A stretch of 64,000 bases of DNA. It comes from a virus. Its lineage: Duplodnaviria > Caudoviricetes. The translations under genes and the position numbers were made by a program. The stretch is taken from the IMG/VR virus record IMGVR_UViG_3300033074_001484, positions 32,001 through 96,000 of that record. The stretch is one strand, 5' to 3'. Positions 1-64,000 of the stretch are shown here, piece by piece. The notes beneath the pieces were generated by a model. It was not told the DNA's origin and made no database searches. It worked only from the letters and a program-made list of their open reading frames with translations. The first letter of the stretch is position 1. Each line of letters starts with the position of its first letter.

Positions 1-1371
1 CGTAACACCATAAACGCGGGTATATAGTATTGTACATCTCTGAAGCTGTCATGTTCTGCAATAAAGGTGCCATCCTTTTCAAATACTTGTGTTATGCGTC
101 TGATTGGATCATCTACATTTCCACTCCCACGACATGTTTGAGTGGTAATTATGACTTCTTTACAAATGACTTCTTTGTCCATAATGATTTATTTTAAAAT
201 GGGTGCGTTGCCATATTCGCCGTCCGGTATACCTTCCCCGGCATTCAATTTTTTTAGCATTGATAATATGTCATGTAGTTCGGATTCATCCAAGGAAGCA
301 TCACTATCAGACCATACTCTATAACCGACCACAAAGACCTCGGTTAAAATACTACACCTATATGATAGAGGTGTACAGTCTGGTTCTGAATAAATTTCTA
401 ATCCCGATTTGACATTTTTTACATACACCATTTCATCAGTTTTTTATTATGATTATTTCTCCCCAATCACACAAAAAATTATAGATATTATCATATTCAA
501 ATTTAACATCATCATTCATAATATGTGGACAACATACTGTTATATAAATATCGGTTTGTTTGACATGCGCTGTGACACGAAGGCCCTTAACTAACCCATT
601 CTTTGGTTCACCATTATATGTAGCAATAAATGTAAATGGTTTGTGATATTTCCCGGATATGGTTCTAATTGATTTGACCAAATCTACCTTATCTCCCATG
701 ATTGGTGTTTGTTTGGCATGTTTTTTAGTGAATATTGGTAAAATATAGTCTGTTGTTGTGTATTTTACACCCAACACGATGCTACGACCCAATTGTACTA
801 TATTGATGGTGATATTAAACACCAACAGCATCAAAATGGCCAATGCCATATATTCACTCATAATAATTTGTTTTGGTTAGGTGGGGGGGTCAACTGACCC
901 CCCACCCACGTTGGCGTATTGTACTTTTCCGCTGAAAACTATTATCACCTGTACGTTTTAATTCGGCATTTACAGACTCTGCACAAAATGTTTTCATTTT
1001 TGAGCATTCGTCATAAAACACTGATGCCGCTTGTAAACTTTTTATTGCAATTTCCCTAATTTCGTCGGTTGACAGGTCTTCCATTTGCACGTACTGGTCG
1101 CGAAAAAGCATTTCCGCCAAATTTTCAAGTTTACTGTCCATTGAATAATATATTGATTAGCGTTTTGTCATAGTTCGTGATTTTGGTTTTTACAATAAAT
1201 ATTGCGCCATAGTATGTATCAGATAACAAAGGTATGATATAGGGATAAACTGTCCAATAGTTTGGCAATATTTATATTCTTAATATATGTTAACACCTCA
1301 TATTTATGTATTGCCGGTAACATTTTGAATGGTTATTAATTGATAACAATATTTATTGAAAATTGAATTGA

Positions 1372-1815
1372 ATGATGGCACCTTGGACATATGACAATAC
1401 TTTAATCTTATCAACCAATCAAATTCCTACGGGTGTAATTGGATTTGTCTATATAATTACACACACACCTTCCGGCAAAAAATACATTGGTAAAAAGAAT
1501 TTGTATAATGAACGCCGGATACCGATGGGTAAACGAGAACTAAAAGCGTGGACAAAACCCGGCACAAAGCCTAAAAAGAAAGTATCCATTAAAGAGTCAA
1601 ATTGGAAATCGTATTACAGTAGTAATGCGTGGATATTGGAACAGGTTAAAAATGGTCATGATGCAGATTTTAAACGAGAAATTTTACAATGGTGTTATAC
1701 AAAAATAGATTTAACCTATCAAGAATGTAGATATCAATTCATACACAACGTCCTAAAAGACGATAATTACTTGAATGATAATATACTTGGTAAGTTTTAT
1801 AAAGGTAAAGTATGA
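1372..1815 (+). CDS. GIY-YIG family endonuclease
   Basis: GFVYIITH...KKYIGKK motif, typical of T4-like phage GIY-YIG nucleases. Confidence 0.8.
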   Translation: MMAPWTYDNTLILSTNQIPTGVIGFVYIITHTPSGKKYIGKKNLYNERRIPMGKRELKAWTKPGTKPKKKVSIKESNWKSYYSSNAWILEQVKNGHDADFKREILQWCYTKIDLTYQECRYQFIHNVLKDDNYLNDNILGKFYKGKV

Positions 1816-2631
1816 AGCTGTCCACACTCTATAAATTAAGTTTGAACGAAGCTACACTGGATTTAATTCAAGATGTCGAATATGTGTATAAAAATGGTGG
1901 ATTTGCTAAGTTCATATCTGATTTTAACAATAAAAAATACCCTTTAAAATCTGAAATATTTTACGACTCATTTACAAAAAAAGCATGTCAAAATAATACC
2001 ATCAAGTCAGCTTAAAACTCCATTAGCAGTATCGGCACATGCAATTAATCCTATACACATAGTATGTGGTTTTGTTTCAGACATTGACATGAGTAATTAT
2101 TATGACATGACCAACAAAATTATACGTGTGGGATTTAATAAAGCTACGTTGTATTGTATATATCATCCGGGCGATTGTGGGCATACGAGTCAAACACTGT
2201 CACATGAAATAACTCCCCAACGAATCAAAGCGTCAATATATCATGAACTGTCTCATTGGGTAAGGGATAGTCTTGGCAATTCTTTTTTGACAAAACTTGT
2301 GACACGTGCAAGTGAAACACATTCACCTGAAATCAAAAATCTGGGAAATCCAAATGTAAACATGACAACTTTTGAACTTGACGCACAAATACACGGTATA
2401 AAGGGGATCAAACAGCAAAATCCGGATGCGTATAACAATTACACGCTATTAGAGTTGTTTTTGGAATATACATCACTATTTTCTATTTACAAAACATTAT
2501 ACAATCGTCGAGATGGTTCCCACAAGGTTTGGCTTACAAACTTACTAAAGCGAATGCATAGGGAGAATTTGATTGGTAAAAATATGAAGGGGAGTGTAGA
2601 TGCTCTCAACGCAGCTATTATAGATGATTAG
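1812..2631 (+). pseudogene. Frameshifted HExxH (zincin-like) protein with N-terminal head-targeting-like leader
   Basis: ORFs 1812-2015 and 2089-2631 join into one frame if one A is removed from the A7 run at 1976-1982; HELSH motif. Confidence 0.6.
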
Positions 2632-2637
2632 GTTTGT

Positions 2638-3084
2638 TCAATTTTCAATTGACGAATAATACACATTTGGATATGTGTGAGATAATCTCAGCAAAGTTCT
2701 GATATCGGTATTTACTCTGATTACTCGTATTTTATGTGCCGGGTCCTTTGTATATAAGGCATATGCCCGGTGATGGCCATCCAGTAAATAATTATCTTTT
2801 GATATTATCACTGGTTTTGATAATGCCGAGTTATCAACACGTAACAGACGTTTGACCTTGTCAACATTTATTTCATGCTGAGTTGGTTTTAAATTTTTAA
2901 CAGGGATATTCCCAGATACAACTTCAACGCCTGACTGTTGAAGAAAATGTATATAATCTCTAATGTGGAAATTGGATATCTGCGGCATTTTGTGCCGGGG
3001 AATATTTAGTGAATTTGGCAGCGTGGAAATTTCTGCCTCTGCAATCAATTGTGAGTAGTATAAAAATTTATCTATATTAGTCAT
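2638..3084 (-). CDS. ParB/sulfiredoxin-like domain protein
   Basis: LKPTQHEIN...PVIISKDNYLLDGHHR motif. Confidence 0.75.
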   Translation of the reverse strand: MTNIDKFLYYSQLIAEAEISTLPNSLNIPRHKMPQISNFHIRDYIHFLQQSGVEVVSGNIPVKNLKPTQHEINVDKVKRLLRVDNSALSKPVIISKDNYLLDGHHRAYALYTKDPAHKIRVIRVNTDIRTLLRLSHTYPNVYYSSIEN

Positions 3085-3683
3085 CTACATTAATAAATAT
3101 CACGAAATGTCTGAATCAATAGGTGGTTCAATGTTATCGCTGACAACGGTCCTTAAAAATTGTTTGAATAACGCCTCAAATTCAAACCTGTCCATCTGTT
3201 TAATGGCTTTTTGAATCTCTGGATCACAATATATGTATATGGACCCGATATAATAGTGGGGGTCTATTTTTAGTTTGAAATGTTCGGCACACAAATTCAC
3301 ATGTGATACGAGTAATGTGGACGTGTTATTAAAATATCGATTGAATTTATTGGTGGCAATCTTGCGGTGCCGTTGCCAAAGAATCACCGTTATTATATTC
3401 GTTATTAGTAATATAAAAATTATCCATTCAGTGACAGTCATGGGTGTGGTATTTGTGGAAACATGTTATTCAATCGCACTCAAAAATTCATTGAGGTTGG
3501 AAATCAATAATTTAACCTCATCAATTGATAGGTCTATATAGGCATCATTACCATCTTGGGCAATTTGCAATTGTACTTCGGTGGTAATGCCATGTGGCCA
3601 TTCGCTTGATACAAGTGCCAACATTCGCTCATCACCATCACGATCTTCGTCAATTAATTTAAAGTGTGCCATGATTTGTTGAT

Positions 3684-4289
3684 TTAGGAAATAACATTTC
3701 GTTCAATAGTCAGGTTAGTGTCGGACACAACGATAATAAAGTCGTCATGCATAACAGCCAGCGGTAATTGTTTTTGCAACTCGTGTACGGCATCATGCGC
3801 AGTTTTCAACGCCATGTTTTTTTGTTTTTTTATGTCACTAAGTCGCTGCTCAAGTTCAATATATTCTTTACTGAGTTTTTCAATTTGAAATGCACATCTG
3901 GTGATCAATAATACACTTTCTGATTTGTTACGGTTTTTTGGGTCAATTACCTCTGTGAATGGTATTTCATTTGATTGTTCACAGAGTTCAAGTCCGTTAA
4001 TTTCTATATCGTATTCTCTTTGTAATTTTATAAGGACCCTGTCAAGGGCAGCATAATCGTAAGGTTCAAATTCAGGCCAACGGCCACTATATACCGGGTA
4101 CCCATACACTTCAACAAAAAAAGCTATTGGGTCAGTGATCCCTAAAGTTTTAAAGAAATCCTCCGGACCATTCTTCTGTGTGGAATTGCTGGTAATGGCT
4201 AAGTACATTGAATGTATTCTTGCCGACCACACTGTACCATCTGGGGTGCATATTGTAAAGGTTTTATCCTCTGTAAGTTTATATTTCAT
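3684..4289 (-). CDS. Hypothetical protein with C-terminal coiled coil
   Basis: Long ORF; likely start MKYKL at 4289. Confidence 0.55.
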   Translation of the reverse strand: MKYKLTEDKTFTICTPDGTVWSARIHSMYLAITSNSTQKNGPEDFFKTLGITDPIAFFVEVYGYPVYSGRWPEFEPYDYAALDRVLIKLQREYDIEINGLELCEQSNEIPFTEVIDPKNRNKSESVLLITRCAFQIEKLSKEYIELEQRLSDIKKQKNMALKTAHDAVHELQKQLPLAVMHDDFIIVVSDTNLTIERNVIS

Positions 4290-4370
4290 GTTTGTTAATT
4301 TAAGAGTTATTACGGTTGATTGTGCCAAACCCATTCAATCGCATAATGATTTATTACTGAATACATTATG

Positions 4371-4400
4371 CCTTGGTGTTATAGCGTAAACACTATGTTA
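4371..4400 (+). other. attI-like array head site, copy 1
   Basis: CCTTGGTGTTATAGCGTAAACACTATGTTA; part of a 70-nt repeat 68/70 identical to 15418-15487, with identity ending just after the GTT core. Confidence 0.7.
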
Positions 4401-4410
4401 GCGGTCAGTG

Positions 4411-4629
4411 CTACTTAGCGTGTAGCTTCATGGATTCGTCCAATTGCTTAACAGTCATGTGTCCACAGCCTTGATGGTAGCTATCAATCCACTGGTCGTT
4501 GTCAATATCAGAAGGGTGAACACCATATCTTATTACAATTTCGTTTTCCGCTAATTTTAGCAAGTCAAGATAGTTTCTATGTGCATCCGTAAGTGTATCA
4601 AGTATTTTTTGAAATTGTTTATCAGTCAT
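4411..4629 (-). CDS. Hypothetical cassette protein
   Basis: Fills unit 4397-4661; stop codon abuts the terminal IR. Confidence 0.65.
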   Translation of the reverse strand: MTDKQFQKILDTLTDAHRNYLDLLKLAENEIVIRYGVHPSDIDNDQWIDSYHQGCGHMTVKQLDESMKLHAK

Positions 4630-4755
4630 TTTATTTCAATTTACCGCACCGAACCGCTAACAAGGCATTTACGCTACCCGTGCGGACGATACGCTATTTA
4701 ACATTGGTTTTTCAATTACGGGGCAGCGTAAATGCCCCGTCCGTTGTGTGTAATA

Positions 4756-5184
4756 CTACGTTCGTCCATCAAACACCACCACCATACTATCGTGCATACC
4801 AGCATTGCCCGTAACAAATTCGCCCTTTGTATTTACACCGCAAAACTTTATTCTCTTTTCAATGAAGCGGATTTCTTTTTGGTTCGGCAATATATGTTTG
4901 TGGAATAATTGAGTGCTTGTGCTTACAGGTAAAAGCATCACACATAATTTACCTTTCTTGCTTTCCTCTATTGCCTTAATCACAAATGCATCTTTAAGTT
5001 TTCTACTGTAAGGTGGGTTAATAAAATTTCGCTCTTTCCATTCAATTTCAAGTCCATCCCATTTTTCAATATCGTGCTGATACGGGCAAGGATCAAAGTT
5101 AAAATCAAACTCTTTATTCAATTCATCATAAAAGTACAGTGGTGTCGCCCAGTCATTTTTATGTGGTATGTTTCTATTCTTCAT
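4756..5184 (-). CDS. Phage N6-adenine DNA methyltransferase (Dam-like), cassette-borne
   Basis: DWATP...FDPCP...FINPPYS motifs. Confidence 0.85.
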   Translation of the reverse strand: MKNRNIPHKNDWATPLYFYDELNKEFDFNFDPCPYQHDIEKWDGLEIEWKERNFINPPYSRKLKDAFVIKAIEESKKGKLCVMLLPVSTSTQLFHKHILPNQKEIRFIEKRIKFCGVNTKGEFVTGNAGMHDSMVVVFDGRT

Positions 5185-5310
5185 AATTTCTGTTTATTTG
5201 CCCGTACTACACACAACAATGTGTATAAGTAATGGCACGTTAAAGTTTGTGGCATAATTCAAAGGTTAGGTGTATGTGCCACTACTCATACACTCGGACG
5301 TTAGCAACAA

Positions 5311-5502
5311 TTACATGTAACCACCTTCATGTAATCGAATATAAGCCTCACAATCTGATAAACTACCTTGATACACTTCATTTTCTTCTACTGTGTTAGG
5401 TTCACTATCGTAAGCACTTGTTCGTTCTCCATATGTGGTTACAATTTCTATAACCTCATAAGTGTTGTCTTGAAAAAATCTAACTTTGTATTCTCGTTTC
5501 AT
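5311..5502 (-). CDS. Hypothetical cassette protein
   Basis: Fills unit 5300-5522. Confidence 0.65.
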   Translation of the reverse strand: MKREYKVRFFQDNTYEVIEIVTTYGERTSAYDSEPNTVEENEVYQGSLSDCEAYIRLHEGGYM

Positions 5503-5730
5503 AATAAGTAACTGTTGCTAACAAGGTATATATGCAATACCCTATTAATGTTATAATAAATTTAAAGTTTGTGCTTCGGGTACTGCATATATACCCGACC
5601 GTTAGTTGCAATTGCTACATTCATCTATCTAATCATCTTTTGTGGAAACATTTTTATTCTTTTTTTCCTCCCACACTGCAAATATACGATTTTTTTTTCT
5701 TTTTGTTACTATTTATATATAAAAAATATT

Positions 5731-6033
5731 ATGGCAACGAAAAAAATTACTTTGAATGAATTACGTAGCTTGGTTAAGCAGATTATTAAGGAAGAAACTG
5801 GGCAACATAGTGGCTTGAAATTAAAATATAAAAGACCTACTGACAAAGAAGAGGGTAATATAGCTATTTTCTTTAATGATGAAGAAATCGGATATATGAT
5901 GCCAGTTCGTTCTAAATTTGCAAAGATTGGTGATAATTATCATATCCAATTTTCTTATCAAGGAAAAAAGTATATTGAAAAATTTTCAAACAAACAAAAA
6001 GCCATTGAATATTTAAAATCAATAATTAACTAA
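5731..6033 (+). CDS. Putative capsid-packaged internal protein (MATKKITLNEL leader)
   Basis: Leader shared with 19161-19466; TATTTAT motif upstream; true start 5731 rather than 5569. Confidence 0.65.
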   Translation: MATKKITLNELRSLVKQIIKEETGQHSGLKLKYKRPTDKEEGNIAIFFNDEEIGYMMPVRSKFAKIGDNYHIQFSYQGKKYIEKFSNKQKAIEYLKSIIN

Positions 6034-6243
6034 AACCTTTTCATAAAAAGAATAAAAATGTATTAGTACTTCGATTGAAGTTCTACGGTAAATAATCCGC
6101 AACTGCAACTAACAGCGTGTATAAAACATTAAAACGATTTTATACACGCAAAACGTTATGTACAAGTGCTACATTGTGCTTCTAATTAAGTTTCGTGAAT
6201 AAAACAAAAAGAATTTTCCCAACGCACAACAAAGGTACTAATT

Positions 6244-6714
6244 CTATTTATCAAATCCAAATTTTCTATTGGGATTATTCCAAAGTGCTTCTGCTGATTT
6301 ACTATGTGGTGTATCAGGGTAAAGTTTTTCACCTGTTAATTTTTCAATCCATTCGTAAATATTAGATGCGATACGTGTTCTTCTTTTATCACTTCTAACA
6401 TCTATTGATGCTTTCATTAATGAATTTTGTTTTTTTTTACCATAGGTTGCATTACCTATTTCAGTTCCATCAGAATTATCAAAAACTATGATTTTTCCCC
6501 ATAAAAACCAATAATCGTTTTTAGGGATAATATTTAAATATGTGTTTCCACCAATCACAATCTTATCATTGTAATCACTATAATCATCAAGTTTTTTTAA
6601 ACTCTTAATATAATCCATTGAAACATCATCGTATGCTTCATTTATATTTCTTAATCTATTTTCATTCAAATATTCTCTTATTGTGGTTTTAATAAACTTT
6701 CTCAAATCTTTCAT
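6244..6714 (-). CDS. Putative GNAT-fold protein with head-targeting-like leader
   Basis: MKDLRKFIKTTIREYLNE leader; IDVRSDKRRTRIASNIY resembles GNAT motif A; paralogue of 23419-23778. Confidence 0.55.
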   Translation of the reverse strand: MKDLRKFIKTTIREYLNENRLRNINEAYDDVSMDYIKSLKKLDDYSDYNDKIVIGGNTYLNIIPKNDYWFLWGKIIVFDNSDGTEIGNATYGKKKQNSLMKASIDVRSDKRRTRIASNIYEWIEKLTGEKLYPDTPHSKSAEALWNNPNRKFGFDK

Positions 6715-6945
6715 TAGTTTCTTTTATATATAAATATTTGAATTTAAAATTCCCACCCGAAATTCTTTTTGTTTTTGTATGTGGTTCTAATTAAGTTTTG
6801 TTTGAACTTCACCGCACCTGTACATAACAAGGTGTATATGTAATGGTGGTTTTGTCAGTAATTTCAACATTAGTGCTTTCTTTATAGTTTTTTGGTTAAT
6901 CAAAGTTTCTCCTATCTAATCCACCACTACATATACACCCAACCG

Positions 6946-7290
6946 TTAGCGGTCATTGCCTGTGTACGGTACACTAATAAAGTGAAAGCATCCAGTTTTC
7001 AACTTATAACCAATATATGCCTCTTTACCAGTTGGTGATTCTTTACAATCTTTTATAGCAAATACCTCTAATGAATGAGCATCTTTTGGTAACGGCAACA
7101 CACCGCTAACATCGTGTATAGGTAATATTTTTGCTTCCTTCATTGCTTCGATAAACCTATCCTCCGTCATTGCTTGTATCACCTCACCTTCTGTGTAGCT
7201 TCCGTCATTCTCAAACCTTCCAGTATCTGCGTAGCAATTGGATAGGTTTTTAAACAATTGTCGTAACTCTAATTCATTCATTCTATTCAA
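6946..7290 (-). CDS. Hypothetical protein starting within an attC-like loop
   Basis: Crosses core at 7108-7110 as Val (HDV|SG); stop is the TAA of the GTTA core at 6945. Confidence 0.65.
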   Translation of the reverse strand: MNRMNELELRQLFKNLSNCYADTGRFENDGSYTEGEVIQAMTEDRFIEAMKEAKILPIHDVSGVLPLPKDAHSLEVFAIKDCKESPTGKEAYIGYKLKTGCFHFISVPYTGNDR

Positions 7291-8068
7291 TTTTTGTAGT
7301 TAACAATCACAAAAATACATACCCATACCTGCAAACCGTTATGGACAATACACTTTGAACCACCTATCAAGGTGCCCATTTTTAAAGTCATTAATAAATG
7401 TTTCTGTGTCTTTTCCAAGTTTTGAAGCCCAATATTCAGCGGGTGCATGGTTACCTTTCATGTTACTATTATAAGGTGTTATCCAATCCCTAATCACGAG
7501 TAAATGAGTACTACCCATAACATCGTGTATAGCACATTGCTGTTCTTTTTTCAATTTACTATTTTCCATATTTTTAACCCACCGACTATAATCCTTGAAC
7601 CAAAAGATATTACCTGACCATAGGAACGCCGTTAATCCAGCATACCAATCGGCATCTTGTTGCCACCATATCGTAATAATATGCCAACAAGCGATAATGA
7701 TTAATCCTTGAATTAAACAACGCTGTATGACAGCAATTACATTCAACTTAACCTGTATTGCCGGTAACGCGGGTTTCGTGTCAATGTTTTTTGATTTCAT
7801 TTCGTTTTCATTTTCGGACAGAGTACCTGTATTCATCAAATCAATCATTCATGGCACATGCAAAAGAAAATCTCCTGCTACATGGTTACCTACACAGTAT
7901 CCATTTGTTCTGTAGACCCCACCTGATTCATCAATGTAAGCATATTTCACAACCTTTTCATTGGTCACATCCCACCCCCTATTCTTATTATATGAAGCAC
8001 GTGCCATATCACCCGCTAATGGGGCATGATCTTGTTGGTTCTCAGAAGTTTGTTTCTCGTTACTCATA

Positions 8069-11000
8069 CTATTGAGCATTTAACCCTTCAGCAATTCCTG
8101 CGTTGTATCCTGCTGTAAAACCTCTATCAAAAGTATCGGAAGCACTCTCCCCAGAACAGTTTTTTACTTGTTGTTGTGTAAAATATTGGACCAATTCATC
8201 ATATTGAGATTTGTTTAATTTTATTCTTGTTATGGACATTTCGCCAAATTCAAAGATATGATTTCGTCCTTCTTTGTAATGTTTCATATTGTTTTAATAC
8301 ATTTAGATATTTCTTAACGATGCCCGTGTGTGGACTACTTATAATCAGTCCAGTATGCGTTTAACTGTTACCGGTATTTCATCAAATGGGCTTTCCCACT
8401 CAAAGTCGTCAGAATCTATGAATAGTACCACTTTCTTTTCGTGGTCAATTTTTAGTACTTTGGCAATACACTTTTCACCACCGGGACCTTCATCATATTT
8501 GACCTTTGCTCCGACGAATAATTTGTCTACGGTAATCATTGGTCATTTTTTTCAAGTTGTCTATCCAATCCGATCACAAGTGCAATTGCTGCCTCCTTGC
8601 TTAATTTAATAATTGTCTCCACAACCTTACCTTTACGAACATTGTGGATAGCCCTCGGTGTCAGGTCATCCGACAGTACCGTAAACTTTATAATGTAGTT
8701 ATCATCCTGCAAGGCAGCGACAACTACCCGCCCGTTCTCAAATTTGAACTTATCGCCATTTGTGTATTCAATGTGTGTTATTCGTTTATCGTTCATAACC
8801 CAGATTTAATTTGCTCCTGTATGCAGTGTATTAGTCACAAGAGCTAAATGCCTCGTGCAACTTTTGAACTTTAGCCTTGCAGTATGAAATTGCCAAGTGT
8901 GCTGCTTCTTCGGCTGTAACACATTGTAGCATTTTCTCTTTGATATTCAGGTCATGACAATTCATTATCCAAATATTTGGGTAATGTATATGCCCCATAA
9001 TTATTAATATCCTGCAATCTCCAATTTTTGTTTCAAAAGTCGTTGGCACTTTTTCGGCATCATATTTGGAATACGATGTCACGTCATTCCAAGTAATACC
9101 GGCAGTCACCGGTACCTTTGCAAATTCAAGACATGACTGTTTAATTTCAGGTTTTAGTTCTTCCCGCATTTTTGGTATCTTTTAATAATAAATTGCATTT
9201 TAACACATCATCGACCGTTCGTTCATCACCGTTTTCGGCGATGATTTTATCCAGTTGCCAATGGTTACCCCTGTTAATTGCCTCTGCTGTAAGCAGAAAA
9301 AACGCTTTAAGGAACCCGTTGCAATAAACTTCAAGTTGGAAGGTGTTCCCCATCCAACTTTTGAAGTGTCCAATGTATCGGTAGTGTTTCATTATGAGAA
9401 CCATTTGTCAATAGTTTTCCAGAAATATTTCTCACGCTTATCTGCCCATTCTTTGCTAAATAACATCTGTAGGGCTAAGAACCCGATGCAAATTGCAAGT
9501 AGGGCAATTATGGCAATGAGTATGAAGGTTATAAATAACCACATCAGTGCTTCTATGGCAAACTCTGGAGAAATGTTCCGGATACCGTTCCGGGAAAACA
9601 AATCATGAGTAATCCCAAACATCACCCATTTGTACAGTATGTAGCATGTCACAGCTACTGCTGCGGTATGCCTATCCTTCCAGTTAGTTTCCATTTTGAC
9701 GAAGATTACAATATTTGCAGTTGCCTTTGTGTGTCAGGTATCCTTTAGAATAATGGACATCCATATATAGATATTCACAACTGTCAACTACAATTACATC
9801 GAATTCTCCAATATCATGGTTGACAGTGGGATATTTTGAAGGTTGTTGGCAGGCATTTAGTAAAAATGCGAGGACTACAATTGTGTATTTCATGATTGTT
9901 TATTTTGCGAATGGATGACTGGTAATGGTTCTTCTTTGCCGGTAAATCGGTTAAACGTAACATTACAATCAGGGCATTTATAATACGATAGACCATCGTA
10001 TTCTCCGCGTATTTCAATACCAATACACCGGCTCCACCGATAAGGGGGCGAGTAAAGTTCTTGTACCCGCTCTTTTAACTGTTCATCCGACATGTTGGCA
10101 TATAATGGATTACCTCCATTTCTTAGCTGTATGAAGGATTCAAGAATGGACCCACCGTCCCAATTGGCGTTACATGCAGGGCAATGGGTGGCATTATCAA
10201 GCATCGTTGAAGGTTTTTTGGTTGTTATAAAAGTTTACCAGCACATCACGTCCTGAGTAATCTTGTCTACTACAAGCATCCTCCAACACATTGTCCGGAC
10301 ACGTTCTACACACATCCAATACAACCATCATGTCTTTGTGACATAGGTCGGAATATAGCACGTACAAGTTTGTACCACGTATGGTTGAACAGCTTAATAG
10401 TTTGTTATAAATGGCAAGTGTCCCGGCAGGGTTATACTGGGCAAAATTTCCCAGTTCCACTAAAAATATCATGGCACCGGGGTTTCCATTTGACCATTCA
10501 AATATCTCTCTCATTTTGATTCATATTACGTTCAACCAGTTTGATTGCGGTTGTTGTGAACCCATTTTCTAAAATGGTCACGTTGGCAACGTAAGACTGT
10601 TGTGGTTTTTGCCGTGGAATTGTAAATGTGGCTAACCACAAGAAATAATTCCAGCGAACAAACTTTACGTCACAGTTCACGTTATCAATGTTCACATTCA
10701 CGGTCGATGAACTTTTCATGCCCCGTTTTTTTTGATGTGAGGGTTGGCATCGAATGCAGGTTCGCGGTCGATGAATTTCCGTTGACATTCAGCACAGTAG
10801 CCGGATAACGTCTCATATTCGACAGTTTCCGCTTTGCTCGTCAAGTTCAAATCCGACGTTTTGCAAGCGACGCAAATTCGTTTAGCATGTGCCTCGCTCA
10901 AACTTATCCCGTGGATCAATTTTGAAAAGTGATCAACGAAATTCTTGTGATTGTTGTTCATACCATTCCATTAAGTTGTCCGCTTTACGTTTTTCACTTC

Positions 11001-11989
11001 CTGCTAAGGAAAGCAGGAACACAAACAGCAGCCCGATACATAATGCCCAGACCACTGCTGTATTGTTATTTTGTTTCATCCAAGGTAGGGTTGAAGAATT
11101 TTAACAATTCGTTGTACCTTTTCCATCGTTCATCGGTCGAGTTATCCGAATTTACAAAATCCGAATCACGGAATAGTACAATTCGGAGGTATTCAAATTC
11201 TTCCCACTTCTGGTTCAGGTCTTTTGCAAGTTCCCGCGCCTCAGCAACTCGACTAAGAACTTTTACAATTCCAGACCGGTGTGGTTTGTAGGGCATTTTG
11301 CTTTTGTCTAACACAAAAACCTGTGTACCCTTTTTTACAACTTCGTATCGCATGACTTTTGGTGTTTACATACATGGGACGTTCACATTAGTCGTTAACA
11401 ATTTCAGCATATACCGCCTCAATTTGTTCATGGGTGTGAACGCATTTTAAATTGTGGTTTTCCCAATTAATATGCGCATCATCAATTTTCCAGTCTGTTT
11501 GTTGTATGTCTTGTATTATGTGGGCACGAGCAATTTTAACAAAATTCTCATGTGCAGCTTCAACCGAAAGAGGACCTTTGCGGGTCATAAAATAAAGAGG
11601 ACCTTTGCGGGTATGATAGAAAACCCGCTTGCCACTTACCCCAAGGCACACGCCCTGACGTATAATATTTTTTATTCCTTGTAGTGGCATCATAGCTTGT
11701 TGCATATTCCCTGTAGTCCTCTCATCGCCCTGCGCATCAATTGAATTCGTTGATGCATACTTTCAATTTGCCCCAGTATTTCATTCTTATTGTAGGTTAC
11801 CCTGTAACCTTTGATACCGGCCACAATGGGAAGGTCTCCACGTGATCGCAGGGTATTCACAATATACCTGACCTCTGCTTCTGAAATTTGAATGCCTCGC
11901 GACTTCAAGCGTCGGCAAATTTCAGAATTTGTAATCGGTGTTCTGGTTCTCCGGGCTATTATGGCGCGGATTTGTTCTTCTGCTTTCAT
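8069..11989 (-). other. Run of about 15 short, tightly packed hypothetical phage genes
   Basis: Abutting or overlapping 64-112 aa ORFs on the - strand, including a lipoprotein-like 9684-9893, CxxC protein 9890-10204 and HTH-like 11690-11989. Confidence 0.6.
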
Positions 11990-11993
11990 TGTA

Positions 11994-12023
11994 CCTTGGT
12001 GTTATAGCGGTTATACAATGTTA
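11994..12023 (+). other. attI-like array head site, copy 2
   Basis: CCTTGGTGTTATAGCGGTTATACAATGTTA, 25/30 identical to copies 1 and 3. Confidence 0.65.
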
Positions 12024-12570
12024 GTAGCAAGTGCTACCTATCGTTTCTTAAATGGAATATCCTCTTGTGCTGCGACAAACATTAGAAACAATTCTCTTAC
12101 GTCAGTAGAATAAATATTTGTTGCAGGTATTGAATAAACACCATTACCTAAATAAGCCGCTTGTTTCTCAAATTTTGGAAAATATTTATTCTCCATTTCT
12201 TTTGTGATTTTCTTTTCTAATTCTTCCGTTAATGTCATTTTCGTTTAATTTACCGCACCAGCCACTAACAAAGGCTAAAAGCAATTGCCATCAAGCATAG
12301 TGCAAATTTTGAGCAGTATTTAAGGCAACTGCTCTTAGCCTCAACCATTAGGCGCAATGTTATGACAGTACCCATCTAAGTGTTTTAATATCGTTTTCAA
12401 TCTGCTCATATTGTTTACCCATATTAATACCAATAGGCGAATATATACCAACTTGCTTAATTTGTTCGGCAAGTTCTATGAGCATCGTTTCAAGTTTTTC
12501 GATTTGCTCTTGTATATCGTTATATGTTTTCATTCTTTAAAATTTTGTAAAAAGGCCAACCCCCCTAATG
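11994..12570 (+). mobile_element. Integron-like mini-array 2 (2 cassettes)
   Basis: Unit 12020-12269 (IR 12/15) holds ORF 12038-12238; hairpin 12267-12349 with core mutated to ATT; 57-aa ORF 12360-12533 (-). Confidence 0.7.
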
Positions 12571-12986
12571 AGAGGTTGAGCGGTCAGCATCAGTCACATT
12601 ACAGACTTCATATGACAAAGGTATGTGCATGGGGTTGACATGTGCAATACTTTTGACACATATTTTTTTAATGTATAATTGAAAAGTAGTTATAGCATTG
12701 ATATTCAATTGATTGTTAGACATTATACTGTAACCCTAAAAGATGTTCACGCTCCACAACCCGTGTGATTCGCTTCCCATTTTTAGTCCCTATGGCCCGA
12801 AAGCATAATGTTGACTTCCCTTTCACTAAAGTTTGAAATAATGTTTTGCCCCTGTTTATAGTGAAGCCAATATAATTTGGTGGAAAGTCCTCCTGACGTT
12901 CAAAGAACTTGGTGGAAGGTATCCACTCAACAAGCGTCATAGTCATGTGTTGGTCGGTTTTCTCACTATCTAACTATTTATGTGAA

Positions 12987-14177
12987 CTACCCATTTGCTA
13001 AAGACAAATGGGCTTCGGGCTTCACGGACGACTGCTGATTGCTCAGTCTAACATCATCTCCACCCGTGTAATCGCCAGTTCCTGACGATATTGTTTTTAA
13101 TCCTTCTTTCAGAATGTTCTTTGCAGCATTTAAATCACGGTCTAAAACGTGTCCGTTTTTGCAAGTCCATTCTCTTATTGAAAGATTTAAGTCTTGATTT
13201 ATCCAACCACACTCACAACAGGTTTTACTTGATGGGTAAAAGCGATTGATTTTTACAACTTGTTTATTGTTCCAATCCGCTTTGTACTCTAAAAACCTAA
13301 CAAACGTACCCCAACTTGCATCTGCTATATGCTTTGATAGATTACTATTACTCATCATTCCTTTAACATTAAGGTCTTCCAAAGCAATTATGTCATAGTC
13401 AGAAACAAGTTGGTGTGATACCTTGTGCAATACATCTTGTCTTGTGTTGGATATTTTCTCGTGTATCTTGGCAACCTTTCGTTTTTGTCTTTCAAACGAA
13501 CTACTACCTTTTTGTTTACGAGAAAGGTGTTTTTGTGCTTTCGCTAAATCTTTTTCATATTTCTTGGTATATCGGTTATTCTTGAATTTTATTCCATCAG
13601 AAGTAATCGCAAAATCTTTCAATCCTAAATCTACACCACAAACAGCACCAGTCTTTTCTTTTGGTTGGTATTGTTCTTCGGTTAAAATTGATACATAATA
13701 TCTTCCAGTTGGTGTTTTGGAGAAAGTCATTTTACCAACTTCACCCTTTACTTCACGGTGAACAATGCACTTAATTCCTTCTTTGAATTTAGGTACGTGA
13801 ATCTTACCATTAATCAGCTTCGTGTGTTGTGGCACAGTAAAACTATTCTTTCGTTTCCTTGACTTAAATCTTGGGAACTTAGCGTTACCACGAAAGAAAT
13901 TAAGGTATGCGGTATCTAATGACCTCAAAGCAAACTGCAAGGTTTGACTATTTACTTCTTTGAGCCAAACAGTTTCTTCTTGCTTTTTTAATTCGGTTAA
14001 GGTCTTTGCTTGTGCGTAGTAGTTATCAGACTTTTTGTTCGCCTGATATTGTTCTTTACGCTCATTCAAAAAGTGATTATACACGAACCTAACACACCCA
14101 AAATGCTTATCCAACAACACTTTTTGCCCCTGTGTTGGTCTTAATTCAAAGCGATATGTCCTATGTATTGTTTTCAC
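12987..14177 (-). CDS. tnpB: RNA-guided endonuclease TnpB
   Basis: HTH N-terminus, RuvC GVDLG / IALEDL / DRDLNAA, Zn ribbon SKTCCECG. Confidence 0.95.
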   Translation of the reverse strand: MKTIHRTYRFELRPTQGQKVLLDKHFGCVRFVYNHFLNERKEQYQANKKSDNYYAQAKTLTELKKQEETVWLKEVNSQTLQFALRSLDTAYLNFFRGNAKFPRFKSRKRKNSFTVPQHTKLINGKIHVPKFKEGIKCIVHREVKGEVGKMTFSKTPTGRYYVSILTEEQYQPKEKTGAVCGVDLGLKDFAITSDGIKFKNNRYTKKYEKDLAKAQKHLSRKQKGSSSFERQKRKVAKIHEKISNTRQDVLHKVSHQLVSDYDIIALEDLNVKGMMSNSNLSKHIADASWGTFVRFLEYKADWNNKQVVKINRFYPSSKTCCECGWINQDLNLSIREWTCKNGHVLDRDLNAAKNILKEGLKTISSGTGDYTGGDDVRLSNQQSSVKPEAHLSLANG

Positions 14178-14268
14178 GTTTACAAATATACTCCTTTTAT
14201 ACTAAATACGCAAGTTTTTGTAAAAGTTCCGTTTTAGGGTAAAAACTTTCACAAAAACTTGCTTTATT

Positions 14269-14682
14269 ATGTCTAAAAAATCACAGTACATTTCTACAAA
14301 TCGTTCAAAGCACTACCTAAAGTGTCATCTTATCTTTGTTTGCAAGTACCGTAAAAAGTTGCTTGTTGGTCAGTTAAAAGAAGATATGCGTTCTATTCTT
14401 TTAAATATCACTTCTAATTCAGATTTTGAAATAGAGGTATTTGAAAGTGACCTTGACCATATTCATTTTCTTATTCGTTACATCCCTCGTTTATCCATCA
14501 CATCTATCGTTCGCAAGTTAAAGCAAGAGTCCACTTACCACATTTGGCACTCTCCACACCGTTCATTCCTATTCAAGCATTTTTGGCGTGAGCGTACTTT
14601 TTGGTCAGATGGTTACTTCGTTTGCTCTATTGGTGAGGCTTCACCAGATACTATTCGTCAATACATCCTCACACAGGGTTAG
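14269..14682 (+). CDS. tnpA: IS200/IS605 HUH (Y1) transposase
   Basis: HLIFVCKYR, DHIHFL (HUH), FWSDGYF, YILTQ. Confidence 0.95.
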   Translation: MSKKSQYISTNRSKHYLKCHLIFVCKYRKKLLVGQLKEDMRSILLNITSNSDFEIEVFESDLDHIHFLIRYIPRLSITSIVRKLKQESTYHIWHSPHRSFLFKHFWRERTFWSDGYFVCSIGEASPDTIRQYILTQG

Positions 14683-14733
14683 CGTTTGTCGCTTACATCC
14701 CATTGGCTGAAGACCAATGGGTTTTACGCTCCG

Positions 14734-14925
14734 TTATATAAAAGTCAATCTACTGGGCTGCACGTATACTGTATGCAGGTATGGTATTCTGAAATGTATT
14801 CCCGGTTTTAATAGTTTTACATCCTTACCCAACCATATTCTCATGCCTTGTTGCCACGGCAGTACTATTACCCACCACTTCAGCATGCTGGATAATTGTT
14901 CCCATATCTGTTTGAATATTTCCAT
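14734..14925 (-). pseudogene. Truncated SPFH/band-7 domain gene at the IS end
   Basis: VIVLPWQQGMRIWLGK...LKPGIHFRIPY is an SPFH N-terminus; ends at the IS boundary. Confidence 0.65.
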
Positions 14926-15228
14926 TATAGTTTATTTATTTCATCCATTTGTTATCACATGCACCCCCATTTTGGAAAGGGTTTGTCACCCCGGAGCACT
15001 TCTCTTTCAATAGCATCATTTTTCATTAAAGGAAATTCGTCATTCTTATTGGCCGGTACATGATTCTGACAGAGTTTCCAAAATCCCCGTTCGGACCAAT
15101 ATATACCTCCGCAGCAAGATATTTGCGTACAACCAACCACATCACAACTTCCTAAAATTTCGTGTTTATCTTCCATATAGATTGTAGTTTTATACAGATT
15201 ATATATAGTGTCAATTGTCTTCAACAGT

Positions 15229-15453
15229 TTAAAAGGGAAACGTTTCTTTTGAAATTCGTTGAAGTTTGACCCGAAGCGATTTTAATGAATAGAACTTTTT
15301 ACCAATCCAATATCCAACAGACCTATTGTTAATCGTTCTTTTCAAAATCCTTCCTGTCCGGATATTAATAACTTTTCCACATGAAGTTACTCTGTATTGT
15401 GCATAACCTACGATTATCCATTCAATCGCATAATGGTTTATTATTGAATACAT
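15229..15453 (-). CDS. NUMOD4-like small protein
   Basis: GYAQYRVTSCGKVINIRTGRILK motif. Confidence 0.55.
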   Translation of the reverse strand: MYSIINHYAIEWIIVGYAQYRVTSCGKVINIRTGRILKRTINNRSVGYWIGKKFYSLKSLRVKLQRISKETFPF

Positions 15454-15457
15454 TATG

Positions 15458-15487
15458 CCTTGGTGTTATAGCGTAAACACTATGTTA
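15458..15487 (+). other. attI-like array head site, copy 3
   Basis: Identical to 4371-4400. Confidence 0.7.
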
Positions 15488-15538
15488 TGCACAATGCGAT
15501 TTGACCACTCCGTCTAAAAATAACCCAAAGTAATTTTG

Positions 15539-15546
15539 TACATTTG
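15539..15546 (+). promoter_or_regulatory. Bacteroidota-type -7 promoter element of the R-M cassette
   Basis: TACATTTG matches TAnnTTTG, 30 nt upstream of the MTase start. Confidence 0.55.
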
Positions 15547-15576
15547 TAGTTGTGAATTGAATTAACGAAAAGGAAA

Positions 15577-16866
15577 ATGATGAATAAAACTAAACATACA
15601 ATTATAAATGGTGACAGCAGACAAATGAGCGAGCTTAAAGATGAAAGTGTTCATTTGATTGCAACTTCACCACCTTATTGGCAATTAAAAGACTACGGAA
15701 CGGAAAACCAAATTGGATTTCACGATGATTATGAAACTTACATTAATCACCTGAATTTGACTTGGCAAGAATGCTTCCGTGTTTTACATAAAGGCTGTCG
15801 TCTTTGTATTAATATTGGAGACCAATTTGCTCGTTCAACTTATTACGGTCGTTATAAAATCATTCCTATTCATACGGAAATTATTAAGTTTTGCGAAATG
15901 ATTGGCTTTGATTTTATGGGGCAAATTATTTGGCAAAAACAAACTACCATGAACACTTCGGGAGGCGCAAGTATTATGGGAAGCTACCCGAATCCAAGAA
16001 ATGGAATTGTGAAATTGGATTTTGAATATATTTTATTGTTCAAAAAACAAGGAAATGCACCCAAGCCGACTAAAGAACAAAAAGAAAACGCTTCAATGAC
16101 CAATGAAGAATGGAATACCTATTTTAATGGACATTGGTATTTTTCAGGAGCAAGACAAGATAAACATTTGGCAATGTTTCCTGAAGAATTGCCACACCGT
16201 TTAATCAAAATGTTTTCATTTCCAGGTGAAACGGTTTTAGACCCTTTTATGGGAAGTGGAACAACTGCTTTGGCTGCAAGAAACTTAAATAGAAATTCTG
16301 TTGGTTATGAAATTAACCCTGATTTTATTCCAATCATCAAAGAAAAAATCGGAATAGATGATGCTTTTACAAAAGTTGAAACCGAAATTATCAAACAACC
16401 AGAATTAAAAACGAATTTTGAAAAACGAATCAAACAATTGCCCTATCAATTTATTGACACGCATAAATTGGACAAGAAAATTGATGTAAAGAAAATTCAA
16501 TATGGTTCTAAAATCGATGCCAAGAGCACTGGAAAACGAGAAGAATTTTTTTCTGTAAAAGAAGTCATTAGCCCAGAACTTATCCGTTTGAATAACGACT
16601 TGGTAATTCGCTTGATTGGTATTAAGCAAAACCCTACAATTAACGGAAAGGCAACCGAATATTTAATCAATAAAGTTCGTGGCAAAAAAGTGTTTTTAAA
16701 GTACGATAAAGTAAAACACGATAAAGAAAACAATTTAATGGCTTATCTCTATCTCGAAAATAAAACTTTTATAAATGCTCATTTACTAAAAGAAAATTTA
16801 GCATTGGTAGATAATTCCATTGACTTTAAATACAAAACGAAATTTAACACATTTATCAATGGCTAA
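15577..16866 (+). CDS. N4/N6 DNA methyltransferase (beta class) with C-terminal SNase-like domain
   Basis: TSPPY and DPFMGSGTT motifs; IRLIGI...MAYLYL...FINAHLL tail. Confidence 0.9.
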   Translation: MMNKTKHTIINGDSRQMSELKDESVHLIATSPPYWQLKDYGTENQIGFHDDYETYINHLNLTWQECFRVLHKGCRLCINIGDQFARSTYYGRYKIIPIHTEIIKFCEMIGFDFMGQIIWQKQTTMNTSGGASIMGSYPNPRNGIVKLDFEYILLFKKQGNAPKPTKEQKENASMTNEEWNTYFNGHWYFSGARQDKHLAMFPEELPHRLIKMFSFPGETVLDPFMGSGTTALAARNLNRNSVGYEINPDFIPIIKEKIGIDDAFTKVETEIIKQPELKTNFEKRIKQLPYQFIDTHKLDKKIDVKKIQYGSKIDAKSTGKREEFFSVKEVISPELIRLNNDLVIRLIGIKQNPTINGKATEYLINKVRGKKVFLKYDKVKHDKENNLMAYLYLENKTFINAHLLKENLALVDNSIDFKYKTKFNTFING

Positions 16867-17560
16867 AGATTATTGTACAAAAACAGAAGGAGAAGGCTTC
16901 AAATTTAAACACGAAACTCTTTTAAATTATGCCTTAAACCGTTGGGGACTGAACAAAGCGTATAGTGTAGGAGCATTAGCCGAATTAATTCGGGATTGTG
17001 CCCCTAATGATTACAAAGAATGGGAAGAATATTATTTCACAAAAGGGAAACAAAAGAAGAAAAACGGAATAAATATTACTCGTGAGTATATAACTTCTTT
17101 AGGTCAAACGCTATACATTAAACTATCTGAAGTTGTTCAAAGCGAATTAGCTTCTATTACAGAAGAAGAATGTATAGACTATGCATATAATTTAGTTCTT
17201 CGTAGAACTTATGACGGTTATAGGACTGAAATCGAAACAATCTACGGACAATTGGAAGGTGCAATTGGAATGAAGATTGAGCCAGCACCTGATAATTGGG
17301 ACAGAGCATATAGTGTTGATTTTTTCGTTCAAGTTGGAGAAAAATATATCGGTATTCAGATTAAACCAATTGAATCCGGACAAGCCTTGAACCAATATCA
17401 ATGGATTGAAATGCACAAGGTAAATCACGAAAATTTCGAGAAGAAATTCGGAGGAAAAGTGTTTTTTGTTTACTCTACCAAAGTTGGAGGGAAAAAGAAA
17501 ATTTACAATGTCGAAGTTATTGAACAAATAATATCAGAAATAGAACGATTGAAAAAATAA
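16859..17560 (+). CDS. Type II restriction endonuclease, MjaI-like
   Basis: Coupled to the MTase; VGALAELIR..EWEEYY, VDFF..GIQIKP (PD-(D/E)xK-like). Confidence 0.75.
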   Translation: MAKDYCTKTEGEGFKFKHETLLNYALNRWGLNKAYSVGALAELIRDCAPNDYKEWEEYYFTKGKQKKKNGINITREYITSLGQTLYIKLSEVVQSELASITEEECIDYAYNLVLRRTYDGYRTEIETIYGQLEGAIGMKIEPAPDNWDRAYSVDFFVQVGEKYIGIQIKPIESGQALNQYQWIEMHKVNHENFEKKFGGKVFFVYSTKVGGKKKIYNVEVIEQIISEIERLKK

Positions 17561-17753
17561 CGCACTGTGCATAACATCGGTTTTGCAAAAGAGCGGGTTA
17601 AGTACAAAATTCAACGTCAGTAATCCTATCACCGCATAAGCCATTTTTATTTCCTTTTTTGTAATTTAGCAAATAGAAAATGGCTTATGCTACGGTTGTG
17701 CTAAACTGAACTTTTGTGCTTCTATTTCCGCTCCTTCGCAAAGCCGTTTCCCG

Positions 17754-18002
17754 TTAGCATACATTTTCGGAAAGTATGCCGTCCTTAATCAATCCTATCA
17801 TTCTATCGTAGTTCCACATATAAGGCGAATATTCATCTCCTTTTATATAAAGCACCGAGTTTTTAATAGTGTAATCCTTTGTAAAATACAATTCAGGTAT
17901 TCGCCTTTTATCGTACTGTCTGCGAGAAAAACGTATGCTAACACCAAGTATAGCACATTGCTTTATCTCTTTTCTGCGAAGTATTTTAGTAATCCAATTC
18001 AT
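17754..18002 (-). CDS. Hypothetical protein starting within an attC-like loop
   Basis: Crosses core as LGV|SI. Confidence 0.6.
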   Translation of the reverse strand: MNWITKILRRKEIKQCAILGVSIRFSRRQYDKRRIPELYFTKDYTIKNSVLYIKGDEYSPYMWNYDRMIGLIKDGILSENVC

Positions 18003-18064
18003 TTATCTATTTATTAAGTTTTGTGAATGCAACGTGCCATACTTGCGGCACGTTATGTGCCATT

Positions 18065-18601
18065 TTAAAGAGCGACACTACTCTCAACTTCATTTCCCCA
18101 AACATCCCACCCTTCGGGAACTTCACGAGCAAATAATTCTACCTTTGGTAAATCTCCTACAAGTCTAATTATTCTATCTCTTGTTTCTTGTGGCTTTTTA
18201 CTATGCTTGTCAATAGGGGCATAAATAACTGAATGAACACCCATATCTAATCTTTTTGGGTTGCCTTTTACAGCTAATAAGCATATTTCTGCATTACTCC
18301 TTGTCCATCTTCCCATTCCCCAAAATAAACTATCTGCTTTTTTGTTTTTCTTTACCCAAGTAAAAGCATTTGTTTTATATTGAAAACCCCAAGCATTTAT
18401 AACATCAAGAGCTTCTTGTAGCTTTGGAAAGGTAGCCCACATAAATAGTATGCAATCATCATCTGCTATTTCGTTTACAGGAAGGTTTTTTATATCCTCG
18501 ATATTCATTGTTCTGTAATGTCTTTCAGCACCTCCACGATGCAAACATTTGTCATCGTAACTCCAAGCAGGGTCTGCATAAATTATTTTATATCTCTTCA
18601 T
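18065..18601 (-). CDS. MT-A70 family adenine methyltransferase, cassette-borne
   Basis: IIYADPAW, LFMWAT, HSKKP, VELFAR, GWDVWGNE. Confidence 0.9.
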   Translation of the reverse strand: MKRYKIIYADPAWSYDDKCLHRGGAERHYRTMNIEDIKNLPVNEIADDDCILFMWATFPKLQEALDVINAWGFQYKTNAFTWVKKNKKADSLFWGMGRWTRSNAEICLLAVKGNPKRLDMGVHSVIYAPIDKHSKKPQETRDRIIRLVGDLPKVELFAREVPEGWDVWGNEVESSVAL

Positions 18602-18733
18602 CTTTCTAAATTAAATTCGTGAATAAAAACGGCACATAACAAGGGCTTTGCGTAATAGCCCTATCAAGTGTCGTGGTTTATTTTAAGTTTCTACTAAGGG
18701 CTACTACGCAAAGCCCCAAAACGTTGTAGGCAA

Positions 18734-18979
18734 TTAGAAAGCTAATCCAGCACATTCTTCACAGCATGTATGTCCATCATTCTCTTTTGGTTTTCGGCAC
18801 ATCATACAAGTTAATCCGCTTTCTAACTGTTCGCTTCGCCCTACAACATCGTGTTTACGCAATTGCTTGGCTTCGTTTTCCAAGTCAATTATGTAATCTT
18901 CTAAATCACTTTCATATTGGATATGGTTAAAATTTCTCGTTCCTGTCCAATATTTATCATCTGTTCTTTTTGGTCTCAT
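18734..18979 (-). CDS. Cys-rich hypothetical protein starting within an attC-like loop
   Basis: HDV|VGRSEQL; CxxC...CxxC tail. Confidence 0.6.
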   Translation of the reverse strand: MRPKRTDDKYWTGTRNFNHIQYESDLEDYIIDLENEAKQLRKHDVVGRSEQLESGLTCMMCRKPKENDGHTCCEECAGLAF

Positions 18980-19160
18980 TTTCTAATGTAATTTATTGTT
19001 AATAATTCGCAACTGCGTAAACACGCAAAACGTTAGTTGCAATTGCTACATTCATCTATCTAATCATCTTTTGTGGAAACATTTTTATTCTTTTTTCCTT
19101 CCACACTACAATTATACGATATTTTTCTGAATTTGTTAATATTTATATATAAAAAATATT

Positions 19161-19466
19161 ATGGCAACAAAGAAAATTACTCTTAATGAATTAAGAACAT
19201 TGGTAAAACAGATTGTTAAGGAAGAAACTGAATTTCAATTTAAACCAGCAATTTTTAACAATAAACCATCAATAACTGATGGGACGTATCATTACTATTT
19301 TGCTCCAGCACCTTGGGCATCAGACCACAGTGCTTTATATGTTTTTAATAAAACAAATAATTCTGTTGTTTCATATGATATTGTTAATGAATTTTCATCT
19401 ATAAAACAAGACCCAGAATTGTTAGCTGCTTATAAAGAATTGTCAAAACAATATAAAAATATATAA
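19161..19466 (+). CDS. Putative capsid-packaged internal protein (MATKKITLNEL leader)
   Basis: Leader and flanks shared with 5731-6033. Confidence 0.65.
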   Translation: MATKKITLNELRTLVKQIVKEETEFQFKPAIFNNKPSITDGTYHYYFAPAPWASDHSALYVFNKTNNSVVSYDIVNEFSSIKQDPELLAAYKELSKQYKNI

Positions 19467-19626
19467 TTCCACCACAAAAAAAAAATAAAAATGTATTAGT
19501 GCTTCGATTGAAAATCTGTGGTAAATAAACCGCAACAGCAACTAACACAGGGTATAAATAACCCTACGGGTCGCTATCGCTTATTCATACCCAAGTACGT
19601 TACCTGCAAGTGCTACGATAGTGCTA

Positions 19627-20394
19627 CTATTCAACATTTGTGGGAGAAAATTTAAAAAGTTTTTCGCCAACCCTTTCAATACATATTTTGTAGTTCACTT
19701 CATCATTCTCAATCATAATGTAATTTCTGTTAAGGTTTTTTGCCGCTAATCCAGTTGTTCCGCTCCCAGCACAGTTATCCAAAATAGTTTCGCCCTCGTT
19801 ACTATAAGTTGCTATTAGATATTCAATTAATGCTAATGGTTTTTGTGTTGGGTGCAAAGCTGATTTTTGTTTGTCAGTAGTAAATTTCAGTACACTTTTC
19901 GGGTATCGCTCAGTGCTGTTATAGGTTGTCAAGCCATGCTCTCCATAATTACTTGTTTTTTTACTGTTTCTTTTATGGGTTGCGGTACTTACCTTTCTTT
20001 CATGTCCTGTTGTTTTTTGAGGGTTATAAGTCGGTAACTTTTTATAAAAAACAAGTAAATCCTCGTGATTTCTAAGTGGCATCTTCTTTGCATTCAAGTG
20101 TCCTGTTGGCGTTGTCTTTTCCCAAATCAAATTATATCTGTGCATTTTTTCATTTGATAACATCAGCTTTGCTGAAAATTTATCCTGCCCAAACAAAACT
20201 ATTGCACCATTAGCTTTAATTATTCTTTCGTATTCGCTCCACAATTTATCTAAGTCAATAACACTATCCCATTTGTTTTTAGTCACACCATACGGCAAAT
20301 CGCAAAGAATCATATCAATGCTATTGTCATCAATCAACTTCATTACATCAAGGCAATCTCCAAAATATGTTCTATTCAACTCCATTTTTCTCAT
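19627..20394 (-). CDS. N6/N4 DNA methyltransferase (beta class), cassette-borne
   Basis: CDLPYG, HPTQKP, DNCAGSGTT. Confidence 0.9.
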   Translation of the reverse strand: MRKMELNRTYFGDCLDVMKLIDDNSIDMILCDLPYGVTKNKWDSVIDLDKLWSEYERIIKANGAIVLFGQDKFSAKLMLSNEKMHRYNLIWEKTTPTGHLNAKKMPLRNHEDLLVFYKKLPTYNPQKTTGHERKVSTATHKRNSKKTSNYGEHGLTTYNSTERYPKSVLKFTTDKQKSALHPTQKPLALIEYLIATYSNEGETILDNCAGSGTTGLAAKNLNRNYIMIENDEVNYKICIERVGEKLFKFSPTNVE

Positions 20395-20901
20395 TTTCTA
20401 AAAATTTTACATAATCAAGTAATTGCAAGTAAGCGTGAAACAATATAGCTTCTGCATCATTTTCAAATGTGTTTGGCTCAATATATTCTCCACTTTCAAT
20501 TACATTTATTGGTTTTTCCATCTCTAAAACCTTTTAAATTTTCTATTCGTTCGCAAATCAAAATCCTGCTAAATAAACCGCACCAGCAGGTAACAAGGTA
20601 TTTGCAAAATTGCCAATCAACATTTATGCTTAATTTGAAGTATCTGCAAGGGCAACTTCGCAAATACCCGACCGTTATGCGCTATGGGGCGAACCCGCAT
20701 TGGCAAACATTTTATTTGACAGTTCATTCTACTGTCGTCTGGTAAACTTTCGTACCATTTAACCGCTTCTATTTTAGTCATAATTTATTTTTTTAATAGG
20801 TAAAACAAAAATAATACATACACATAACAACAAATATAAGAAATAAATTTTGATTTATCTATTTTTTATAGATAAAATTTACTTCTCATATTTGTAAAAC
20901 G

Positions 20902-22518
20902 TTAGGCTTCATTGCCTTCCAGCACACCACAAACTCCCGACCAATTAACAAGCATTGAGCTACCATCTTTTTCATTGTAGTTGGTGAATGTTTTTACGCC
21001 ATATCCAGCATCTGAATGAAATGTATGTATCTCATATCTTCCATTCCTTCCACTTCTCCAAAGAAAAACGTCACCTCTTTCTAATTTATTTGTAGGTTTC
21101 AATGTCAACGGCAACGAACCGCTAACAGCAAATAAACGCAATATGCGTTCTGTTGCTTCATCTTCCAGTCTACCATCTATTTGGTAAACATCTATTAATA
21201 TTTCTTTTATCTTATCTCCCATACTGCGTTTATTTGCGAACCGTAGGCAATGCGTTTTACTTCGGCTCTCTTACAAACACCTGTTCTCCGCATTTGAAGC
21301 ATTTACCATTCCAATCAGTTGAGTGTAAAATGCACTGTTCGCTTTGCCCTACAACATTAAATAAACGCAATATGCGGTCATTTGCGGTTGTGCAAGCTAT
21401 TTTACCCATCTCAAGGTCTCTTAATATTTCCCAAAGTTTCTCTTCCATACTGCGTTTATTATTAGTCGTTGTAGGTAATTAGTTTGTGATAACTCTGTTC
21501 GGGTTATCTAAACACTCCTGACACCAATCACCTTGTTCTTCAACTAAATTATCTCCACAATACTCGCAAACTAACTGTTCGCTTCGCCCTACAACACACG
21601 ACTGACGCAATGCTGCATATTGATCCAAAAGATAAATTGTGTCGGCTTCTGCCCCACTATATTCAAGTTGTCCACGTTCAAGCATTTGCCCTACTTGTAT
21701 CAATTTCTGTATTATTACTGTTTCTTTCATATCAAAATTCGTTTAAATTATACACACTTCGCCAACCGCCCAAACGTTATGTGTTATTGTAACACCACTT
21801 CGTAGATTGGTCGAGTAATTTTGGAGACATCCCTTGAAAAAATTCGTTTCCATCTCTAAGTTCAATCATTAATTTGTGTTGGTGTAGATATGTTCTGGTC
21901 TCTAACATTTCTCCATCAACATCAATCTTGATATTTCTATATGGTTCTGGATATTCGTCAGAAAAACAACGCCACATAACACCGTGTATAGTGTATGGTT
22001 TAGTTTCTGTTTGTTTGTTACTTTCTCCCATTTAATTATGTTTTTACTTGTTTGATACTTTGGTGCTATTTATACGCCACGACACCAATCATGTGAAACG
22101 TTATCAGCCATTACGCAAAACGGTCTTTTAATACTTTATGAATATTGCCATCCGAAAAAAGGACATAATATGCTTTTAGTATTTCATCTCTTGTAACGGA
22201 TGTTGATTTGAAGTCATTAATCGTTACATCTTGTATTGGTATGCCCTTTTTACATTCAATTAAGTCATCTCGTTTAAGAGTGATGTAACGGCTGCTAACA
22301 TCGGCTATATTCAATGCCTTGGTTTCTACTTGTTTTGAAGATTCGTGTTCCAATTTATTAATATATTCCATAACTTTCACTACATTATCAACTTCACCTA
22401 TAATTCCACCGGTTGAACTTTCATATACATTGTCACTCCATTGTACATTATGTAAAGAACAAAAGTTTTTTACTTTATCCTTAAATTCATCTCTTATGTT
22501 TAATCCTTGTTGTATCAT
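20902..22518 (-). other. Five hypothetical cassette ORFs starting within attC-like hairpins
   Basis: 20902-21222, 21257-21448, 21479-21730, 21777-22031, 22111-22518; all cross the core as Val. Confidence 0.6.
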
Positions 22519-22564
22519 AATATTAAAGTTTACATTCGTCTATACTCAACTGTTACCTGCCATT

Positions 22565-23389
22565 TTAAGCGACACCATCCGCCACATTCAAAATTGGTTC
22601 AGCATCATAGAAAATAACATCTTCTTTGTTCCCAATCTTACTGAAAATAGGGTATTCAATTTCTTTAATAACCGACCTTTCAATAATCAAATTTGGATTT
22701 TTGTGTGCTTGGTGCATTGGTGACAAGTCAGTCAATTCATTTGCTGTAAATGGGGTTGAAGTCTTAATTCGTTTTACATAAGTACCACGTTTTAATTTCA
22801 CTTCTAAATCATTCCAGTTTACACCTTTTTCACGCATCATTTTATCTTGCAGTTCATTACTATTTAAGTTTTGAAGTTGCTTGTGTGAGAATAAACTTTG
22901 AGCTAACATTGAAATACTGTTTTTAGTAGCATCGTTTTCACGCCACAATAATTGAACACAAGCATCGTGTAATGTTGGTGTTTGGTAAATTCGGCAATCA
23001 AATACAGCAACTTTATCGTGTGTTGGTAAAAGTTCTTTCCGTTTTTCGTTAAAGAAGTTTACACACTTTGCAGTAAGTTTTGATAATATTTTTTGTTTTT
23101 TACCATCATTGTAAATTGCACTTTTTCTATCACCTGAATAAAGCACTAAAGTAATTTCATCGCTTTGAGTATAACCAACAACAGCGTTTGTTTCTTGAAC
23201 TAAAAACTTTGTTGTTTCAGTCATTAGTTCAGTCAATTTTTTATCAAAAGGTCTTTCTAATCCTTTCGTCCAGTTGTGAAAGTTATTACCATCTAATCTG
23301 ATAATAACAGGTAGTGTAGGTATCATAAATTCATTTGAGAAGTTTTTTTCTAACCATTTACACCAATCACCTAATGTTTCAAAATCCAT
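22565..23389 (-). CDS. tRNA-His guanylyltransferase Thg1-like protein
   Basis: IRLDGNNFH, YTQSDEITL, FDCR, WRENDA..NSISMLA. Confidence 0.9.
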   Translation of the reverse strand: MDFETLGDWCKWLEKNFSNEFMIPTLPVIIRLDGNNFHNWTKGLERPFDKKLTELMTETTKFLVQETNAVVGYTQSDEITLVLYSGDRKSAIYNDGKKQKILSKLTAKCVNFFNEKRKELLPTHDKVAVFDCRIYQTPTLHDACVQLLWRENDATKNSISMLAQSLFSHKQLQNLNSNELQDKMMREKGVNWNDLEVKLKRGTYVKRIKTSTPFTANELTDLSPMHQAHKNPNLIIERSVIKEIEYPIFSKIGNKEDVIFYDAEPILNVADGVA

Positions 23390-23418
23390 AATTTTATTTT
23401 TTACTTGTGTACTTTGGG

Positions 23419-23778
23419 TTAACCATTTCTTTTATTCCAAAATTTTTTCATAGTATTAATAAGTGATAATGATGGTATTATTTTTTCTCCAATTAATTCT
23501 TCAGCAAAATCATATATTGATGTCATTATACCAATTCGTCTAAAATTTTTATCAACGAAAACATCATTACCATACCAACCATTTAGTTTTTTTGAATACT
23601 CAATTGTTGCCCTTGCAATTTCACCCACTTTGTTGTGTCTTGCTGTTATTACATAAACACCATCTTCTTGGTCTGAAATTAATTGAATATCATCATTAAA
23701 TTGTTTTTTCTTAATATCATAATTTTCATTTAGACATTCTCGTATGGTTGTTTTAATAAATTGTTTCAACTCTTTCAT
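23419..23778 (-). CDS. Putative GNAT-fold protein with head-targeting-like leader
   Basis: MKELKQFIKTTIRECLNE leader; VFVDKNFRRIGIMTSIY (GNAT motif A). Confidence 0.6.
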   Translation of the reverse strand: MKELKQFIKTTIRECLNENYDIKKKQFNDDIQLISDQEDGVYVITARHNKVGEIARATIEYSKKLNGWYGNDVFVDKNFRRIGIMTSIYDFAEELIGEKIIPSLSLINTMKKFWNKRNG

Positions 23779-24995
23779 TATTTTCTTTTATATATAAATA
23801 TTACGAATTAAAAAAGCCCACCCCTCTTTTTCTTTTAAAATTTTTGTCCAGTTCTCCAAGCGTGTATTTAATATTTGTTACTACTGTCGTGTCTTTTAAC
23901 AGCATTTTCGTAAAGCGACTTAATAGGTAAAAAATATATGAAAAATCCTAAGTACATAAATACATTAACTATTACATCCCAAGTTTCTTCTGCCTTGCTC
24001 ATTGGTAATTTATTCCAACCAAAGTAAAAGTTTTCAATAATCCACACCACGGCACCTATCGTTATTAGAATTTTGCCTATTTTAATTTTGTTCATTTGAC
24101 AGTTGTATTATTTAACAAAATTTGGACGACCCTCAAACACTTCCCAAAATAAATGCGCCCATCCGGGCGAAATATAATGACTTACCCCACCTTTATCGAG
24201 TATGCGATGGCCACCATTCTGACTTACATTTAAGTGCGTAGGTTTAATAATAGTAATTCTATAGCCGGTTGGCCATTCATATGTTCTAAATTTTTCACTG
24301 CTAATGTCAGTGAATTGCAATCCACTTTCGTTTTTCATATTTTTTTCGTGTTTGATAATTCAAGCAAGAACATTCAACTTACACCCCTTCCACCATCATA
24401 ATTTTAATATATCTATCTAAACCATCAAGTATTGAATACCAAATACGAAATTTTCCCAGTGTAATAATCCCGGCCAAATCCTTGTGTATAACAAATTTGA
24501 TGTTATTGTTGATCAAAACTTGTACATTATTACGTCTTAGAAAGGAAATATTGCTGTCTTCTGATATTTCCACAAGTTCAAGTTTATGGATGTTTATTAT
24601 AGTGCTTGGATATCTATCACGAAACGCAATTTGGTTTTGCACTGATATTTTTTGTTCTGTGGAGTTTGAGTCAAACATAGTTATAACAAATTTGAAGTTA
24701 TTAGATAAATGATTGTACGATGATCGTGTTTATGTTTTTAAGTGTAGCAGCTTGTAGAGGGCCGCTGGATCAAATTTATGTGTTCCATTCCGATAATCAT
24801 CTACTATCAGGTTTAAGATAATCCCTAATTCACGCTCTGCCAAATTTGACGGGATGAATACACACACATCATTTTTGTCATCACCATATTTATCACTTAG
24901 ATACTCACAAACACGATTTTCACGAAAAGTTCTAAACATATACTTTTAAAATTTTATATATTAGATAAATAAATATAAAACCGATCCAATACATT

Positions 24996-25961
24996 TTAAT
25001 AGCGCGTGGAATACCCAATAAATTCTGATAGGGTTTTACAACCGCAATATGCCATAGCACTTTTAATCGCGTTATAAAACCCCGGATATTCATCTGAATT
25101 TTCTTTACCATTAACCCATTCCGATAATGTATATAAGACCGGGTTGTAAATGGTTCTACCCTCACTGGGCTTAATCGTTCCTCCAACATTATAAATCTCC
25201 TGTTCAATTGTCGTTGACATTCCTCTAAACAATGCTGCGATGCTCCCATCTTCCCGGCGAATTTTTGTACCGGATGATTCTTCGGCAGCATTGAAAATAC
25301 TTCCTAACATCACCATACCTGCCCCGGCTGCAATCAATCTGTTTATCGCAGCATATCCATTGTGGTGTAATTTTTCATCTCGAATAAATTGAGAGATACC
25401 ATCGGCTATGATTATGGAACACTCTTTTGCGCTGTAACAGTCAAATATTAACTGTTCAAGATTGCGGCATCCCACACCGGTATGTACTGTTGTAGTACAT
25501 GCTGCGCCGCCGCCTATACCAACCCGGATATAATCACACCCAACACGTGATAATTCTCTGTATGCGTTTAATGATGCGACGTTCCCGGACATAATCATTA
25601 TCTTGTCCGAAAAATAGCTTTTTAAGTCATAAATTACCCCATGCAGCATTGGCATGTTCCCATTGGCAGTGTCAATGCATATTCGGGGGATAAGTGGTAT
25701 TTCACGTGAAGCTATTTGTTTGGCGGTAGTAATATTTATCGATGCAAATGTACTATCGTGCGCCTCCACAATCTGTATGGCGTCCTTTAAAGGTATGGTT
25801 CTTGGAAGACACACGTGTATATCTTCTTGCAAAAATATTTTAAAATTGTACGCATCAACCACTGTGCTCATAGGGGCAGTTATCAGCGGTAAAAATTCAT
25901 TATCATGTGCTGGATCAGCCTCTTGACGTGAATTTAATCCTTGTGCGGCTTGTTTAATCAT
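24996..25961 (-). CDS. IMP dehydrogenase/GMP reductase family protein
   Basis: PLITAPMSTV, IDTANG, RVGIGGGAACTT, IIADG, FRGMST. Confidence 0.85.
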   Translation of the reverse strand: MIKQAAQGLNSRQEADPAHDNEFLPLITAPMSTVVDAYNFKIFLQEDIHVCLPRTIPLKDAIQIVEAHDSTFASINITTAKQIASREIPLIPRICIDTANGNMPMLHGVIYDLKSYFSDKIMIMSGNVASLNAYRELSRVGCDYIRVGIGGGAACTTTVHTGVGCRNLEQLIFDCYSAKECSIIIADGISQFIRDEKLHHNGYAAINRLIAAGAGMVMLGSIFNAAEESSGTKIRREDGSIAALFRGMSTTIEQEIYNVGGTIKPSEGRTIYNPVLYTLSEWVNGKENSDEYPGFYNAIKSAMAYCGCKTLSEFIGYSTRY

Positions 25962-26896
25962 AACCCTACATTTAATTTTGCGTATACTTTCCCGGCATTT
26001 TTATAATTGCTTATTGAGAAATCTGTCGGGTGCATGTTTGATATGAACGTGTCAATGTCCAGATATAAACCTTGTTGTAAATTTTCGACATTGTCAATAA
26101 AACTCTGCTGACACTTTAGCGTTGGGGAATCGAAGATTGGCATTTGTAATAACATATCAACCGCCGACAGGTGATTGTCATATATATGGAAGTCTCCAAA
26201 ATGCCCTGTCAATGAACCGGGTTGCATATTGAACATCTTACATAATATTGACAATAATAGCCCATAACTTGCGATGTTGAACGGAACACCAAGCACAGCA
26301 TCAGCACTTCTTTGATACCAAACCAGTGACAATACATCTCCGTTTGACGATGGGGTACATACTACTTGAAATGCAAAATGACATGGGCGCAACGTCATTT
26401 GATGTAATTGCCCCACATTCCACGAATCCACTAATATACCGGAATCGTATCGATTGTGGAGCAGCATTTTTGCAAGGTATTTAATTTGGTCCACCACCAA
26501 ATGCCGCCACTGGTGCCCGTATACGGGACCCAACGAACCGTGCTTCTCAAAGTTTGGATCAGTCATTACCTTAGTAATAAAATCTTCAGAGGATATATCT
26601 TCGTCCGGGTAGTTATGACGATACTCCCTGTAAGCGTCATCATTCCATATCCGGCAACCGTGCGCATTTAAATATTTGATGTTGGTTTCTCCACGGAGAA
26701 ACCATAGTAATTCAACAACAAGTGGATTCCAGACCACTTCTTTACATGTAAGTAGCGGAAATTTTCCGGTAGACATGTCAGTATGTATGCTGACACCTAC
26801 TACCGACCTTCGCCCTTTACCGGTTCTGTCTGGCCGTGGCGGTCTCACAACAGTAGCCTTTAGCAGGTCCAGATATTGTTCGTCTATGATATTCAT
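25958..26896 (-). CDS. thyA: Thymidylate synthase
   Basis: DRTG, ELLWFLRG, LGPVYG, LRPCH, YQRSAD..LGVPFNIASY, HIYDNH. Confidence 0.95.
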   Translation of the reverse strand: MNIIDEQYLDLLKATVVRPPRPDRTGKGRRSVVGVSIHTDMSTGKFPLLTCKEVVWNPLVVELLWFLRGETNIKYLNAHGCRIWNDDAYREYRHNYPDEDISSEDFITKVMTDPNFEKHGSLGPVYGHQWRHLVVDQIKYLAKMLLHNRYDSGILVDSWNVGQLHQMTLRPCHFAFQVVCTPSSNGDVLSLVWYQRSADAVLGVPFNIASYGLLLSILCKMFNMQPGSLTGHFGDFHIYDNHLSAVDMLLQMPIFDSPTLKCQQSFIDNVENLQQGLYLDIDTFISNMHPTDFSISNYKNAGKVYAKLNVGL

Positions 26897-27153
26897 TTTT
26901 CTAATTGTTCAATTTTTCTGTTGATATACCAAATTGCTTTTTTGAGGTCGTCAAGTTCAGGTTCGGAATTTTTTTTACCACATCGGGCAATATATTTTAC
27001 CGAATTGCCGAGGTGAAAATCCAACTCCCACGCCTCAATCACTTTTATTACTTCATAAGGGTTATCCGCACCGCCATAATGTGATGGGTGGTCTATCTTT
27101 TCGATCTTGGTTTTGTCCGAGGTGTTTCGCTGTCGTCTGGTAAGTAATGTCAT
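26893..27153 (-). CDS. DUF3310-like protein
   Basis: IDHPSHY...FHLGNSVKYIAR.GKK...DLKKAIWY. Confidence 0.8.
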   Translation of the reverse strand: MTLLTRRQRNTSDKTKIEKIDHPSHYGGADNPYEVIKVIEAWELDFHLGNSVKYIARCGKKNSEPELDDLKKAIWYINRKIEQLEK

Positions 27154-27680
27154 ATCTTTTTATTTTAAGTTATCCTAAATGATATCGGTCACCTATTTTC
27201 ATTAATTGCTCCTGCATATCCCAATCAGGATTGTCATCAATGGAAAATAAAAAATACATCTTTCGATCCGGGTCCAGTTTGTTCAATGTTTCCATGTACG
27301 TATTCTCCGTTACACGCCATTTGCGCTTATATTGCATCCTTCCATTCCATGCCTTAGTATCGGGTTCATATAATTCATCAAAGGTAAACCCTTCAATTAA
27401 TGGGTATTGGTGTTTGGTGTATGTTGGCCATATATTCGGATGTAATGAATAATCAATAAATGTGTCAAGTTCATCGACCGTCAATTCATCCGATCTTTTT
27501 ATTGACAGATATTCACGATGATATTCAGGGTATATTTCTAAAATCATTTGTTCAACGATTTCTCTTGTTTTACCCTTAAACACGAATAATTCTGATGATG
27601 AATTTGTAACAACATCGATTATATTTTCAACTGAAAATGCAAATATAGTGAGTCGTGGTAAAGTCATAACTTGATTTTTT

Positions 27681-28526
27681 TTATTTGGGTGTAAAGTCAT
27701 AACTTGACTTGTAAACGGTTTTATATTGTTCATCGTCAAGTATACGGTACCCGGAATAAATATCCGGGTTGTACAAAGATAAATCAAATTTCGGCGGATG
27801 CGCTATAAAATAATCATAGAACAATGCCCCGAACGCAAATTTTTGTTGAGATAATACGTCCATATTGGATATCCACTCAAAAGTTTTATCCCACACGTCC
27901 GTCAATTCTTTGATAGGAACACCACGCCCCACAGCCTGATAAGGTAAGATGACCATATAATCAACGAGGTGTAAATATTTGAGGGAGAGCCGTTGTAAAT
28001 CTTCAAAACTTTCAGTCGTTCCAAGAATGACATGAAAATTAAGTTTGGTTTTAAGGCCATTTAAACGCTCTACAGCAGCATGGAACGTTTTTTTGATATG
28101 TGGGTGCCATGAAAGGGCTATCCCACCGCACAAACGCTCTGAGGCGTCTAAAATAGCATCTGTGAGATGCATTCCATTTGTTGTAAAATTAGGGACAATC
28201 CCAAGATGACGGACATCTTCCAGAAATGAAATAAAATTGGGGTGCATGGTTGGTTCCCCTGCTCCCCCAATCGCTATTTGGAATGGCCGTCTACCTTCTT
28301 CTAACAACCCCCATACTTCCCATGCTTTTTCGGATATGTTTGTGAAATTTACACCGCTTTTCATGGCATTGGTGTAACAGTATGGGCAGTTTGCAAGGCA
28401 TTTATTATTTATAGCCACATCTTCCAATTCCGGAGTATCAGGTACACCGGGTCCCAACCGCAATGTTTTGTAACTGTTGGTGAAAATTGCTTTATAGTTA
28501 TTCCCGTTCGTCCGTATTCTCATCAT
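27681..28526 (-). CDS. Radical SAM protein
   Basis: CLANCPYC, GGAGEPTMHP, TTNG. Confidence 0.85.
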   Translation of the reverse strand: MMRIRTNGNNYKAIFTNSYKTLRLGPGVPDTPELEDVAINNKCLANCPYCYTNAMKSGVNFTNISEKAWEVWGLLEEGRRPFQIAIGGAGEPTMHPNFISFLEDVRHLGIVPNFTTNGMHLTDAILDASERLCGGIALSWHPHIKKTFHAAVERLNGLKTKLNFHVILGTTESFEDLQRLSLKYLHLVDYMVILPYQAVGRGVPIKELTDVWDKTFEWISNMDVLSQQKFAFGALFYDYFIAHPPKFDLSLYNPDIYSGYRILDDEQYKTVYKSSYDFTPK

Positions 28527-28658
28527 CGTCGCTATAATGATAATGGTGATGTGTGGGTGAATTTATTTTAATTGACGGCCACCCATGAAACATAAAACCA
28601 AGTGCCAATATACTAGCGGGTAGCAAAAAAGTTTCCCAATTCATATTCAATTATTTTG

Positions 28659-28729
28659 CGCAGGTGAAAGGAATCGAACCCATATCTTTGGTTTTGGAGA
28701 CCAACATCTTACCGTTAGACGACACCTAC
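28659..28729 (-). tRNA. tRNA-Trp(CCA)
   Basis: Cloverleaf; loop CTCCAAA. Confidence 0.9.
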
Positions 28730-28731
28730 AA

Positions 28732-29343
28732 TTATACAGACTCACTCACTGATGTCTTATTATATATAGCTAAATGTTGTTGCACAATACTCATGGCAGC
28801 AATATAGGGTTGCGATTTAGCCTTGTTCATGTTGCGTAATTTATTGTGTACTTCTTCCAAATATATTATTGCGAATCCCGGATCATGCTCAACAATGGTT
28901 GTGGTGTTATGAATTATATCACAGCATTTAATTGTTTGTGCTTCATAAGATGCAGCACCCCACCGCATTGCTTCATATTCTTTTCGCAGTTTTCGGTTCA
29001 ATTGTGGGTAACGCTCTTTGGTAAATTCATCGGTCAATTCCAACACATAATTTAATACATTGACTGGGTTAATATTTTTCAACCACCCTACACGGTTAAC
29101 AGTAAATATAAATTCAGATAGTCCACCGGGTGTGGTGTGTGTATCTTCCAACACATCGTGTAACAGTGCAGCGCAAACCATGTCATCGGTTCCACCATAA
29201 TCACGAACCAATTGTGCGACTGGTATACAATGTCCGTCAAAATACGGTTCACCTGTGTACTTACGACGTTGTTCCCTATGTGCGATTCGCCCATATTCAA
29301 TATATGGATAATACTTGTCTTCAATGTCAATTTCGGAGTGCAT
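28732..29343 (-). CDS. HD-domain (p)ppGpp hydrolase-like (small alarmone hydrolase)
   Basis: AH.EQRRKYTGEPY..H, ALLHDVLEDT, IKCCDIIHN. Confidence 0.8.
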   Translation of the reverse strand: MHSEIDIEDKYYPYIEYGRIAHREQRRKYTGEPYFDGHCIPVAQLVRDYGGTDDMVCAALLHDVLEDTHTTPGGLSEFIFTVNRVGWLKNINPVNVLNYVLELTDEFTKERYPQLNRKLRKEYEAMRWGAASYEAQTIKCCDIIHNTTTIVEHDPGFAIIYLEEVHNKLRNMNKAKSQPYIAAMSIVQQHLAIYNKTSVSESV

Positions 29344-29727
29344 AATAATGATTATTTGGAGTACCAGACAATGTGAGTGAACCGGGATACAACATCATCC
29401 GGCAGTTTGATAGTGTCTTCCGATTTAATTCCCCCAACACGGCCATACATTATCTGACCATCAACGACCGATGTCGTTTCGATGCGGATATTACTTTCTT
29501 CGGAATTAGTGGCCAAATAACCATGACCATCATCAAAACCAATAAATCCTTGATTTACTGATGCAATAAAGTCAGATATTTTCATCATATCCAACTCAAC
29601 ACTTTCTATCTGGTCAATGGGAGATGTTTTGTATTCAAATGGTATCATGTCATTCCTCTTCTTTACTATAAATACCACTATCTTACGTTTCCCGTACAGT
29701 GAATTTAAAAATTTGAATATGTAATAG

Positions 29728-29886
29728 TGACGAGGGAAGGACTCGAACCTCCAAACACACATTAAAATAATACCACTAAAATACCGAAGGATACGTTAGA
29801 AGTGTATTGGTTTTTTTAGTTGGTTACAATGTGTTGTGGGGACACTTATTTTCAATGGGCCGCTTTACCAATTAGCGTACCTCGTC
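29728..29886 (-). ncRNA. tRNA-like RNA with about 85 extra nt in the anticodon/variable region
   Basis: Perfect acceptor GACGAGG/CCTCGTC, D and T arms; long internal hairpin. Confidence 0.7.
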
Positions 29887-29949
29887 ATAAAAGAAAAAAA
29901 TGTGGGGGGAAATTCAATATCCTTCGGTCCCCCCCACTTGTGCCGTAAC

Positions 29950-30090
29950 CCTCTATCGAAAATTTTGTCTAACTTAAACGATGGTGCTACCACTACACTA
30001 CGAGTCCTTGTAAAAATATAACACAAAAAGTATTGAGGACCCGCAGGGAATTGAACCCCGACTTATCGTTTGATTATTTCGATGGGCGTT
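29950..30090 (-). ncRNA. Circularly permuted tRNA-like element
   Basis: T-arm and 3' acceptor (30037-30060) precede the 5' acceptor and D arm (29984-30007) on the - strand. Confidence 0.55.
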
Positions 30091-30199
30091 TAGGCCAATA
30101 ATGCCATAGCCAAGACTTCTGTTACAACACTAAACACCCCACATTTGGTAACGTGTTAAGTAGTTGAATCTAAGTCCAATGCTATAACAGTATCTTCAG

Positions 30200-30997
30200 T
30201 TACCCGACACCGTTGTGTAGGTAATTAAACAGTTTTTCAGCGGTCATGTCGGATGGTATTGCCACCACGTCATTCACCTCTTTCAAGGCAGAGATGACTG
30301 CGGTCAACAGGCGCGACCTCCGTGCGAGTATTTCTGCTCGTTGACGGTGCGACAGCATGCCTGTGAATTTTTGAGTGGTATATTCACCCAGTTCCATCAC
30401 CGTGTCCTTGGTGGCGATTTTGGGGTCATATTTCGCCCCATCGCCCAATTTGCTCAGGTTGGGGTCAGTGAGAATGTACGCCTCTTTGACAGTTGTCTTG
30501 GCCGTGCCGGAAATTAATTCCGACTCGTGGATATCGCGTCCGACATACATTTCATTGGTCGTGCGCTTCCAATTTTCGTCATCATTCCTGACCGGTATAT
30601 TTTCATACATCTCCTTCAATGTCCCAAATTCCAACAGGCTCTTTAGGCGCAGGAGTTCCAACGCTGTGAATCTTCCGAAGTTGACGTTGTCAACGACCAA
30701 CACCACTGTGTTGGATTGATTACCATTCGTCCGCTCCAACGAAAATGCGGCATCAATATAATCCGCAGCAGCACTTTCGAGATACTTTAATTTTTCCTCG
30801 ACGGTGGTTACCACCAGTTTGTTCGACCGTTTGGTTGGTTCGTCGATGGTGCCGGGGAGGGGCGTATATGTGCGTTTTTCGCCAACGAACGCCCCTTGCG
30901 AACCCTTAAAGAATTTGACATATTCTTCAAATCCTTTTTTGTACGACCCCGCCAGATGGTCAGTCTTTGCGAGTAATACTGTTAATTTCGTTTCCAT
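30200..30997 (-). CDS. Conserved-looking hypothetical protein upstream of tRNA-like RNAs
   Basis: About 265-aa ORF, visibly more GC-rich, own TATCTTTG promoter at 31016-31023. Confidence 0.8.
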   Translation of the reverse strand: METKLTVLLAKTDHLAGSYKKGFEEYVKFFKGSQGAFVGEKRTYTPLPGTIDEPTKRSNKLVVTTVEEKLKYLESAAADYIDAAFSLERTNGNQSNTVVLVVDNVNFGRFTALELLRLKSLLEFGTLKEMYENIPVRNDDENWKRTTNEMYVGRDIHESELISGTAKTTVKEAYILTDPNLSKLGDGAKYDPKIATKDTVMELGEYTTQKFTGMLSHRQRAEILARRSRLLTAVISALKEVNDVVAIPSDMTAEKLFNYLHNGVG

Positions 30998-31873
30998 TGT
31001 TAAGTGTTTAGGCAACAAAGATACAACACGTGGGAAACTTAGCTACTACATTAAAACATATTTTTTTAGCGAATATGTTAAATATGAATATAAATGTTTC
31101 GGAACATTGTAACAGTTACTTTCCGAAATCAATATGTTAATTGGTTGATACACATAATAATATACGGTATTGTGTGTATGCAGTAGTTACCCACAAGCAC
31201 TACTTAGTACTTCAAAGTGAGTAAAAAAGAAAAAGCTATCAAGTGTATTATAATACCTCATTCCTTCATCCACAGCCTTTAGTTTGTCATTCTCAAAGCA
31301 ATGTTCGTTTATAAAGTAAAGTCCTCCATACTTATCAATTTCAATTCTTCCAGTATAAAGGCTTTTACTTCCGTGCCATTTAAACTCAACTTTAGTTCCT
31401 TGTTTTAATAGCTTTTTCTTTTCTTCTGTTAATTGGTTTTCTCCTTGTATCATAATTTTTAGTTTACTATACCGTGCCAGTGTATAACACGGTATAAAAT
31501 TCATTAAAACGAAATTTTATACCTGTCCGTTATATGCAATACTTTTCACTGAGTTCTTTACATACATCATACAGTTCCTCAGCACCTTCACCAGTCAAAT
31601 AATGGCTGTGTGCTACTTTTAATTTCCACCATTCATCATCAGGTAGCATTTCTTTTAATTTTACCAATAATCGGTCAGCCCTTATTTGACTTTGCCATGC
31701 ACCACCTTTGTTTCTAAATTCGTTCAAAGTACTGCATATAACAGCGTGTATATTCAATTGCTGCTTCTGTGCTTCTTTTTTAGTTTTATGTTTACTCATA
31801 ATTTTGTTTTTTTAATTAAGTTTATCAGTTATTTACGCAACTGAAATATACACACAACCATTATGCACAAGCA

Positions 31874-32371
<498 letters not shown>

Positions 32372-32801
32372 TTAAGTTAATAATCCGTGCCAGTGTACAA
32401 CAATGGCTATACGGTATTAAAACGACCGTTTAGCCCCATCGTTACCGGCAACGCTTCGACAACACATCATAAATGGACTTCAGTTTGATAGCAGCAAGCC
32501 GGTGCTGTTCATTTACCGCAGCCGAACTATCTAACACTTTTCGCCTATCTTTCTTAGGCGTGCTTTTGGAAAACTGCCAATCTTCAGCAAAGCTGCTCGG
32601 TGCGTTTCTAATAAGGCTTGCTGCTACCTTCAGTAACTCCGATAGGGCTATATCAACAGCACTGCCGGTAACAGGTGCATTGCTGCTATGTGGGCCGACG
32701 GAAGTTGTTTCAACTGTATTCATAAATTTTGCTTTTAGTTCTTAATTTGGGGCTGACGTGCAGGATTGCCCACACAGTCAGCAATGCTTCAACGTTAGCG
32801 G

Positions 32802-33215
32802 CTATACTACCTGTCCCTTAAAATCTTCACCCCAATGATTATCCAAATCAGCATAGTCCAGTTTGACAAGCCGATTTCCATAATAACCATAGTTTGACAT
32901 TGTATCATCACCGCCAAAATGTTTTTTAAACTCTGAAATATCTGTTATCGTTTCCCATTGTTCTCTTGTAATTGGCCTTGCTTTTTTCATAATCAAAATC
33001 CATCCACCCATCGAACACCAAACCACAGGACATAATAAATGAGATGTTCCTTTTTCAAACTTGCCACTATTAAACTTCCACGTTTGGTTTTCACTGATAT
33101 TACCAATTATGCCACGTAGAAAATGAGACCACTGACAAGTAAAGTTTGGTATCTTGACAACCACATTTTTAAACTCAATTACTATTCGTGTAACGCCTTT
33201 ACGATTTATTTTCAA
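32802..33215 (-). CDS. Hypothetical, kinase-fold-like cassette protein
   Basis: GVTR...VVKIP...D..SNYG....LVKLDY resembles a minimal protein-kinase-like fold. Confidence 0.4.
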   Translation of the reverse strand: MKINRKGVTRIVIEFKNVVVKIPNFTCQWSHFLRGIIGNISENQTWKFNSGKFEKGTSHLLCPVVWCSMGGWILIMKKARPITREQWETITDISEFKKHFGGDDTMSNYGYYGNRLVKLDYADLDNHWGEDFKGQVV

Positions 33216-34939
33216 AGCTCACTACTGATTACCCGTACAGCCGCTAACATGAGTATTTATGTAAGTCGGGCTAACGGTAGTTAATTAATCGTTTTATCTT
33301 TATTCGGCTTTTGTTCAAGCATTGGGCTGACGAACATAAACTCCCGCCCTGCATAAATACCTGTTCGTTAGCACCAATACTACGAATGTGCTTCAAAAAC
33401 TTGATTATCTCTTAATCGTATTCGCTCTCTTATAGTTTCGGCTAATCGTTCTACTTCATCAGAATAAGAACAAACAACTGTTCCATCATCCTTTTTTAAA
33501 ACTATCGGCATTGCATTTGCGTACAATTCAAATAATACTTTGAATAGTTCTTTTCTGTGGCTATCATTTAAAATAGCCTCTCTTTGTTTTTGGTAATACT
33601 TTTGGTCTTTCATTCTATTTATATTTTGTTGTTAATAATCCGTACTGGTGCTAACAGCACATACACGCTATTTTGCCACGCTCAATCCAACGCTCACAGC
33701 GTGTATCTACAAAACGTTATGTATTAGTGGCGGAGGTAGCTTCTCTGTTGTTCGGAATTAGTGTTGGGTTTACAGACCAAATGCAAAACCGAGCTTTAAT
33801 TTATCGCCACCTAATACATAACATTGTAAGCGTCAGTTGGGGCTATGTGCAGGTAATTACAACTTTTCCCCTATTCGGTTGTACAGGCAGATGGAATTGC
33901 CACCCCCTCGAATACCCAACCGAACGCTTATACAAGTGCCGTTATAGGTAAGGCTATTCTACCACCTTAGAAATTTTTTCAAGTTTGGCATCTAATAATT
34001 GTTTGAAATAGTATTGATGCGTACAGTTTGGATTGGAACATTTTTTTATGTTCACTTCATTTGTTTCACCATCAAATTTATGGGTGGTTAATATTTCACC
34101 TTCATTGCATTTACCACACTTGAAAATGTGAGTGTTGTTTACTTTTGCCATTCTTTTAAGTTTTGTGAGAAGCCCTACCTATAACAGCACATAGGTAATA
34201 ACGTTATAGCCAATGCTGAATAACCAACAGGGCTAAAAACATTCCTATAATAATTAACACACCTTTCATCCACCAAAAGGGATTCTCGGTTGTCTTTCTT
34301 TCTCGTTCTAAGTCAATCCACTTGTAATCTGTTTGTTTTTTCATAATTCAAAATTGGTTAAAAGCACTGGCTATAACACGGGATAAAACAACTGTTTAGC
34401 CCTGTCCATTATAGGGCATTTACAATCCCACTTAGCTCATCAATCCAATCTTCGACCATTTTGAAAGCATAATCTCTTTCAGTCCAGTCATTTTTTTCAT
34501 CCCAATTTTTCATCCTTCCCTGTAACTCCTTTAGGAAGTCAAGGTCTCTTTTTGATTGCTCCCACTTTTCCATCTCAAAGTCGGATTTTTGTTTGAAGAC
34601 TACCTGTTTCAAGTCTTCAATTTCAGATTTTAGTTTATCGTTACTCATTTCGTTAAATTGACAATTATTAGTTCCAAAGCCGTCAATTCGTTAAGCACGA
34701 CAAAGAATATAAACCATAAAAACTACTCACTTTTAGCTTTCATATCGTGTTTATACCTTATATAAGAGTTCACAAAAAAGAATAGGCTTGTAAGTAGCCA
34801 AATCCAAGTCGTAAAATCTCTATCGTTTTCAATGTCGTATGCAAATGCAATCCATAGTAACACGCCTATTCCAAATAAAATGTATCTCACGATTCCGTAA
34901 TTTTTACAGGTCCATATTCAAGTCCGTTATGTACAAGCA

Positions 34940-35398
34940 CTACTTATCGTATCCTAAACGAACTGCTGTGTTTCTCATAATGTCGCAAAGCTGTTCAGAT
35001 AATTCAAACCGCCCTTTATTTATCTCAATGGATTTCATTATGTCTCCATCGGCGGTCCTTTCGGCGGCAGCTTTCCAATCGAAGAACATTTCCATCAAAT
35101 CAAATAAATCAAACCCATTTACACCATTTTCGTAATGCTCAGGGTGATGGCTGTTATTTTTGTAATGATGATCAAGGGCTACTTTCAACCCCTTCAAAAA
35201 CTCTTTGTACTCATCACTTCCATAAGTGCAATTTTTAAGTTTAGGCGTGTACTCATCAAATAATTCCTTTTCAGGGCTTTCCAGTTTTGAATTATCATGA
35301 ACATTGGCACGTCTAATCAATTCACTTGCTGCCTCTACCAATAATTGGTTTACTCTTTTGATGTGTAGTAGAGTATCTGCTGTGCTATCGTATTTCAT
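34940..35398 (-). CDS. HD-like protein (DUF5662-like), cassette-borne
   Basis: HI..V...HDNSK...HHY.NNSHHPEHY...EMFFDW. Confidence 0.7.
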   Translation of the reverse strand: MKYDSTADTLLHIKRVNQLLVEAASELIRRANVHDNSKLESPEKELFDEYTPKLKNCTYGSDEYKEFLKGLKVALDHHYKNNSHHPEHYENGVNGFDLFDLMEMFFDWKAAAERTADGDIMKSIEINKGRFELSEQLCDIMRNTAVRLGYDK

Positions 35399-36285
35399 AT
35401 TTATAAATTTTCGTTGTTAAACCCGTGTCAGTACATAACACAGGCTATAAAATCATTTCGTTCCTCAACGCTTCATATACACAAAACGTTAGGCTTCATT
35501 TGCCCACGCACACAAACCCAACATTTTTCTTTTGACATGTGCCTAAATTTAATGGTTGACAATATACAAAACCATAACATGTGATTAAATGCTTACTATA
35601 TAAAATCTTCAATTTCCGCCTCCCAGTCTATACAATCACCTTCCCGGATATTGTCCATCAACCATTGTAACGCCTCTGGATATTCTGATACGCCGCCAAG
35701 GTGAATGTCATTACCATTTTCATTTGCCTCGTGTATTTGATCATAAACGTCGTTTGGCATTTCGACATCACATAATGTTACTCGGTAGGATATTCTTACC
35801 GTTAAATCTTTTACTGTTGCCATGCTTTATTCAGTTTTATTGTTGGTAATTTATACGACATAAAGGTTCCACTTTTCTTCAAAGAATTTCCAAAATCTCC
35901 AACAAGGTTCAAAATATCTATCCGATGAAAATTCTTTAACAATTTCCCCAAGGTTTTTCCGGCTATCACATTTTTTGCACGTAATCGATCCATAGCATTT
36001 TGTATTTGGAAAGCTACAACATAGCTGATTCAAATTCATCAACTGTGTCAAATCCAATATTAAACCCGATAAATTTTTTACCATCATGCACCAATTCATC
36101 GACACAGCCCTGCGTGTCAACATAGAAAATTTGCTGTCCGGAAAATCCTTCAAGGTTTAAAATTTCAGCAACAACTCGTTCGGCTGAATTTGTTATCGAC
36201 ATACCAACATTGGTATCTTCCAACAGTATAAATGCCGGATTTACAAGTTTTACAGTGTAGTTTTGCATAGCACAATTGAATTTAG

Positions 36286-36372
36286 CGGAAGTAGTGAGGA
36301 TCGAACTCACACACCAGTTTACCGGTGAACTCGGATTAGCAATCCGGCACTTTACCATTCAGTCATACTTCC
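36286..36372 (-). tRNA. tRNA-Ser(GCT)
   Basis: Cloverleaf with long variable arm; loop TTGCTAA. Confidence 0.88.
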
Positions 36373-36633
36373 GAGCATTATCCCCAAACAATACCGTTTA
36401 CACATGCACGGCAACGTTCATCATAGTTATCATCTGCCGCAGTGTATTCAGTTGACCGCCATGTTCGATAAAATCCGGTAGGAACCACGCCGGAACCACC
36501 ACATACCGGGCATTTATGGGGCATCGGCTTAATTCTCGAAGGTTCATACTTCGGCAATCGTGGGGTTAAAGTTTCTTCAACTTCAGTTAGTTTACACATA
36601 ACATTTGATTTAATTAGTTTAAATAATTCAGTG

Positions 36634-36707
36634 TAGGGATGAGCGGATTTGAACCGCTGACCTTCTTCTTATCAGAAAGATATTCTAACCAACTGAACTA
36701 CATCCCC
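36634..36707 (-). tRNA. tRNA-Ile(GAT)
   Basis: Loop CTGATAA. Confidence 0.9.
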
Positions 36708-36908
36708 ATTATTTTAATAGTTCCCTTATAAGCAATAACGCACCTATCACGTTAATTATAAGTAGTGCGGTTATTATTGTCACAGCATGTCGCGTGGTCA
36801 TGGTTGAATTTGTTATCATCCCAAATTCTGCCCCTATATTGACCAGCAGTAATTTGATCACTCGTCCAATTACAGTTTTTTGAATCATTCATACCCCTTG
36901 TTTTATTG

Positions 36909-36982
36909 TGGCCCGTGAAGGAATTGAACCTCCAACCTGTTGATTATGAGTCAACTGCTCTAACCTATTGAGCTAACGGACC
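36909..36982 (-). tRNA. tRNA-CAT (Ile2 or Met)
   Basis: Loop CTCATAA; body resembles lysidine-type Ile2. Confidence 0.85.
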
Positions 36983-36992
36983 TTAATAAATG

Positions 36993-37064
36993 CGGAGATT
37001 CGGGAATTGAACCCTGCCCTTGTGCTTTTCAGGCACACGCTCTCACCATGTGAGCTAAATCTCC
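36993..37064 (-). tRNA. tRNA-Phe(GAA)
   Basis: Loop CTGAAAA. Confidence 0.85.
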
Positions 37065-37350
37065 TTGTTAACAACTCAAACTTCTTCTTTTAAACGATCC
37101 ACCATAATATCCCGGCTTTCCCGGTCAATTATAAGTGATCCATCGGCACCTTCACGTGCTACCAATGCAAATGTAAGCATATTACCAACATCATGATGGG
37201 CCGATATTAGAGATTGGTTTAGATATTCTGAATACTCACGTTGCAATTCGTCATATTTAGAATGCCAATATTCAACCTCAGCGGTGAGATTGTCGACCTC
37301 ATTGCATAGTGAAAGAACCGTTCTGTCAAATGCATTTGTTTTCATCGTAG

Positions 37351-37881
37351 TTATTTTTTACGTAGATTCTTTAGATCATTGTACCGATCTATAAATATCA
37401 TCTTTTGCAATGCCGAGGATGATATATATGGAGGTGTCATATGGTTGTTTAGCAAAAATTTTTCTTCATATTCCAATGCAGCATGGTCCGCAGCTTTCAC
37501 GGCAGGTGGCATGTCATCATCCAATCCAAATTTACGATATATAGCTTTCATCAAACTTTTTTCCAACTCAATGTACTGTGGAAGTTTCTGTTTTATTGGC
37601 GACGGCATATCAGTTAAATATGCTTCAGATGCATCGTGTAGTAATGCATGTAGTCGTATTTCTACCGGTTCATCCTGTACAAATTCTTCGCACCATATTG
37701 AATGTGCGGCAACTGAATAAAATACAGTCGTATGGCCGGAGAATCTGCATGTGTGACTAAGTGCATGTGCAATATCCACGATATTAATATGTTCCGGTTT
37801 AGGATCGAAAACATTTATAAATTTACCTGTAAATGTTTTGATCACACCAAGTTCATAAGCATTTATTTCGGAAATTTTCAT
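37351..37881 (-). CDS. HD-domain 5'-deoxynucleotidase (YfbR-like)
   Basis: DIAHALS..CRFSGH...YSVAAHS...ALLHDASEAYLTD. Confidence 0.85.
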   Translation of the reverse strand: MKISEINAYELGVIKTFTGKFINVFDPKPEHINIVDIAHALSHTCRFSGHTTVFYSVAAHSIWCEEFVQDEPVEIRLHALLHDASEAYLTDMPSPIKQKLPQYIELEKSLMKAIYRKFGLDDDMPPAVKAADHAALEYEEKFLLNNHMTPPYISSSALQKMIFIDRYNDLKNLRKK

Positions 37882-38426
37882 AATTAAAATTTATATGTGT
37901 ATTAATAAGCATGAACTATTGTGCCGCCAACTTGGTGCCCATGTACAAGTATCCCCTGTGCGATATGCCAACGGGTAGAACTGGACCATATCTTACCGGT
38001 CGAATCCACACATGTAATTCTATCGAACGACTTCGATACCAAAATTATTGGTGGTGTGAGTTTTGGAAACTCACAATCCGGGTTGTTGCATATGTCCGAT
38101 GTACAAGACGCCATCAGGCATAATATTAATAACAGTCTCAACATAACTCTAATTTAATTGTGTGTGGTATGATTCGGGTTGCGTTGTACCATACTTCATA
38201 AGGTATTTTCATACAATAATCGCAATCACATGGTTCCGGTTCTAACTCATAAGTACTCCATTGCTCTACATAGAATAATTCCTCAGCAATTATTTTCTTT
38301 TGAGCTAATCTCGCTTTACCTTTACTCGGAATTACTGCTGCGCATATACCGCATTTATCATGACCATGTATTTTTGACGCATTTTTACTCATTCCGTATG
38401 GTCGCATTATTTCTCCTTTTTAATTC

Positions 38427-38519
38427 TGGTGCCTCCGGTAGGACTCGAACCTACAATGTTTACCCTGTGGGACTGGTTTTACAGACCAGTGCGAGACCAA
38501 CCATCCTCGCAGCGTCGGC
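38427..38519 (-). tRNA. tRNA-Tyr(GTA)
   Basis: Loop CTGTAAA, variable arm, encoded CCA; two acceptor mismatches. Confidence 0.8.
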
Positions 38520-38867
38520 ATAAAATGGCGGGAGCCATAACCATCCCGCCATTCCGTAAGGTTTCATTACATTGTCTTCTCTTTTTAGTTTTTAACTGGA
38601 ACTGGAAAATCAATTGCTGATAAAAGCGTCATCAATCCATAATCGGCTTCTTCCCAAGTATTTCCACGGATTGTGAGACCAAATGTACCAGTACCTAAAC
38701 ATGCTACAAAATTTGGACCGATCAATATCGGCCTTCTTGCCCAAAATTGCTTCAATTCTTTTTTTGAATATTCAAAACTTTGGAAGTGCTGCAAAAACGG
38801 ATACATATCATTATATGATGTAATCGTAATAACTGGTATTCTAACCATTTTAATTATCATTGGTTTG

Positions 38868-38955
38868 TACTCCTGTCCGGACTCAAATCACATAACCGTT
38901 CTTAGCTGCTGGATTTTAAAAATACCACATGTCTGGCAATTCCACTACAGAAGGA
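38868..38955 (-). pseudogene. Degenerate tRNA-Leu-like
   Basis: GTGGAATTGCCAGACA D-loop and TTTGAGTCC T-loop remnants, stems broken. Confidence 0.5.
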
Positions 38956-39002
38956 TATAACTTAAATTTTTTGGGTGTCTAACGGGACTGCTATAGACAC
39001 AG

Positions 39003-39077
39003 TGCCCACAGAGGGACTCGAACCCCCAAAATACCTGTTCCTAAGACAGGCGTGTATTCCAATTCCACCATGTGGGC
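39003..39077 (-). tRNA. tRNA-Leu(TAG), short variable arm
   Basis: Loop CTTAGGA. Confidence 0.85.
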
Positions 39078-39082
39078 AATAA

Positions 39083-39745
39083 TTAATACATTAGTTCCGG
39101 GTCTTGCACAAACCCGTAATTTTTAAGTTTTGCGATTGTTGAACCAGTTGAAATTGAACCAATTTTTTGTATCAACTTAATCATATACTCAGGTGTGATT
39201 TCCCAATTGCGTTTTTGAAATGACATCATCCTGTTGATTAGCTTGTATAAATCTTTCGAGTCAAATCCATCCGCAGGTATAAGCCGTCTCGCCATAATAT
39301 CATCTATAACTGTATATGATGGACATATAATAGTGTTGGTTAAACATCGAACAGCAACTTGATTACATGTTAGATCAAACCCATTTAACAGTGTTAAAAC
39401 ATCATCATCAAGAGTTAACTTGTTTACACTGTCACCTTTATCAATAAATTGTATTTTATATGTTTTAGAATCGTGCTTACACGTGAACTCATCCATTACC
39501 CCTCCACAGCTTCGAGTTAATTTACAATCATATTTGCGGCAAAATTCGTGTATAAGCTGCACATCATTTCTATTGGATGATGTATAAAATACATCAACAT
39601 CGTTATATTGTACCCCCAATATACTATCACGGATTGCGCCACCGGCAACCACTATGGTTTTACTATCTAAGTTACCCAACACAAATGCTAAAAAGTTGTC
39701 AATTTTAACAGTTTGAGGGATGAGCTTATCATACGTTATAAACAT
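39083..39745 (-). CDS. tRNA nucleotidyltransferase/poly(A) polymerase head-domain protein
   Basis: VAGGAIRD.ILG...DVDVF; FDLTCNQ. Confidence 0.75.
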   Translation of the reverse strand: MFITYDKLIPQTVKIDNFLAFVLGNLDSKTIVVAGGAIRDSILGVQYNDVDVFYTSSNRNDVQLIHEFCRKYDCKLTRSCGGVMDEFTCKHDSKTYKIQFIDKGDSVNKLTLDDDVLTLLNGFDLTCNQVAVRCLTNTIICPSYTVIDDIMARRLIPADGFDSKDLYKLINRMMSFQKRNWEITPEYMIKLIQKIGSISTGSTIAKLKNYGFVQDPELMY

Positions 39746-39778
39746 ATTATTAAAATTTTATGTGAACAATCAAGTTAG

Positions 39779-39852
39779 TAGTTGTGGATGGATTTGAACC
39801 ACCGACATCCTGTTTGTAAAACAGGTGCTCTGACCCCCTGAGCTACACAACC
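39779..39852 (-). tRNA. tRNA-Val(TAC)
   Basis: Loop TTTACAA. Confidence 0.9.
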
Positions 39853-39854
39853 AA

Positions 39855-40409
39855 TTAGTTATATTTATCAACTGAAAACTTAAAATGCGGATATTTTCGC
39901 CTTAGTCCCGGAAGTATTATTTTATCAATTATTTGATACAGATTCATGCTCTCAATTCGTTTAAACACCCTAAACACATTTGGATACGATATAAGTGTTT
40001 TAATTACCTGATATTTATCCTTCTCAAAGAATTTTTTGGTAAAAACAATCTCTTTGATATATTTTGATGCCGGGCGTATGCCGTCCCCGAACCGATCACC
40101 CGACCACATCTCTTCTGCCTCGTCCCCCCAATCACTTCCCGGCATACTATGTCCTGCATTGATGGGTTCGGACTTATACACGTCGGACATTTTGTCCCCA
40201 TCCAATGCAATGCGAATAGACATATCTGATCCGATTTTGCGACGAGGGTCAATATGAAATAATTTATCTCGCGTGGTAGATAAACGGTCCTTTCCCCATA
40301 TTAAATCTTGTTGTAATATACGAGGGAGTGCTTCAAACGATGTGAAGTGGTATACGATGCCAACGTGTTTTCGCTCATTTAACAATTGATACAGTTTTGT
40401 TAACTTCAT
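39855..40409 (-). CDS. Hypothetical protein with head-targeting-like leader (possible ART fold)
   Basis: True start MKLTKLYQLLNE (the upstream extension is a tRNA); YHFTS...LSTTRD...EAEE. Confidence 0.55.
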   Translation of the reverse strand: MKLTKLYQLLNERKHVGIVYHFTSFEALPRILQQDLIWGKDRLSTTRDKLFHIDPRRKIGSDMSIRIALDGDKMSDVYKSEPINAGHSMPGSDWGDEAEEMWSGDRFGDGIRPASKYIKEIVFTKKFFEKDKYQVIKTLISYPNVFRVFKRIESMNLYQIIDKIILPGLRRKYPHFKFSVDKYN

Positions 40410-40422
40410 ATCACTCCAATTG

Positions 40423-40515
40423 CGATGGACAGAGGACTCGAACCCCAACCAAGCTACTAACCCGGTCCACCAGTTTTCAAGACTGGGGCAGCACCCACTG
40501 GCCGCATTATCCATC
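40423..40515 (-). tRNA. tRNA-Ser(TGA), 8/4 fold
   Basis: Loop CTTGAAA; 8-bp acceptor and 4-bp T stem. Confidence 0.8.
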
Positions 40516-40844
40516 AAACATACATTAATGGCATGTATTTATGCAAGTATCGCACAATATATATGCCGACTGATATACTGGAACTGTGTCACACATTCCC
40601 GATGACAGTTCAACACCTTCAAATCGGGAACTGTTTATTTTTTGAGTTATCCGAATTTTCTCAGATGTGTGCGTATCAATTACAATATCACCAACTTCAA
40701 TTCCATTAATCGGAAATTGAGAGAGTGGATGATATTCACTATCGATACACCCCATAAAAATCAAAAAACTAATTAATGTTAATAGTCTCATTTTATACTC
40801 CATTTTCAAATAGTACCTACAAATATATATCAAAACAAGTTAAT

Positions 40845-40918
40845 TGGAAGACATAGATGGAATCGAACCATCGTATCAGGTTTTGCAGACCTGCACCTAA
40901 CCACTCGGCCATATGTCC
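40845..40918 (-). tRNA. tRNA-Cys(GCA)
   Basis: Loop CTGCAAA; CCA encoded. Confidence 0.9.
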
Positions 40919-41269
40919 AGTTTCAAATTGTTTTTAAATTAAAAAAAAGGGGTGGGGTTAGAATTTTTAAGACCTCGGTCACAGGAGTGTTAGCATATTT
41001 CAGGATTGCTCCATTGTCGCCGTCCCCCGGCCCCTTTTAATTGACGGTAAGAGCGAATCAAGAGTGTTTTATCCTGTGGCTACAAAGAAACACACAACGT
41101 TCGCCCGGATTTTTAGATTCGCTTCACCATCATTTTTGTTTAGGCTACTTTATCCGCACTTCTTTGGCGACCACCCCAACCAGTTTGCATCAATTTCACC
41201 AAGGTAGCATAACATCTTCATTGGTTAGAATCCGACTTCTGCTGCCTATCTTTTTTTATTAACATTTTG

Positions 41270-41355
41270 TACCGCTGACAGGACTTGAACCTGCACGACC
41301 ATTACTGGTCGTTGGGGCTTAAACCCAATGTGTCTGCCATTTCCACCACAGCGGC
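41270..41355 (-). tRNA. tRNA-Leu(TAA)
   Basis: Loop TTTAAGC; variable arm. Confidence 0.88.
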
Positions 41356-41442
41356 AAATAATCAGATCACAAATCTCCGACATTAAACGGGACTCTGCCA
41401 AACATTTGATTAGATATTTTTTTATATAATATGTTAAATTGG

Positions 41443-41976
41443 TTATTTGATAACGTTAATTACCGCATCATTAAATATGACAAGAATATCGTCATTCACA
41501 TCATTGACCACCCGCATTCCGGAAATCCCGGCTCTTGAAAGAAATTCACTAACATCTTTAAATGATTTCAGATGGTTGCGGTAAATTCGCATCAGGAATT
41601 CATAGAATTCATATACATCAGATAAAACAGAGAATTTGCCATACTTTGGATTATTGAAAAACTCATCGGCCTTGAACCATGACATAGATTCCAACTTCAA
41701 TTGCCTGTATATTTTTTTCAATTGAGTTGGCGTGACTTTCTTATATAATATATCTGCTGAAGGGTCTATGGTCACTTGCGTTACAACTGGACCATACGTT
41801 TTAGCCCGATTCGGATCGGAAATAAAATATAAACCATACCCATGATAATTCGATATAGAACGACCCCCCTGCCCTATTTTAGACATTGAGAATTTCTTTA
41901 TTGGCATAGATGAGCCATGATACCACGTCATTTTTGATGTGGTATTAATACTCTCAAGAATATGCACTAATTGCAT
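41443..41976 (-). CDS. ADP-ribosyltransferase-like protein
   Basis: WYHGS...HGYGLYF...A..Y pattern; MQLVHILE leader. Confidence 0.55.
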   Translation of the reverse strand: MQLVHILESINTTSKMTWYHGSSMPIKKFSMSKIGQGGRSISNYHGYGLYFISDPNRAKTYGPVVTQVTIDPSADILYKKVTPTQLKKIYRQLKLESMSWFKADEFFNNPKYGKFSVLSDVYEFYEFLMRIYRNHLKSFKDVSEFLSRAGISGMRVVNDVNDDILVIFNDAVINVIK

Positions 41977-42360
41977 TACACTGAATCTGTCTTGTCCTTG
42001 GCAGCTTTAGTTGCCAATGCGGTGGCCTTTACCTCAGAAGGGTCTCGGCGATTGGTTTTTTCCCGAAAATGTTTTTGCTGAATTTCACTTGGAAACTTTT
42101 TCCACAACCAATGCTCGATTATTTCACCCTTTTTGTAACGGCTCCAGTCAGATGTGCATTCGTAAAGTTTCATATAATCCTCCATAATGTTTGTAAATAT
42201 AAATAGTGAAAATATTGATCAATCGTCAAATTCATGATTGCATTTGTTGCATATATACTTATAACCCATGTATTTGCCAATATCCACGACCACATGATGG
42301 CGGACATGAAAATACATACACCACACAAGTTTCAATGTTTTCATGATTAAATGTGTTTTG

Positions 42361-42436
42361 CGGTGTATATGGGAATTGAACCCATCTGATGTCCTGCGTG
42401 ACAGGCAGGTGGCCACACCATGCAGCCCCATACACC
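42361..42436 (-). tRNA. tRNA-Asp(GTC)
   Basis: Loop CTGTCAC. Confidence 0.9.
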
Positions 42437-42451
42437 TAAAATTACGGTTAG

Positions 42452-42523
42452 TAGTGCCGACGGGAATCGAACCCGCGTCACCGGATTGAAAGTCCGATAT
42501 CTTAACCACTTGACCACGGCACC
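42452..42523 (-). tRNA. tRNA-Glu(TTC)
   Basis: Loop CTTTCAA. Confidence 0.9.
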
Positions 42524-42810
42524 AAATTAATCCTCATCGTAATGTTTATATAATCCTTCCATATACCCAATTATCCGCATCATACGTATTTTGACATACG
42601 TATTTTGAATTTGACGGGCTTTTTCGGCAAATTCTTTAGAAAACGCATCAAGTTCTTCTTTGTTAGATATTTTTTCTACACGTTTTTCAAATTCGTCCAA
42701 AATATCCCATTCTTTTTTTGCACGGCGGGAAACACTATACATTACCCACCCAAATAGTATAGTAACAATTACGATGATTAAGATTTCCATAGTCAATTGT
42801 AATTTAAAAT

Positions 42811-42884
42811 TGGAGCAGGTGCTGAGAATCGAACTCAGATATTCGGTTTGGAAGACCGACACATTACCGTTATGCTACACCTGC
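42811..42884 (-). tRNA. tRNA-Gly(TCC)
   Basis: Loop CTTCCAA; CCA encoded. Confidence 0.9.
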
Positions 42885-42890
42885 AAAACG

Positions 42891-42961
42891 CTGTCGCAAT
42901 AGGACTCGAACCTATAACAACTGATTAACAATCAGACGTGATACCATTTCACCATACGACA
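42891..42961 (-). tRNA. tRNA-Asn(GTT)
   Basis: Loop TTGTTAA. Confidence 0.85.
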
Positions 42962-43162
42962 TCCCCGGCTTATTCGGGAGCTACTTCACTCGTCGAATCA
43001 ACAGTGACTGCCGGAGTATCGGAACTTACCGGCGCGTCGGGAGACGATTCAGGTGTTGATGTACAGGACACCATAGCCATGATAATGATGACCCCCAACA
43101 TACAATACAAAACGTTCTTCATAAACATAAATACCTCAATTTGGTTTGTTAATAAAAACTCG

Positions 43163-43233
43163 ACGCTCTGATGGGGATCGAACCCATATCATGAAATCCA
43201 AAGTTTCAGATGTTACCATTACACCACAGAGCA
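43163..43233 (-). tRNA. tRNA-Gln(TTG)
   Basis: Loop CTTTGGA. Confidence 0.88.
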
Positions 43234-43238
43234 ATTTG

Positions 43239-43346
43239 TGACCTGAGTTGGACTCGAACCAACGTACTCGTGTTAGGTTCGCCCAAGATCATTAGGGAAG
43301 CCCGACCTAACCGTCAGTGTGTTTTATCCCGTTAAACTACCAAGTC
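43239..43346 (-). ncRNA. tRNA-like RNA with extended anticodon arm
   Basis: Intact acceptor, D and T arms; long GTTAGGT/ACCTAAC stem replaces the anticodon arm. Confidence 0.7.
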
Positions 43347-43380
43347 GCGGCTTCTTCTCATGCATGAGTTTTTTTAATTG

Positions 43381-43453
43381 CTCCGGCGACAGGACTCGAA
43401 CCTGCAACCTATTGATTACAAATCAATTGCACTACCAATTGTGCTACCCCGGA
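43381..43453 (-). tRNA. tRNA-Thr(TGT)
   Basis: Loop TTTGTAA. Confidence 0.85.
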
Positions 43454-43531
43454 ATGGACAGGCATTTTTTATTGTTCTTTATGCGGCTACCCTGAATCCC
43501 CACACATCAGTTGAGAGCGACCCAACATTCG

Positions 43532-43605
43532 TGGATCAACCGGGACTTGAACCCGGACCATCTACCTTGCAAAGGTAGCGCATTATCCATTTTTGCTATT
43601 GACCC
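43532..43605 (-). tRNA. tRNA-Ala(TGC)
   Basis: Loop TTTGCAA; G3-U70. Confidence 0.9.
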
Positions 43606-43614
43606 ATTTTTTGT

Positions 43615-43685
43615 TGCAAATGTCGGACTCGAACCGCAATACTAAGTCCCAAACTTAGCGTGTTACCTGATTACACTACATTCGC
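43615..43685 (-). tRNA. tRNA-Pro(TGG)
   Basis: Loop TTTGGGA. Confidence 0.8.
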
Positions 43686-43709
43686 AATATATTCTTTTAT
43701 TCTTTTTTG

Positions 43710-43781
43710 TACCTTCGGAAGGAATCGAACCCTCATTGCAGGAGTAGAAATCCTATGTCTTATCCGTTAGACGACGAAGGC
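43710..43781 (-). tRNA. tRNA-Arg(TCT)
   Basis: Loop TTTCTAC; 5'-half remnant of another tRNA-Arg abuts at 43782-43812. Confidence 0.88.
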
Positions 43782-43851
43782 AGTTGCTCTATCCTGCTGA
43801 GCTATGGGAGTGAAATAATCTACTTCAATTACCGGCAAGCTCACCCATTTG

Positions 43852-43951
43852 TAGCAACGGAGAGAATCGAACTCCCATGTCTTAAAGTTTTTACATTATT
43901 ATACTTTAAAACCTATACAAGTAATGAGCTTGTATCCACCAGAGCGTTGCT
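43852..43951 (-). ncRNA. D-stem-less tRNA-like RNA
   Basis: Acceptor AGCAACG/CGTTGCT, T arm, TACAAG-CTCATTA-CTTGTA hairpin, second long hairpin. Confidence 0.6.
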
Positions 43952-43964
43952 ATATTTATTTTTG

Positions 43965-44069
43965 TAGTCAGGGCTGGATTTGAACCAGCAATGGACAGTT
44001 CGGCGCCTGTCCTCGAAAACCACGGTCTGTCTCCGTTTATCTAGCGTCTACCAATTCCGCCACCTGACT
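43965..44069 (-). ncRNA. tRNA-like RNA with non-canonical anticodon arm
   Basis: AGTCAGG/CCTGACT acceptor, Leu-like D loop, T arm; irregular middle. Confidence 0.7.
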
Positions 44070-44339
44070 ATTTTAGTTGTGAATGAAATGCTTTATCAGT
44101 TCCATCAAACTCAACGGCTCTATAGTACGTGTTTATCCCTCCTATCATCTTTCCATCGTCCTTATGGCAGTCACAGTCTTTAAAACATTGACAACCCTTA
44201 TAACGGAAGATGTATCTTTCATCTTTTTCCCACTTTCTAAAGTTTTGTCCATTGTGCTCAATAATTGGTAATGAGTTTAGAAACTCATTTGATACCAATC
44301 GTAATGGATTAAGTATCTTCTTCATTGTTTGATAGTTTA

Positions 44340-44830
44340 AAAACCAACCCGCCCACTCCAATTGTGGAGTATTTTAGTATGTCCAAGAATCGGCATTTGC
44401 TCAAATTCTCTGCCTCTGTCAACGGCAAGTTTAACGACTTATTACAAAACTAAAATACATTCATCCAGACCTAAACACCTCTTGGATGGTGTTGGTAACA
44501 ACCTTTCTAAAGGGCATTAATATCCAGTTACGACTGGTGTTACCTGTCTGTAATGAATCGGGTTGGTTATTTTAAGTTAGAAAAAAATCCCATATAAAGA
44601 AGCCTTTTATATGGGCAAACTGGTACCACCCAGTTTCATGGTACTTCAGCAAGGTTCTGCCTAACAAACCTAATAATATTTTCGGCAGTTGGTTATTATT
44701 TCACCCGGCTTGTAAAGATGAATTTTACCCAATTACGAAGTCACTTTATAATACTCAAACAGCCAAAGTGACAAATCGCATTTGGTAGATGCGTTTTCTG
44801 TTTGAGGTTTAATATTTGATCAGAGTAAAA
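44340..44830 (-). ncRNA. Candidate large structured ncRNA
   Basis: ORF-free; nested long-range stems and an H-type pseudoknot; strand inferred from context. Confidence 0.55.
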
Positions 44831-45012
44831 AAACAAATTTCAAAGAACAAAACCTCTGATTAAACCACCCCGCTTCGGTCTATCCACACGGTGGTTTTTT
44901 TATTCTTAGGCACGGAAAAAAATTGCAGAACTGTCGTGTTTGCCTTTTAAATTCAGCCGGTTATACCCTGACAGTTGGGATGCGGTTAAACCCCGCTCTT
45001 TGCCACTCTGCA

Positions 45013-45276
45013 GTGAACTACCCATTTGCTAAAGACAAATGGGCTTCGGGCTTCACGGACGACTGCTGATTGCTCAGTCTAACATCATCTCCACCCGTGT
45101 AATCGCCAGTTCCTGACGATATTGTTTTTAATCCTTCTTTCAGAATGTTCTTTGCAGCATTTAAATCACGGTCTAAAACGTGTCCGTTTTTGCAAGTCCA
45201 TTCTCTTATTGAAAGATTTAAGTCTTGATTTATCCAACCACACTCACAACAGGTTTTACTTGATGGGTAAAAGCAT
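45013..45276 (-). mobile_element. Internally deleted IS605 copy (omegaRNA/right end only)
   Basis: 45013-45274 identical to 12982-13243 (262 bp). Confidence 0.9.
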
Positions 45277-45283
45277 ATAAATC

Positions 45284-45312
45284 ACTATATAAGATATCAA
45301 CGTTATTGTCAA
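45284..45312 (-). promoter_or_regulatory. sigma70-like promoter
   Basis: TTGACA-17 nt-TATAGT on the - strand. Confidence 0.55.
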
Positions 45313-45542
45313 TGGTATAGTGTCTTAATTCAAGTTTTTTTGCATATCTTTTGCTATCTGGGCATACTCATACGCCTCATCTTCAACACAGGCTTTAATA
45401 AATGCCTGTAAATCTTCATCTGTTGCATCTGTTAAAAACTGTACGACCTCATCTTTATTTTTGAATAATACGGAAGGTCTACAAAGCTCTTCATACCGTT
45501 CAATCAATTGTGATAACGTCATTTTTTTCATATATCTATTTT

Positions 45543-45617
45543 TGGTACCCTTGGAAGGACTCGAACCCTCATCTTCGGAGCCGAAATCCGGCATTCTATC
45601 CATTGAACTACAAAGGC
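45543..45617 (-). tRNA. tRNA-Arg(TCG)
   Basis: Loop TTTCGGC; CCA encoded. Confidence 0.85.
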
Positions 45618-45877
45618 AAATGATGTCCGATGAATACATTGCCGACACACTACAATATATTTACCGGACCCGCACAATACACATATTTTGTGTTACGACA
45701 TACTGTTTCCAGCATGAAGGCACAAGGAAGGGTTTCTAATCCGCTTCTGAATCTTCACGAACTCCTGTGTGCTGCCGAGCTTTTTAAAAAAACTCTCATG
45801 GTCACCCGCAACCTAAACGGTTAAGTTGGTAGGGGCCAATAACGCTAAAATGTCAAACAACTTTTATACAACTTTTG

Positions 45878-45953
45878 TGGCAGGGGCGGGACTCGAACCC
45901 GCATCATCCGGCTTATGAGACCGGCACTGGTGGCCATTCCAGACTACCCTGCT
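45878..45953 (-). tRNA. tRNA-Met(CAT), possibly initiator
   Basis: Loop CTCATAA; 1-72 mismatch. Confidence 0.8.
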
Positions 45954-45956
45954 ATG

Positions 45957-46026
45957 TACCCCCGGATGGAATCGAACCATCGTCTTACGATTAAAAGTCG
46001 AAGCTCTACCATTGAGCTACGAGGGC
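45957..46026 (-). tRNA. tRNA-Lys(TTT)
   Basis: Loop CTTTTAA. Confidence 0.88.
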
Positions 46027-47643
46027 ATATACACAAACGCCCCGATTTTTAGGCCGGGGCGTTGTTGTACATGTACAACATGTACGTTTTATAACCCCTG
46101 TTTATGATTCTGTCCACCCATAGTCACTCCTACATACAATAAGTAGTAGGAAAAAGTTCAAAAATTGGGGGAGAGAATGAAAAACCCTCCAAACACCTCT
46201 CCCCCGGCAAAAGGCTATCTTACAGGGTACAGTTCATACCCTTTTCGGTTTGCATCAATGGGGGTAAGCGTTTTTTCCAAGGTGCAAGCCCCGGTAAATC
46301 GGGCAAATTTGGCATTGATACACACCAATGTTTGCGGATTTTTTGTTCTGGCCGGTGTAAATTTGTATCCCGTGGGATTCTTAACAAGAAACAACCGGGG
46401 ACGTTTGTTTGAAGCATCCAAAGTAGCCGCAACCAACTCAATGGTTGTGCCCTTTTCCATCTCCTTCACAGTCATAAACTGCTTGGCAGCATCCCGCGAC
46501 AGTGCAGCATACCCACGTTGTGAGATGGTGAATCCGGGATTTTTATCCATTCGGCCTTGCGATTTTCCAACAATAAAGACTATTGTCAGCCCACCGGTTC
46601 CACTTTGGGTTGCTTTTGTCGTTTTTGTTGCTGTGTCCATTTTGTTTTGTTTTGTTGTTTAGGATACAAAGATATTACAAAGGTTGTAATTTGAAGCGAT
46701 GTCAAGACATATTTTTTATTATAATTTGTTAATAAGTTAATATGTTAATGTGAACGCCCTATGGTATTGGTATACATCACGTGGTGGCACGTTTCTTTTT
46801 ATAGGATGCGCTATATACACACGCACACAATCGCCTGTACAGTTAGAAGTAATATACCATATCATATCCGCATCCCTTCGTCGATTTGTAAACAACACTG
46901 AATTGCGGATATTGCGAAAATAATGCCGATGTGATACTATGTTTATCAACACATGTGAATCTCGCATGTGATCCACATACTTGACGACGTGCGTAGCCTC
47001 AGATGGTTTGTTGGTTATATACACACAATACTGCGCTATTACTGGATTCATTAATAGAAACCACATACAAAATAGGCAGCCTATGTATTTCAGCATCATT
47101 TCTTTAATTTTGAAATGCTCGCATCTTGTTAATGGCCGACGGCATTTTTACCAACACATCTTCCTCTGTTTCGCCGCTAATTACCACCCCATGAACATCC
47201 CCACAAACTCCAACATACATTCCGCTTTCTTTGTCTTGAAACAACGTTATCCGATATAGCCGACTCTGTTTCCAAGGGTACCCGGAAGTTTTGTCCAAAT
47301 AATCGTCCAGAACCTCGCCTATGGTGTCGCCCGTGGCCTCATTACCGTCACCATACTTAGTAACAAACCGGCGACGGGATGTGTCATATTTAACATTGTG
47401 AATAGGATGACTGTTCATTTCACGAATTACGTTCATCGCCCAGTACAGAGTCAAATAAGTGACAAACCACCCCACAGCGAACGAGATCGCAATCCCTATC
47501 AATGTTATTTCAGTAACCGTCATAATCTTCCAATTAAAATAGGTTAATATCACATATAGTTTAAATGTGAGTTGTTATACAAAGATACAATCATTGTCAC
47601 ATGTCTCGCTACAATGTTAACATATATTTATTTTCGTAAACTG

Positions 47644-48428
47644 TTAACGTCGACCGGAAGTGGCTATAACCGCCCCACAAACCCCTAATATAACCGCCCC
47701 CATTCCTATATTTCCCCACATGCTAAGGGTTTCACGTCGACGACACTCATCGATAGTCTTTTGTAAGCTCTGCGATAAAGCATAATACTTACTCATTTCA
47801 ACCTTTGCCGTATTTGCATCAGCTATTATTCGTAAATTTTCCTCTCGCATGAGGTCGAGATTTTGCCGAATACCCGCTACTGTTTCATCGTGTAATTTGG
47901 ATTGACCAGCTATAATAGTTGTAAGCGAATCCATTTTTGCAATGTAGGTGCGACACTCAACACCCCTCCGCGCCCACATATCAACTACACGCAATTTTTC
48001 AATCGGGATTATTGCCGTTGAATCCAGTGCATTGTATATAATATCTCGTTCTATCTGTGCATTGATTGAAATCGGCACCAGAACGAATATAATCATTATC
48101 AATGTTTTCATTGCAATTTAGATATCTGATTAATTGATTGAATTATTGAATCTTTTTCAGTCGAAGGTTTTATGGCATAAAAATCCCTAACAACCTCCGT
48201 CCTGTATTTGACAATTGTATTTACAATAGTGTCCCGCTTGACCATCAGACTATCTAACTTCAGGTCAATTAATGTAAATTGACTGTCCAAAGATTCTGTT
48301 ATCTTTAATGGAAGTGAATCGACAATTGGCGGCTGAATATATTCACGTTTCAATTCAAGGTAGAACATAAATCCTACCATAAGCAAGGTGATTATAAGCA
48401 CTGCAAATATGGGAAAATTATTTTTCAT
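47644..48428 (-). other. Two membrane-anchored coiled-coil proteins (possible spanin-like pair)
   Basis: 48108-48428 has an N-terminal TM; 47644-48111 has a signal peptide, coiled coil and C-terminal TM. Confidence 0.4.
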
Positions 48429-48843
48429 CCGTTGTCTCTGAATTTTTAGTATTTTGTAAATATGAAGAAATCAGTTTTTGTAGATCGGCAACTTGATCAT
48501 TCATCTGGTTAGCTTTAAACCGTTTAATGGATGCGTTTAAAGCTAATATTGTGAATATAAACAACACAAGTCTGCCGGAACGAGTCGTAAGTACTGCCCA
48601 GTCTGAAAATAGTAACGACCATTCCATAAATGATACGCCAATGAAGAAAATTAGCATAGCCGCAATAAAATGTTTCAAGTCCATGTTTTAATATTTTTAC
48701 GTGAATAATGTTTTTTACTCTTGTGTATAATTGTACGCCGCTTTGCGCCATGTTCACCAGTCACGATAGCATGTTCGACAAAATTTCTTGTTTTTATTTT
48801 CTTTACCTTTTTCATTTTAAATAAGTAGATCGCGAACCGTCAT

Positions 48844-49878
48844 TCATAACATACTTGTTATTGCTGTCGATAACCGTTTTGCAGTCTGAGATCGATTTGA
48901 CTCATCGTAATATAAACATAACAGTTCCGTAGGGTATGTAACTTGATCTGACATATCCAATACTGTTAATATTTTTTCTTCCAAATTGTCAAGCGTATAA
49001 AATACACATGATTTATTATTTAATACATTGGGTTTAGTATCAATTTTATTATACTCATCCGGTTTAAATAGCACACATCCCATTATTGCCGATTCAATAT
49101 CGCGGGGGGCAAGTTCCCCATATCCAAAAGGTGCAAATAGAATGCGTGACCGGCTCATCAATTCATAATATTCGTTGACATTATATTTTGCACCGGGCGG
49201 TTTTTCTACCACAGTTAACGCATGTTTACGTTGTATATTACGTATCGCATCTACAAGTTGTAAACGATATTGGCTATAATACTGCCCGTGATTTATTCCA
49301 AATTCAAGGTTCATCACATTTTCATATGAAAACACAATATTAATGTCAATATTTTTTGTAGGTTGTGTAATTGGCTGATGGTGATGCATTGTAGTAGATA
49401 ACCAATTCGTCCCCGACAATTTTATTGATTTGATGATGTAATCAACATCCGGGACCGCATACCCATCATTCTTTGAAACTCCCCAATAAAATCTACCACT
49501 CACAAGTTGTTGTTTATACAACTCTGTTTCTTTCAGTAATCCATTTTTAATCGTCCCCATATAATTGAGATCATCTCCAACCATGCGAATTATATCAGCA
49601 ATACCTTTCAATGAAGTTGAGTCCTGACCATCCCATATAATGTATGGTCTGCCGAGTAATTTTAAATATTTAACCCCAAGTTCCACTGCTGATGATAATA
49701 TCAAATCCTTGTTTAACAAAGATGCCTGTGACACAACATAAATGTCAGCAGTTCTATCAAAAACAGACGTTAATTTAACTTCACCTAATGCAGCAAGTTC
49801 TTCCGCACAATTGATCAACGGTCGGAAAGTAGTTTCACTCCTGTGTTTGAAGTGTTCGAGCAATGCTAATTTTATCAT
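48844..49878 (-). CDS. GT-B-type glycosyltransferase-like protein
   Basis: EYYELMSRSRILFAPFGYGE...RDIESAIMGCV. Confidence 0.65.
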   Translation of the reverse strand: MIKLALLEHFKHRSETTFRPLINCAEELAALGEVKLTSVFDRTADIYVVSQASLLNKDLILSSAVELGVKYLKLLGRPYIIWDGQDSTSLKGIADIIRMVGDDLNYMGTIKNGLLKETELYKQQLVSGRFYWGVSKNDGYAVPDVDYIIKSIKLSGTNWLSTTMHHHQPITQPTKNIDINIVFSYENVMNLEFGINHGQYYSQYRLQLVDAIRNIQRKHALTVVEKPPGAKYNVNEYYELMSRSRILFAPFGYGELAPRDIESAIMGCVLFKPDEYNKIDTKPNVLNNKSCVFYTLDNLEEKILTVLDMSDQVTYPTELLCLYYDESNRSQTAKRLSTAITSML

Positions 49879-50180
49879 GTTTTCAAGTTAGCATTGCAAA
49901 TATACAACAATTATGTATTGCCACATCAATTGTATAAATTTATATTACTAATATATGTTAAAGCCTCTTTGGAATGTATTTGATGTATCGTGTTTTGTCA
50001 AATACCCCCCTGACATCCCCTGCCAATTCACTATACCGCGACCGGTACAGGTAATAGTCTTCGAGGGTAAAGATTATGCCCAACTTCTCCCACATGATTC
50101 TGAATTCCGGGGCCGACCAAAACACTGATAAATAGATGAGGTCTAAGTCATCTACCATATCGACAGTTAATGTTGATGGT

Positions 50181-50600
50181 TTATGTTTTGACCTCCCCAT
50201 GTGAAATTATTCGTATAAGCACGTTTGACCATTTTCCAAGTGGATCAGACAGACCAACTAAAAAATCGACTTTGTAAACATGTCGTTTATTCATTAAATC
50301 CCGCACGGTCCATATACCATCATATATACCAGTACCAGACACTTCAATAACCGCGCCAAATCCAATCTCAGCAAACAAATCCCGCGATATAGCACACCAT
50401 CTTAACGCTAAAGGGTCATTCAGATCAATCACAGACATGTCAGCCGTAATTCCGGGATTTGAATTTGTCTGTTCCGGAACAGGTTGATAACATGTTGCAG
50501 TAACCACATATGCTTTATACTGTACGTGTGTATGTGGATTATGGGCATGTTTTATCAGGCACATGCATATCAACAGTGTTATTATCGACGCCCTTATCAT
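50181..50600 (-). CDS. 3D-domain (MltA/RlpA-like) cell-wall protein
   Basis: VTATCY.P.PEQT..NP.ITA, AISRDL, VRDLMN.R...VDF. Confidence 0.7.
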   Translation of the reverse strand: MIRASIITLLICMCLIKHAHNPHTHVQYKAYVVTATCYQPVPEQTNSNPGITADMSVIDLNDPLALRWCAISRDLFAEIGFGAVIEVSGTGIYDGIWTVRDLMNKRHVYKVDFLVGLSDPLGKWSNVLIRIISHGEVKT

Positions 50601-50975
50601 CAGCTACCCCTTTAAATTTAGAAATTCCTCTCATCATACCCTCGGTATAGATTATTTGTTCGTCTAATATTGCAAGCTCCTGTTTGACAGCGTTCAATTC
50701 CCTACGTTTTATAGCATATTGCGTAAGTAAATTGTAATAAGTTTCAGATACATCATCAATATTCATATTTGTTCATTAGATTATGTGCGGTGATTAATTT
50801 ATATCCATCGGTTTGTAATAGGCTTACCCCTAATTCATCAGCAATTTTCAAAACCTCCATATATTCCTCGTCAGTATATATCGTGGTCAGATGATACAAT
50901 ACTATAAACGTATTAAATAATGTACTCCATGTTGCCCTGTTGGATGTCTTATCTAACAACCATTTATAAATCGCA

Positions 50976-51494
50976 TCATGTGTATTTAATCTTTTCTGCA
51001 CTGTCTTTGTATGCGCCATAATTAAGAAAAAAACAATTGTGACATATTAGGTCCAAATTATCAATTTTATGGTTTGTTTTATCGCCATCTTTCCACACCA
51101 ACAACAACGGTACTTTATTGTCTGTCAATCTGGCTTCACCAAAACCACATTTCCGACATTCCTCCTTCATCACCCCCTCTCTAAGTATCTTGGCTTTTAA
51201 CTTATAATGCTTATATTCCGGATGTGCACCCACCATTAAGTCGTAAATAGATATTTTATCTTGCGCATCGGAATATTGTATGCGACGGGTCAACGCCAAC
51301 GCTTTCTGCGATTCTCTGTGTAGCTGATATAAAGTTTTACCTGTTGGCCCATCTATATACGATTGTGCATACTTCTTATAAGTTTCCATTGAAATTCTTA
51401 AAAATCGGGCAGCCTCTGAATTAGACGTTGTTTGCGACATAGCATATCTAATATCAGATTCCAATAAATTGTAACTTGTAGTTTTCCTAAGCAT
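50976..51494 (-). CDS. HTH plus HNH-like protein
   Basis: CRKCG...DGDKTNHKIDNLDLICHNC. Confidence 0.7.
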   Translation of the reverse strand: MLRKTTSYNLLESDIRYAMSQTTSNSEAARFLRISMETYKKYAQSYIDGPTGKTLYQLHRESQKALALTRRIQYSDAQDKISIYDLMVGAHPEYKHYKLKAKILREGVMKEECRKCGFGEARLTDNKVPLLLVWKDGDKTNHKIDNLDLICHNCFFLNYGAYKDSAEKIKYT

Positions 51495-52414
51495 GTTTGG
51501 ATAATAGTTTTAATTCATACAAATGCAGCCACCATGTAAGTGCGGCTATTATCATTGCATCTACCAGTATATATAGTAAAAGTATAGCTAAATTATGCAT
51601 AGTTAATATGACATGCAACCCCCCACGTAACATAACAAGATACCATTCACCGTCAGTTACAGTCATGTCAACATGTAACACCTTTGCGGTGTAATCAAAT
51701 ATGTACGGTGTCATAAACCCTGTTGTTATTACCATCCAAACTGATACCCATACTGAAAAACATAAAAAACATGATAAAAGTTTATATATGAATGGATATC
51801 GTTTAAACCGCAATCTAAATGGGGTAAATAATGTAGATTCCACCACAATTAGAGTAATGCAATATGTGCATAATGCTTTTAACAGAAACACTACCAAACT
51901 GCAAAATATATATTCAATCATTTTAAAATTGTATTATTTTTGGCGTAAGTTTTTATCCCATTTATAGCAAACCGATGTATATTCATAATTGCCAATTCAC
52001 TATCGCCGGTATATATCAGGCAGGGTGTACCGGGTTCTGCATTTTCCAATAACACATCGACTTGTACATCAGTATAATAATATGCCGATTTAAGTTCTGA
52101 CCTAAGTAAGCGTATAAAATCGGCATTTGTCATATTCTCAACACCAATGTCAAGAAACACGTCAACCTTTACGGATTTACAATCCCCACACCCCATATAT
52201 ATGTTATTTGATTTCCCGTTTTCGTTCAGCTATCAATTTACATTTTTCGTATGCTTCAATTTCCCTATAATATTCATTTAACGTGTTAAGTATTTGTATT
52301 TTATCTGTATAACTTGTTCCCGTTGGCCACGGTACATTATCAATTGGTGTTAACACAACAATGTGAAATAAATCGTCAAGAACTTCCCGATTCATTTCTC
52401 GTGGTTTATTAAAC

Positions 52415-52687
52415 TCAATCATCATGTGCTTTTGATTTAGTGTCAGTTTTTGTTAATCTAAATGGCAGTCGCCCCATTCCTTCAACAACCTTTTCTGACC
52501 CAATAAACGCCAGACTCCATATAACAGTATCTACAAGTCCCGTAAATACGTGTTCGGAAATTTCCAATCCATAGAATACGTGGCCTATAATTATAGCCGA
52601 TAATACAGATGTTAGTAACAACGCCGCAAATCTTTTGGCAGATAATTTATCGCCAATATCCGATAATATCTCGCGTATAAATGTCAC
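52415..52687 (-). CDS. Two-TM holin-like protein
   Basis: LSAKRF followed by two hydrophobic helices and a basic tail. Confidence 0.4.
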   Translation of the reverse strand: MTFIREILSDIGDKLSAKRFAALLLTSVLSAIIIGHVFYGLEISEHVFTGLVDTVIWSLAFIGSEKVVEGMGRLPFRLTKTDTKSKAHDD

Positions 52688-53465
52688 GCCATCTCCTTCA
52701 ACGCATCAACATCTGCAAATAATTGTTGACTTACCCGATGGTTATTTCCAGTGTTGGTAGACCGGTAACCAACCAACCCGTTGCTATAAATTTTGTTCAC
52801 AATACCTTTTGATCTAAAATACTCTGAATGTGTATCGGTATTTTCAACCAACATACCAAGGGATATTCCCGAATATGGTTTATTGATGTTGTCGTTTATG
52901 ATATTCTGTAATATGCGATTTATAGCCTCTTTTGGTAGTTCCTCGTCGGGGGACGGTTCATCCAAATCAGGCAAATCCCCGCCCATATCACCCCCCATAT
53001 CTGCTGTTTCATCGGATTGGGCATTGTTATTTGCCGCCTCATCATCACCGCTTAATTTTTTTTCAAATGCATCACGTGTTAATATAGTATCACCTACTTT
53101 GATATGTTCAATACTGCGGTAATCAAATGTAGCGGGACTCCCATCTACCCGATAGCCAACACCCTCAGTACTATCTTCAATATCAGACATGTCCGCTATT
53201 GACAGATACTTGCCATCGACATACACTTTCAATTTGACATCCATTGAAAGATATTGGCTTAAATAATCCGGGTCGAAATATATCATATATGGTCTCGTTT
53301 ACAATAAATATTATCTACGATGACCTTTATGTTCCTTCTTATCTGATTTTATCTCTTCTTTTGTATCAGAGGTAGTATTTACCTTCTTTTTTTTGGACTT
53401 AAATTTTTCAACTTTTTCCATACCATCTAATCGATCCAAATCAACATTGGTCAGCCAACTCATAA

Positions 53466-55898
53466 TTATCCTATTTTAATTAACAAATTTGATAGATCAT
53501 TAAATTTACTTACTTTCAATTTCAACCCCCTTACAGTGTATAATTCTTCCGGTTCTGCATCAACTATTAATTCTGAAATATGATTTAGTAAGGTCAAATC
53601 CGGGGATGTATGCATGTCAATGTATATAACAACATCAGTGTCAAACGAATCAACATTTGTGTTGAATTTTATTTTTGATGCAAGTGGCATCATAGTGTTA
53701 GGTTGTTCTCGCGCCACATATTGTTCAATATAAAATTGTGGCATGTCCGTTAACAATAAATCACAAAATGGTTCCACATATGCTATAGCGTCCATTGTCG
53801 CATTTGTTAATACAATGGTCTTATGATATCTTGGTGGTACAATGGGTTTTAGGTGTTCATCATGTTTTACCATACACCCCCATTTACGAATGAAATTTCG
53901 TGTACTTTTAATATTTTGTTGTTCCCATTCTTGACTATTTTTTCCCGGCGTTGTTAACGTTGGATTGTATCTGCTCCCACGACACGTCATGTGATAGACA
54001 TGTCCCTCCCATGTTTGAATAAATTTAGTACCGTTTAAATGGAATCTATTAAAAATATCAGAATTATGCAATGCTATGAATCCGGTACCCCCAATAAACA
54101 TGTTTGTACGTCTCACATCTAAATCATACACAAATACTTCTGATACATCGTCTGATTCCAATAATATCTCAATATCAGTATCTTTAAAATCAGTCTGTAC
54201 CGAACTGATGTTCCAAACCCCAGTCTTTCCTTTAGATTCTTGGTGCCTGACTCTGAATTTAGCTTCCGGAAAACATCGCATTAATAAAAAATATATACCA
54301 GTCGTCAATTTTTCTGACACGGAAGTACTTTTCCATGTCACATATGATAATGAATCTTTTCCATATAACATTAATGGGTCAATTGTCAACCAACACATTT
54401 CCCCATTACGAACAATTGATTTACCAAGATGTCCATCACCCAGTAAATACCCGTACAGAAAAGACTTTTGATATACCAACGGTAAATTAAAAATGAACTC
54501 AGGTACACATTTAGTATACGAACCATTTCCTAATAAATTTTTTAGCCATTGTGCAATTGAACTATTTGATGTTCGATAAGTGTGTATACCATCAGTGTTA
54601 CGATAGTTAATGAAACTGTCCCCAAACAATGCTTCTGATTTTTGTTTAATCATATTTACAACATCAAAATCCCTTTCTCTAATAAGCACATCGGTCTTAT
54701 ACGCACCCCCATCTGCACAGAAAAATCCTAAAAATTCACATATGTCATGTAGCTGCGTACTATTTCCATATTCATCAATATCATAAATAACTGGTAATTT
54801 ATGTAGTACCTCATTAATATAAACCTCACCAAAATCATTGAAATCAATAGTTGTTAATTGGTTACGTCGCACCCAACTACCATGTTTGATAGGTTCCCAT
54901 AATTCCGTCTGTGAGGTACACTCATCAGCAGTTATAGGTTCTAAATTAGATTTTATCAGTGAATGATCATTTGTAACGACCACCTCACCCCATTTGGTTT
55001 TAATTCTACGTAATCTATTTTTGGTAACTTTATGGCGAATAATTGCACGTAATTTTGACACTCCAATAGTTCCATTTTTAGATGGTGACATTACTCGGAT
55101 ATCCATATCGCGTAGATCAATGTATTCTTTACCATCGTTTCGTTTTCTAATAAACTGCTTATACTTTTCCCATAATTCAGCGATTGTTGACAGTTTAGTT
55201 ATACCATTTTCCACATAAAATACTAACGTTTCCCCCACCGTGCTGTCCTCTTTACTTTGCGGGGCAAAAAATGAATCGTGGCCCCCTATTTCTTGAAATT
55301 CAGATTTCCAGAATGCCCACGGTGCAAATATCCCCTCTGTTATTGAAGGTCTCTGATATGTAGAATTCAACTCACGATACCATTCCAAAAATTTGTCCTC
55401 TTCAAAATCTTCGGGTTCTACTCCAAAGTTTTGAATAATTTTTTCAGGACCGGGGGGATGAAGTGGCGGTTCAATTCGAGTGAGTGATACAATTGTTTTT
55501 GTAATTGGAACGTTTCGCATTTGCTGGCCGGTATTCGCATCTATGAGCGGCGTTGGATACGGAGCGTACATATGCTTTTCAATCACATCCAATGCACCGG
55601 GACACAAGAACATATCTGCATGATAAATCATACATAAATCATACTTAGCTACCTCATTGACTAATCTATCATACAAAATAGTGTGTCCAAGTCGCTGTCC
55701 AGACTCGTTAACGATATAAGAAAGATCGCTATCAAGTGTCGCCTGATTTTCCAACCACTCTCTTGTACCATCATTACTCGCATCATCTGCGACGCAAACC
55801 TGTACTGTATGGTTTCCTTGATGTTTACGAATGCTTTCATATGACCACTTCAGATATTTGAGATTATTTCTGGATGGAATGATTAATGATATTTGCAT
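53466..55898 (-). CDS. GT2 glycosyltransferase containing an intein
   Basis: ISLIIPSRN, ADDASNDGT, HADM, IGGHD, ED|SD split by the intein. Confidence 0.9.
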   Translation of the reverse strand: MQISLIIPSRNNLKYLKWSYESIRKHQGNHTVQVCVADDASNDGTREWLENQATLDSDLSYIVNESGQRLGHTILYDRLVNEVAKYDLCMIYHADMFLCPGALDVIEKHMYAPYPTPLIDANTGQQMRNVPITKTIVSLTRIEPPLHPPGPEKIIQNFGVEPEDFEEDKFLEWYRELNSTYQRPSITEGIFAPWAFWKSEFQEIGGHDSFFAPQSKEDSTVGETLVFYVENGITKLSTIAELWEKYKQFIRKRNDGKEYIDLRDMDIRVMSPSKNGTIGVSKLRAIIRHKVTKNRLRRIKTKWGEVVVTNDHSLIKSNLEPITADECTSQTELWEPIKHGSWVRRNQLTTIDFNDFGEVYINEVLHKLPVIYDIDEYGNSTQLHDICEFLGFFCADGGAYKTDVLIRERDFDVVNMIKQKSEALFGDSFINYRNTDGIHTYRTSNSSIAQWLKNLLGNGSYTKCVPEFIFNLPLVYQKSFLYGYLLGDGHLGKSIVRNGEMCWLTIDPLMLYGKDSLSYVTWKSTSVSEKLTTGIYFLLMRCFPEAKFRVRHQESKGKTGVWNISSVQTDFKDTDIEILLESDDVSEVFVYDLDVRRTNMFIGGTGFIALHNSDIFNRFHLNGTKFIQTWEGHVYHMTCRGSRYNPTLTTPGKNSQEWEQQNIKSTRNFIRKWGCMVKHDEHLKPIVPPRYHKTIVLTNATMDAIAYVEPFCDLLLTDMPQFYIEQYVAREQPNTMMPLASKIKFNTNVDSFDTDVVIYIDMHTSPDLTLLNHISELIVDAEPEELYTVRGLKLKVSKFNDLSNLLIKIG
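54063..55244 (-). mobile_element. Intein with LAGLIDADG homing endonuclease (394 aa)
   Basis: STVGET start, VTNDHSL block B, FLGFFCADG and FLYGYLLGDG, VYDLDV...HN|S. Confidence 0.92.
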
Positions 55899-55914
55899 AG
55901 TTTAAATTTTAAAT

Positions 55915-56610
55915 TTATATGTCCCCGGTATTATGCTGTTTTGCTTTTAATTGACGGTCCACCCATTTCTTACCAATTGGATTTTGTAGTGGTGATTCTA
56001 AAAATGTCCGTATTTTTCTATACACTTTTCCAAATTGATCTTGGCCGGGAGATTCATTATCAAATATGATGAAATTAGATGTCCCGGCCAAATTCTGAAA
56101 TTTTCCCAAGTTTTGTTGTACCGATTGCCACTTAGATTTAACAATATCTTCCGGTACTTTCCTGTCTCGCATATTATTTCGTTCAAGTGCAGTCTCCAAT
56201 GATGTATTTATCATTAGTATCATTACATCATATCCTATACTCTGTAAATGAGCATATTGTTTTGCAATCTTATTGTAATCAGAACCGGTACCTTGTACAA
56301 TCAACCCAAGTCTCCCGGCTTTATACATCATTTCAAATTTATCAGTCAGTGCCACCCCTTTATCACGCTCTTGCGAATAATCGCCCATTGTACTTAAATC
56401 AATTGTACTTGATGGGTCTATCATGCGAGTCTTACGTAATATATACATAAATTGTCGGTCTGAATCAATTTCTTTCAAACCGAAACCATTCAATATTTTA
56501 CCTTGCACATATGACTTTCCGGAACCGGGACCACCTGCTAATATTATGGCTTTATTATTGTATTTATCATAAACCCCTTCATAAAGTATATTAATAAGAT
56601 TTTTCATCAA
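55915..56610 (-). CDS. P-loop kinase (zeta/AAA_33-like)
   Basis: ILAGGPGSGKS; ALERNNMRDRKVP. Confidence 0.8.
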   Translation of the reverse strand: MMKNLINILYEGVYDKYNNKAIILAGGPGSGKSYVQGKILNGFGLKEIDSDRQFMYILRKTRMIDPSSTIDLSTMGDYSQERDKGVALTDKFEMMYKAGRLGLIVQGTGSDYNKIAKQYAHLQSIGYDVMILMINTSLETALERNNMRDRKVPEDIVKSKWQSVQQNLGKFQNLAGTSNFIIFDNESPGQDQFGKVYRKIRTFLESPLQNPIGKKWVDRQLKAKQHNTGDI

Positions 56611-56654
56611 TTCTCCATAAAAATTCCAAAAACATCCCCCATATACAATAAATA

Positions 56655-57674
56655 TTACAATCCTATTTGTGAAAAAAACCCGCCCATATACTCTATATAT
56701 CTTCGATTAGAATAATGTGCATTATACGCATGTGATGCCACATCAACACACTCGTCATAAAATACCTCATCGATTAATAATTGTTTAACCAATGACCGGG
56801 CATGTTTTATATGACCCACATCCACCTTTAATTGTGGGTACAAATTATCAACAACGGTGGTGCCCTTATATCCAATTGCAGGTATACCCAAATAGGCACA
56901 ATTCAAAAAGAACGTACCGGCAGCACGAGTTCTCATTAAATGTATACCCAGTTTAAACTGCCCCAATATTTCCATCCATTCTGAAAAATTTTTATACGGT
57001 ATGTGTCTGACATCATATAATTCTTCATTGGCCTTTCGACGACCCATGCTAACACACCATAACCGTTCACCCAAATCACACGCTGCAAGATAACTATCTG
57101 CACCGCCATACCACGATACCATGTTACCACCAATTATAATACCCAGCCGCTTGGATTTGGGTAGTGTTGACAGTGGTGTTGCCTGTTCAACGATTTGCGG
57201 GGGCATTACTCTTACCGGAATTTTACCATCTACCATGCCAGAATAATAGACACCATCACATTCATTGTGGCATAAAATAATATCCACCAATTCAGGGCTG
57301 CGCATCAAATTCAAATACGCAATTTGGGTTTCTACCGGATAATCCTGCCAATACCAGTTTGGCCCTTCTTGCATTATAGCAATTTTTTTAACATTATGAC
57401 CCTTCAACCGTACCAATGTTTCTCTAAGATTTGCCAGCATCTCAAAAGTAGATGACTTTGGAAGTATTATGATCAAAATATCCCATTGCTTGGTAAATAT
57501 CACATGAGAGGTGTCCATATTCTTTACATCGGATATTACGTTAATTGGGATATGGGTCGACTTTAACAGATATTGCCACGCCAAATCTGTACGTAAATTT
57601 GTATGTGTAAGTGGTATTTCACCGAAATACTGTCCCTCTGTGATAAATGCAATATTCAAATCATGTATGTTCAT
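56655..57674 (-). CDS. GT-B glycosyltransferase-like protein
   Basis: AAGTFFLNCAYLGIPAIG; cluster context. Confidence 0.6.
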   Translation of the reverse strand: MNIHDLNIAFITEGQYFGEIPLTHTNLRTDLAWQYLLKSTHIPINVISDVKNMDTSHVIFTKQWDILIIILPKSSTFEMLANLRETLVRLKGHNVKKIAIMQEGPNWYWQDYPVETQIAYLNLMRSPELVDIILCHNECDGVYYSGMVDGKIPVRVMPPQIVEQATPLSTLPKSKRLGIIIGGNMVSWYGGADSYLAACDLGERLWCVSMGRRKANEELYDVRHIPYKNFSEWMEILGQFKLGIHLMRTRAAGTFFLNCAYLGIPAIGYKGTTVVDNLYPQLKVDVGHIKHARSLVKQLLIDEVFYDECVDVASHAYNAHYSNRRYIEYMGGFFSQIGL

Positions 57675-58351
57675 AACTCTGATACGGTTGTAAAGTTAAT
57701 AATGGTTTGTTTGTGGAGATGTGTAAGGGAAGCCTCCAGTATTTCAAAATTGTCCGGCGTCCACGTATTTTTATTCCATGCGCCAAAGATATGCGATTGA
57801 TACATTATAGTATTATCATCGTGCAATAATAGTTCACTACTTTGGATATCATCGTGGCCGAAAACTTCCTTTAACGGATACCATACCAATCCCCTATTAT
57901 GTGTACTATGCAGCGCAACATGCGTTATACTTGGAAATTTAGAAATGATAATAGATGGTAATATTTGGCTACACAACCATCCCGGATTCCTCCAACTTTT
58001 CGGTGAATGTCCAACTGCCGCCCATTCAGCTTGACATTCAATAATTCGTTGTTCATAATCAATAGTATCTATAAATTCACATTCTCCATACCTTTTTGGG
58101 TCAGTCGTCATGTGTAAATGACCATGTGCCGCCAGTTCAAATGCAGGATGGTCCAAATACCATTCAACCCACTTTTTATGATCTGACAGCTTATATGAAC
58201 CATGATAGTTTGATGGCACAAATAATGTGAACTTTGCTCCAAACGTTTGATATAACTTTAACATCATTTGAATTGCCGCATCATCCGGCAATCCCCAATC
58301 CTTGGCAGGATGCACATCATCAACACATATGACAATATTAAGTGGATTCAT
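57671..58351 (-). CDS. Polysaccharide deacetylase-like (NodB fold)
   Basis: VDDVHP, FTLFV, ELAAHGHLH, RNPGW. Confidence 0.8.
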   Translation of the reverse strand: MNPLNIVICVDDVHPAKDWGLPDDAAIQMMLKLYQTFGAKFTLFVPSNYHGSYKLSDHKKWVEWYLDHPAFELAAHGHLHMTTDPKRYGECEFIDTIDYEQRIIECQAEWAAVGHSPKSWRNPGWLCSQILPSIIISKFPSITHVALHSTHNRGLVWYPLKEVFGHDDIQSSELLLHDDNTIMYQSHIFGAWNKNTWTPDNFEILEASLTHLHKQTIINFTTVSEL

Positions 58352-59346
58352 TGTGATCTTAATTTTGATATACGTTCAATGACATCTTCAACTTTGATAG
58401 ACCGCTGTTGTGTATGTAACGTTGATAAATTATATTTACTGGATTTCTCTAACAAATCCCACCATTCGCCCTTTCGTATGTCACAAAATCCATTTGGGTT
58501 GTTCTCATTTTTAATTCCGGTCCTCTTTTTGGGATGCCGTCTATTATGCACCCTAAGTACATCTTTAAAGTGGAATTGAACCAATTGATCCCCCATAATC
58601 TTTTTGGCAATTTCCATCATGGAAGTATCTTCCCCACAATGGAACATGGCCAATGGTATATTAACCCCCGCACGTATCAACTCAGTTGAAATAGCTACAC
58701 ATGAGCCATCAAATTTTACTGAATTTCCGGTCATATACCATATATCCATTGTTGCGTCTTTATTTATATCATGCATTTGCTGTAGAGTCATATAAGATTT
58801 TTCAGATGCAACATTGGTCAATGCCCAATCTTCATTGTCATGATATTTAACGTTTTCAAATAATGGATGTACTAATACATCCCATGATGTATCCCAATTT
58901 TTCCGGTAGGCAAATGTTGCAAAATATTTAGTAATATCCGGTTCCTTTGCCGCAATGGATTCAAGACACAAAAACGTTTGCTTTGGCCATAGTGAATCCG
59001 TCTCACCCCACAACACAACATCAAACCCGTTGAGTGCCCCAAACATATTAATGTCCCGTCGCGCATCAGCTATATTATAAAATGACACCTCATTAGATCG
59101 GAATTCAAGCAATGTCACACATGGTAAATTGTTGAGCATGTCCAAAATTTCATTGCACGTCGTGTATGTGCTGTCTTCCGGGGTTTCCAAATATGTTTGT
59201 AAATTTATCGTACACCGGACAGTTACATTTTTAGGATTCTCTACCATACTAAGAGCATCCCGCAAACTAAGTACAGTTTCCTCGACCATCTGCACCTCAT
59301 ACCACATAATATGGTAGCCTATAATATATTTTTGTGTGAGTTTCAT
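58348..59346 (-). CDS. GT-A glycosyltransferase-like protein
   Basis: WGETD, GEDT, HNR motifs; cluster context. Confidence 0.55.
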   Translation of the reverse strand: MKLTQKYIIGYHIMWYEVQMVEETVLSLRDALSMVENPKNVTVRCTINLQTYLETPEDSTYTTCNEILDMLNNLPCVTLLEFRSNEVSFYNIADARRDINMFGALNGFDVVLWGETDSLWPKQTFLCLESIAAKEPDITKYFATFAYRKNWDTSWDVLVHPLFENVKYHDNEDWALTNVASEKSYMTLQQMHDINKDATMDIWYMTGNSVKFDGSCVAISTELIRAGVNIPLAMFHCGEDTSMMEIAKKIMGDQLVQFHFKDVLRVHNRRHPKKRTGIKNENNPNGFCDIRKGEWWDLLEKSSKYNLSTLHTQQRSIKVEDVIERISKLRSQ

Positions 59347-59350
59347 GGAA

Positions 59351-59947
59351 TTAAATTAACAATCTGCAAATTACACCCTCCGGGCCTGAGCGTAAAACTC
59401 GACCTTGTCCAAAATCATGTCCGGCAGGATGTCCTATAAATTTCACATATTCTAATACCTGATTGTTGACTAATTCGTCAACGGCCCTCCATACCGGAAA
59501 CATTAACCCATAATCATCAAAAATGATAAACGATACATTTTCACGTTTAAGCCGTACAAATTGTTCCACATCGGACTTTACTTGTTCATATTCATGTCCG
59601 GCGTCTATAAATGCCATTGAAAACGTATCCGGTAAAATAAGCCGCTTTCCCGTGTATAAATTAAATGGGATATAGGTAATGTTAGACCGTTCCTCGTTTA
59701 TACGTCTGGCGGTCTCAAAATGGCCCTCCGCCAAGTTTATAGTATACACTTTACCAAACACATGACTTAATACATACGTAGTTTGCCCCTTATGCGTTCC
59801 AAATTCTATACAGTTTTTGGTTTTAAACAATGGGTCCTTGAAAAAATTCCAAACATCTTCTTTAAATTTTAGAGAAGTGGTTGATAAATTTTCATGTTTA
59901 TCCTCGGTAATTTTAGCAGCGATGCTACTGAATGTTGGCTGTTCCAT
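59351..59947 (-). CDS. Class I SAM methyltransferase (Methyltransf_24-like)
   Basis: IEFGTHKG, FIDAGHEY, FDDY. Confidence 0.85.
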   Translation of the reverse strand: MEQPTFSSIAAKITEDKHENLSTTSLKFKEDVWNFFKDPLFKTKNCIEFGTHKGQTTYVLSHVFGKVYTINLAEGHFETARRINEERSNITYIPFNLYTGKRLILPDTFSMAFIDAGHEYEQVKSDVEQFVRLKRENVSFIIFDDYGLMFPVWRAVDELVNNQVLEYVKFIGHPAGHDFGQGRVLRSGPEGVICRLLI

Positions 59948-60718
59948 ATAAATTTTGGTAAGTTTTTTTCATTAAAAATAATGTTGGGTTGTTTTCAATA
60001 CCAACTTCTCCGTATTTAGCATTTCCCGGTATGGCATTGAACTGGTATAACCCCGGAAAGTGTAAATACACATCATTATTGAATAATGATTTACGCATCA
60101 TATCTGACATGCAATATTGGTAGGATAAATATTTAATGTCACTGGGCTTACAATATTTACGCAAGATAAAATTAAATGGCCCCTGATCGGAACCCACCCC
60201 ATAAGCATAATATTTGGTTTTAAGGTCACGTGCATTATTCCAGTAAAATTCAAGCATCTTTTCAAAAACAATCTTGAATCTGGAAGACATCACCATAAAC
60301 CCGGCGTTGACATAATCAAATACATTGAATAGTGGATATTCTTCACCAAATACATGATGAAAATTTTCCATGCTTCGCGATATCCAATCAAAATCCCCAT
60401 CTGCCGGAACTACTCCAATTTCATCATCAATTAATTCAAAAAAATTAGGCAATTCCGGGTGAGGTATTGTATCAGCATCTATCATCGCCATTTTTCCAAA
60501 CGCTTCTGGGTATAACCTGAAAAAATGATAACGCTGCCATGTTATTTTCATCACATCGTGTGGGTACAACAATTCCGACAACACTACCAATTCTACATCG
60601 TGTTTGCGGCACCATTGTGTCCAAGCATCAATAGCATATTCATATGGCGCACTTCGAGATTCCCAACCGGGAATCTTCACTGCCACCATAAATATAATGT
60701 TTCGTTTCTCAGCAGTCA
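59925..60718 (-). CDS. GT8-like glycosyltransferase
   Basis: IDADT, YVNAGF, SDQG. Confidence 0.75.
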
Positions 60719-61473
60719 TAACCAAAATACTTTGCGTGTGATTCCATAAGCCCCTTACGAATGCCGGGGTCAAAGCCCGTGTAATGTATCACGTTTGCAT
60801 ATTTAAATGCGTAAGGTTGTGGTTGATTAAGTTGAATATTATGGGCAAACACGTTTCGTTTATATATCCCCATCAAATTCCATTTTGGAGATAACTGTGT
60901 TATGTTTACTTTATTTTTTTGTAATATATAATTGAGCAACGTTTGTTCACGACCGCCGCCGTGGTGCCAATTGTCTATAACGGATTTATTGGCAAAATAT
61001 ACTTGTAACAATTCCTCAAAGATACATAAATATTGGTTACCAAAAAACAACACCCCGGCATTAACATAGCTAAACAAATCTAATTTAATTTCCGGGTAAA
61101 ATGATTGGTATGCTTTTATACTATTAAATACATACTCAGCATCAATTAAATCAGGCACTGCACAAAATTCATCTTCAGAAAATTCATTAAAAATATTTGG
61201 AGCATATGCTGTCGGCATTGTATCCGAGTCTACAATTCCTATTTTTTTATAAGGCTGTCCATGTATAAAAACAAACTCTTTGTTCCAAATAGGACGAGAT
61301 ATCCTTTCGTCCATTTCATTACATACAATAAAATCAATATTATACTTATCACAATATAGTTGCCATGCCGCAATAGCATATTTTGCATATGATGAATTTA
61401 ATACTTTTGACGTTGGATGGTCGATGGCCACCATGTATATTAAATTATCATTCTTCGGTGTCATATTTGACAT
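60709..61473 (-). CDS. GT8-like glycosyltransferase (paralogue of the previous gene)
   Basis: VDSDT, YVNAGV, EQTLLN, IHYTG. Confidence 0.78.
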   Translation of the reverse strand: MSNMTPKNDNLIYMVAIDHPTSKVLNSSYAKYAIAAWQLYCDKYNIDFIVCNEMDERISRPIWNKEFVFIHGQPYKKIGIVDSDTMPTAYAPNIFNEFSEDEFCAVPDLIDAEYVFNSIKAYQSFYPEIKLDLFSYVNAGVLFFGNQYLCIFEELLQVYFANKSVIDNWHHGGGREQTLLNYILQKNKVNITQLSPKWNLMGIYKRNVFAHNIQLNQPQPYAFKYANVIHYTGFDPGIRKGLMESHAKYFGYDC

Positions 61474-62362
61474 AATTTTGGTGTTTACGTATATGCCGGG
61501 GATGATTCAAGTTAATGGGATATGCGTATCTACGCATACCCCCCTCGTTCGGTCTTATAACAACAGCATCTAATCTATTAATCACACTGTTCATGCGTAT
61601 TTGTTTGAGACCTTTATCAAAATCCTCCCAATAAGATGGATTGGATCGCTGTATTAATCTGTATCTCAAATCCCGCCACTTAGCAAATCTAAACCAACAA
61701 TAATGATATGTGCGAATATCTTTATACACATATTCTGGGGATGAGTAGTCCTGTGACACAAAGTTTGACACCAATCTTAAATACGATGTCATGTCTCCAA
61801 AACACACCGCAATTTTTCTTGATTTTGGTCGGCCCCCCTTTCCCTCATGTATATTTTCAGTATAATATTGTGTTTCCAAAAAATCTATCCAATGTGTCCG
61901 GATTGCTGTATTTGGACGCATGGCATATATCATTTCGGTTATAGTATCCGAATCATGCTCATGATGAAACACATCAGGTTCAATTGGAAAAATAATATCA
62001 CCCGCTTCGACTGCCACATTACACATTGAAAAATTCGATACTGCATATTGATAACATTGATCAGCATTCCACGTTTTGGGATATTCTATAACATTCAAAT
62101 GAAATGATACATGTGGGTATTTCTCTCTATATTTTAATATAATACGCTCCGTATCTTCAAAATCAAAACCGGCAGAGGTGTCTTTGTAACAAAATTCACG
62201 TTTGAAATCTTCATCAATTGTTGTTAAATTTTCAGGCCCACATGGAAACAGTCCTTCATTATAAATTATCACAGTAGGATGTAACACATCTATAATATTA
62301 GGAATCTGACACTCTATCAAATGTGATTCCGCAAAACTGGGCATAATAACTATTCGCTGCAT
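61448..62362 (-). CDS. GT-A glycosyltransferase-like protein
   Basis: VIMPSFAE, EPDVF, YHYCW. Confidence 0.55.
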   Translation of the reverse strand: MQRIVIMPSFAESHLIECQIPNIIDVLHPTVIIYNEGLFPCGPENLTTIDEDFKREFCYKDTSAGFDFEDTERIILKYREKYPHVSFHLNVIEYPKTWNADQCYQYAVSNFSMCNVAVEAGDIIFPIEPDVFHHEHDSDTITEMIYAMRPNTAIRTHWIDFLETQYYTENIHEGKGGRPKSRKIAVCFGDMTSYLRLVSNFVSQDYSSPEYVYKDIRTYHYCWFRFAKWRDLRYRLIQRSNPSYWEDFDKGLKQIRMNSVINRLDAVVIRPNEGGMRRYAYPINLNHPRHIRKHQNYVKYDTEE

Positions 62363-62366
62363 AAGG

Positions 62367-62984
62367 TTATATTACAAATAATACTCCAATACCCGCCCAT
62401 GACTGTTCTCTACTTTCAACAATTTCCATGTGATCAAATCGTGTATCATGTTTGATATGGTTCCAAAAATCACACACTTCAACTCCACGATTCCGATGTT
62501 CTGGTGAATCAACAATATCATGAAACGCTATAATCGTTCCGCTGTGACTATGTCGTAATGCCAATTCAAAATCTGATTTAACTCCTTCAAATGTATGACA
62601 CCCATCAATAAAGATAAAATCATAATCATCGCGAAGCATTTCATCCGTTACCAACTTGGAGTCCATGTCTATAAATTGGATAGAATGTCTGCTACCACCA
62701 AACATTAACTCAAAAACCGCGTTTCTATATTTAACCATGTCCGGTGCGATTCCTCCAAAGTCCCCGCCCGGTAAATCTATTGAAGTGAATGTAGTATACT
62801 CAGCGGCCCTAACTGTGGTAAGTATATAATTCCACAAATAGGCCGTACCCCCAAATTTGGTACCAATTTCCAATATATTGGTTGGATGAAAATTGGACAC
62901 CAATATATATAGTTTCTCAATTTCATATTTTATTTGCGGCATGTACAACGTATATGCCCGTTCGATAACAGGTAAGGCACTCAT
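62367..62984 (-). CDS. Class I SAM methyltransferase (Methyltransf_24-like)
   Basis: LEIGTKFGGT, FIDGCHTFEGV..D, FHDI. Confidence 0.85.
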   Translation of the reverse strand: MSALPVIERAYTLYMPQIKYEIEKLYILVSNFHPTNILEIGTKFGGTAYLWNYILTTVRAAEYTTFTSIDLPGGDFGGIAPDMVKYRNAVFELMFGGSRHSIQFIDMDSKLVTDEMLRDDYDFIFIDGCHTFEGVKSDFELALRHSHSGTIIAFHDIVDSPEHRNRGVEVCDFWNHIKHDTRFDHMEIVESREQSWAGIGVLFVI

Positions 62985-63032
62985 CAGATATCAATTTTTA
63001 ATGTGAGTTAAACATGGCATGCCTGTTGTTTA

Positions 63033-64000
63033 TTAAGCCGGGCGTTTCCAATATTCGTACACTCCATCAGATATTTCATAGTCCCCATCCCAATCATATG
63101 GTAGAAATGCATATTCATCAAGTTCCCTTGCCCATTCATACATAAGCCGCAATCCCGTTTCCAATGATGTCACATGTTTGAATCCAAGATAATCAATCGA
63201 TTTTTGGTATGTTGAATACGCATATCTGACTTCATGTCGTGGTTCACGGTGTATAATTTCAGAGGATGAGTTGCAAACCTGTTTAACTATACCCGCTGCC
63301 TTGTTGAGGGTGATCGGTTCAATACCACCCAAATTTATTGTTTGGGATTCTGCAATCTCTGAAAACCCGGCATTGTACAATGGATGCATCGCATCTCCAA
63401 TATATGAAAATGCGCGAACTTGTAATCCGCTACCATATATTTGTATAGGCAAATTATTCATCGCCGCCTTCATCCAAATACCAAGTACATTGCGATATTT
63501 GTCATTTATGTTTTGACCGGGTCCATAAAAATTATGTGGACGAATAATACAATACCCCAACCCATGTTGACGATGTGCAATCTTAATGTCCATTTCACAA
63601 GCAAACTTTGCAACGCCATATGGATCAATCGGATTAGGAATTAAATCTTCAGAAAATGGCGGAGCTTCGTAATCCCCATAAACTGCCATTGAACTAAAGT
63701 ATACCAAACGAGACACCTTATAATTTATACACGCATTTATAATATTCGCAGTGGATATCAAGTTATTTTCATAATTGAACTTGCGAATAAAAGGAGACAG
63801 CCCCTCAGCAGCATATGCTGCACAATGGTACACTACATCAAAAGAATTTTCTTCAAACAATTTATTCAACTCAACCACATCTGTAACCAGATCGATCACA
63901 TGCAATTTGATCCTATGTGGTATATTGATACGTGACCCACCCGAAAGATTGTCTACAATTACAACCTCACACTTTTGTGTAGAATGTAAGAAACGTGCTA
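63033..64000 (-). CDS. NAD-dependent epimerase/dehydratase (5' end outside the window)
   Basis: VDNLSGG, HCAA, SSMAVYG, YGVAK, NFYGP. Confidence 0.9.
   Translation of the reverse strand, partial: ARFLHSTQKCEVVIVDNLSGGSRINIPHRIKLHVIDLVTDVVELNKLFEENSFDVVYHCAAYAAEGLSPFIRKFNYENNLISTANIINACINYKVSRLVYFSSMAVYGDYEAPPFSEDLIPNPIDPYGVAKFACEMDIKIAHRQHGLGYCIIRPHNFYGPGQNINDKYRNVLGIWMKAAMNNLPIQIYGSGLQVRAFSYIGDAMHPLYNAGFSEIAESQTINLGGIEPITLNKAAGIVKQVCNSSSEIIHREPRHEVRYAYSTYQKSIDYLGFKHVTSLETGLRLMYEWARELDEYAFLPYDWDGDYEISDGVYEYWKRPA

Follow-up and report, generated by a model that had tools for sequence, protein, structure and literature searches.

Cassette arrays and hairpin sites

The 64-kb stretch of phage DNA analysed here (hereafter, the window) harbours arrays of gene cassettes on its plus strand, delimited by bulged hairpin sites with the pattern YAAC-A ... 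C-GTTR. Array 1 (4398-7340) holds at least six cassettes, with sites at 4659-4745, 5215-5302, 5520-5603, 6111-6157, 6826-6947 and about 7108-7340, and with inverted repeats that match at 13-14 of 15 positions. Array 2 (12021-12540) is composed of one or two cassettes (hairpin site 12267-12361) and is accompanied by a terminator-like hairpin on the minus strand (12556-12579), while array 3 (15485-22560) starts with a cassette (15485-17753) encoding an N6/N4 methylase-nuclease fusion and a MjaI-type endonuclease, and continues with about 12 more. An IS605-type insertion sequence (12725-14738; tnpB 12987-14177 on the minus strand, tnpA 14269-14679 on the plus strand) sits between arrays 2 and 3. 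A cassette protein assigned to DUF5662 had tblastn matches only in phages (of Bacillus, Lysinibacillus, Mammaliicoccus, Rhizobium and Microcoleus, as well as uncultured or unassigned ones), and an Rfam search returned tRNAs only.

The sites show an attC-like architecture (R''-L''-loop-L'-R', with AAC and GTT cores) and mutually completing cassette ends: in more than 10 successive pairs, the 15 nt that follow one GTT match, at 13-14 of 15 positions, the reverse complement of the 15 nt leading up to the next AAC, a pairing that is the mark of circular cassettes. For the cassettes adjoining the three head sites described below, this end complementarity amounted to 14/15 (copy 3), about 12/15 as counted by eye (copy 2) and the first 9 nt (copy 1). 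Canonical R boxes were scarcely encountered (GTTRRRY in 1 of 25 right halves, RYYYAAC in none of 28 left ones), and the spacers measure 2 nt on one side versus 5-6 nt on the other. On the plus strand the stem mismatches comprise 22 A-C against 4 G-T, which indicates that the minus strand is the one that folds; we infer that the exchange point lies in the 5' arm of this folded strand, as in the integron bottom strand.

The members of a short-hairpin subfamily have loop and left flank in common and differ in their right flank, and cassette ORFs begin in the loop and extend leftward across the R'' box. Together with the breaks between the Polaribacter phages P12002L and P12002S (see below), these features indicate that each hairpin moves together with its left-hand cassette. 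Most cassette ORFs are encoded on the minus strand and face the head site, with no sign of co-orientation with a head-end promoter.

A hairpin-less site at the head of three arrays

A 16-mer (4371-4386) was found exactly three times on the plus strand of the window (at 4371, 11994 and 15458), a number equalled in none of 100 dinucleotide shuffles. Each time it is followed by eight variable bases and by AT-GTTA, the whole amounting to a 30-mer (copy 1, 4371-4400; copy 2, 11994-12023; copy 3, 15458-15487; all on the plus strand), after which a different cassette begins. The eight variable bases of copy 1 form an L-box-like part, and its exchange point would fall at 4397/4398; copy 3 is identical to copy 1 and precedes the restriction-modification cassette. 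Over a longer stretch (4331-4400 versus 15418-15487) these two copies share 68 of 70 nt (97% identity), up to and including the A of GTTA, and three unlike sequences lie downstream of the three copies. Copy 2 has only the 30-mer in common with the others: its 16-mer and 6-mer are perfect, the 8-mer between them differs at 6 of 8 positions, and its flanks are unrelated on both sides. The preservation of the two invariant parts amid unrelated flanks argues for constraint, not decay, and the presence of three different right-hand cassettes indicates that the junction has recombined since the duplication.

The three 46-nt head stretches folded no better than shuffled sequences (z -0.35 to +1.09), whereas a standard hairpin site, taken for comparison, reached z -3.4 on the plus and -4.2 on the minus strand. 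A 5-bp stem within copies 1 and 3 was discarded, as shuffles gave equally good ones. These results bear out the first-pass annotation, which had placed a motif devoid of the long hairpin directly before the first cassettes at the three positions, had counted 68 of 70 shared nucleotides and had seen the similarity break one base after GTT. It had also set array 4 apart, and the head of this array (31148-31189, plus strand) is indeed a different one: a small palindrome (31148-31179), a 6-nt spacer and GTTA at 31186, with no R'' box and no relation to the 30-mer.

The left flank common to copies 1 and 3 corresponds to the 5' end of a minus-strand ORF (74 aa, 15229-15453), intact beside copy 3, which starts inside the head unit and matched NUMOD4 weakly (E 7.9e-5, with 23.3 bits just under the cut-off of 23.4). 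Beside copy 1 a relic (4319-4370, minus strand) retains only the first ~12 codons; once a gap of ~10 nt is introduced, another box of 12 nt aligns (4319-4330 versus 15400-15411, 10/12 by eye) out of frame, and its earlier description as a frameshifted relic is therefore fair. The ORF at 3684-4334 showed no protein similarity beyond the relic, the search for longer homologues of the NUMOD4-like protein found none, and no nuclease domain was detected in the 74-aa ORF. Besides this weak match, the ORFs adjoining the heads encode a possible winged-helix protein, a protein without assignment and a DUF7873 protein (no solved-structure match, no PHROG match); searches for related loci, started from the 99-aa neighbour gene or from the DUF7873 gene, found none.

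Half-site anatomy of the 30-mer

A position weight matrix derived from 28 plus-strand left half-sites was applied to the window, which offers 2,504 AAC positions on its two strands. Copies 1 and 3 were the top minus-strand matches (20.4 and 18.1 bits, respectively), within the range of true sites, and copy 2 scored 10.4 bits; on this strand the head sites were the sole matches of their kind in the 64 kb. In the left halves the base after AAC is A in 28 of 28 cases, and in the right halves the base before GTT is C in 23 of 25; the heads, with AT ahead of GTT, obey the rule of the left halves when read backwards. The 30-mer is thus best described as a left half (R''-L'') of a hairpin site in inverted orientation.

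Junctions in related phages

The comparison of junctions with relatives of this phage covered a single junction, that of copy 3. Two contigs from two other sequencing runs (L022 and L021) were 100% and 99.7% identical to positions 14738-15487 (750 nt) and diverged right after GTTA (15487), where a different R' box follows; hence, the head is not bound to one downstream gene. The 16-mer gave 16 matches in IMG/VR, none of them continued by an 8-nt spacer and ATGTTA (and all are thus attributable to chance), and the head pattern of 20 specified bases was absent from the JGI metagenome contigs and from 185,579 species genomes, host copies included. With no true copies in these three public collections, the motif cannot be said to occur commonly without cassettes. 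No phage relatives were recovered by megablast (4000-16000) or blastn (56000-63990) against 50,697 phage records. Contigs traced through the proteins they encode measured 1-6.5 kb, and the first cassette protein of array 1 had no record.

Several metagenomic signals were set aside. In a wastewater run (X1), the lack of cover at ~4834-8168 was left unused (missing metagenome cover is not evidence), as were a contig whose match ends at 4386 with 40 unlike letters beyond (a short-sided joint) and another joining 18736 to 21572 over a side of 28 letters, which is too short. Contig breaks at 4387, 15458 and 15474 in source-like runs are the assembly-graph breaks expected at a repeat.

The cultured Polaribacter phage P12002L possesses the same family and architecture of hairpin sites, and two of its arrays are headed by a 69-nt perfect repeat that ends in GTTA, has no sequence in common with the 30-mer and was found in IMG/VR only in P12002L itself. 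Phage P12002S is 99.7% identical to P12002L over 5,044 bp up to the GTT of this repeat, with unrelated cassettes beyond. Elsewhere in this pair the hairpins to the left of a GTT differ and identity returns at the GTT itself, and internal hairpin sites are exchange points too; one internal break falls within the 5-7 nt before GTT, a position that would result from strand exchanges on either side of a central region, in the manner of dif/Xer sites.

The 69-nt repeat is the oligonucleotide P12002L_attC2 of Qi et al. 2023 (PMC9892861). In their assay, which relied on a foreign integrase and single-stranded delivery, IntI1 recombined the bottom strand of this oligonucleotide into attI1, and the junctions lay at G|TT. 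The same authors called a CALIN in P12002L, treated the repeat as an ordinary attC (called by HattCI/Infernal) and remarked on 'divergent directions' (PMC9892861); the CALIN belongs to the site family found here, and the remark fits the geometry of an inverted half-site. Their paper describes no head-site class, no head repetition and no exact break between P12002L and P12002S, all of which go beyond it.

A candidate array-head recombination site

The anatomy of the head, its exact junction and the natural differences between cassettes at this junction are directly observed. We favour, with moderate confidence, a reading in which Bacteroidota phages carry an integron-like cassette system and the 30-mer, devoid of a hairpin, is its recombination site at the head of arrays, with the recombinase provided in trans; by analogy with attI, it probably works as the site at which the head of the array recombines. 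The double-stranded head would offer the boxes of a folded hairpin (R, made of GTTA and cassette bases, and an L box 2 nt off) but lack two features of the cassette hairpin, its asymmetric bulge and its fixed mismatch. A site-specific recombinase would pair it with a free circular cassette whose minus strand has folded; strand exchange at or just before GTT would then place, or replace, a cassette immediately next to the 30-mer. By analogy, this enzyme would be a tyrosine recombinase, encoded elsewhere in the phage, by a co-infecting relative or by the host. Within the genome the head has probably been copied, in two cases along with the first 40 nt of the neighbouring gene, so that three arrays now start there. 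What we infer is the enzyme, whether the events are insertions or replacements, and any preference for the head over internal sites.

The first-pass annotation had gone further and named the motif the primary integration site. The position at the array end, the exact GTT(A) junction and the variable neighbour agree with this view as far as integration is concerned; its role as the primary or only entry is not established, since internal sites in the Polaribacter pair also exchange.

One point against a head site concerns the enzyme. Of the window's 113 ORFs with 55 aa or more, none matched a tyrosine (PF00589) or serine (resolvase) recombinase, P12002L gave no PF00589 match, a small Xer-like recombinase beside the arrays was absent from both, and no integrase gene adjoins a head site in the window; recombination activity in these phages is thus putative. 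The IS605-type TnpA was considered as the cassette enzyme and rejected, as the hairpin-like inverted repeats at the ends of the insertion sequence (near 12990 and 14700) are, by eye, unrelated to the cassette sites, and the element is missing from the same place in L021 and L022, where the head still varies. The IS605-type element is outside the cassette system. The orientation of the cassette ORFs, most of which point to the site, is likewise the opposite of integron logic.

A further objection comes from an R''-like box 70-85 nt upstream of copies 1 and 3 (4319-4330 and 15400-15411, the latter within the NUMOD4-like ORF), which allows these two copies to be read as complete, yet hairpin-poor, sites. 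The 30-mer could then be the right part of a degenerate ordinary site (an atypical site of the neighbouring gene's cassette), with the NUMOD4-like gene as the last cassette and no special role in entry. The copy 3 box pairs at 12/12 positions with 15484-15495, the stretch 15396-15499 folds at z -3.9, the NUMOD4-like ORF begins within the unit and reads across the box, a behaviour seen in other cassette ORFs, and the P12002L analogue was itself called an attC. We nonetheless regard this reading as unlikely: subtracting the family consensus leaves just 4 specific nt of the 12/12 pairing, there is no L stem, the spacer obeys the rule for an inverted left half, the sequence to the left of the NUMOD4-like gene showed no GTT junction that would complement the box, and copy 2 carries the 30-mer without an R'' box, beside an unrelated gene.

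The position of the head relative to the adjoining genes invites another interpretation. All three copies end 4 nt from a minus-strand start codon (for copy 2, that of the ORF 11690-11989), the strand leading towards the ATG contains AAGG, and the folded strand is the mRNA-sense strand, as would suit an expression signal (a leader, ribosome-binding or processing element) of the minus-strand gene, with the arrays filling intergenic space. This fixed spacing counts against the head-site reading, but we consider a mere expression signal quite improbable, given that copy 1 precedes a mere 18-codon relic, that head copy A of P12002L has no co-directional gene after it, that sigma-70-type promoter matches are not enriched (54 found versus 57.5 expected), and that the matrix scores, the variation of the 8-mer and the exact GTT break in relatives would be left unexplained. 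Least probable of all, and barely credible, is that the repeats are functionless leftovers of a recent segmental duplication or scars of homing endonucleases (of which NUMOD4 is a DNA-binding module), for although the 68/70 nt shared by copies 1 and 3 include part of the gene weakly matching NUMOD4, its 74-aa ORF lacks a nuclease domain, copy 2 shows constraint around its divergent 8-mer, and the three copies face three different right-hand cassettes.

Comparison with known systems and implications

The putative head recombination site resembles the attI of integrons (e.g., attI1, with its L and R boxes) in being a non-hairpin site at one array end, in which a GTT-core R box and a near L box mimic a folded cassette site, in the position of the first-cassette junction at GTT (G|TT in attI), and in the variation of the first cassette among relatives. 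It departs from attI in that it has no integrase as neighbour, is present in three copies per genome and is unrelated in sequence to known attI, and no DR1/DR2-type extra repeats were identified; as the cassette ORFs read towards the head, the logic of a Pc promoter does not apply. The L and R arms with a short spacer recall dif/Xer sites, in which two binding arms surround a central region of 6-8 bp; unlike these, the cassette substrate is a folded single strand with spacers of 2 nt and 5-6 nt, and no Xer-like gene was found in the window. The PeSL mobile regulatory cassettes of T4-type phages are direct repeats of a promoter and a stem-loop that recombine by homology, and they too flank small hypervariable phage genes with stem-loops; the cassettes described here differ in having their own inverted ends, stems that vary from site to site, exact GTT breaks and no promoter enrichment. 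The cassette sites also differ from the ends of IS200/IS605 elements, which carry subterminal hairpins recognised by the Y1 transposase TnpA.

A bolder proposition, which we advance tentatively and hold to be possible, is that the head constitutes a portable, self-sufficient docking module (a free-standing attI), copied to new places, where it seeds arrays that are served in trans by a recombinase for which the phage need not have a gene of its own. If true, virulent phages would run multi-array platforms for gene capture without a linked integrase. By definition, an integron combines an integrase with a single adjacent attI; here, one phage carries several arrays with the same short, hairpin-less head, and no linked integrase was found. 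The head-site reading would offer a testable answer to how the integrase-less attC clusters of virulent phages gain and swap genes, and it would recast a published assay, as the active 'attC2' of P12002L would be an array head. The 30-mer might serve as a short sequence by which gene capture in phages can be followed or engineered, and, with several DNA methylases and a restriction-modification pair among the cargo, such capture could bear on the escape from host restriction.

Conserved sites at the heads of the arrays

Exact recurrences of the 16-mer at 4371-4386 were found at 11994 and 15458 (more than expected by chance), and in each case 8 variable bases come next, then AT-GTTA. The resulting 30-mer (copy 1, 4371-4400; copy 2, 11994-12023; copy 3, 15458-15487) bears out the first-pass annotation, which had placed a conserved site without a long hairpin at these three positions: the 30-mer shows no folding (z near 0), and copies 1 and 3 indeed share a 70-nt stretch (97% identity), while copy 2 has the 30-mer alone in common with them. 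ORFs in this region are predominantly on the minus strand, and a minus-strand start codon lies 4 nt from the end of the 30-mer in all three copies, opening a relic, 18 codons long, of the NUMOD4-like gene (copy 1), a 99-aa ORF (11690-11989, copy 2) and a 74-aa ORF with a weak NUMOD4 match (15229-15453, copy 3). The head of array 4 (31148-31189), a different palindrome, is adjoined by a gene for a DUF7873 protein (30200-31018, minus strand) with no PDB or PHROG match.

Hairpin sites and cassettes

To the right of each 30-mer we found bulged hairpin sites of a single family, laid out as YAAC, 1-4 nt (mostly 2), a stem of 9-22 bp, a loop of approximately 10-150 nt, the return stem, 5-6 nt and GTTR. 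The 15 nt following GTT and the 15 nt preceding the next AAC are reverse complementary at 13-14 positions, in more than 10 consecutive pairs, a rule that also holds in the three cassettes adjoining the 30-mers; such chained complementary ends are the footprint of cassettes able to circularise, opened at GTT. Genes carried by the cassettes include those for Dam, MT-A70 and N6/N4 methylases and a MjaI-type restriction pair.

Many minus-strand cassette ORFs start within a hairpin loop (6946-7290, 7339-7848, 17754-18002, 18734-18979, 21257-21730, 21777-22031 and 22111-22518) and stay in frame through both boxes (L'' and R''), so that a (H/L)(D/G)V(V/S/M)G-like peptide recurs among them; at 7339-7848 such a half-site is present and the return arm absent. 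A short-hairpin subfamily (6111-6157, 31486-31531, 32399-32443 and L025:30005-30059) keeps a constant loop of about 10 nt, also present in the published P12002L_attC1, on stems that vary with compensating changes. A contig from the source-like run X10 (6144/19598) fuses hairpin-site sequence of two arrays with 8 other letters between them, at about 6x phage depth, suggesting that the same sample contained further phages carrying related cassettes.

Elsewhere, this large phage genome carries 23 minus-strand tRNA genes with small ORFs interspersed (28658-46026), and an 810-aa family-2 glycosyltransferase with an apparent intein (53466-55898, minus strand) inside a block of sugar-modifying genes.

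Nature of the 30-mer

A half-site PWM was built from 28 left half-sites (all plus strand, 30-mers excluded) and run on the 2,504 AAC positions of both strands of the window. Copies 1 and 3 were the top minus-strand matches (20.4 and 18.1 bits), and copy 2 scored 10.4 bits. An A follows AAC in 28/28 left halves and a C precedes GTT in 23/25 right halves; the heads carry AT ahead of GTT. This ranking, together with the AT, identifies the 30-mer as an inverted left half-site, and as a duplex it would present the two boxes, R and L, that a folded site shows, bulge absent. Both versions of the variable 8-mer fall within the L-box range of the family and the outer 16-mer is invariant, a combination that points to constraint.

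A second reading makes the head a complete, if hairpin-poor, site belonging to the neighbouring gene, given that an R''-like box lies upstream of copies 1 and 3 (at copy 3 its complementarity to the stretch following GTT is 12/12, and folding of the unit gives z -3.9); copy 2 lacks this box. We also observed that 10 nt at and around the 16-mer start (4367-4380) recur at the 22297 hairpin site (22297-22330), just past its L'' arm, which may hint that the head derived from such a site, or may be chance.

Head sites in relatives and in Polaribacter phages

Over 750 nt (14738-15487), two contigs of relatives from other public runs match the window at 100% (L022, SRR23814904) and 99.7% identity (L021, SRR23814902), and immediately past GTTA a different R' box replaces the restriction-modification cassette in both. 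They also lack the IS605 copy. In the window this IS605-type element (TnpB and Y1 TnpA, 12725-14738) splits a gene with an SPFH/band-7-like product (judged by eye), which is continuous in L021 and L022; the portion past the insertion point matches nothing in the window.

An independent example is the cultured Polaribacter phage P12002L: its hairpin sites belong to the family found in the window and share its strand bias, and two of its arrays are headed by a perfect 69-nt repeat that ends in GTTA (29172-29240 and 37198-37266), beyond which the R' boxes differ. Its counterpart P12002S is 99.7% identical across 5,044 bp as far as the head-repeat GTT, after which unrelated cassettes follow (approximately 2.4 kb in P12002S vs 1.9 kb in P12002L) and then, farther along, shared cassettes. 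Qi et al. 2023 (PMC9892861) used the P12002L head repeat as their oligo 'P12002L_attC2'; their 'attC1' corresponds to P12002L's first ordinary hairpin, on the opposite strand. In that study both were called 'divergent', and IntI1 recombined the attC2 bottom strand with attI1, with junctions between G and TT.

Folded strand and exchange point

The 21 stems analysed (4659-33941) comprise 302 Watson-Crick pairs, and their plus-strand mismatches, frequently at stem position 13, are 22 A-C vs 4 G-T. This excess of A-C means that the stems are fully paired (with G-T wobbles) on the minus strand only; a fixed, strand-specific A-C feature could mark the recombined strand. The short-hairpin subfamily has the loop and left flank in common, but not the right flank, several ORFs begin in the loop and run leftward across the R'' box, and between P12002L and P12002S identity restarts at GTT, with unlike hairpins to its left. 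Hairpins are, on these comparisons, inherited together with the left-hand cassette, which places the exchange point at the right-hand GTT or a few bases before it. On the folded minus strand this falls within the 5' arm, as in the integron bottom strand.

Relationship to integrons

No recombinase gene was found among the 113 ORFs of the window, nor any PF00589 match in P12002L. The IS605 TnpA is the window's only enzyme acting on hairpin DNA; we rejected it as the cassette enzyme, as its own end hairpins are unrelated to the cassette sites. Earlier published work on phage CALINs had picked up sites of this kind without recognising a head-site class, of which our literature search found no published description. 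Recombination also takes place at internal sites, and hence the primary status earlier given to the entry site is not established. The array-head site probably works like an integron attI, but membership of the integron family fails here on the integrase and promoter criteria, and the canonical R-box consensus is not matched by these sites.

What the first reader, a model, noticed from the sequence alone, without database searches (positions are those of the whole stretch)
15484..17755. Complete type II R-M system captured as the newest cassette
Seen: MTase plus MjaI-like endonuclease with its own TAnnTTTG promoter fills the first cassette of array 3, in classical (+) orientation, with a 14/15 IR and an elaborate hairpin starting right after the stop codon. 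Inference: a host-derived defence cassette integrated into the phage site, implying a cassette pool shared between host and phage. It may serve self-methylation or exclusion of competing phages.
Basis: partly seen in the sequence, partly recalled or inferred. Interest (0 to 1): 0.7.

Follow-up and report, generated by a model that had tools for sequence, protein, structure and literature searches.

The report
Restriction-modification cassette in phage array
An intact restriction-modification gene pair sits in a large Bacteroidota phage as an integron-type gene cassette, and the same cassette with the same ends sits in cassette arrays of Bacteroidota bacteria, so phage and host share one pool of mobile defence genes.

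Summary
Observation confirmed; interpretation supported. Window 15484-17755 is one discrete cassette. It holds a 15-nt left arm (GTTA...), a Bacteroidota-type promoter, a full-length beta-class SPPY methyltransferase (15577-16866) and a full-length MjaI-family endonuclease (16859-17560, 8-nt overlap). It ends with the complementary right arm (...TAAC) and a 177-nt attC-like hairpin.

A Chitinophagaceae MAG contig is 92% identical, and its homology starts exactly at base 15484, about 200 nt from a divergent IntI/Xer-like recombinase. A Porphyromonadaceae MAG carries the cassette (87%) with both arms identical, inside a three-cassette array. The cassette's hairpin resembles bacterial sites more than the phage's 17 other sites (p = 5e-4).

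In the phage it abuts a conserved 'head' found at three array starts, and it keeps the bacterial orientation, opposite to most neighbours.

CTAG, the MjaI site, occurs 2 times against 71 expected. Self-protective methylation therefore adds little, and use against host or rival DNA, or selfish carriage, is likelier.

No recombinase was found in the window.

attC clusters in virulent phages and R-M cassettes in integrons are published. This scan has also reported the Bacteroidota integron-like system several times on other DNA. The new point is an orthologous, complete R-M cassette on both sides.

The parts
15424..15483 (.). Conserved 'head' that precedes the first cassette. It contains the 16-mer at 15458-15473 and the 5' end of the minus-strand NUMOD4 ORF 15229-15453. 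It is a candidate attI-like landing site.
   Evidence: The 16-mer occurs exactly at 4371, 11994 and 15458. The heads at 4371 and 15458 share about 100 nt and diverge exactly at the GTTA of the first cassette.
15484..15498 (+). Left terminal arm of the cassette (R'-type, starts GTTA). The predicted crossover is at G|TT.
   Evidence: 14/15 complementary to 17561-17575. Identical 15-mer at the start of the orthologous cassette in L192 and L196, where homology begins.
15531..15546 (+). Two overlapping TAnnTTTG boxes (Bacteroidota -7 type), imported with the cassette.
   Evidence: Read from the sequence. Conserved in bacterial homologues. DNA homology to bacterial copies covers this region (from 15509 in L181-184; from 15484 in L192 and L196).
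15577..16866 (+). DNA methyltransferase, beta-class N4/N6 family with an SPPY motif and a C-terminal SNase-like domain.
   Evidence: PF01555 E 8e-46 and PF00565 E 1.6e-6. Motifs seen. 91% identical at full length to L183. Best solved relative is 2zie, E 5e-57. dN/dS 0.034 against L192.
16859..17560 (+). MjaI-family type II restriction endonuclease. Its start overlaps the MTase stop by 8 nt.
   Evidence: PF09568 E 1.6e-37 over the full model. 1743 homologues, the best 92% identical over 100% of the length. One non-synonymous and 18 synonymous codon differences against L192, dN/dS 0.013.
17561..17575 (+). Right terminal arm (R''-type, ends TAAC), starting directly after the stop codon.
   Evidence: Identical 15-mer in L196 and L206.
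17576..17752 (+). attC-like imperfect hairpin of the cassette: a short 5' spacer (A-T), a long stem, then a 6-nt 3' spacer before the next GTTA.
   Evidence: DNA fold z = -4.0. Fits the window-wide pattern TAAC-A-stem...stem-N4-6-GTTA. About 78% identical to sites in bacterial arrays: z 10.6 to L206, 7.9 to L196, 10.5 to L179.
17625..17700 (+). Extra 76-nt segment in the loop, carrying a perfect 14-bp inner hairpin (17634-17690). Without it the site is 107 nt, close to the roughly 124-nt bacterial sites.
17753..17755 (+). GTT of the next cassette (body 17753-17942), which marks the end of the R-M cassette.

Best explanation
Window 15484-17755 is one integron-type gene cassette carrying a complete type II restriction-modification operon.

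Origin. The cassette came from a pool of cassettes that circulates in Bacteroidota chromosomes. There it sits in arrays next to IntI/Xer-related tyrosine recombinases.

Capture (inferred). The excised cassette recombined through its folded attC-like site with the conserved 'head' of one of the phage's cassette arrays. The recombinase was supplied in trans by the host, or is encoded outside this window. Site polarity fixed the orientation. That is why the operon points against most neighbouring phage genes and depends on the promoter it brought along.

Function (inferred). Both genes look functional, and the likely target is CTAG. The phage has almost no CTAG, so the endonuclease is harmless to it and the methylase is hardly needed for self-protection. 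The most likely benefit is cutting unmodified host or competing-phage DNA. Neutral carriage of a selfish R-M unit is the alternative.

What is shown and what is inferred. Shown: the anatomy, intact genes under purifying selection, orthologous cassettes with identical ends in bacteria, a bacterial-type attC, and CTAG depletion. Inferred: the recombination mechanism, the direction and timing of transfer, the enzyme's specificity, and its role in the phage.
For: - Complete operon with the family hallmarks.
- Purifying selection: dN/dS 0.013-0.038 against L192 and L196.
- Same boundaries in bacteria:
  - L192: 92.1% identity over 15484-17552, starting at the first base of the left arm, about 200 nt from a divergent 356-aa tyrosine recombinase on a contig that also carries prpB.
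  - L196: 87.1% identity over 15484-17603, both arms identical, in an array of three cassettes.
  - A more distant three-gene version has its own conserved arms in four different contexts (L001, L178-180) and lies next to the recombinase in L187.
- The cassette's attC is nearer to 14 bacterial sites (mean z 6.8) than to the phage's 17 other sites (mean z 3.2), Mann-Whitney p = 5e-4.
- The window has 18 attC-like sites, all of one polarity, against 1-8 hits of any kind in shuffles.
- 17 bodies are bracketed by GTTA/TAAC arms. All twelve pairs that match 13 of 14, and the 12-of-14 pairs I checked, mismatch at arm position 11 (A.C on +, G.T on -). The bacterial cassettes show the same mismatch.
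- Bodies of this kind do move. The MT-A70 body 18052-18640 recurs at 87-93% identity in unrelated viral contigs, with homology ending at its arms.
- In bacterial arrays genes run with site polarity, and R-M keeps that relation in the phage.
- The head is conserved at three array starts.
- CTAG: 2 observed against 71 expected (O/E 0.03), compared with 0.88 in 80 loci of related phages.
- MjaI is CTAG-specific (PMC2615612). M.MjaI and M.BfaI are beta-class SPPY m4C enzymes (PMC5867850).
- An attC of Polaribacter phage P12002L, which has the same site architecture, was recombined by IntI1 (PMC9892861).
Against: - No tyrosine recombinase was found in the six frames of the window (best E 0.44). None was found in four near-complete but distant relatives of the phage.
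- The bacterial recombinases score below the NCBIfam integron-integrase cut-offs. The one aligned in detail (L179) lacks the IntI-specific insertion. Canonical integron chemistry is therefore assumed, not shown.
- The junction upstream of R-M is not a typical attC-like hairpin.
- A 12-nt perfect complement of the left arm lies inside the NUMOD4 ORF (15396-15407) and is unexplained.
- Many chromosomal homologues have no cassette ends.
- CTAG specificity is inferred from family membership only.
- Pairwise dN/dS cannot assign constraint to the phage branch.
- Phage identity rests on IMG/VR relatives of one gene, phage-type accessory genes, and unchecked notes on neighbouring windows.
Confidence: 0.8

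Rival explanations
1. The R-M cassette is a selfish passenger. It entered the phage array by the same site-specific route but gives the phage no benefit. It is tolerated only because the genome has almost no CTAG.
For: CTAG occurs 2 times against 71 expected, so neither enzyme has much to do on phage DNA. R-M units behave as selfish mobile elements (established knowledge). The operon is antisense to the surrounding transcription.
Against: Both genes are intact with a very low dN/dS. The imported promoter is intact. A useless 2.3-kb insert should decay or be lost from a packaged genome.
Confidence: 0.3
2. The operon entered the phage by illegitimate or microhomology-driven recombination rather than site-specific recombination. 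The flanking arms and hairpins would be phage regulatory or terminator structures, like the promoter-stem-loop cassettes of T4-type phages.
For: There is no recombinase in the window. The upstream junction is atypical. A 10-12-nt repeat of the arm lies in the NUMOD4 ORF.
Against: Both arms and the attC are already attached to the operon in bacterial arrays, so they arrived with it. The phage-side breakpoint is exactly at GTTA, after a head shared by three arrays. Site polarity is uniform.
Confidence: 0.08
3. The transfer went the other way: the cassette arose in phages and spread to bacteria.
For: Phage arrays are rich in methyltransferase cassettes. The direction cannot be rooted with the data in hand.
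Against: The family was found in at least 152 places in the one-genome-per-species collection, across several phyla. Only four relatives, about 40% identical, turned up in IMG/VR. The attC is of the bacterial type. Orientation and promoter follow the bacterial pattern.
Confidence: 0.07
4. The segment is an assembly chimera between a phage and a Bacteroidota bacterium from the same sample.
For: The closest REase copy is about 97% identical in DNA to a bacterial MAG. attC-like repeats can confuse assemblers.
Against: Both joins fall exactly on cassette boundaries where phage and bacterial sequence share only GTTA/TAAC. That is too short for assembly k-mers. The MTase half is only about 90% identical to any copy found.
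Confidence: 0.03

Closest known systems
[quoted passage not shown] Polaribacter phage P12002L (Qi et al. 2023, PMC9892861)
   Same: A Bacteroidota phage with no integrase, and DNA methyltransferase genes separated by attC sites. My scan of NC_028924 shows the same TAAC-A-stem...stem-N5-GTTA architecture and GTTA/TAAC arms around its MTase genes, which also run antisense to site polarity. One of its attCs was recombined by IntI1 in that paper.
   Different: That paper reports orphan methyltransferases and two or three sites per phage. Here the cassette holds a complete R-M pair with the endonuclease, the window holds at least 18 sites, and an orthologous cassette with identical ends is found in bacterial arrays.
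Integron gene cassettes encoding defence systems in bacterial integrons (Darracq et al. 2024 preprint, 10.1101/2024.07.02.601686; R-M cassettes are cited in PMC9892861)
   Same: A defence system packaged as a cassette ending in a folded recombination site, found in arrays beside a tyrosine recombinase, and recurring with the same ends in different genomes.
   Different: The neighbouring recombinases score below integron-integrase thresholds, and the L179 type lacks the IntI-specific insertion. The paired R arms are about 15 nt with a fixed mismatch, rather than the 7-nt core. IntegronFinder surveys report almost no integrons in Bacteroidetes (PMC9024848).
MjaI / M.MjaI and the isospecific MthZI and BfaI systems (CTAG)
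   Same: The endonuclease matches the whole RE_MjaI model. The methylase is beta-class with SPPY, as described for the CTAG m4C enzymes (PMC5867850).
   Different: The methylase is 429 aa with an added SNase-like C-terminal domain, against 303-364 aa for those enzymes. Specificity and the modified base are untested.
IS91-associated tyrosine recombinases, the closest relatives of IntI (Smyshlyaev et al., bioRxiv 10.1101/542381)
   Same: In L179 and L185-187 the array-side recombinase is followed by an IS91-type Y2 transposase gene (on L179 this is inferred from an overlapping cut ORF). It has IntI4 (2a3v) as its best solved relative and lacks the insertion.
   Different: That work does not describe adjacent cassette arrays, at least in the passages I read. 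The recombinase next to the closest R-M copy (L192) is only 33% identical to this group, and no Y2 gene lies next to it in the 4.2 kb read.
Virus-encoded R-M systems, such as chlorovirus PBCV-1 and phage P1 (from my own knowledge, not checked here)
   Same: A virus carrying both enzymes, with a proposed use against host or competitor DNA.
   Different: Here the pair is a recognisable mobile cassette. The virus also avoids the site almost completely instead of relying on methylation.

Membership tests
Type II restriction-modification system | DNA methyltransferase with AdoMet-binding and catalytic motifs | tested here: met
   PF01555 E 8e-46. SPPY and FMGSGTT are in beta-class order. 2zie E 5e-57.
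Type II restriction-modification system | Separate cognate endonuclease gene adjacent to the methylase | tested here: met
   PF09568 E 1.6e-37. The genes overlap by 8 nt. The pairing is conserved in every homologous locus read.
Type II restriction-modification system | Cleavage and protective methylation at one defined site (expected CTAG) | not testable with these tools
   Indirect evidence only: family membership; 6 CTAG against 28 expected in the pooled homologous R-M genes; CTAG-poor flanks in most carrier genomes.
Integron gene cassette | Ends in an attC: an imperfect palindrome R''-L''...L'-R' with inner AAC and GTT | tested here: met
   Structure and fold. Homologous to sites in bacterial arrays. 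The IntegronFinder/HattCI attC models were not available, so this is a structural test only.
Integron gene cassette | The same unit recurs with the same boundaries in different arrays or genomes | tested here: met
   L192, L196 and L206 against the window.
Integron gene cassette | Usually one promoterless ORF expressed from Pc | tested here: not met
   Two genes with their own conserved promoter-like boxes. Such exceptions are known among defence and toxin-antitoxin cassettes.
Integron (complete) | IntI integrase with the IntI-specific additional domain, in cis with attI | tested here: not met
   None in the window. The bacterial neighbours score 172-190 bits on TIGR02249 against a cut-off of 265. 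The L179 protein aligns to 2a3v with residues 185-241 of IntI4 missing.
Integron (complete) | Recombination at G|TT of the site by the integrase | not testable with these tools
   The only evidence is from the literature, for a site of the same architecture in phage P12002L with IntI1 (PMC9892861).
CALIN (attC cluster without integrase) | Two or more attC sites close together with no integrase nearby | tested here: met
   18 sites of one polarity at 4.6-7, 17.5-21.5 and 31.4-33.7 kb, with no recombinase. This uses my own pattern detector, not IntegronFinder.

The most novel reading that the evidence does not exclude
Large Bacteroidota phages take full part in an integron-like cassette economy run by recombinases that are not classical IntI. 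They hold counter-defence methylases and also take complete host defence systems from the same pool. This phage, purged of CTAG, uses a captured CTAG restriction enzyme as a weapon against host or rival-phage DNA.
Probability: 0.3. Interest if true: 0.8.

Novelty: new variant of a known kind. Interest (0 to 1): 0.68.

Why it matters
Qi et al. (2023) proposed that phages with attC sites can draw on and spread integron cassettes, but they showed no cassette shared between a phage and a bacterium.

Here one defined cassette has the same 15-nt ends, promoter and attC in bacterial arrays and in a phage array. That is direct comparative evidence for a common pool.

The cargo is a complete defence system, not only an anti-restriction methylase. 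The carrier has lost almost every copy of the likely target site. Together these make 'defence genes turned into phage weapons' directly testable.

The finding also adds to the evidence that Bacteroidota, where standard tools find almost no integrons, have a widespread integron-like system with non-canonical recombinases.

Tried and rejected
- DNA searches of the GenBank phage collection with the cassette, a core region and the neighbouring cassette found nothing useful.
- No whole genome is held for the window.
- A close-relative scan of IMG/VR for the endonuclease found nothing. A profile scan found four relatives at about 40% identity.
- My first comparison, with L001-L005 by BLAST, suggested that homology stops at the genes and that the flanks are phage-specific. 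I dropped that conclusion. Reading the flanks showed attC-like sites in L001, L003 and L178-180, and closer relatives share the arms themselves.
- I considered the IS200/IS605 TnpA (14269-14682) as the mobiliser, because Y1 transposases act on hairpins. I set it aside. It belongs to a self-contained tnpA/tnpB element 800 nt away, and the bacterial arrays sit beside tyrosine recombinases. It is not excluded.
- A purely regulatory reading of the hairpins (terminators, promoter stem-loops) does not explain identical arms in bacteria.
- Exact searches for the head motif in IMG/VR and JGI metagenomes found nothing, so no empty or alternative allele of this site was obtained.
- Recombinase searches were all negative: in the window and in related phage genomes.
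- Rfam gave no match at 14600-18800.
- My strict attC detector under-calls sites with bulged stems (4 of 74 loci, while 12-16 are visible by eye). No firm fraction of homologues with cassette ends is given.
Full report
**What is there.**
The + strand of 15484-17755 carries two overlapping genes among mostly minus-strand genes.
- The first gene (15577-16866, 429 aa) is a DNA methyltransferase. It matches PF01555 at E 8e-46 and has a weak C-terminal SNase-like match.
- It has the SPPY and FMGSGTT motifs in beta-class order. Its best solved relative is 2zie.
- The second gene (ATG 16859 to stop 17560, 233 aa) matches the whole RE_MjaI model at E 1.6e-37.
- Both are full length. The methylase is 91% identical, without a gap, to a bacterial homologue. 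The endonuclease has homologues up to 92% identical over its whole length.
- The genes overlap by 8 nt.
- Two TAnnTTTG boxes lie about 30 nt upstream and are conserved in bacterial copies.

**The boundaries.**
- 15484-15498 and 17561-17575 are 14/15 complementary. The right arm starts directly after the stop codon.
- A long imperfect hairpin follows (17578-17746; DNA fold z = -4.0). It ends six bases before the next GTTA at 17753.
- These features are not peculiar to this unit. The window holds 17 bodies bracketed by arms that start GTTA and end TAAC.
- All twelve arm pairs that match 13 of 14 mismatch at arm position 11, as do the 12-of-14 pairs I checked. The mismatch is A.C on the + strand, hence G.T on the minus strand.
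- Between the bodies lie 18 hairpins of the form TAAC-A-stem...stem-N4-6-GTTA, all with the same polarity. Shuffled sequence gives 1-8 hits of any kind.
- This is the layout of attC sites in an integron array, with the R boxes extended to about 15 nt.

**Such bodies move.**
- The neighbouring MT-A70 body (18052-18640) recurs at 93, 90 and 87% identity in viral contigs that share nothing else with the window. Homology ends at its arms.
- In one of these contigs, a GC-richer phage fragment, it is followed by a hairpin and a second methylase body of the same design.

**The decisive comparison.**
- My first look at five metagenomic homologues suggested that similarity stops at the genes. That was misleading.
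- Reading their flanks showed attC-like sites after the endonuclease in several of them. A three-gene version of the operon has its own conserved arms in four different chromosomal contexts.
- A scan of one genome per prokaryote species then found much closer copies.
- L192 is a Chitinophagaceae MAG contig that also carries prpB. It is 92.1% identical over 15484-17552, and the match begins at the first base of the left arm. Upstream it has unrelated AT-rich DNA and, 200 nt away, a divergent 356-aa tyrosine recombinase.
- L196 is a Porphyromonadaceae MAG. It is 87.1% identical over 15484-17603, has both 15-nt arms identical to the window's, and sits in an array of three cassettes separated by attC-like sites of 124-126 nt.
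- L206 (Lutibacter) has the identical right arm.
- The cassette therefore exists with the same ends in bacteria and in the phage.

**The attC came along.**
- After removing a 76-nt insert in its loop, the window's site is 107 nt.
- It aligns at 77-78% identity with the sites behind the orthologous cassettes (z 10.6 and 7.9).
- It is closer to 14 bacterial sites (mean z 6.8) than to the phage's own 17 sites (mean z 3.2; Mann-Whitney p = 5e-4).

**Where it landed.**
- Immediately left of the cassette is a conserved head. A 16-mer occurs exactly three times in the window (0.3 expected). Each time it lies 10 nt before the GTTA of a first cassette.
- Two of the heads share about 100 nt and diverge exactly at that GTTA.
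- By analogy with attI this is where new cassettes enter. That analogy is the only basis for calling the R-M cassette 'newest'.
- In bacterial arrays the genes run with site polarity. In the phage most resident genes run against it, as in Polaribacter phage P12002L. The R-M operon keeps the bacterial relation.
- Site-specific insertion would explain why the operon opposes its neighbours and needs its own promoter.

**The enzyme that does it is not identified.**
- A profile of the bacterial recombinases finds nothing in the six frames of the window.
- Four near-complete but distant relatives of the phage (153-177 kb) have no PF00589 protein.
- The bacterial neighbours are IntI/Xer-like but score below the NCBIfam integron-integrase cut-offs.
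- One group has IntI4 as its best solved relative, lacks the IntI-specific insertion, and is followed by an IS91-type Y2 transposase. This matches the published remark that IS91 recombinases are IntI's closest relatives (bioRxiv 10.1101/542381).
- The unit therefore cannot be filed under canonical integrons. It is a CALIN-like array of an integron-like system.

**Function.**
- MjaI cuts CTAG (PMC2615612), and the CTAG methylases are beta-class SPPY m4C enzymes (PMC5867850).
- CTAG occurs twice in the 64-kb window against 71 expected (O/E 0.03). It is by far the most avoided 4-mer palindrome.
- The O/E is 0.88 in 80 loci of related phages, 0.28 in P12002L, and 0.22 in a bacterial chromosome segment that carries the system.
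- The phage thus hardly needs the methylase and is nearly immune to the endonuclease.
- dN/dS between the phage and bacterial copies is 0.013-0.038, so the genes have been kept functional along that path. The phage branch cannot be separated out.
- I favour use against unmodified host or rival DNA. Selfish carriage remains plausible. Nothing here tests either.

**Prior knowledge.**
- attC clusters in virulent phages, including a Bacteroidota phage with methylase cassettes, are published, as is recombination of such sites by IntI1 (PMC9892861).
- R-M and other defence cassettes in bacterial integrons are known (10.1101/2024.07.02.601686).
- IntegronFinder surveys find almost no integrons in Bacteroidetes (PMC9024848).
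- Earlier reports of this scan describe the same Bacteroidota integron-like system, including phage arrays and R-M cassettes, on other DNA. I used them only as leads.
- What this window adds is a complete R-M cassette that is orthologous, end to end, between bacterial arrays and a phage array, in a phage stripped of the likely target site.

**Limits.**
- No reads were available, so misassembly is excluded only by argument.
- That the window is a phage rests on three things: about 80 IMG/VR relatives of one glycosyltransferase gene, including complete genomes with terminal repeats; typical phage accessory genes; and unchecked notes on adjacent windows.
- A 12-nt perfect complement of the left arm inside the NUMOD4 ORF (15396-15407) remains unexplained.

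Noticed in passing
window 12987-14682: A complete IS200/IS605-type element lies between two cassette arrays, about 800 nt from the R-M cassette. It has tnpB on the minus strand (396 aa; OrfB_IS605 plus Cas12f-like TNB) and a divergent Y1 tnpA (137 aa), with a 19-nt inverted repeat between them.
   Followed up: partly
window 53466-55898 (-): The 810-aa GT2 glycosyltransferase carries an intein-like insert of about 390 aa (roughly 54064-55246). The insert has an endonuclease match and is absent from about 80 IMG/VR relatives, whose genes are about 400 codons.
   Followed up: partly
window 15396-15407: A 12-nt perfect complement of the R-M cassette's left arm lies inside the NUMOD4 ORF (15229-15453, -). 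With the arm it closes a 100-nt three-way fold (-37 kcal/mol as RNA). The paralogous head at 4371 has two mismatches there. Whether this is chance, coding constraint or part of the landing site is unknown.
   Followed up: partly
window, all GTTA/TAAC arm pairs (e.g. 4743/5217, 18052/18640, 31529/31742): All twelve arm pairs that match 13 of 14, and the 12-of-14 pairs I checked, mismatch at position 11 (A on the left arm, C on the right). The stem is therefore perfect with a G.T wobble only on the minus strand. The same is seen in bacterial cassettes (L001, L196). This may be a strand-choice signal.
   Followed up: partly
window, whole: Besides CTAG (O/E 0.03), GATC is depleted (O/E 0.46).
   Followed up: partly
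window 15577-17560 vs L192: Synonymous divergence differs fivefold between the two genes (MTase dS 0.70, REase dS 0.14). The cassette is therefore a mosaic, or its 3' half was exchanged more recently.
   Followed up: no
L185, L186, L187, L179: In Bacteroidia MAGs, an operon of an IntI-like recombinase and an IS91-type Y2 transposase sits next to arrays of defence cassettes (Bpu10I-type R-M, MjaI-type R-M, ANT, HEPN). On L179 the transposase is inferred from an overlapping cut ORF. In L185 and L186 the operon is itself bracketed by inverted GTTC.../...GAAC arms with hairpins. In L187 the MjaI-type cassette has GmrSD and HEPN genes inserted between M and R.
   Followed up: partly
L169 (Polaribacter phage P12002L, NC_028924) 29200-32300 and 37900-38950: The published phage shows more attC-like junctions and GTTA/TAAC-bracketed methylase bodies than the two attC sites tested in the paper.
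   Followed up: partly
L166 (IMGVR_UViG_3300010356_001077) reverse strand 420-560: A run of GGGTAC-type hexamer repeats inside an ORF of the GC-rich phage fragment that carries the MT-A70 cassette.
   Followed up: no

Follow-up and report, generated by a model that had tools for sequence, protein, structure and literature searches.

A truncated IS605-family copy in a large phage genome retains a predicted omegaRNA scaffold beside a new would-be guide

Can a gene-less fragment of a transposon, stranded next to tRNA genes in a phage genome, still serve the nuclease of the element from which it came? This question is raised by a locus in the DNA analysed here (64,000 nt, positions 32,001-96,000 of IMGVR_UViG_3300033074_001484; hereafter the window), which belongs to a phage genome of roughly 180 kb and repeats the final part of an IS605-family element before it continues into a different flank. 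TnpB is described as processing its own mRNA into omegaRNA (PMC10278001), and omegaRNAs that stand alone are functional in trans when the effector is compatible, their biological role being stated as unknown (PMC10691335). An initial annotation had seen in the locus - which we call the stump - a stand-alone omegaRNA copy with its own promoter that supplies the distant TnpB with a guide against related phages.

Results

The parent element is complete (1,756 nt; 12982..14737, minus strand) and carries two subterminal hairpins that resemble each other, one per end: the right end (RE) hairpin at 12990-13012 and the LE hairpin at 14699-14721, with the TAM at 14738-14742. Its tnpB (12987..14177, minus strand) encodes a 396 aa protein with the RuvC residues D183, E267 and D348, a zinc ribbon and Pfam domains OrfB_IS605, TNB and HTH, which can be aligned with ISDra2 TnpB from end to end (E about 2e-78). 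Divergent from it lies tnpA (14269..14682, plus strand) for a Y1 (HUH) transposase of 137 aa (Pfam Y1_Tnp, E 5e-31) with HIH and RQY motifs. With a Y1 TnpA, an intact TnpB, end hairpins and a fixed pentanucleotide without target duplication, the element falls into the IS605 group of the IS200/IS605 family and, judged by its RuvC D/E/D residues and Pfam domains, it does provide an intact cognate nuclease gene 32 kb from the stump, as the initial annotation had assumed.

The family to which the element belongs is represented by 58 loci in viral contigs and by another 38 in genomes of prokaryotes, with protein identities of up to 92%; among the genomes with names, Bacteroidota prevail (Sphingobacterium, Algoriphagus, Flavobacteriales, Saprospiraceae, Chitinophagaceae). 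TTTAT (GTTAT once) stands directly before LE in more than 25 independent full insertions, while RE ends in GGGTAGTTCAC every time and then runs into unrelated sequence. Taken together, the constant pentanucleotide before LE and the unrelated RE flanks identify TTTAT as the target (TAM) and the RE flank as the guide position. The previous assignment of TTTAT as target and of AT as the first two bases of the IS is thus borne out by these insertions and by the LE of the phage's own copy. Three Sphingobacterium species (L075, L081/L151, L176, L197) have the IS at one and the same RE flank (AACCTTTTCTGTAAGACC...) with internal deletions that differ; this may reflect either an old orthologous insertion that decays separately in each or several homing events into the same site.

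Within the window, a profile search (nhmmer) detects just two family copies, the second of which is the stump, a 5'-truncated IS copy at 45013..45274 (minus strand). Positions 12982-13243 and 45013-45274 form an exact direct repeat of 262 nt (100% identity), which equals the tnpB 3' end and RE of the element at 12982-14737 and comprises tnpB codons 312-396, the stop codon and RE (hairpin at 45021-45043, minus strand), the whole omegaRNA region included. There is no effector or transposase gene inside the stump and no ORF of at least 30 aa is left in its TnpB frame. The LE hairpin is absent too, the sole LE remnant being an AT (45275..45276, minus strand) that equals the first two bases of the phage's own LE (ATAACGG...), so the stump does not keep both ends as elements mobilised in trans do. 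On the minus strand, the order of motifs is TTGACA (45312-45307), a 17-nt spacer, TATAGT (45289-45284), GA, TTTAT (45277..45281; the insertion target or TAM, which adjoins LE in the more than 25 family insertions above), AT and the fragment itself (45274-45013), after which the DNA reads TGCAGAGTGGCAAAGAGCGG (45012-44993). The would-be guide of 16 nt, TGCAGAGTGGCAAAGA (44997..45012, minus strand; 20 nt if extended to 44993), is hence the DNA flanking the stump RE; it occurs once in the window and differs from the RE flank of the full copy (ATAAATAGTTAG...). As for allele joints, the stump (mini) allele has TTTATAT joined to GCTTTTACC, an IS-free allele would have TATAGTGATTTAT joined to TGCAGAGTGG and a full-IS allele would have TTTAT joined to ATAACGGAGCG, with the flank from 45282 onwards. 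Up to this point, the initial annotation proves accurate: the repeat, which is far beyond chance, is exact and correct in coordinates and sequences, and TTTAT plus AT, the upstream TTGACA-17-TATAGT and the differing flank were all found where they had been placed.

A repeat of 262 nt exceeds the usual assembly k-mers and might have been mis-joined, in which case no stand-alone copy would exist. Against this, a JGI contig (L097, 36.7 kb) that spans the stump locus has 100% identity along 20.4 kb, two runs yielded Logan contigs (L098, L099) that stop at 45245, 30 nt into the repeat from the right joint, and another Logan contig (L102) begins at 45042, 30 nt into it from the left joint. Ends of this kind at a repeat are the usual break of k-mer assemblers and both joints are confirmed in independent data, the inner ~200 nt being without independent confirmation in the Logan contigs. 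Each junction sequence is found in separate runs and by separate assemblers, the deletion joint (TTTATAT plus tnpB-internal sequence) cannot be derived from the full copy and, with direct repeats, joining the flanks the other way round would leave two molecules in place of one genome. Since the junctions recur in independent assemblies, the artefact that the initial annotation had named as fatal to its reading does not apply, and we hold a mis-join to be extremely improbable. That contigs run through the TTTAT joint unbroken suggests that neither the IS-free nor the full-IS allele is abundant in those samples.

How the stump arose may be read from its left border. LE usually starts with AAAACGG in the family and with ATAACGG in this phage's own copy, so the AT that separates TTTAT from the fragment agrees with the resident copy; with the TTTAT target, this makes the locus a second insertion minus 1,492 nt. 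The deletion joint has no microhomology. The simplest and, in our view, best explanation for such a sequence is insertion followed by internal deletion: a second copy would have inserted 3' of TTTAT at 45277-45281, and a blunt deletion of IS nt 3-1494 (LE hairpin, tnpA and tnpB codons 1-311) would then have left AT plus the last 262 nt. The internal deletion postulated in the initial annotation is therefore supported by the TTTAT target, the AT of the phage's own LE and the exactness of the copy. With the LE hairpin lost, excision of the stump by TnpA would be impossible and, going by its sequence, the stump is a recent, real and immobile leftover of the phage's own IS605-family element.

As far as the origin alone is concerned, the stump could instead have been born truncated from one aberrant TnpA event, be it an incomplete excision or the insertion of an incomplete circle. 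Such an event would be in line with relics (L132, L114/L126, L131 and possibly L075) that adjoin TTTAT with 0-2 nt of LE and whose breakpoint often coincides with the TnpA cleavage site. The stump, however, keeps two LE bases (AT), the CAATC before its breakpoint in the full copy is unlike TTTAT or the RE cleavage motif, and the AT microhomology in other TTTAT-abutting relics is equally explained by ordinary end joining. We consider a truncated birth rather improbable and keep to insertion with later deletion. Left breakpoints at the TnpA cleavage site, often with AT microhomology, are a recurrent observation in their own right (L132, L114/L126, L131, L075 and 45275-45281 of the window), which may point to truncation linked to TnpA or to the repair of a nick made by it.

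Relics of the family are widespread. An RE-anchored scan retrieved PATE-like elements, internal deletions with partial LE and LE-less stumps. The LE-less stumps and other RE-keeping relics, whose breakpoints range between IS nt ~1023 and ~1716, turn up frequently in both viral and bacterial contigs; in many cases they break inside the scaffold and are too short to hold one. With breakpoints so varied and many of them within the scaffold, its retention is not a family rule and may, in the case of our stump, be luck. An apparent tendency of relics always to spare the scaffold was discarded as detection bias, one of the search patterns lying upstream of the covarying helices in the 3' coding part of tnpB. 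Among gene-less derivatives, PATE-like elements of about 275 nt (L111, L115, L125, L133, L136; all IMG/VR) consist of ~95 nt of LE and the last 187 nt; their copies have differing flanks, each adjoining TTTAT, and look like mobile guide carriers in viral contigs. A second gene-less type (L107, L124) has kept 54 nt of LE and 107 nt of RE. A stump similar to ours occurs in a 421 kb jumbo-phage contig (IMGVR_UViG_3300037067_004891; L055 / G001) together with about six full-length TnpB homologues that are 35-60% identical to the window TnpB; it lies 60 nt from an unrelated opposite-strand tnpB and has a TATATTTG box before it. Four other viral contig fragments contain a stump and no TnpB gene.

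Does the stump hold all that an omegaRNA scaffold requires? An alignment of 47 family members (A1) yields 29 consensus pairs, 11 of them with compensatory changes, and the covarying helices all lie within about the last 110 nt. Fragment plus guide fold better than all 200 shuffles (z = -3.2), and Rfam has no family that matches the stump omegaRNA at gathering or E-value threshold. ISDra2 needs no more scaffold than the 116 nt adjoining the guide to be active, its 5' region being dispensable and guide positions 1-12 essential (PMC10097598). By homology to this 116-nt scaffold, the likely functional part of the stump is its last ~116 nt (45013..45128, minus strand), where all helices with compensatory changes are found, and the 262-nt fragment would thus exceed a complete scaffold by about 150 nt. 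We conclude that the stump holds a complete, covariation-supported scaffold that is predicted to be sequence-competent. A compatible effector is present in the same genome, namely the cognate tnpB whose RNA region equals the stump fragment. The notion that omegaRNA derives from the tnpB 3' end and RE, with the flank as guide, is backed by both the covariation and the RE-flank pattern. A structured or tRNA-like RNA abutting the guide was considered and dropped, as the 113-nt flank after RE is no stabler than its shuffles (z = 0.36).

Less can be said in favour of the promoter proposed for the stump. The putative sigma-70-like match TTGACA-17-TATAGT (45284..45312, minus strand) has 11/12 consensus bases and a 17-nt spacer, within the 16-18 nt criterion for sigma-70 spacing, and it is the sole match in 64 kb; shuffled sequences contain 0.99 matches on average, with at least one in 63 of 100 shuffles. 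Neither TTGACA (3/97 upstream of minus-strand ORFs vs 1/57 in the coding control) nor TATAAT (3/97 vs 2/57) is enriched in front of genes. TAnnTTTG is enriched (10/97 vs 2/57), and a strong Shine-Dalgarno motif precedes the start of just 3/97 minus-strand ORFs. The primary sigma factor of Bacteroidota recognises -33/-7 elements and not the E. coli consensus. TAnnTTTG boxes also occur upstream of tnpB, here and, about 30 nt upstream, in many relatives; the window tnpB starts 5 nt past TATATTTG (14178-14200). In the 60 nt upstream of the stump, TAnnTTTG is absent. The closest matches in cultured phages are from a Parabacteroides phage for TnpB (63.6%) and from Bacteroides phages for ThyA (~38%). 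TAnnTTTG boxes and scarce Shine-Dalgarno motifs indicate Bacteroidota, and such a host is the one we favour for this phage on the strength of these signals. The promoter claimed initially thus comes down to a single sigma-70-like match at chance frequency in a phage whose own signals, like those of the IS, are of Bacteroidota type.

This does not imply that the stump is silent. Its neighbours, namely tRNA-Arg (45543-45617), a 68-codon ORF that ends at 45325 and, downstream, a tRNA array, all lie on the same strand, and between the upstream genes and the stump no minus-strand terminator was found. Given this same-strand cluster of tRNAs and small ORFs and the lack of an upstream terminator, the stump would most likely be transcribed by read-through, or possibly from TTGACA/TATAGT, and we regard its transcription as likely. 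Two further features of the window are worth recording. A candidate for a phage-specific promoter, ATATTTAT(T/A), is found 15-60 nt upstream of several minus-strand starts (56654, 53310, 23800, 6736, 3099, 1201); because the motif includes TTTAT, IS insertions could be drawn to these places. Over-long tRNA-like stretches at 43965-44069 and 29728-29886 score just above the Rfam threshold (36.6 and 35.2 bits) and are not called by ARAGORN.

What might the guide be aimed at? INPHARED contains no near-identical phage DNA; exact searches gave no match for the right and left flanks of the stump in viral contigs, none for the guide flank and the right flank plus TAM in metagenome contigs and none for TAM plus 16-nt guide in one genome per prokaryote species. 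The IS-free allele (TTTAT-TGCAGAG...) that related phages were expected to carry is hence absent from the viral, metagenome and species-representative genome collections searched. Relatives traced through neighbouring proteins are the same phage (L097-L103), one 98% relative (L100), the contig of which ends 109 nt short of the stump locus, and phages at about 51% identity, which have no non-coding homology; close relatives of this phage are nearly absent from databases. TAM plus a 12-nt seed gives 17 viral matches, 12 of which fall into one conserved terminase large-subunit gene from 12 related contigs (L216-L220, L222-L228; e.g. L220:5470-7077) and mismatch at three of the four guide positions 13-16. 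With 6 independent contexts vs an estimated 5-8 expected for a 17-mer, we take the seed matches as chance.

Discussion

Our findings may be accommodated by a scenario in which a read-through or TTGACA/TATAGT transcript carries the cognate scaffold plus the new flank, and TnpB from the intact copy would process and load the stump RNA and then cleave TTTAT-TGCAGAGTGGCAAAGA. In the phage's own genome, TAM and guide match are 264 nt apart, so self-cutting would not occur; and as the stump is not excisable, its target could never arise in this genome, which would direct any activity at other genomes only. Cuttable would be solely the IS-free allele in a relative infecting the same cell; with this genome as repair template, the stump would then be copied together with linked markers, an outcome that amounts to the usual TnpB homing, here in trans. 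Provided that both partners are expressed, we think it highly likely that TnpB loads the stump RNA; any homing or exclusion effect, by comparison, is doubtful. To our minds, the locus is best viewed - and we lean towards this - as the immobile stump of a second insertion, a sequence-competent by-product of IS decay and not a designed phage weapon.

A more sceptical view would see a neutral leftover of IS decay, not usefully expressed or not loaded and bound to erode, with its promoter-like motif a coincidence or an older phage signal. That RE-keeping relics are common and many of them too short for a scaffold speaks for such inertness, as do the four other viral relic fragments without a TnpB gene and the promoter pattern, which is expected about once per window by chance. 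In addition, stump and parent copy are identical, which leaves no time for selection and no readable signature of it. The stump does, however, sit in a same-strand cluster of genes and tRNAs without upstream terminator, and it matches the cognate RNA perfectly in a genome whose nuclease gene is intact. Total silence and non-loading would therefore need special pleading, and we judge an inert relic to be somewhat unlikely.

At the other extreme, the stump might be domesticated, i.e. a promoter-driven, immobile omegaRNA kept as a dedicated trans guide that excludes or converts co-infecting relatives with an uninterrupted allele of the tRNA region, much like an RNA-guided analogue of T4 SegB. Its position in a tRNA cluster would suit this role, the 11/12 promoter match puts the expected start 2-4 nt before the fragment, the stump allele appears fixed in three datasets (contigs cross the TTTAT junction unbranched) and non-restorative homing into co-infecting phages has been listed as a possibility in a review (PMC13565253). 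The type of promoter is nevertheless at odds with the Bacteroidota-like signals of phage and IS and is not enriched, searches of viral, metagenome and genome collections did not turn up the target allele, and conservation was not seen in relatives, which are nearly absent from databases. Domestication thus strikes us as very unlikely; were it true, the stump would represent a natural step from a transposon-bound guide toward a host-kept, CRISPR-like separate guide gene. Under the reading we lean towards, that of a competent by-product, expression and loading would give one TnpB two guides, one of them from a locus no longer able to transpose, and a clean natural case for asking whether TnpB guides act between phage genomes (homing or exclusion) or serve transposon retention only. 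As it stands, the locus is a well-documented instance in which a guide module that is still usable outlasts the decay of an IS605 copy.

How does the stump compare with known systems? With the stand-alone omegaRNAs known from OMEGA systems (Altae-Tran et al. 2021, summarised in PMC10691335) it shares the lack of an effector or transposase gene and the presence of an effector-bearing element in the same genome. According to that source, the published examples have evidently been mobilised, whereas the stump is LE-less and not movable by TnpA; it also differs from those described there in that it resides in the genome of a large phage and exactly duplicates the RNA of the resident element. Since trans-acting stand-alone omegaRNAs have already been published, the stump introduces no new principle. 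A PATE with an encoded omegaRNA depends on TnpB supplied in trans (Meers et al., bioRxiv 10.1101/2023.03.14.532601), and the stump is, like such elements, gene-less with an omegaRNA for a TnpB encoded elsewhere; PATEs, though, keep both end hairpins and stay mobile while the stump keeps 2 nt of LE.

The closest structural counterpart is the ISDra2 TnpB-omegaRNA complex (PDB 8H1J, 8BF8; PMC10097598), in which the RNA overlaps the tnpB 3' end and RE in the same way. The stump helices in the last ~110 nt resemble its 116-nt scaffold, and a GAAC hairpin loop ~100 nt upstream could pair with GUUC near the 3' end in a putative ISDra2-like pseudoknot. The two systems differ in TAM (TTTAT here vs TTGAT in ISDra2), and the IS605-like layout with tnpA divergent from tnpB applies to our element. 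T4 SegB, a free-standing homing endonuclease cited in PMC13565253, has in common with the stump a location in a tRNA region and the proposed cutting of alleles with spread of markers. Specificity of the stump would, unlike that of SegB, reside in an RNA guide and a nuclease 32 kb away, so the likeness would be one of proposed function only.

Finally, the stump and its parent copy place perfect 262-bp direct repeats 32 kb apart, and the segment between them includes most of the tRNA array. Recombination between the two repeats could delete or circularise the intervening 32 kb.
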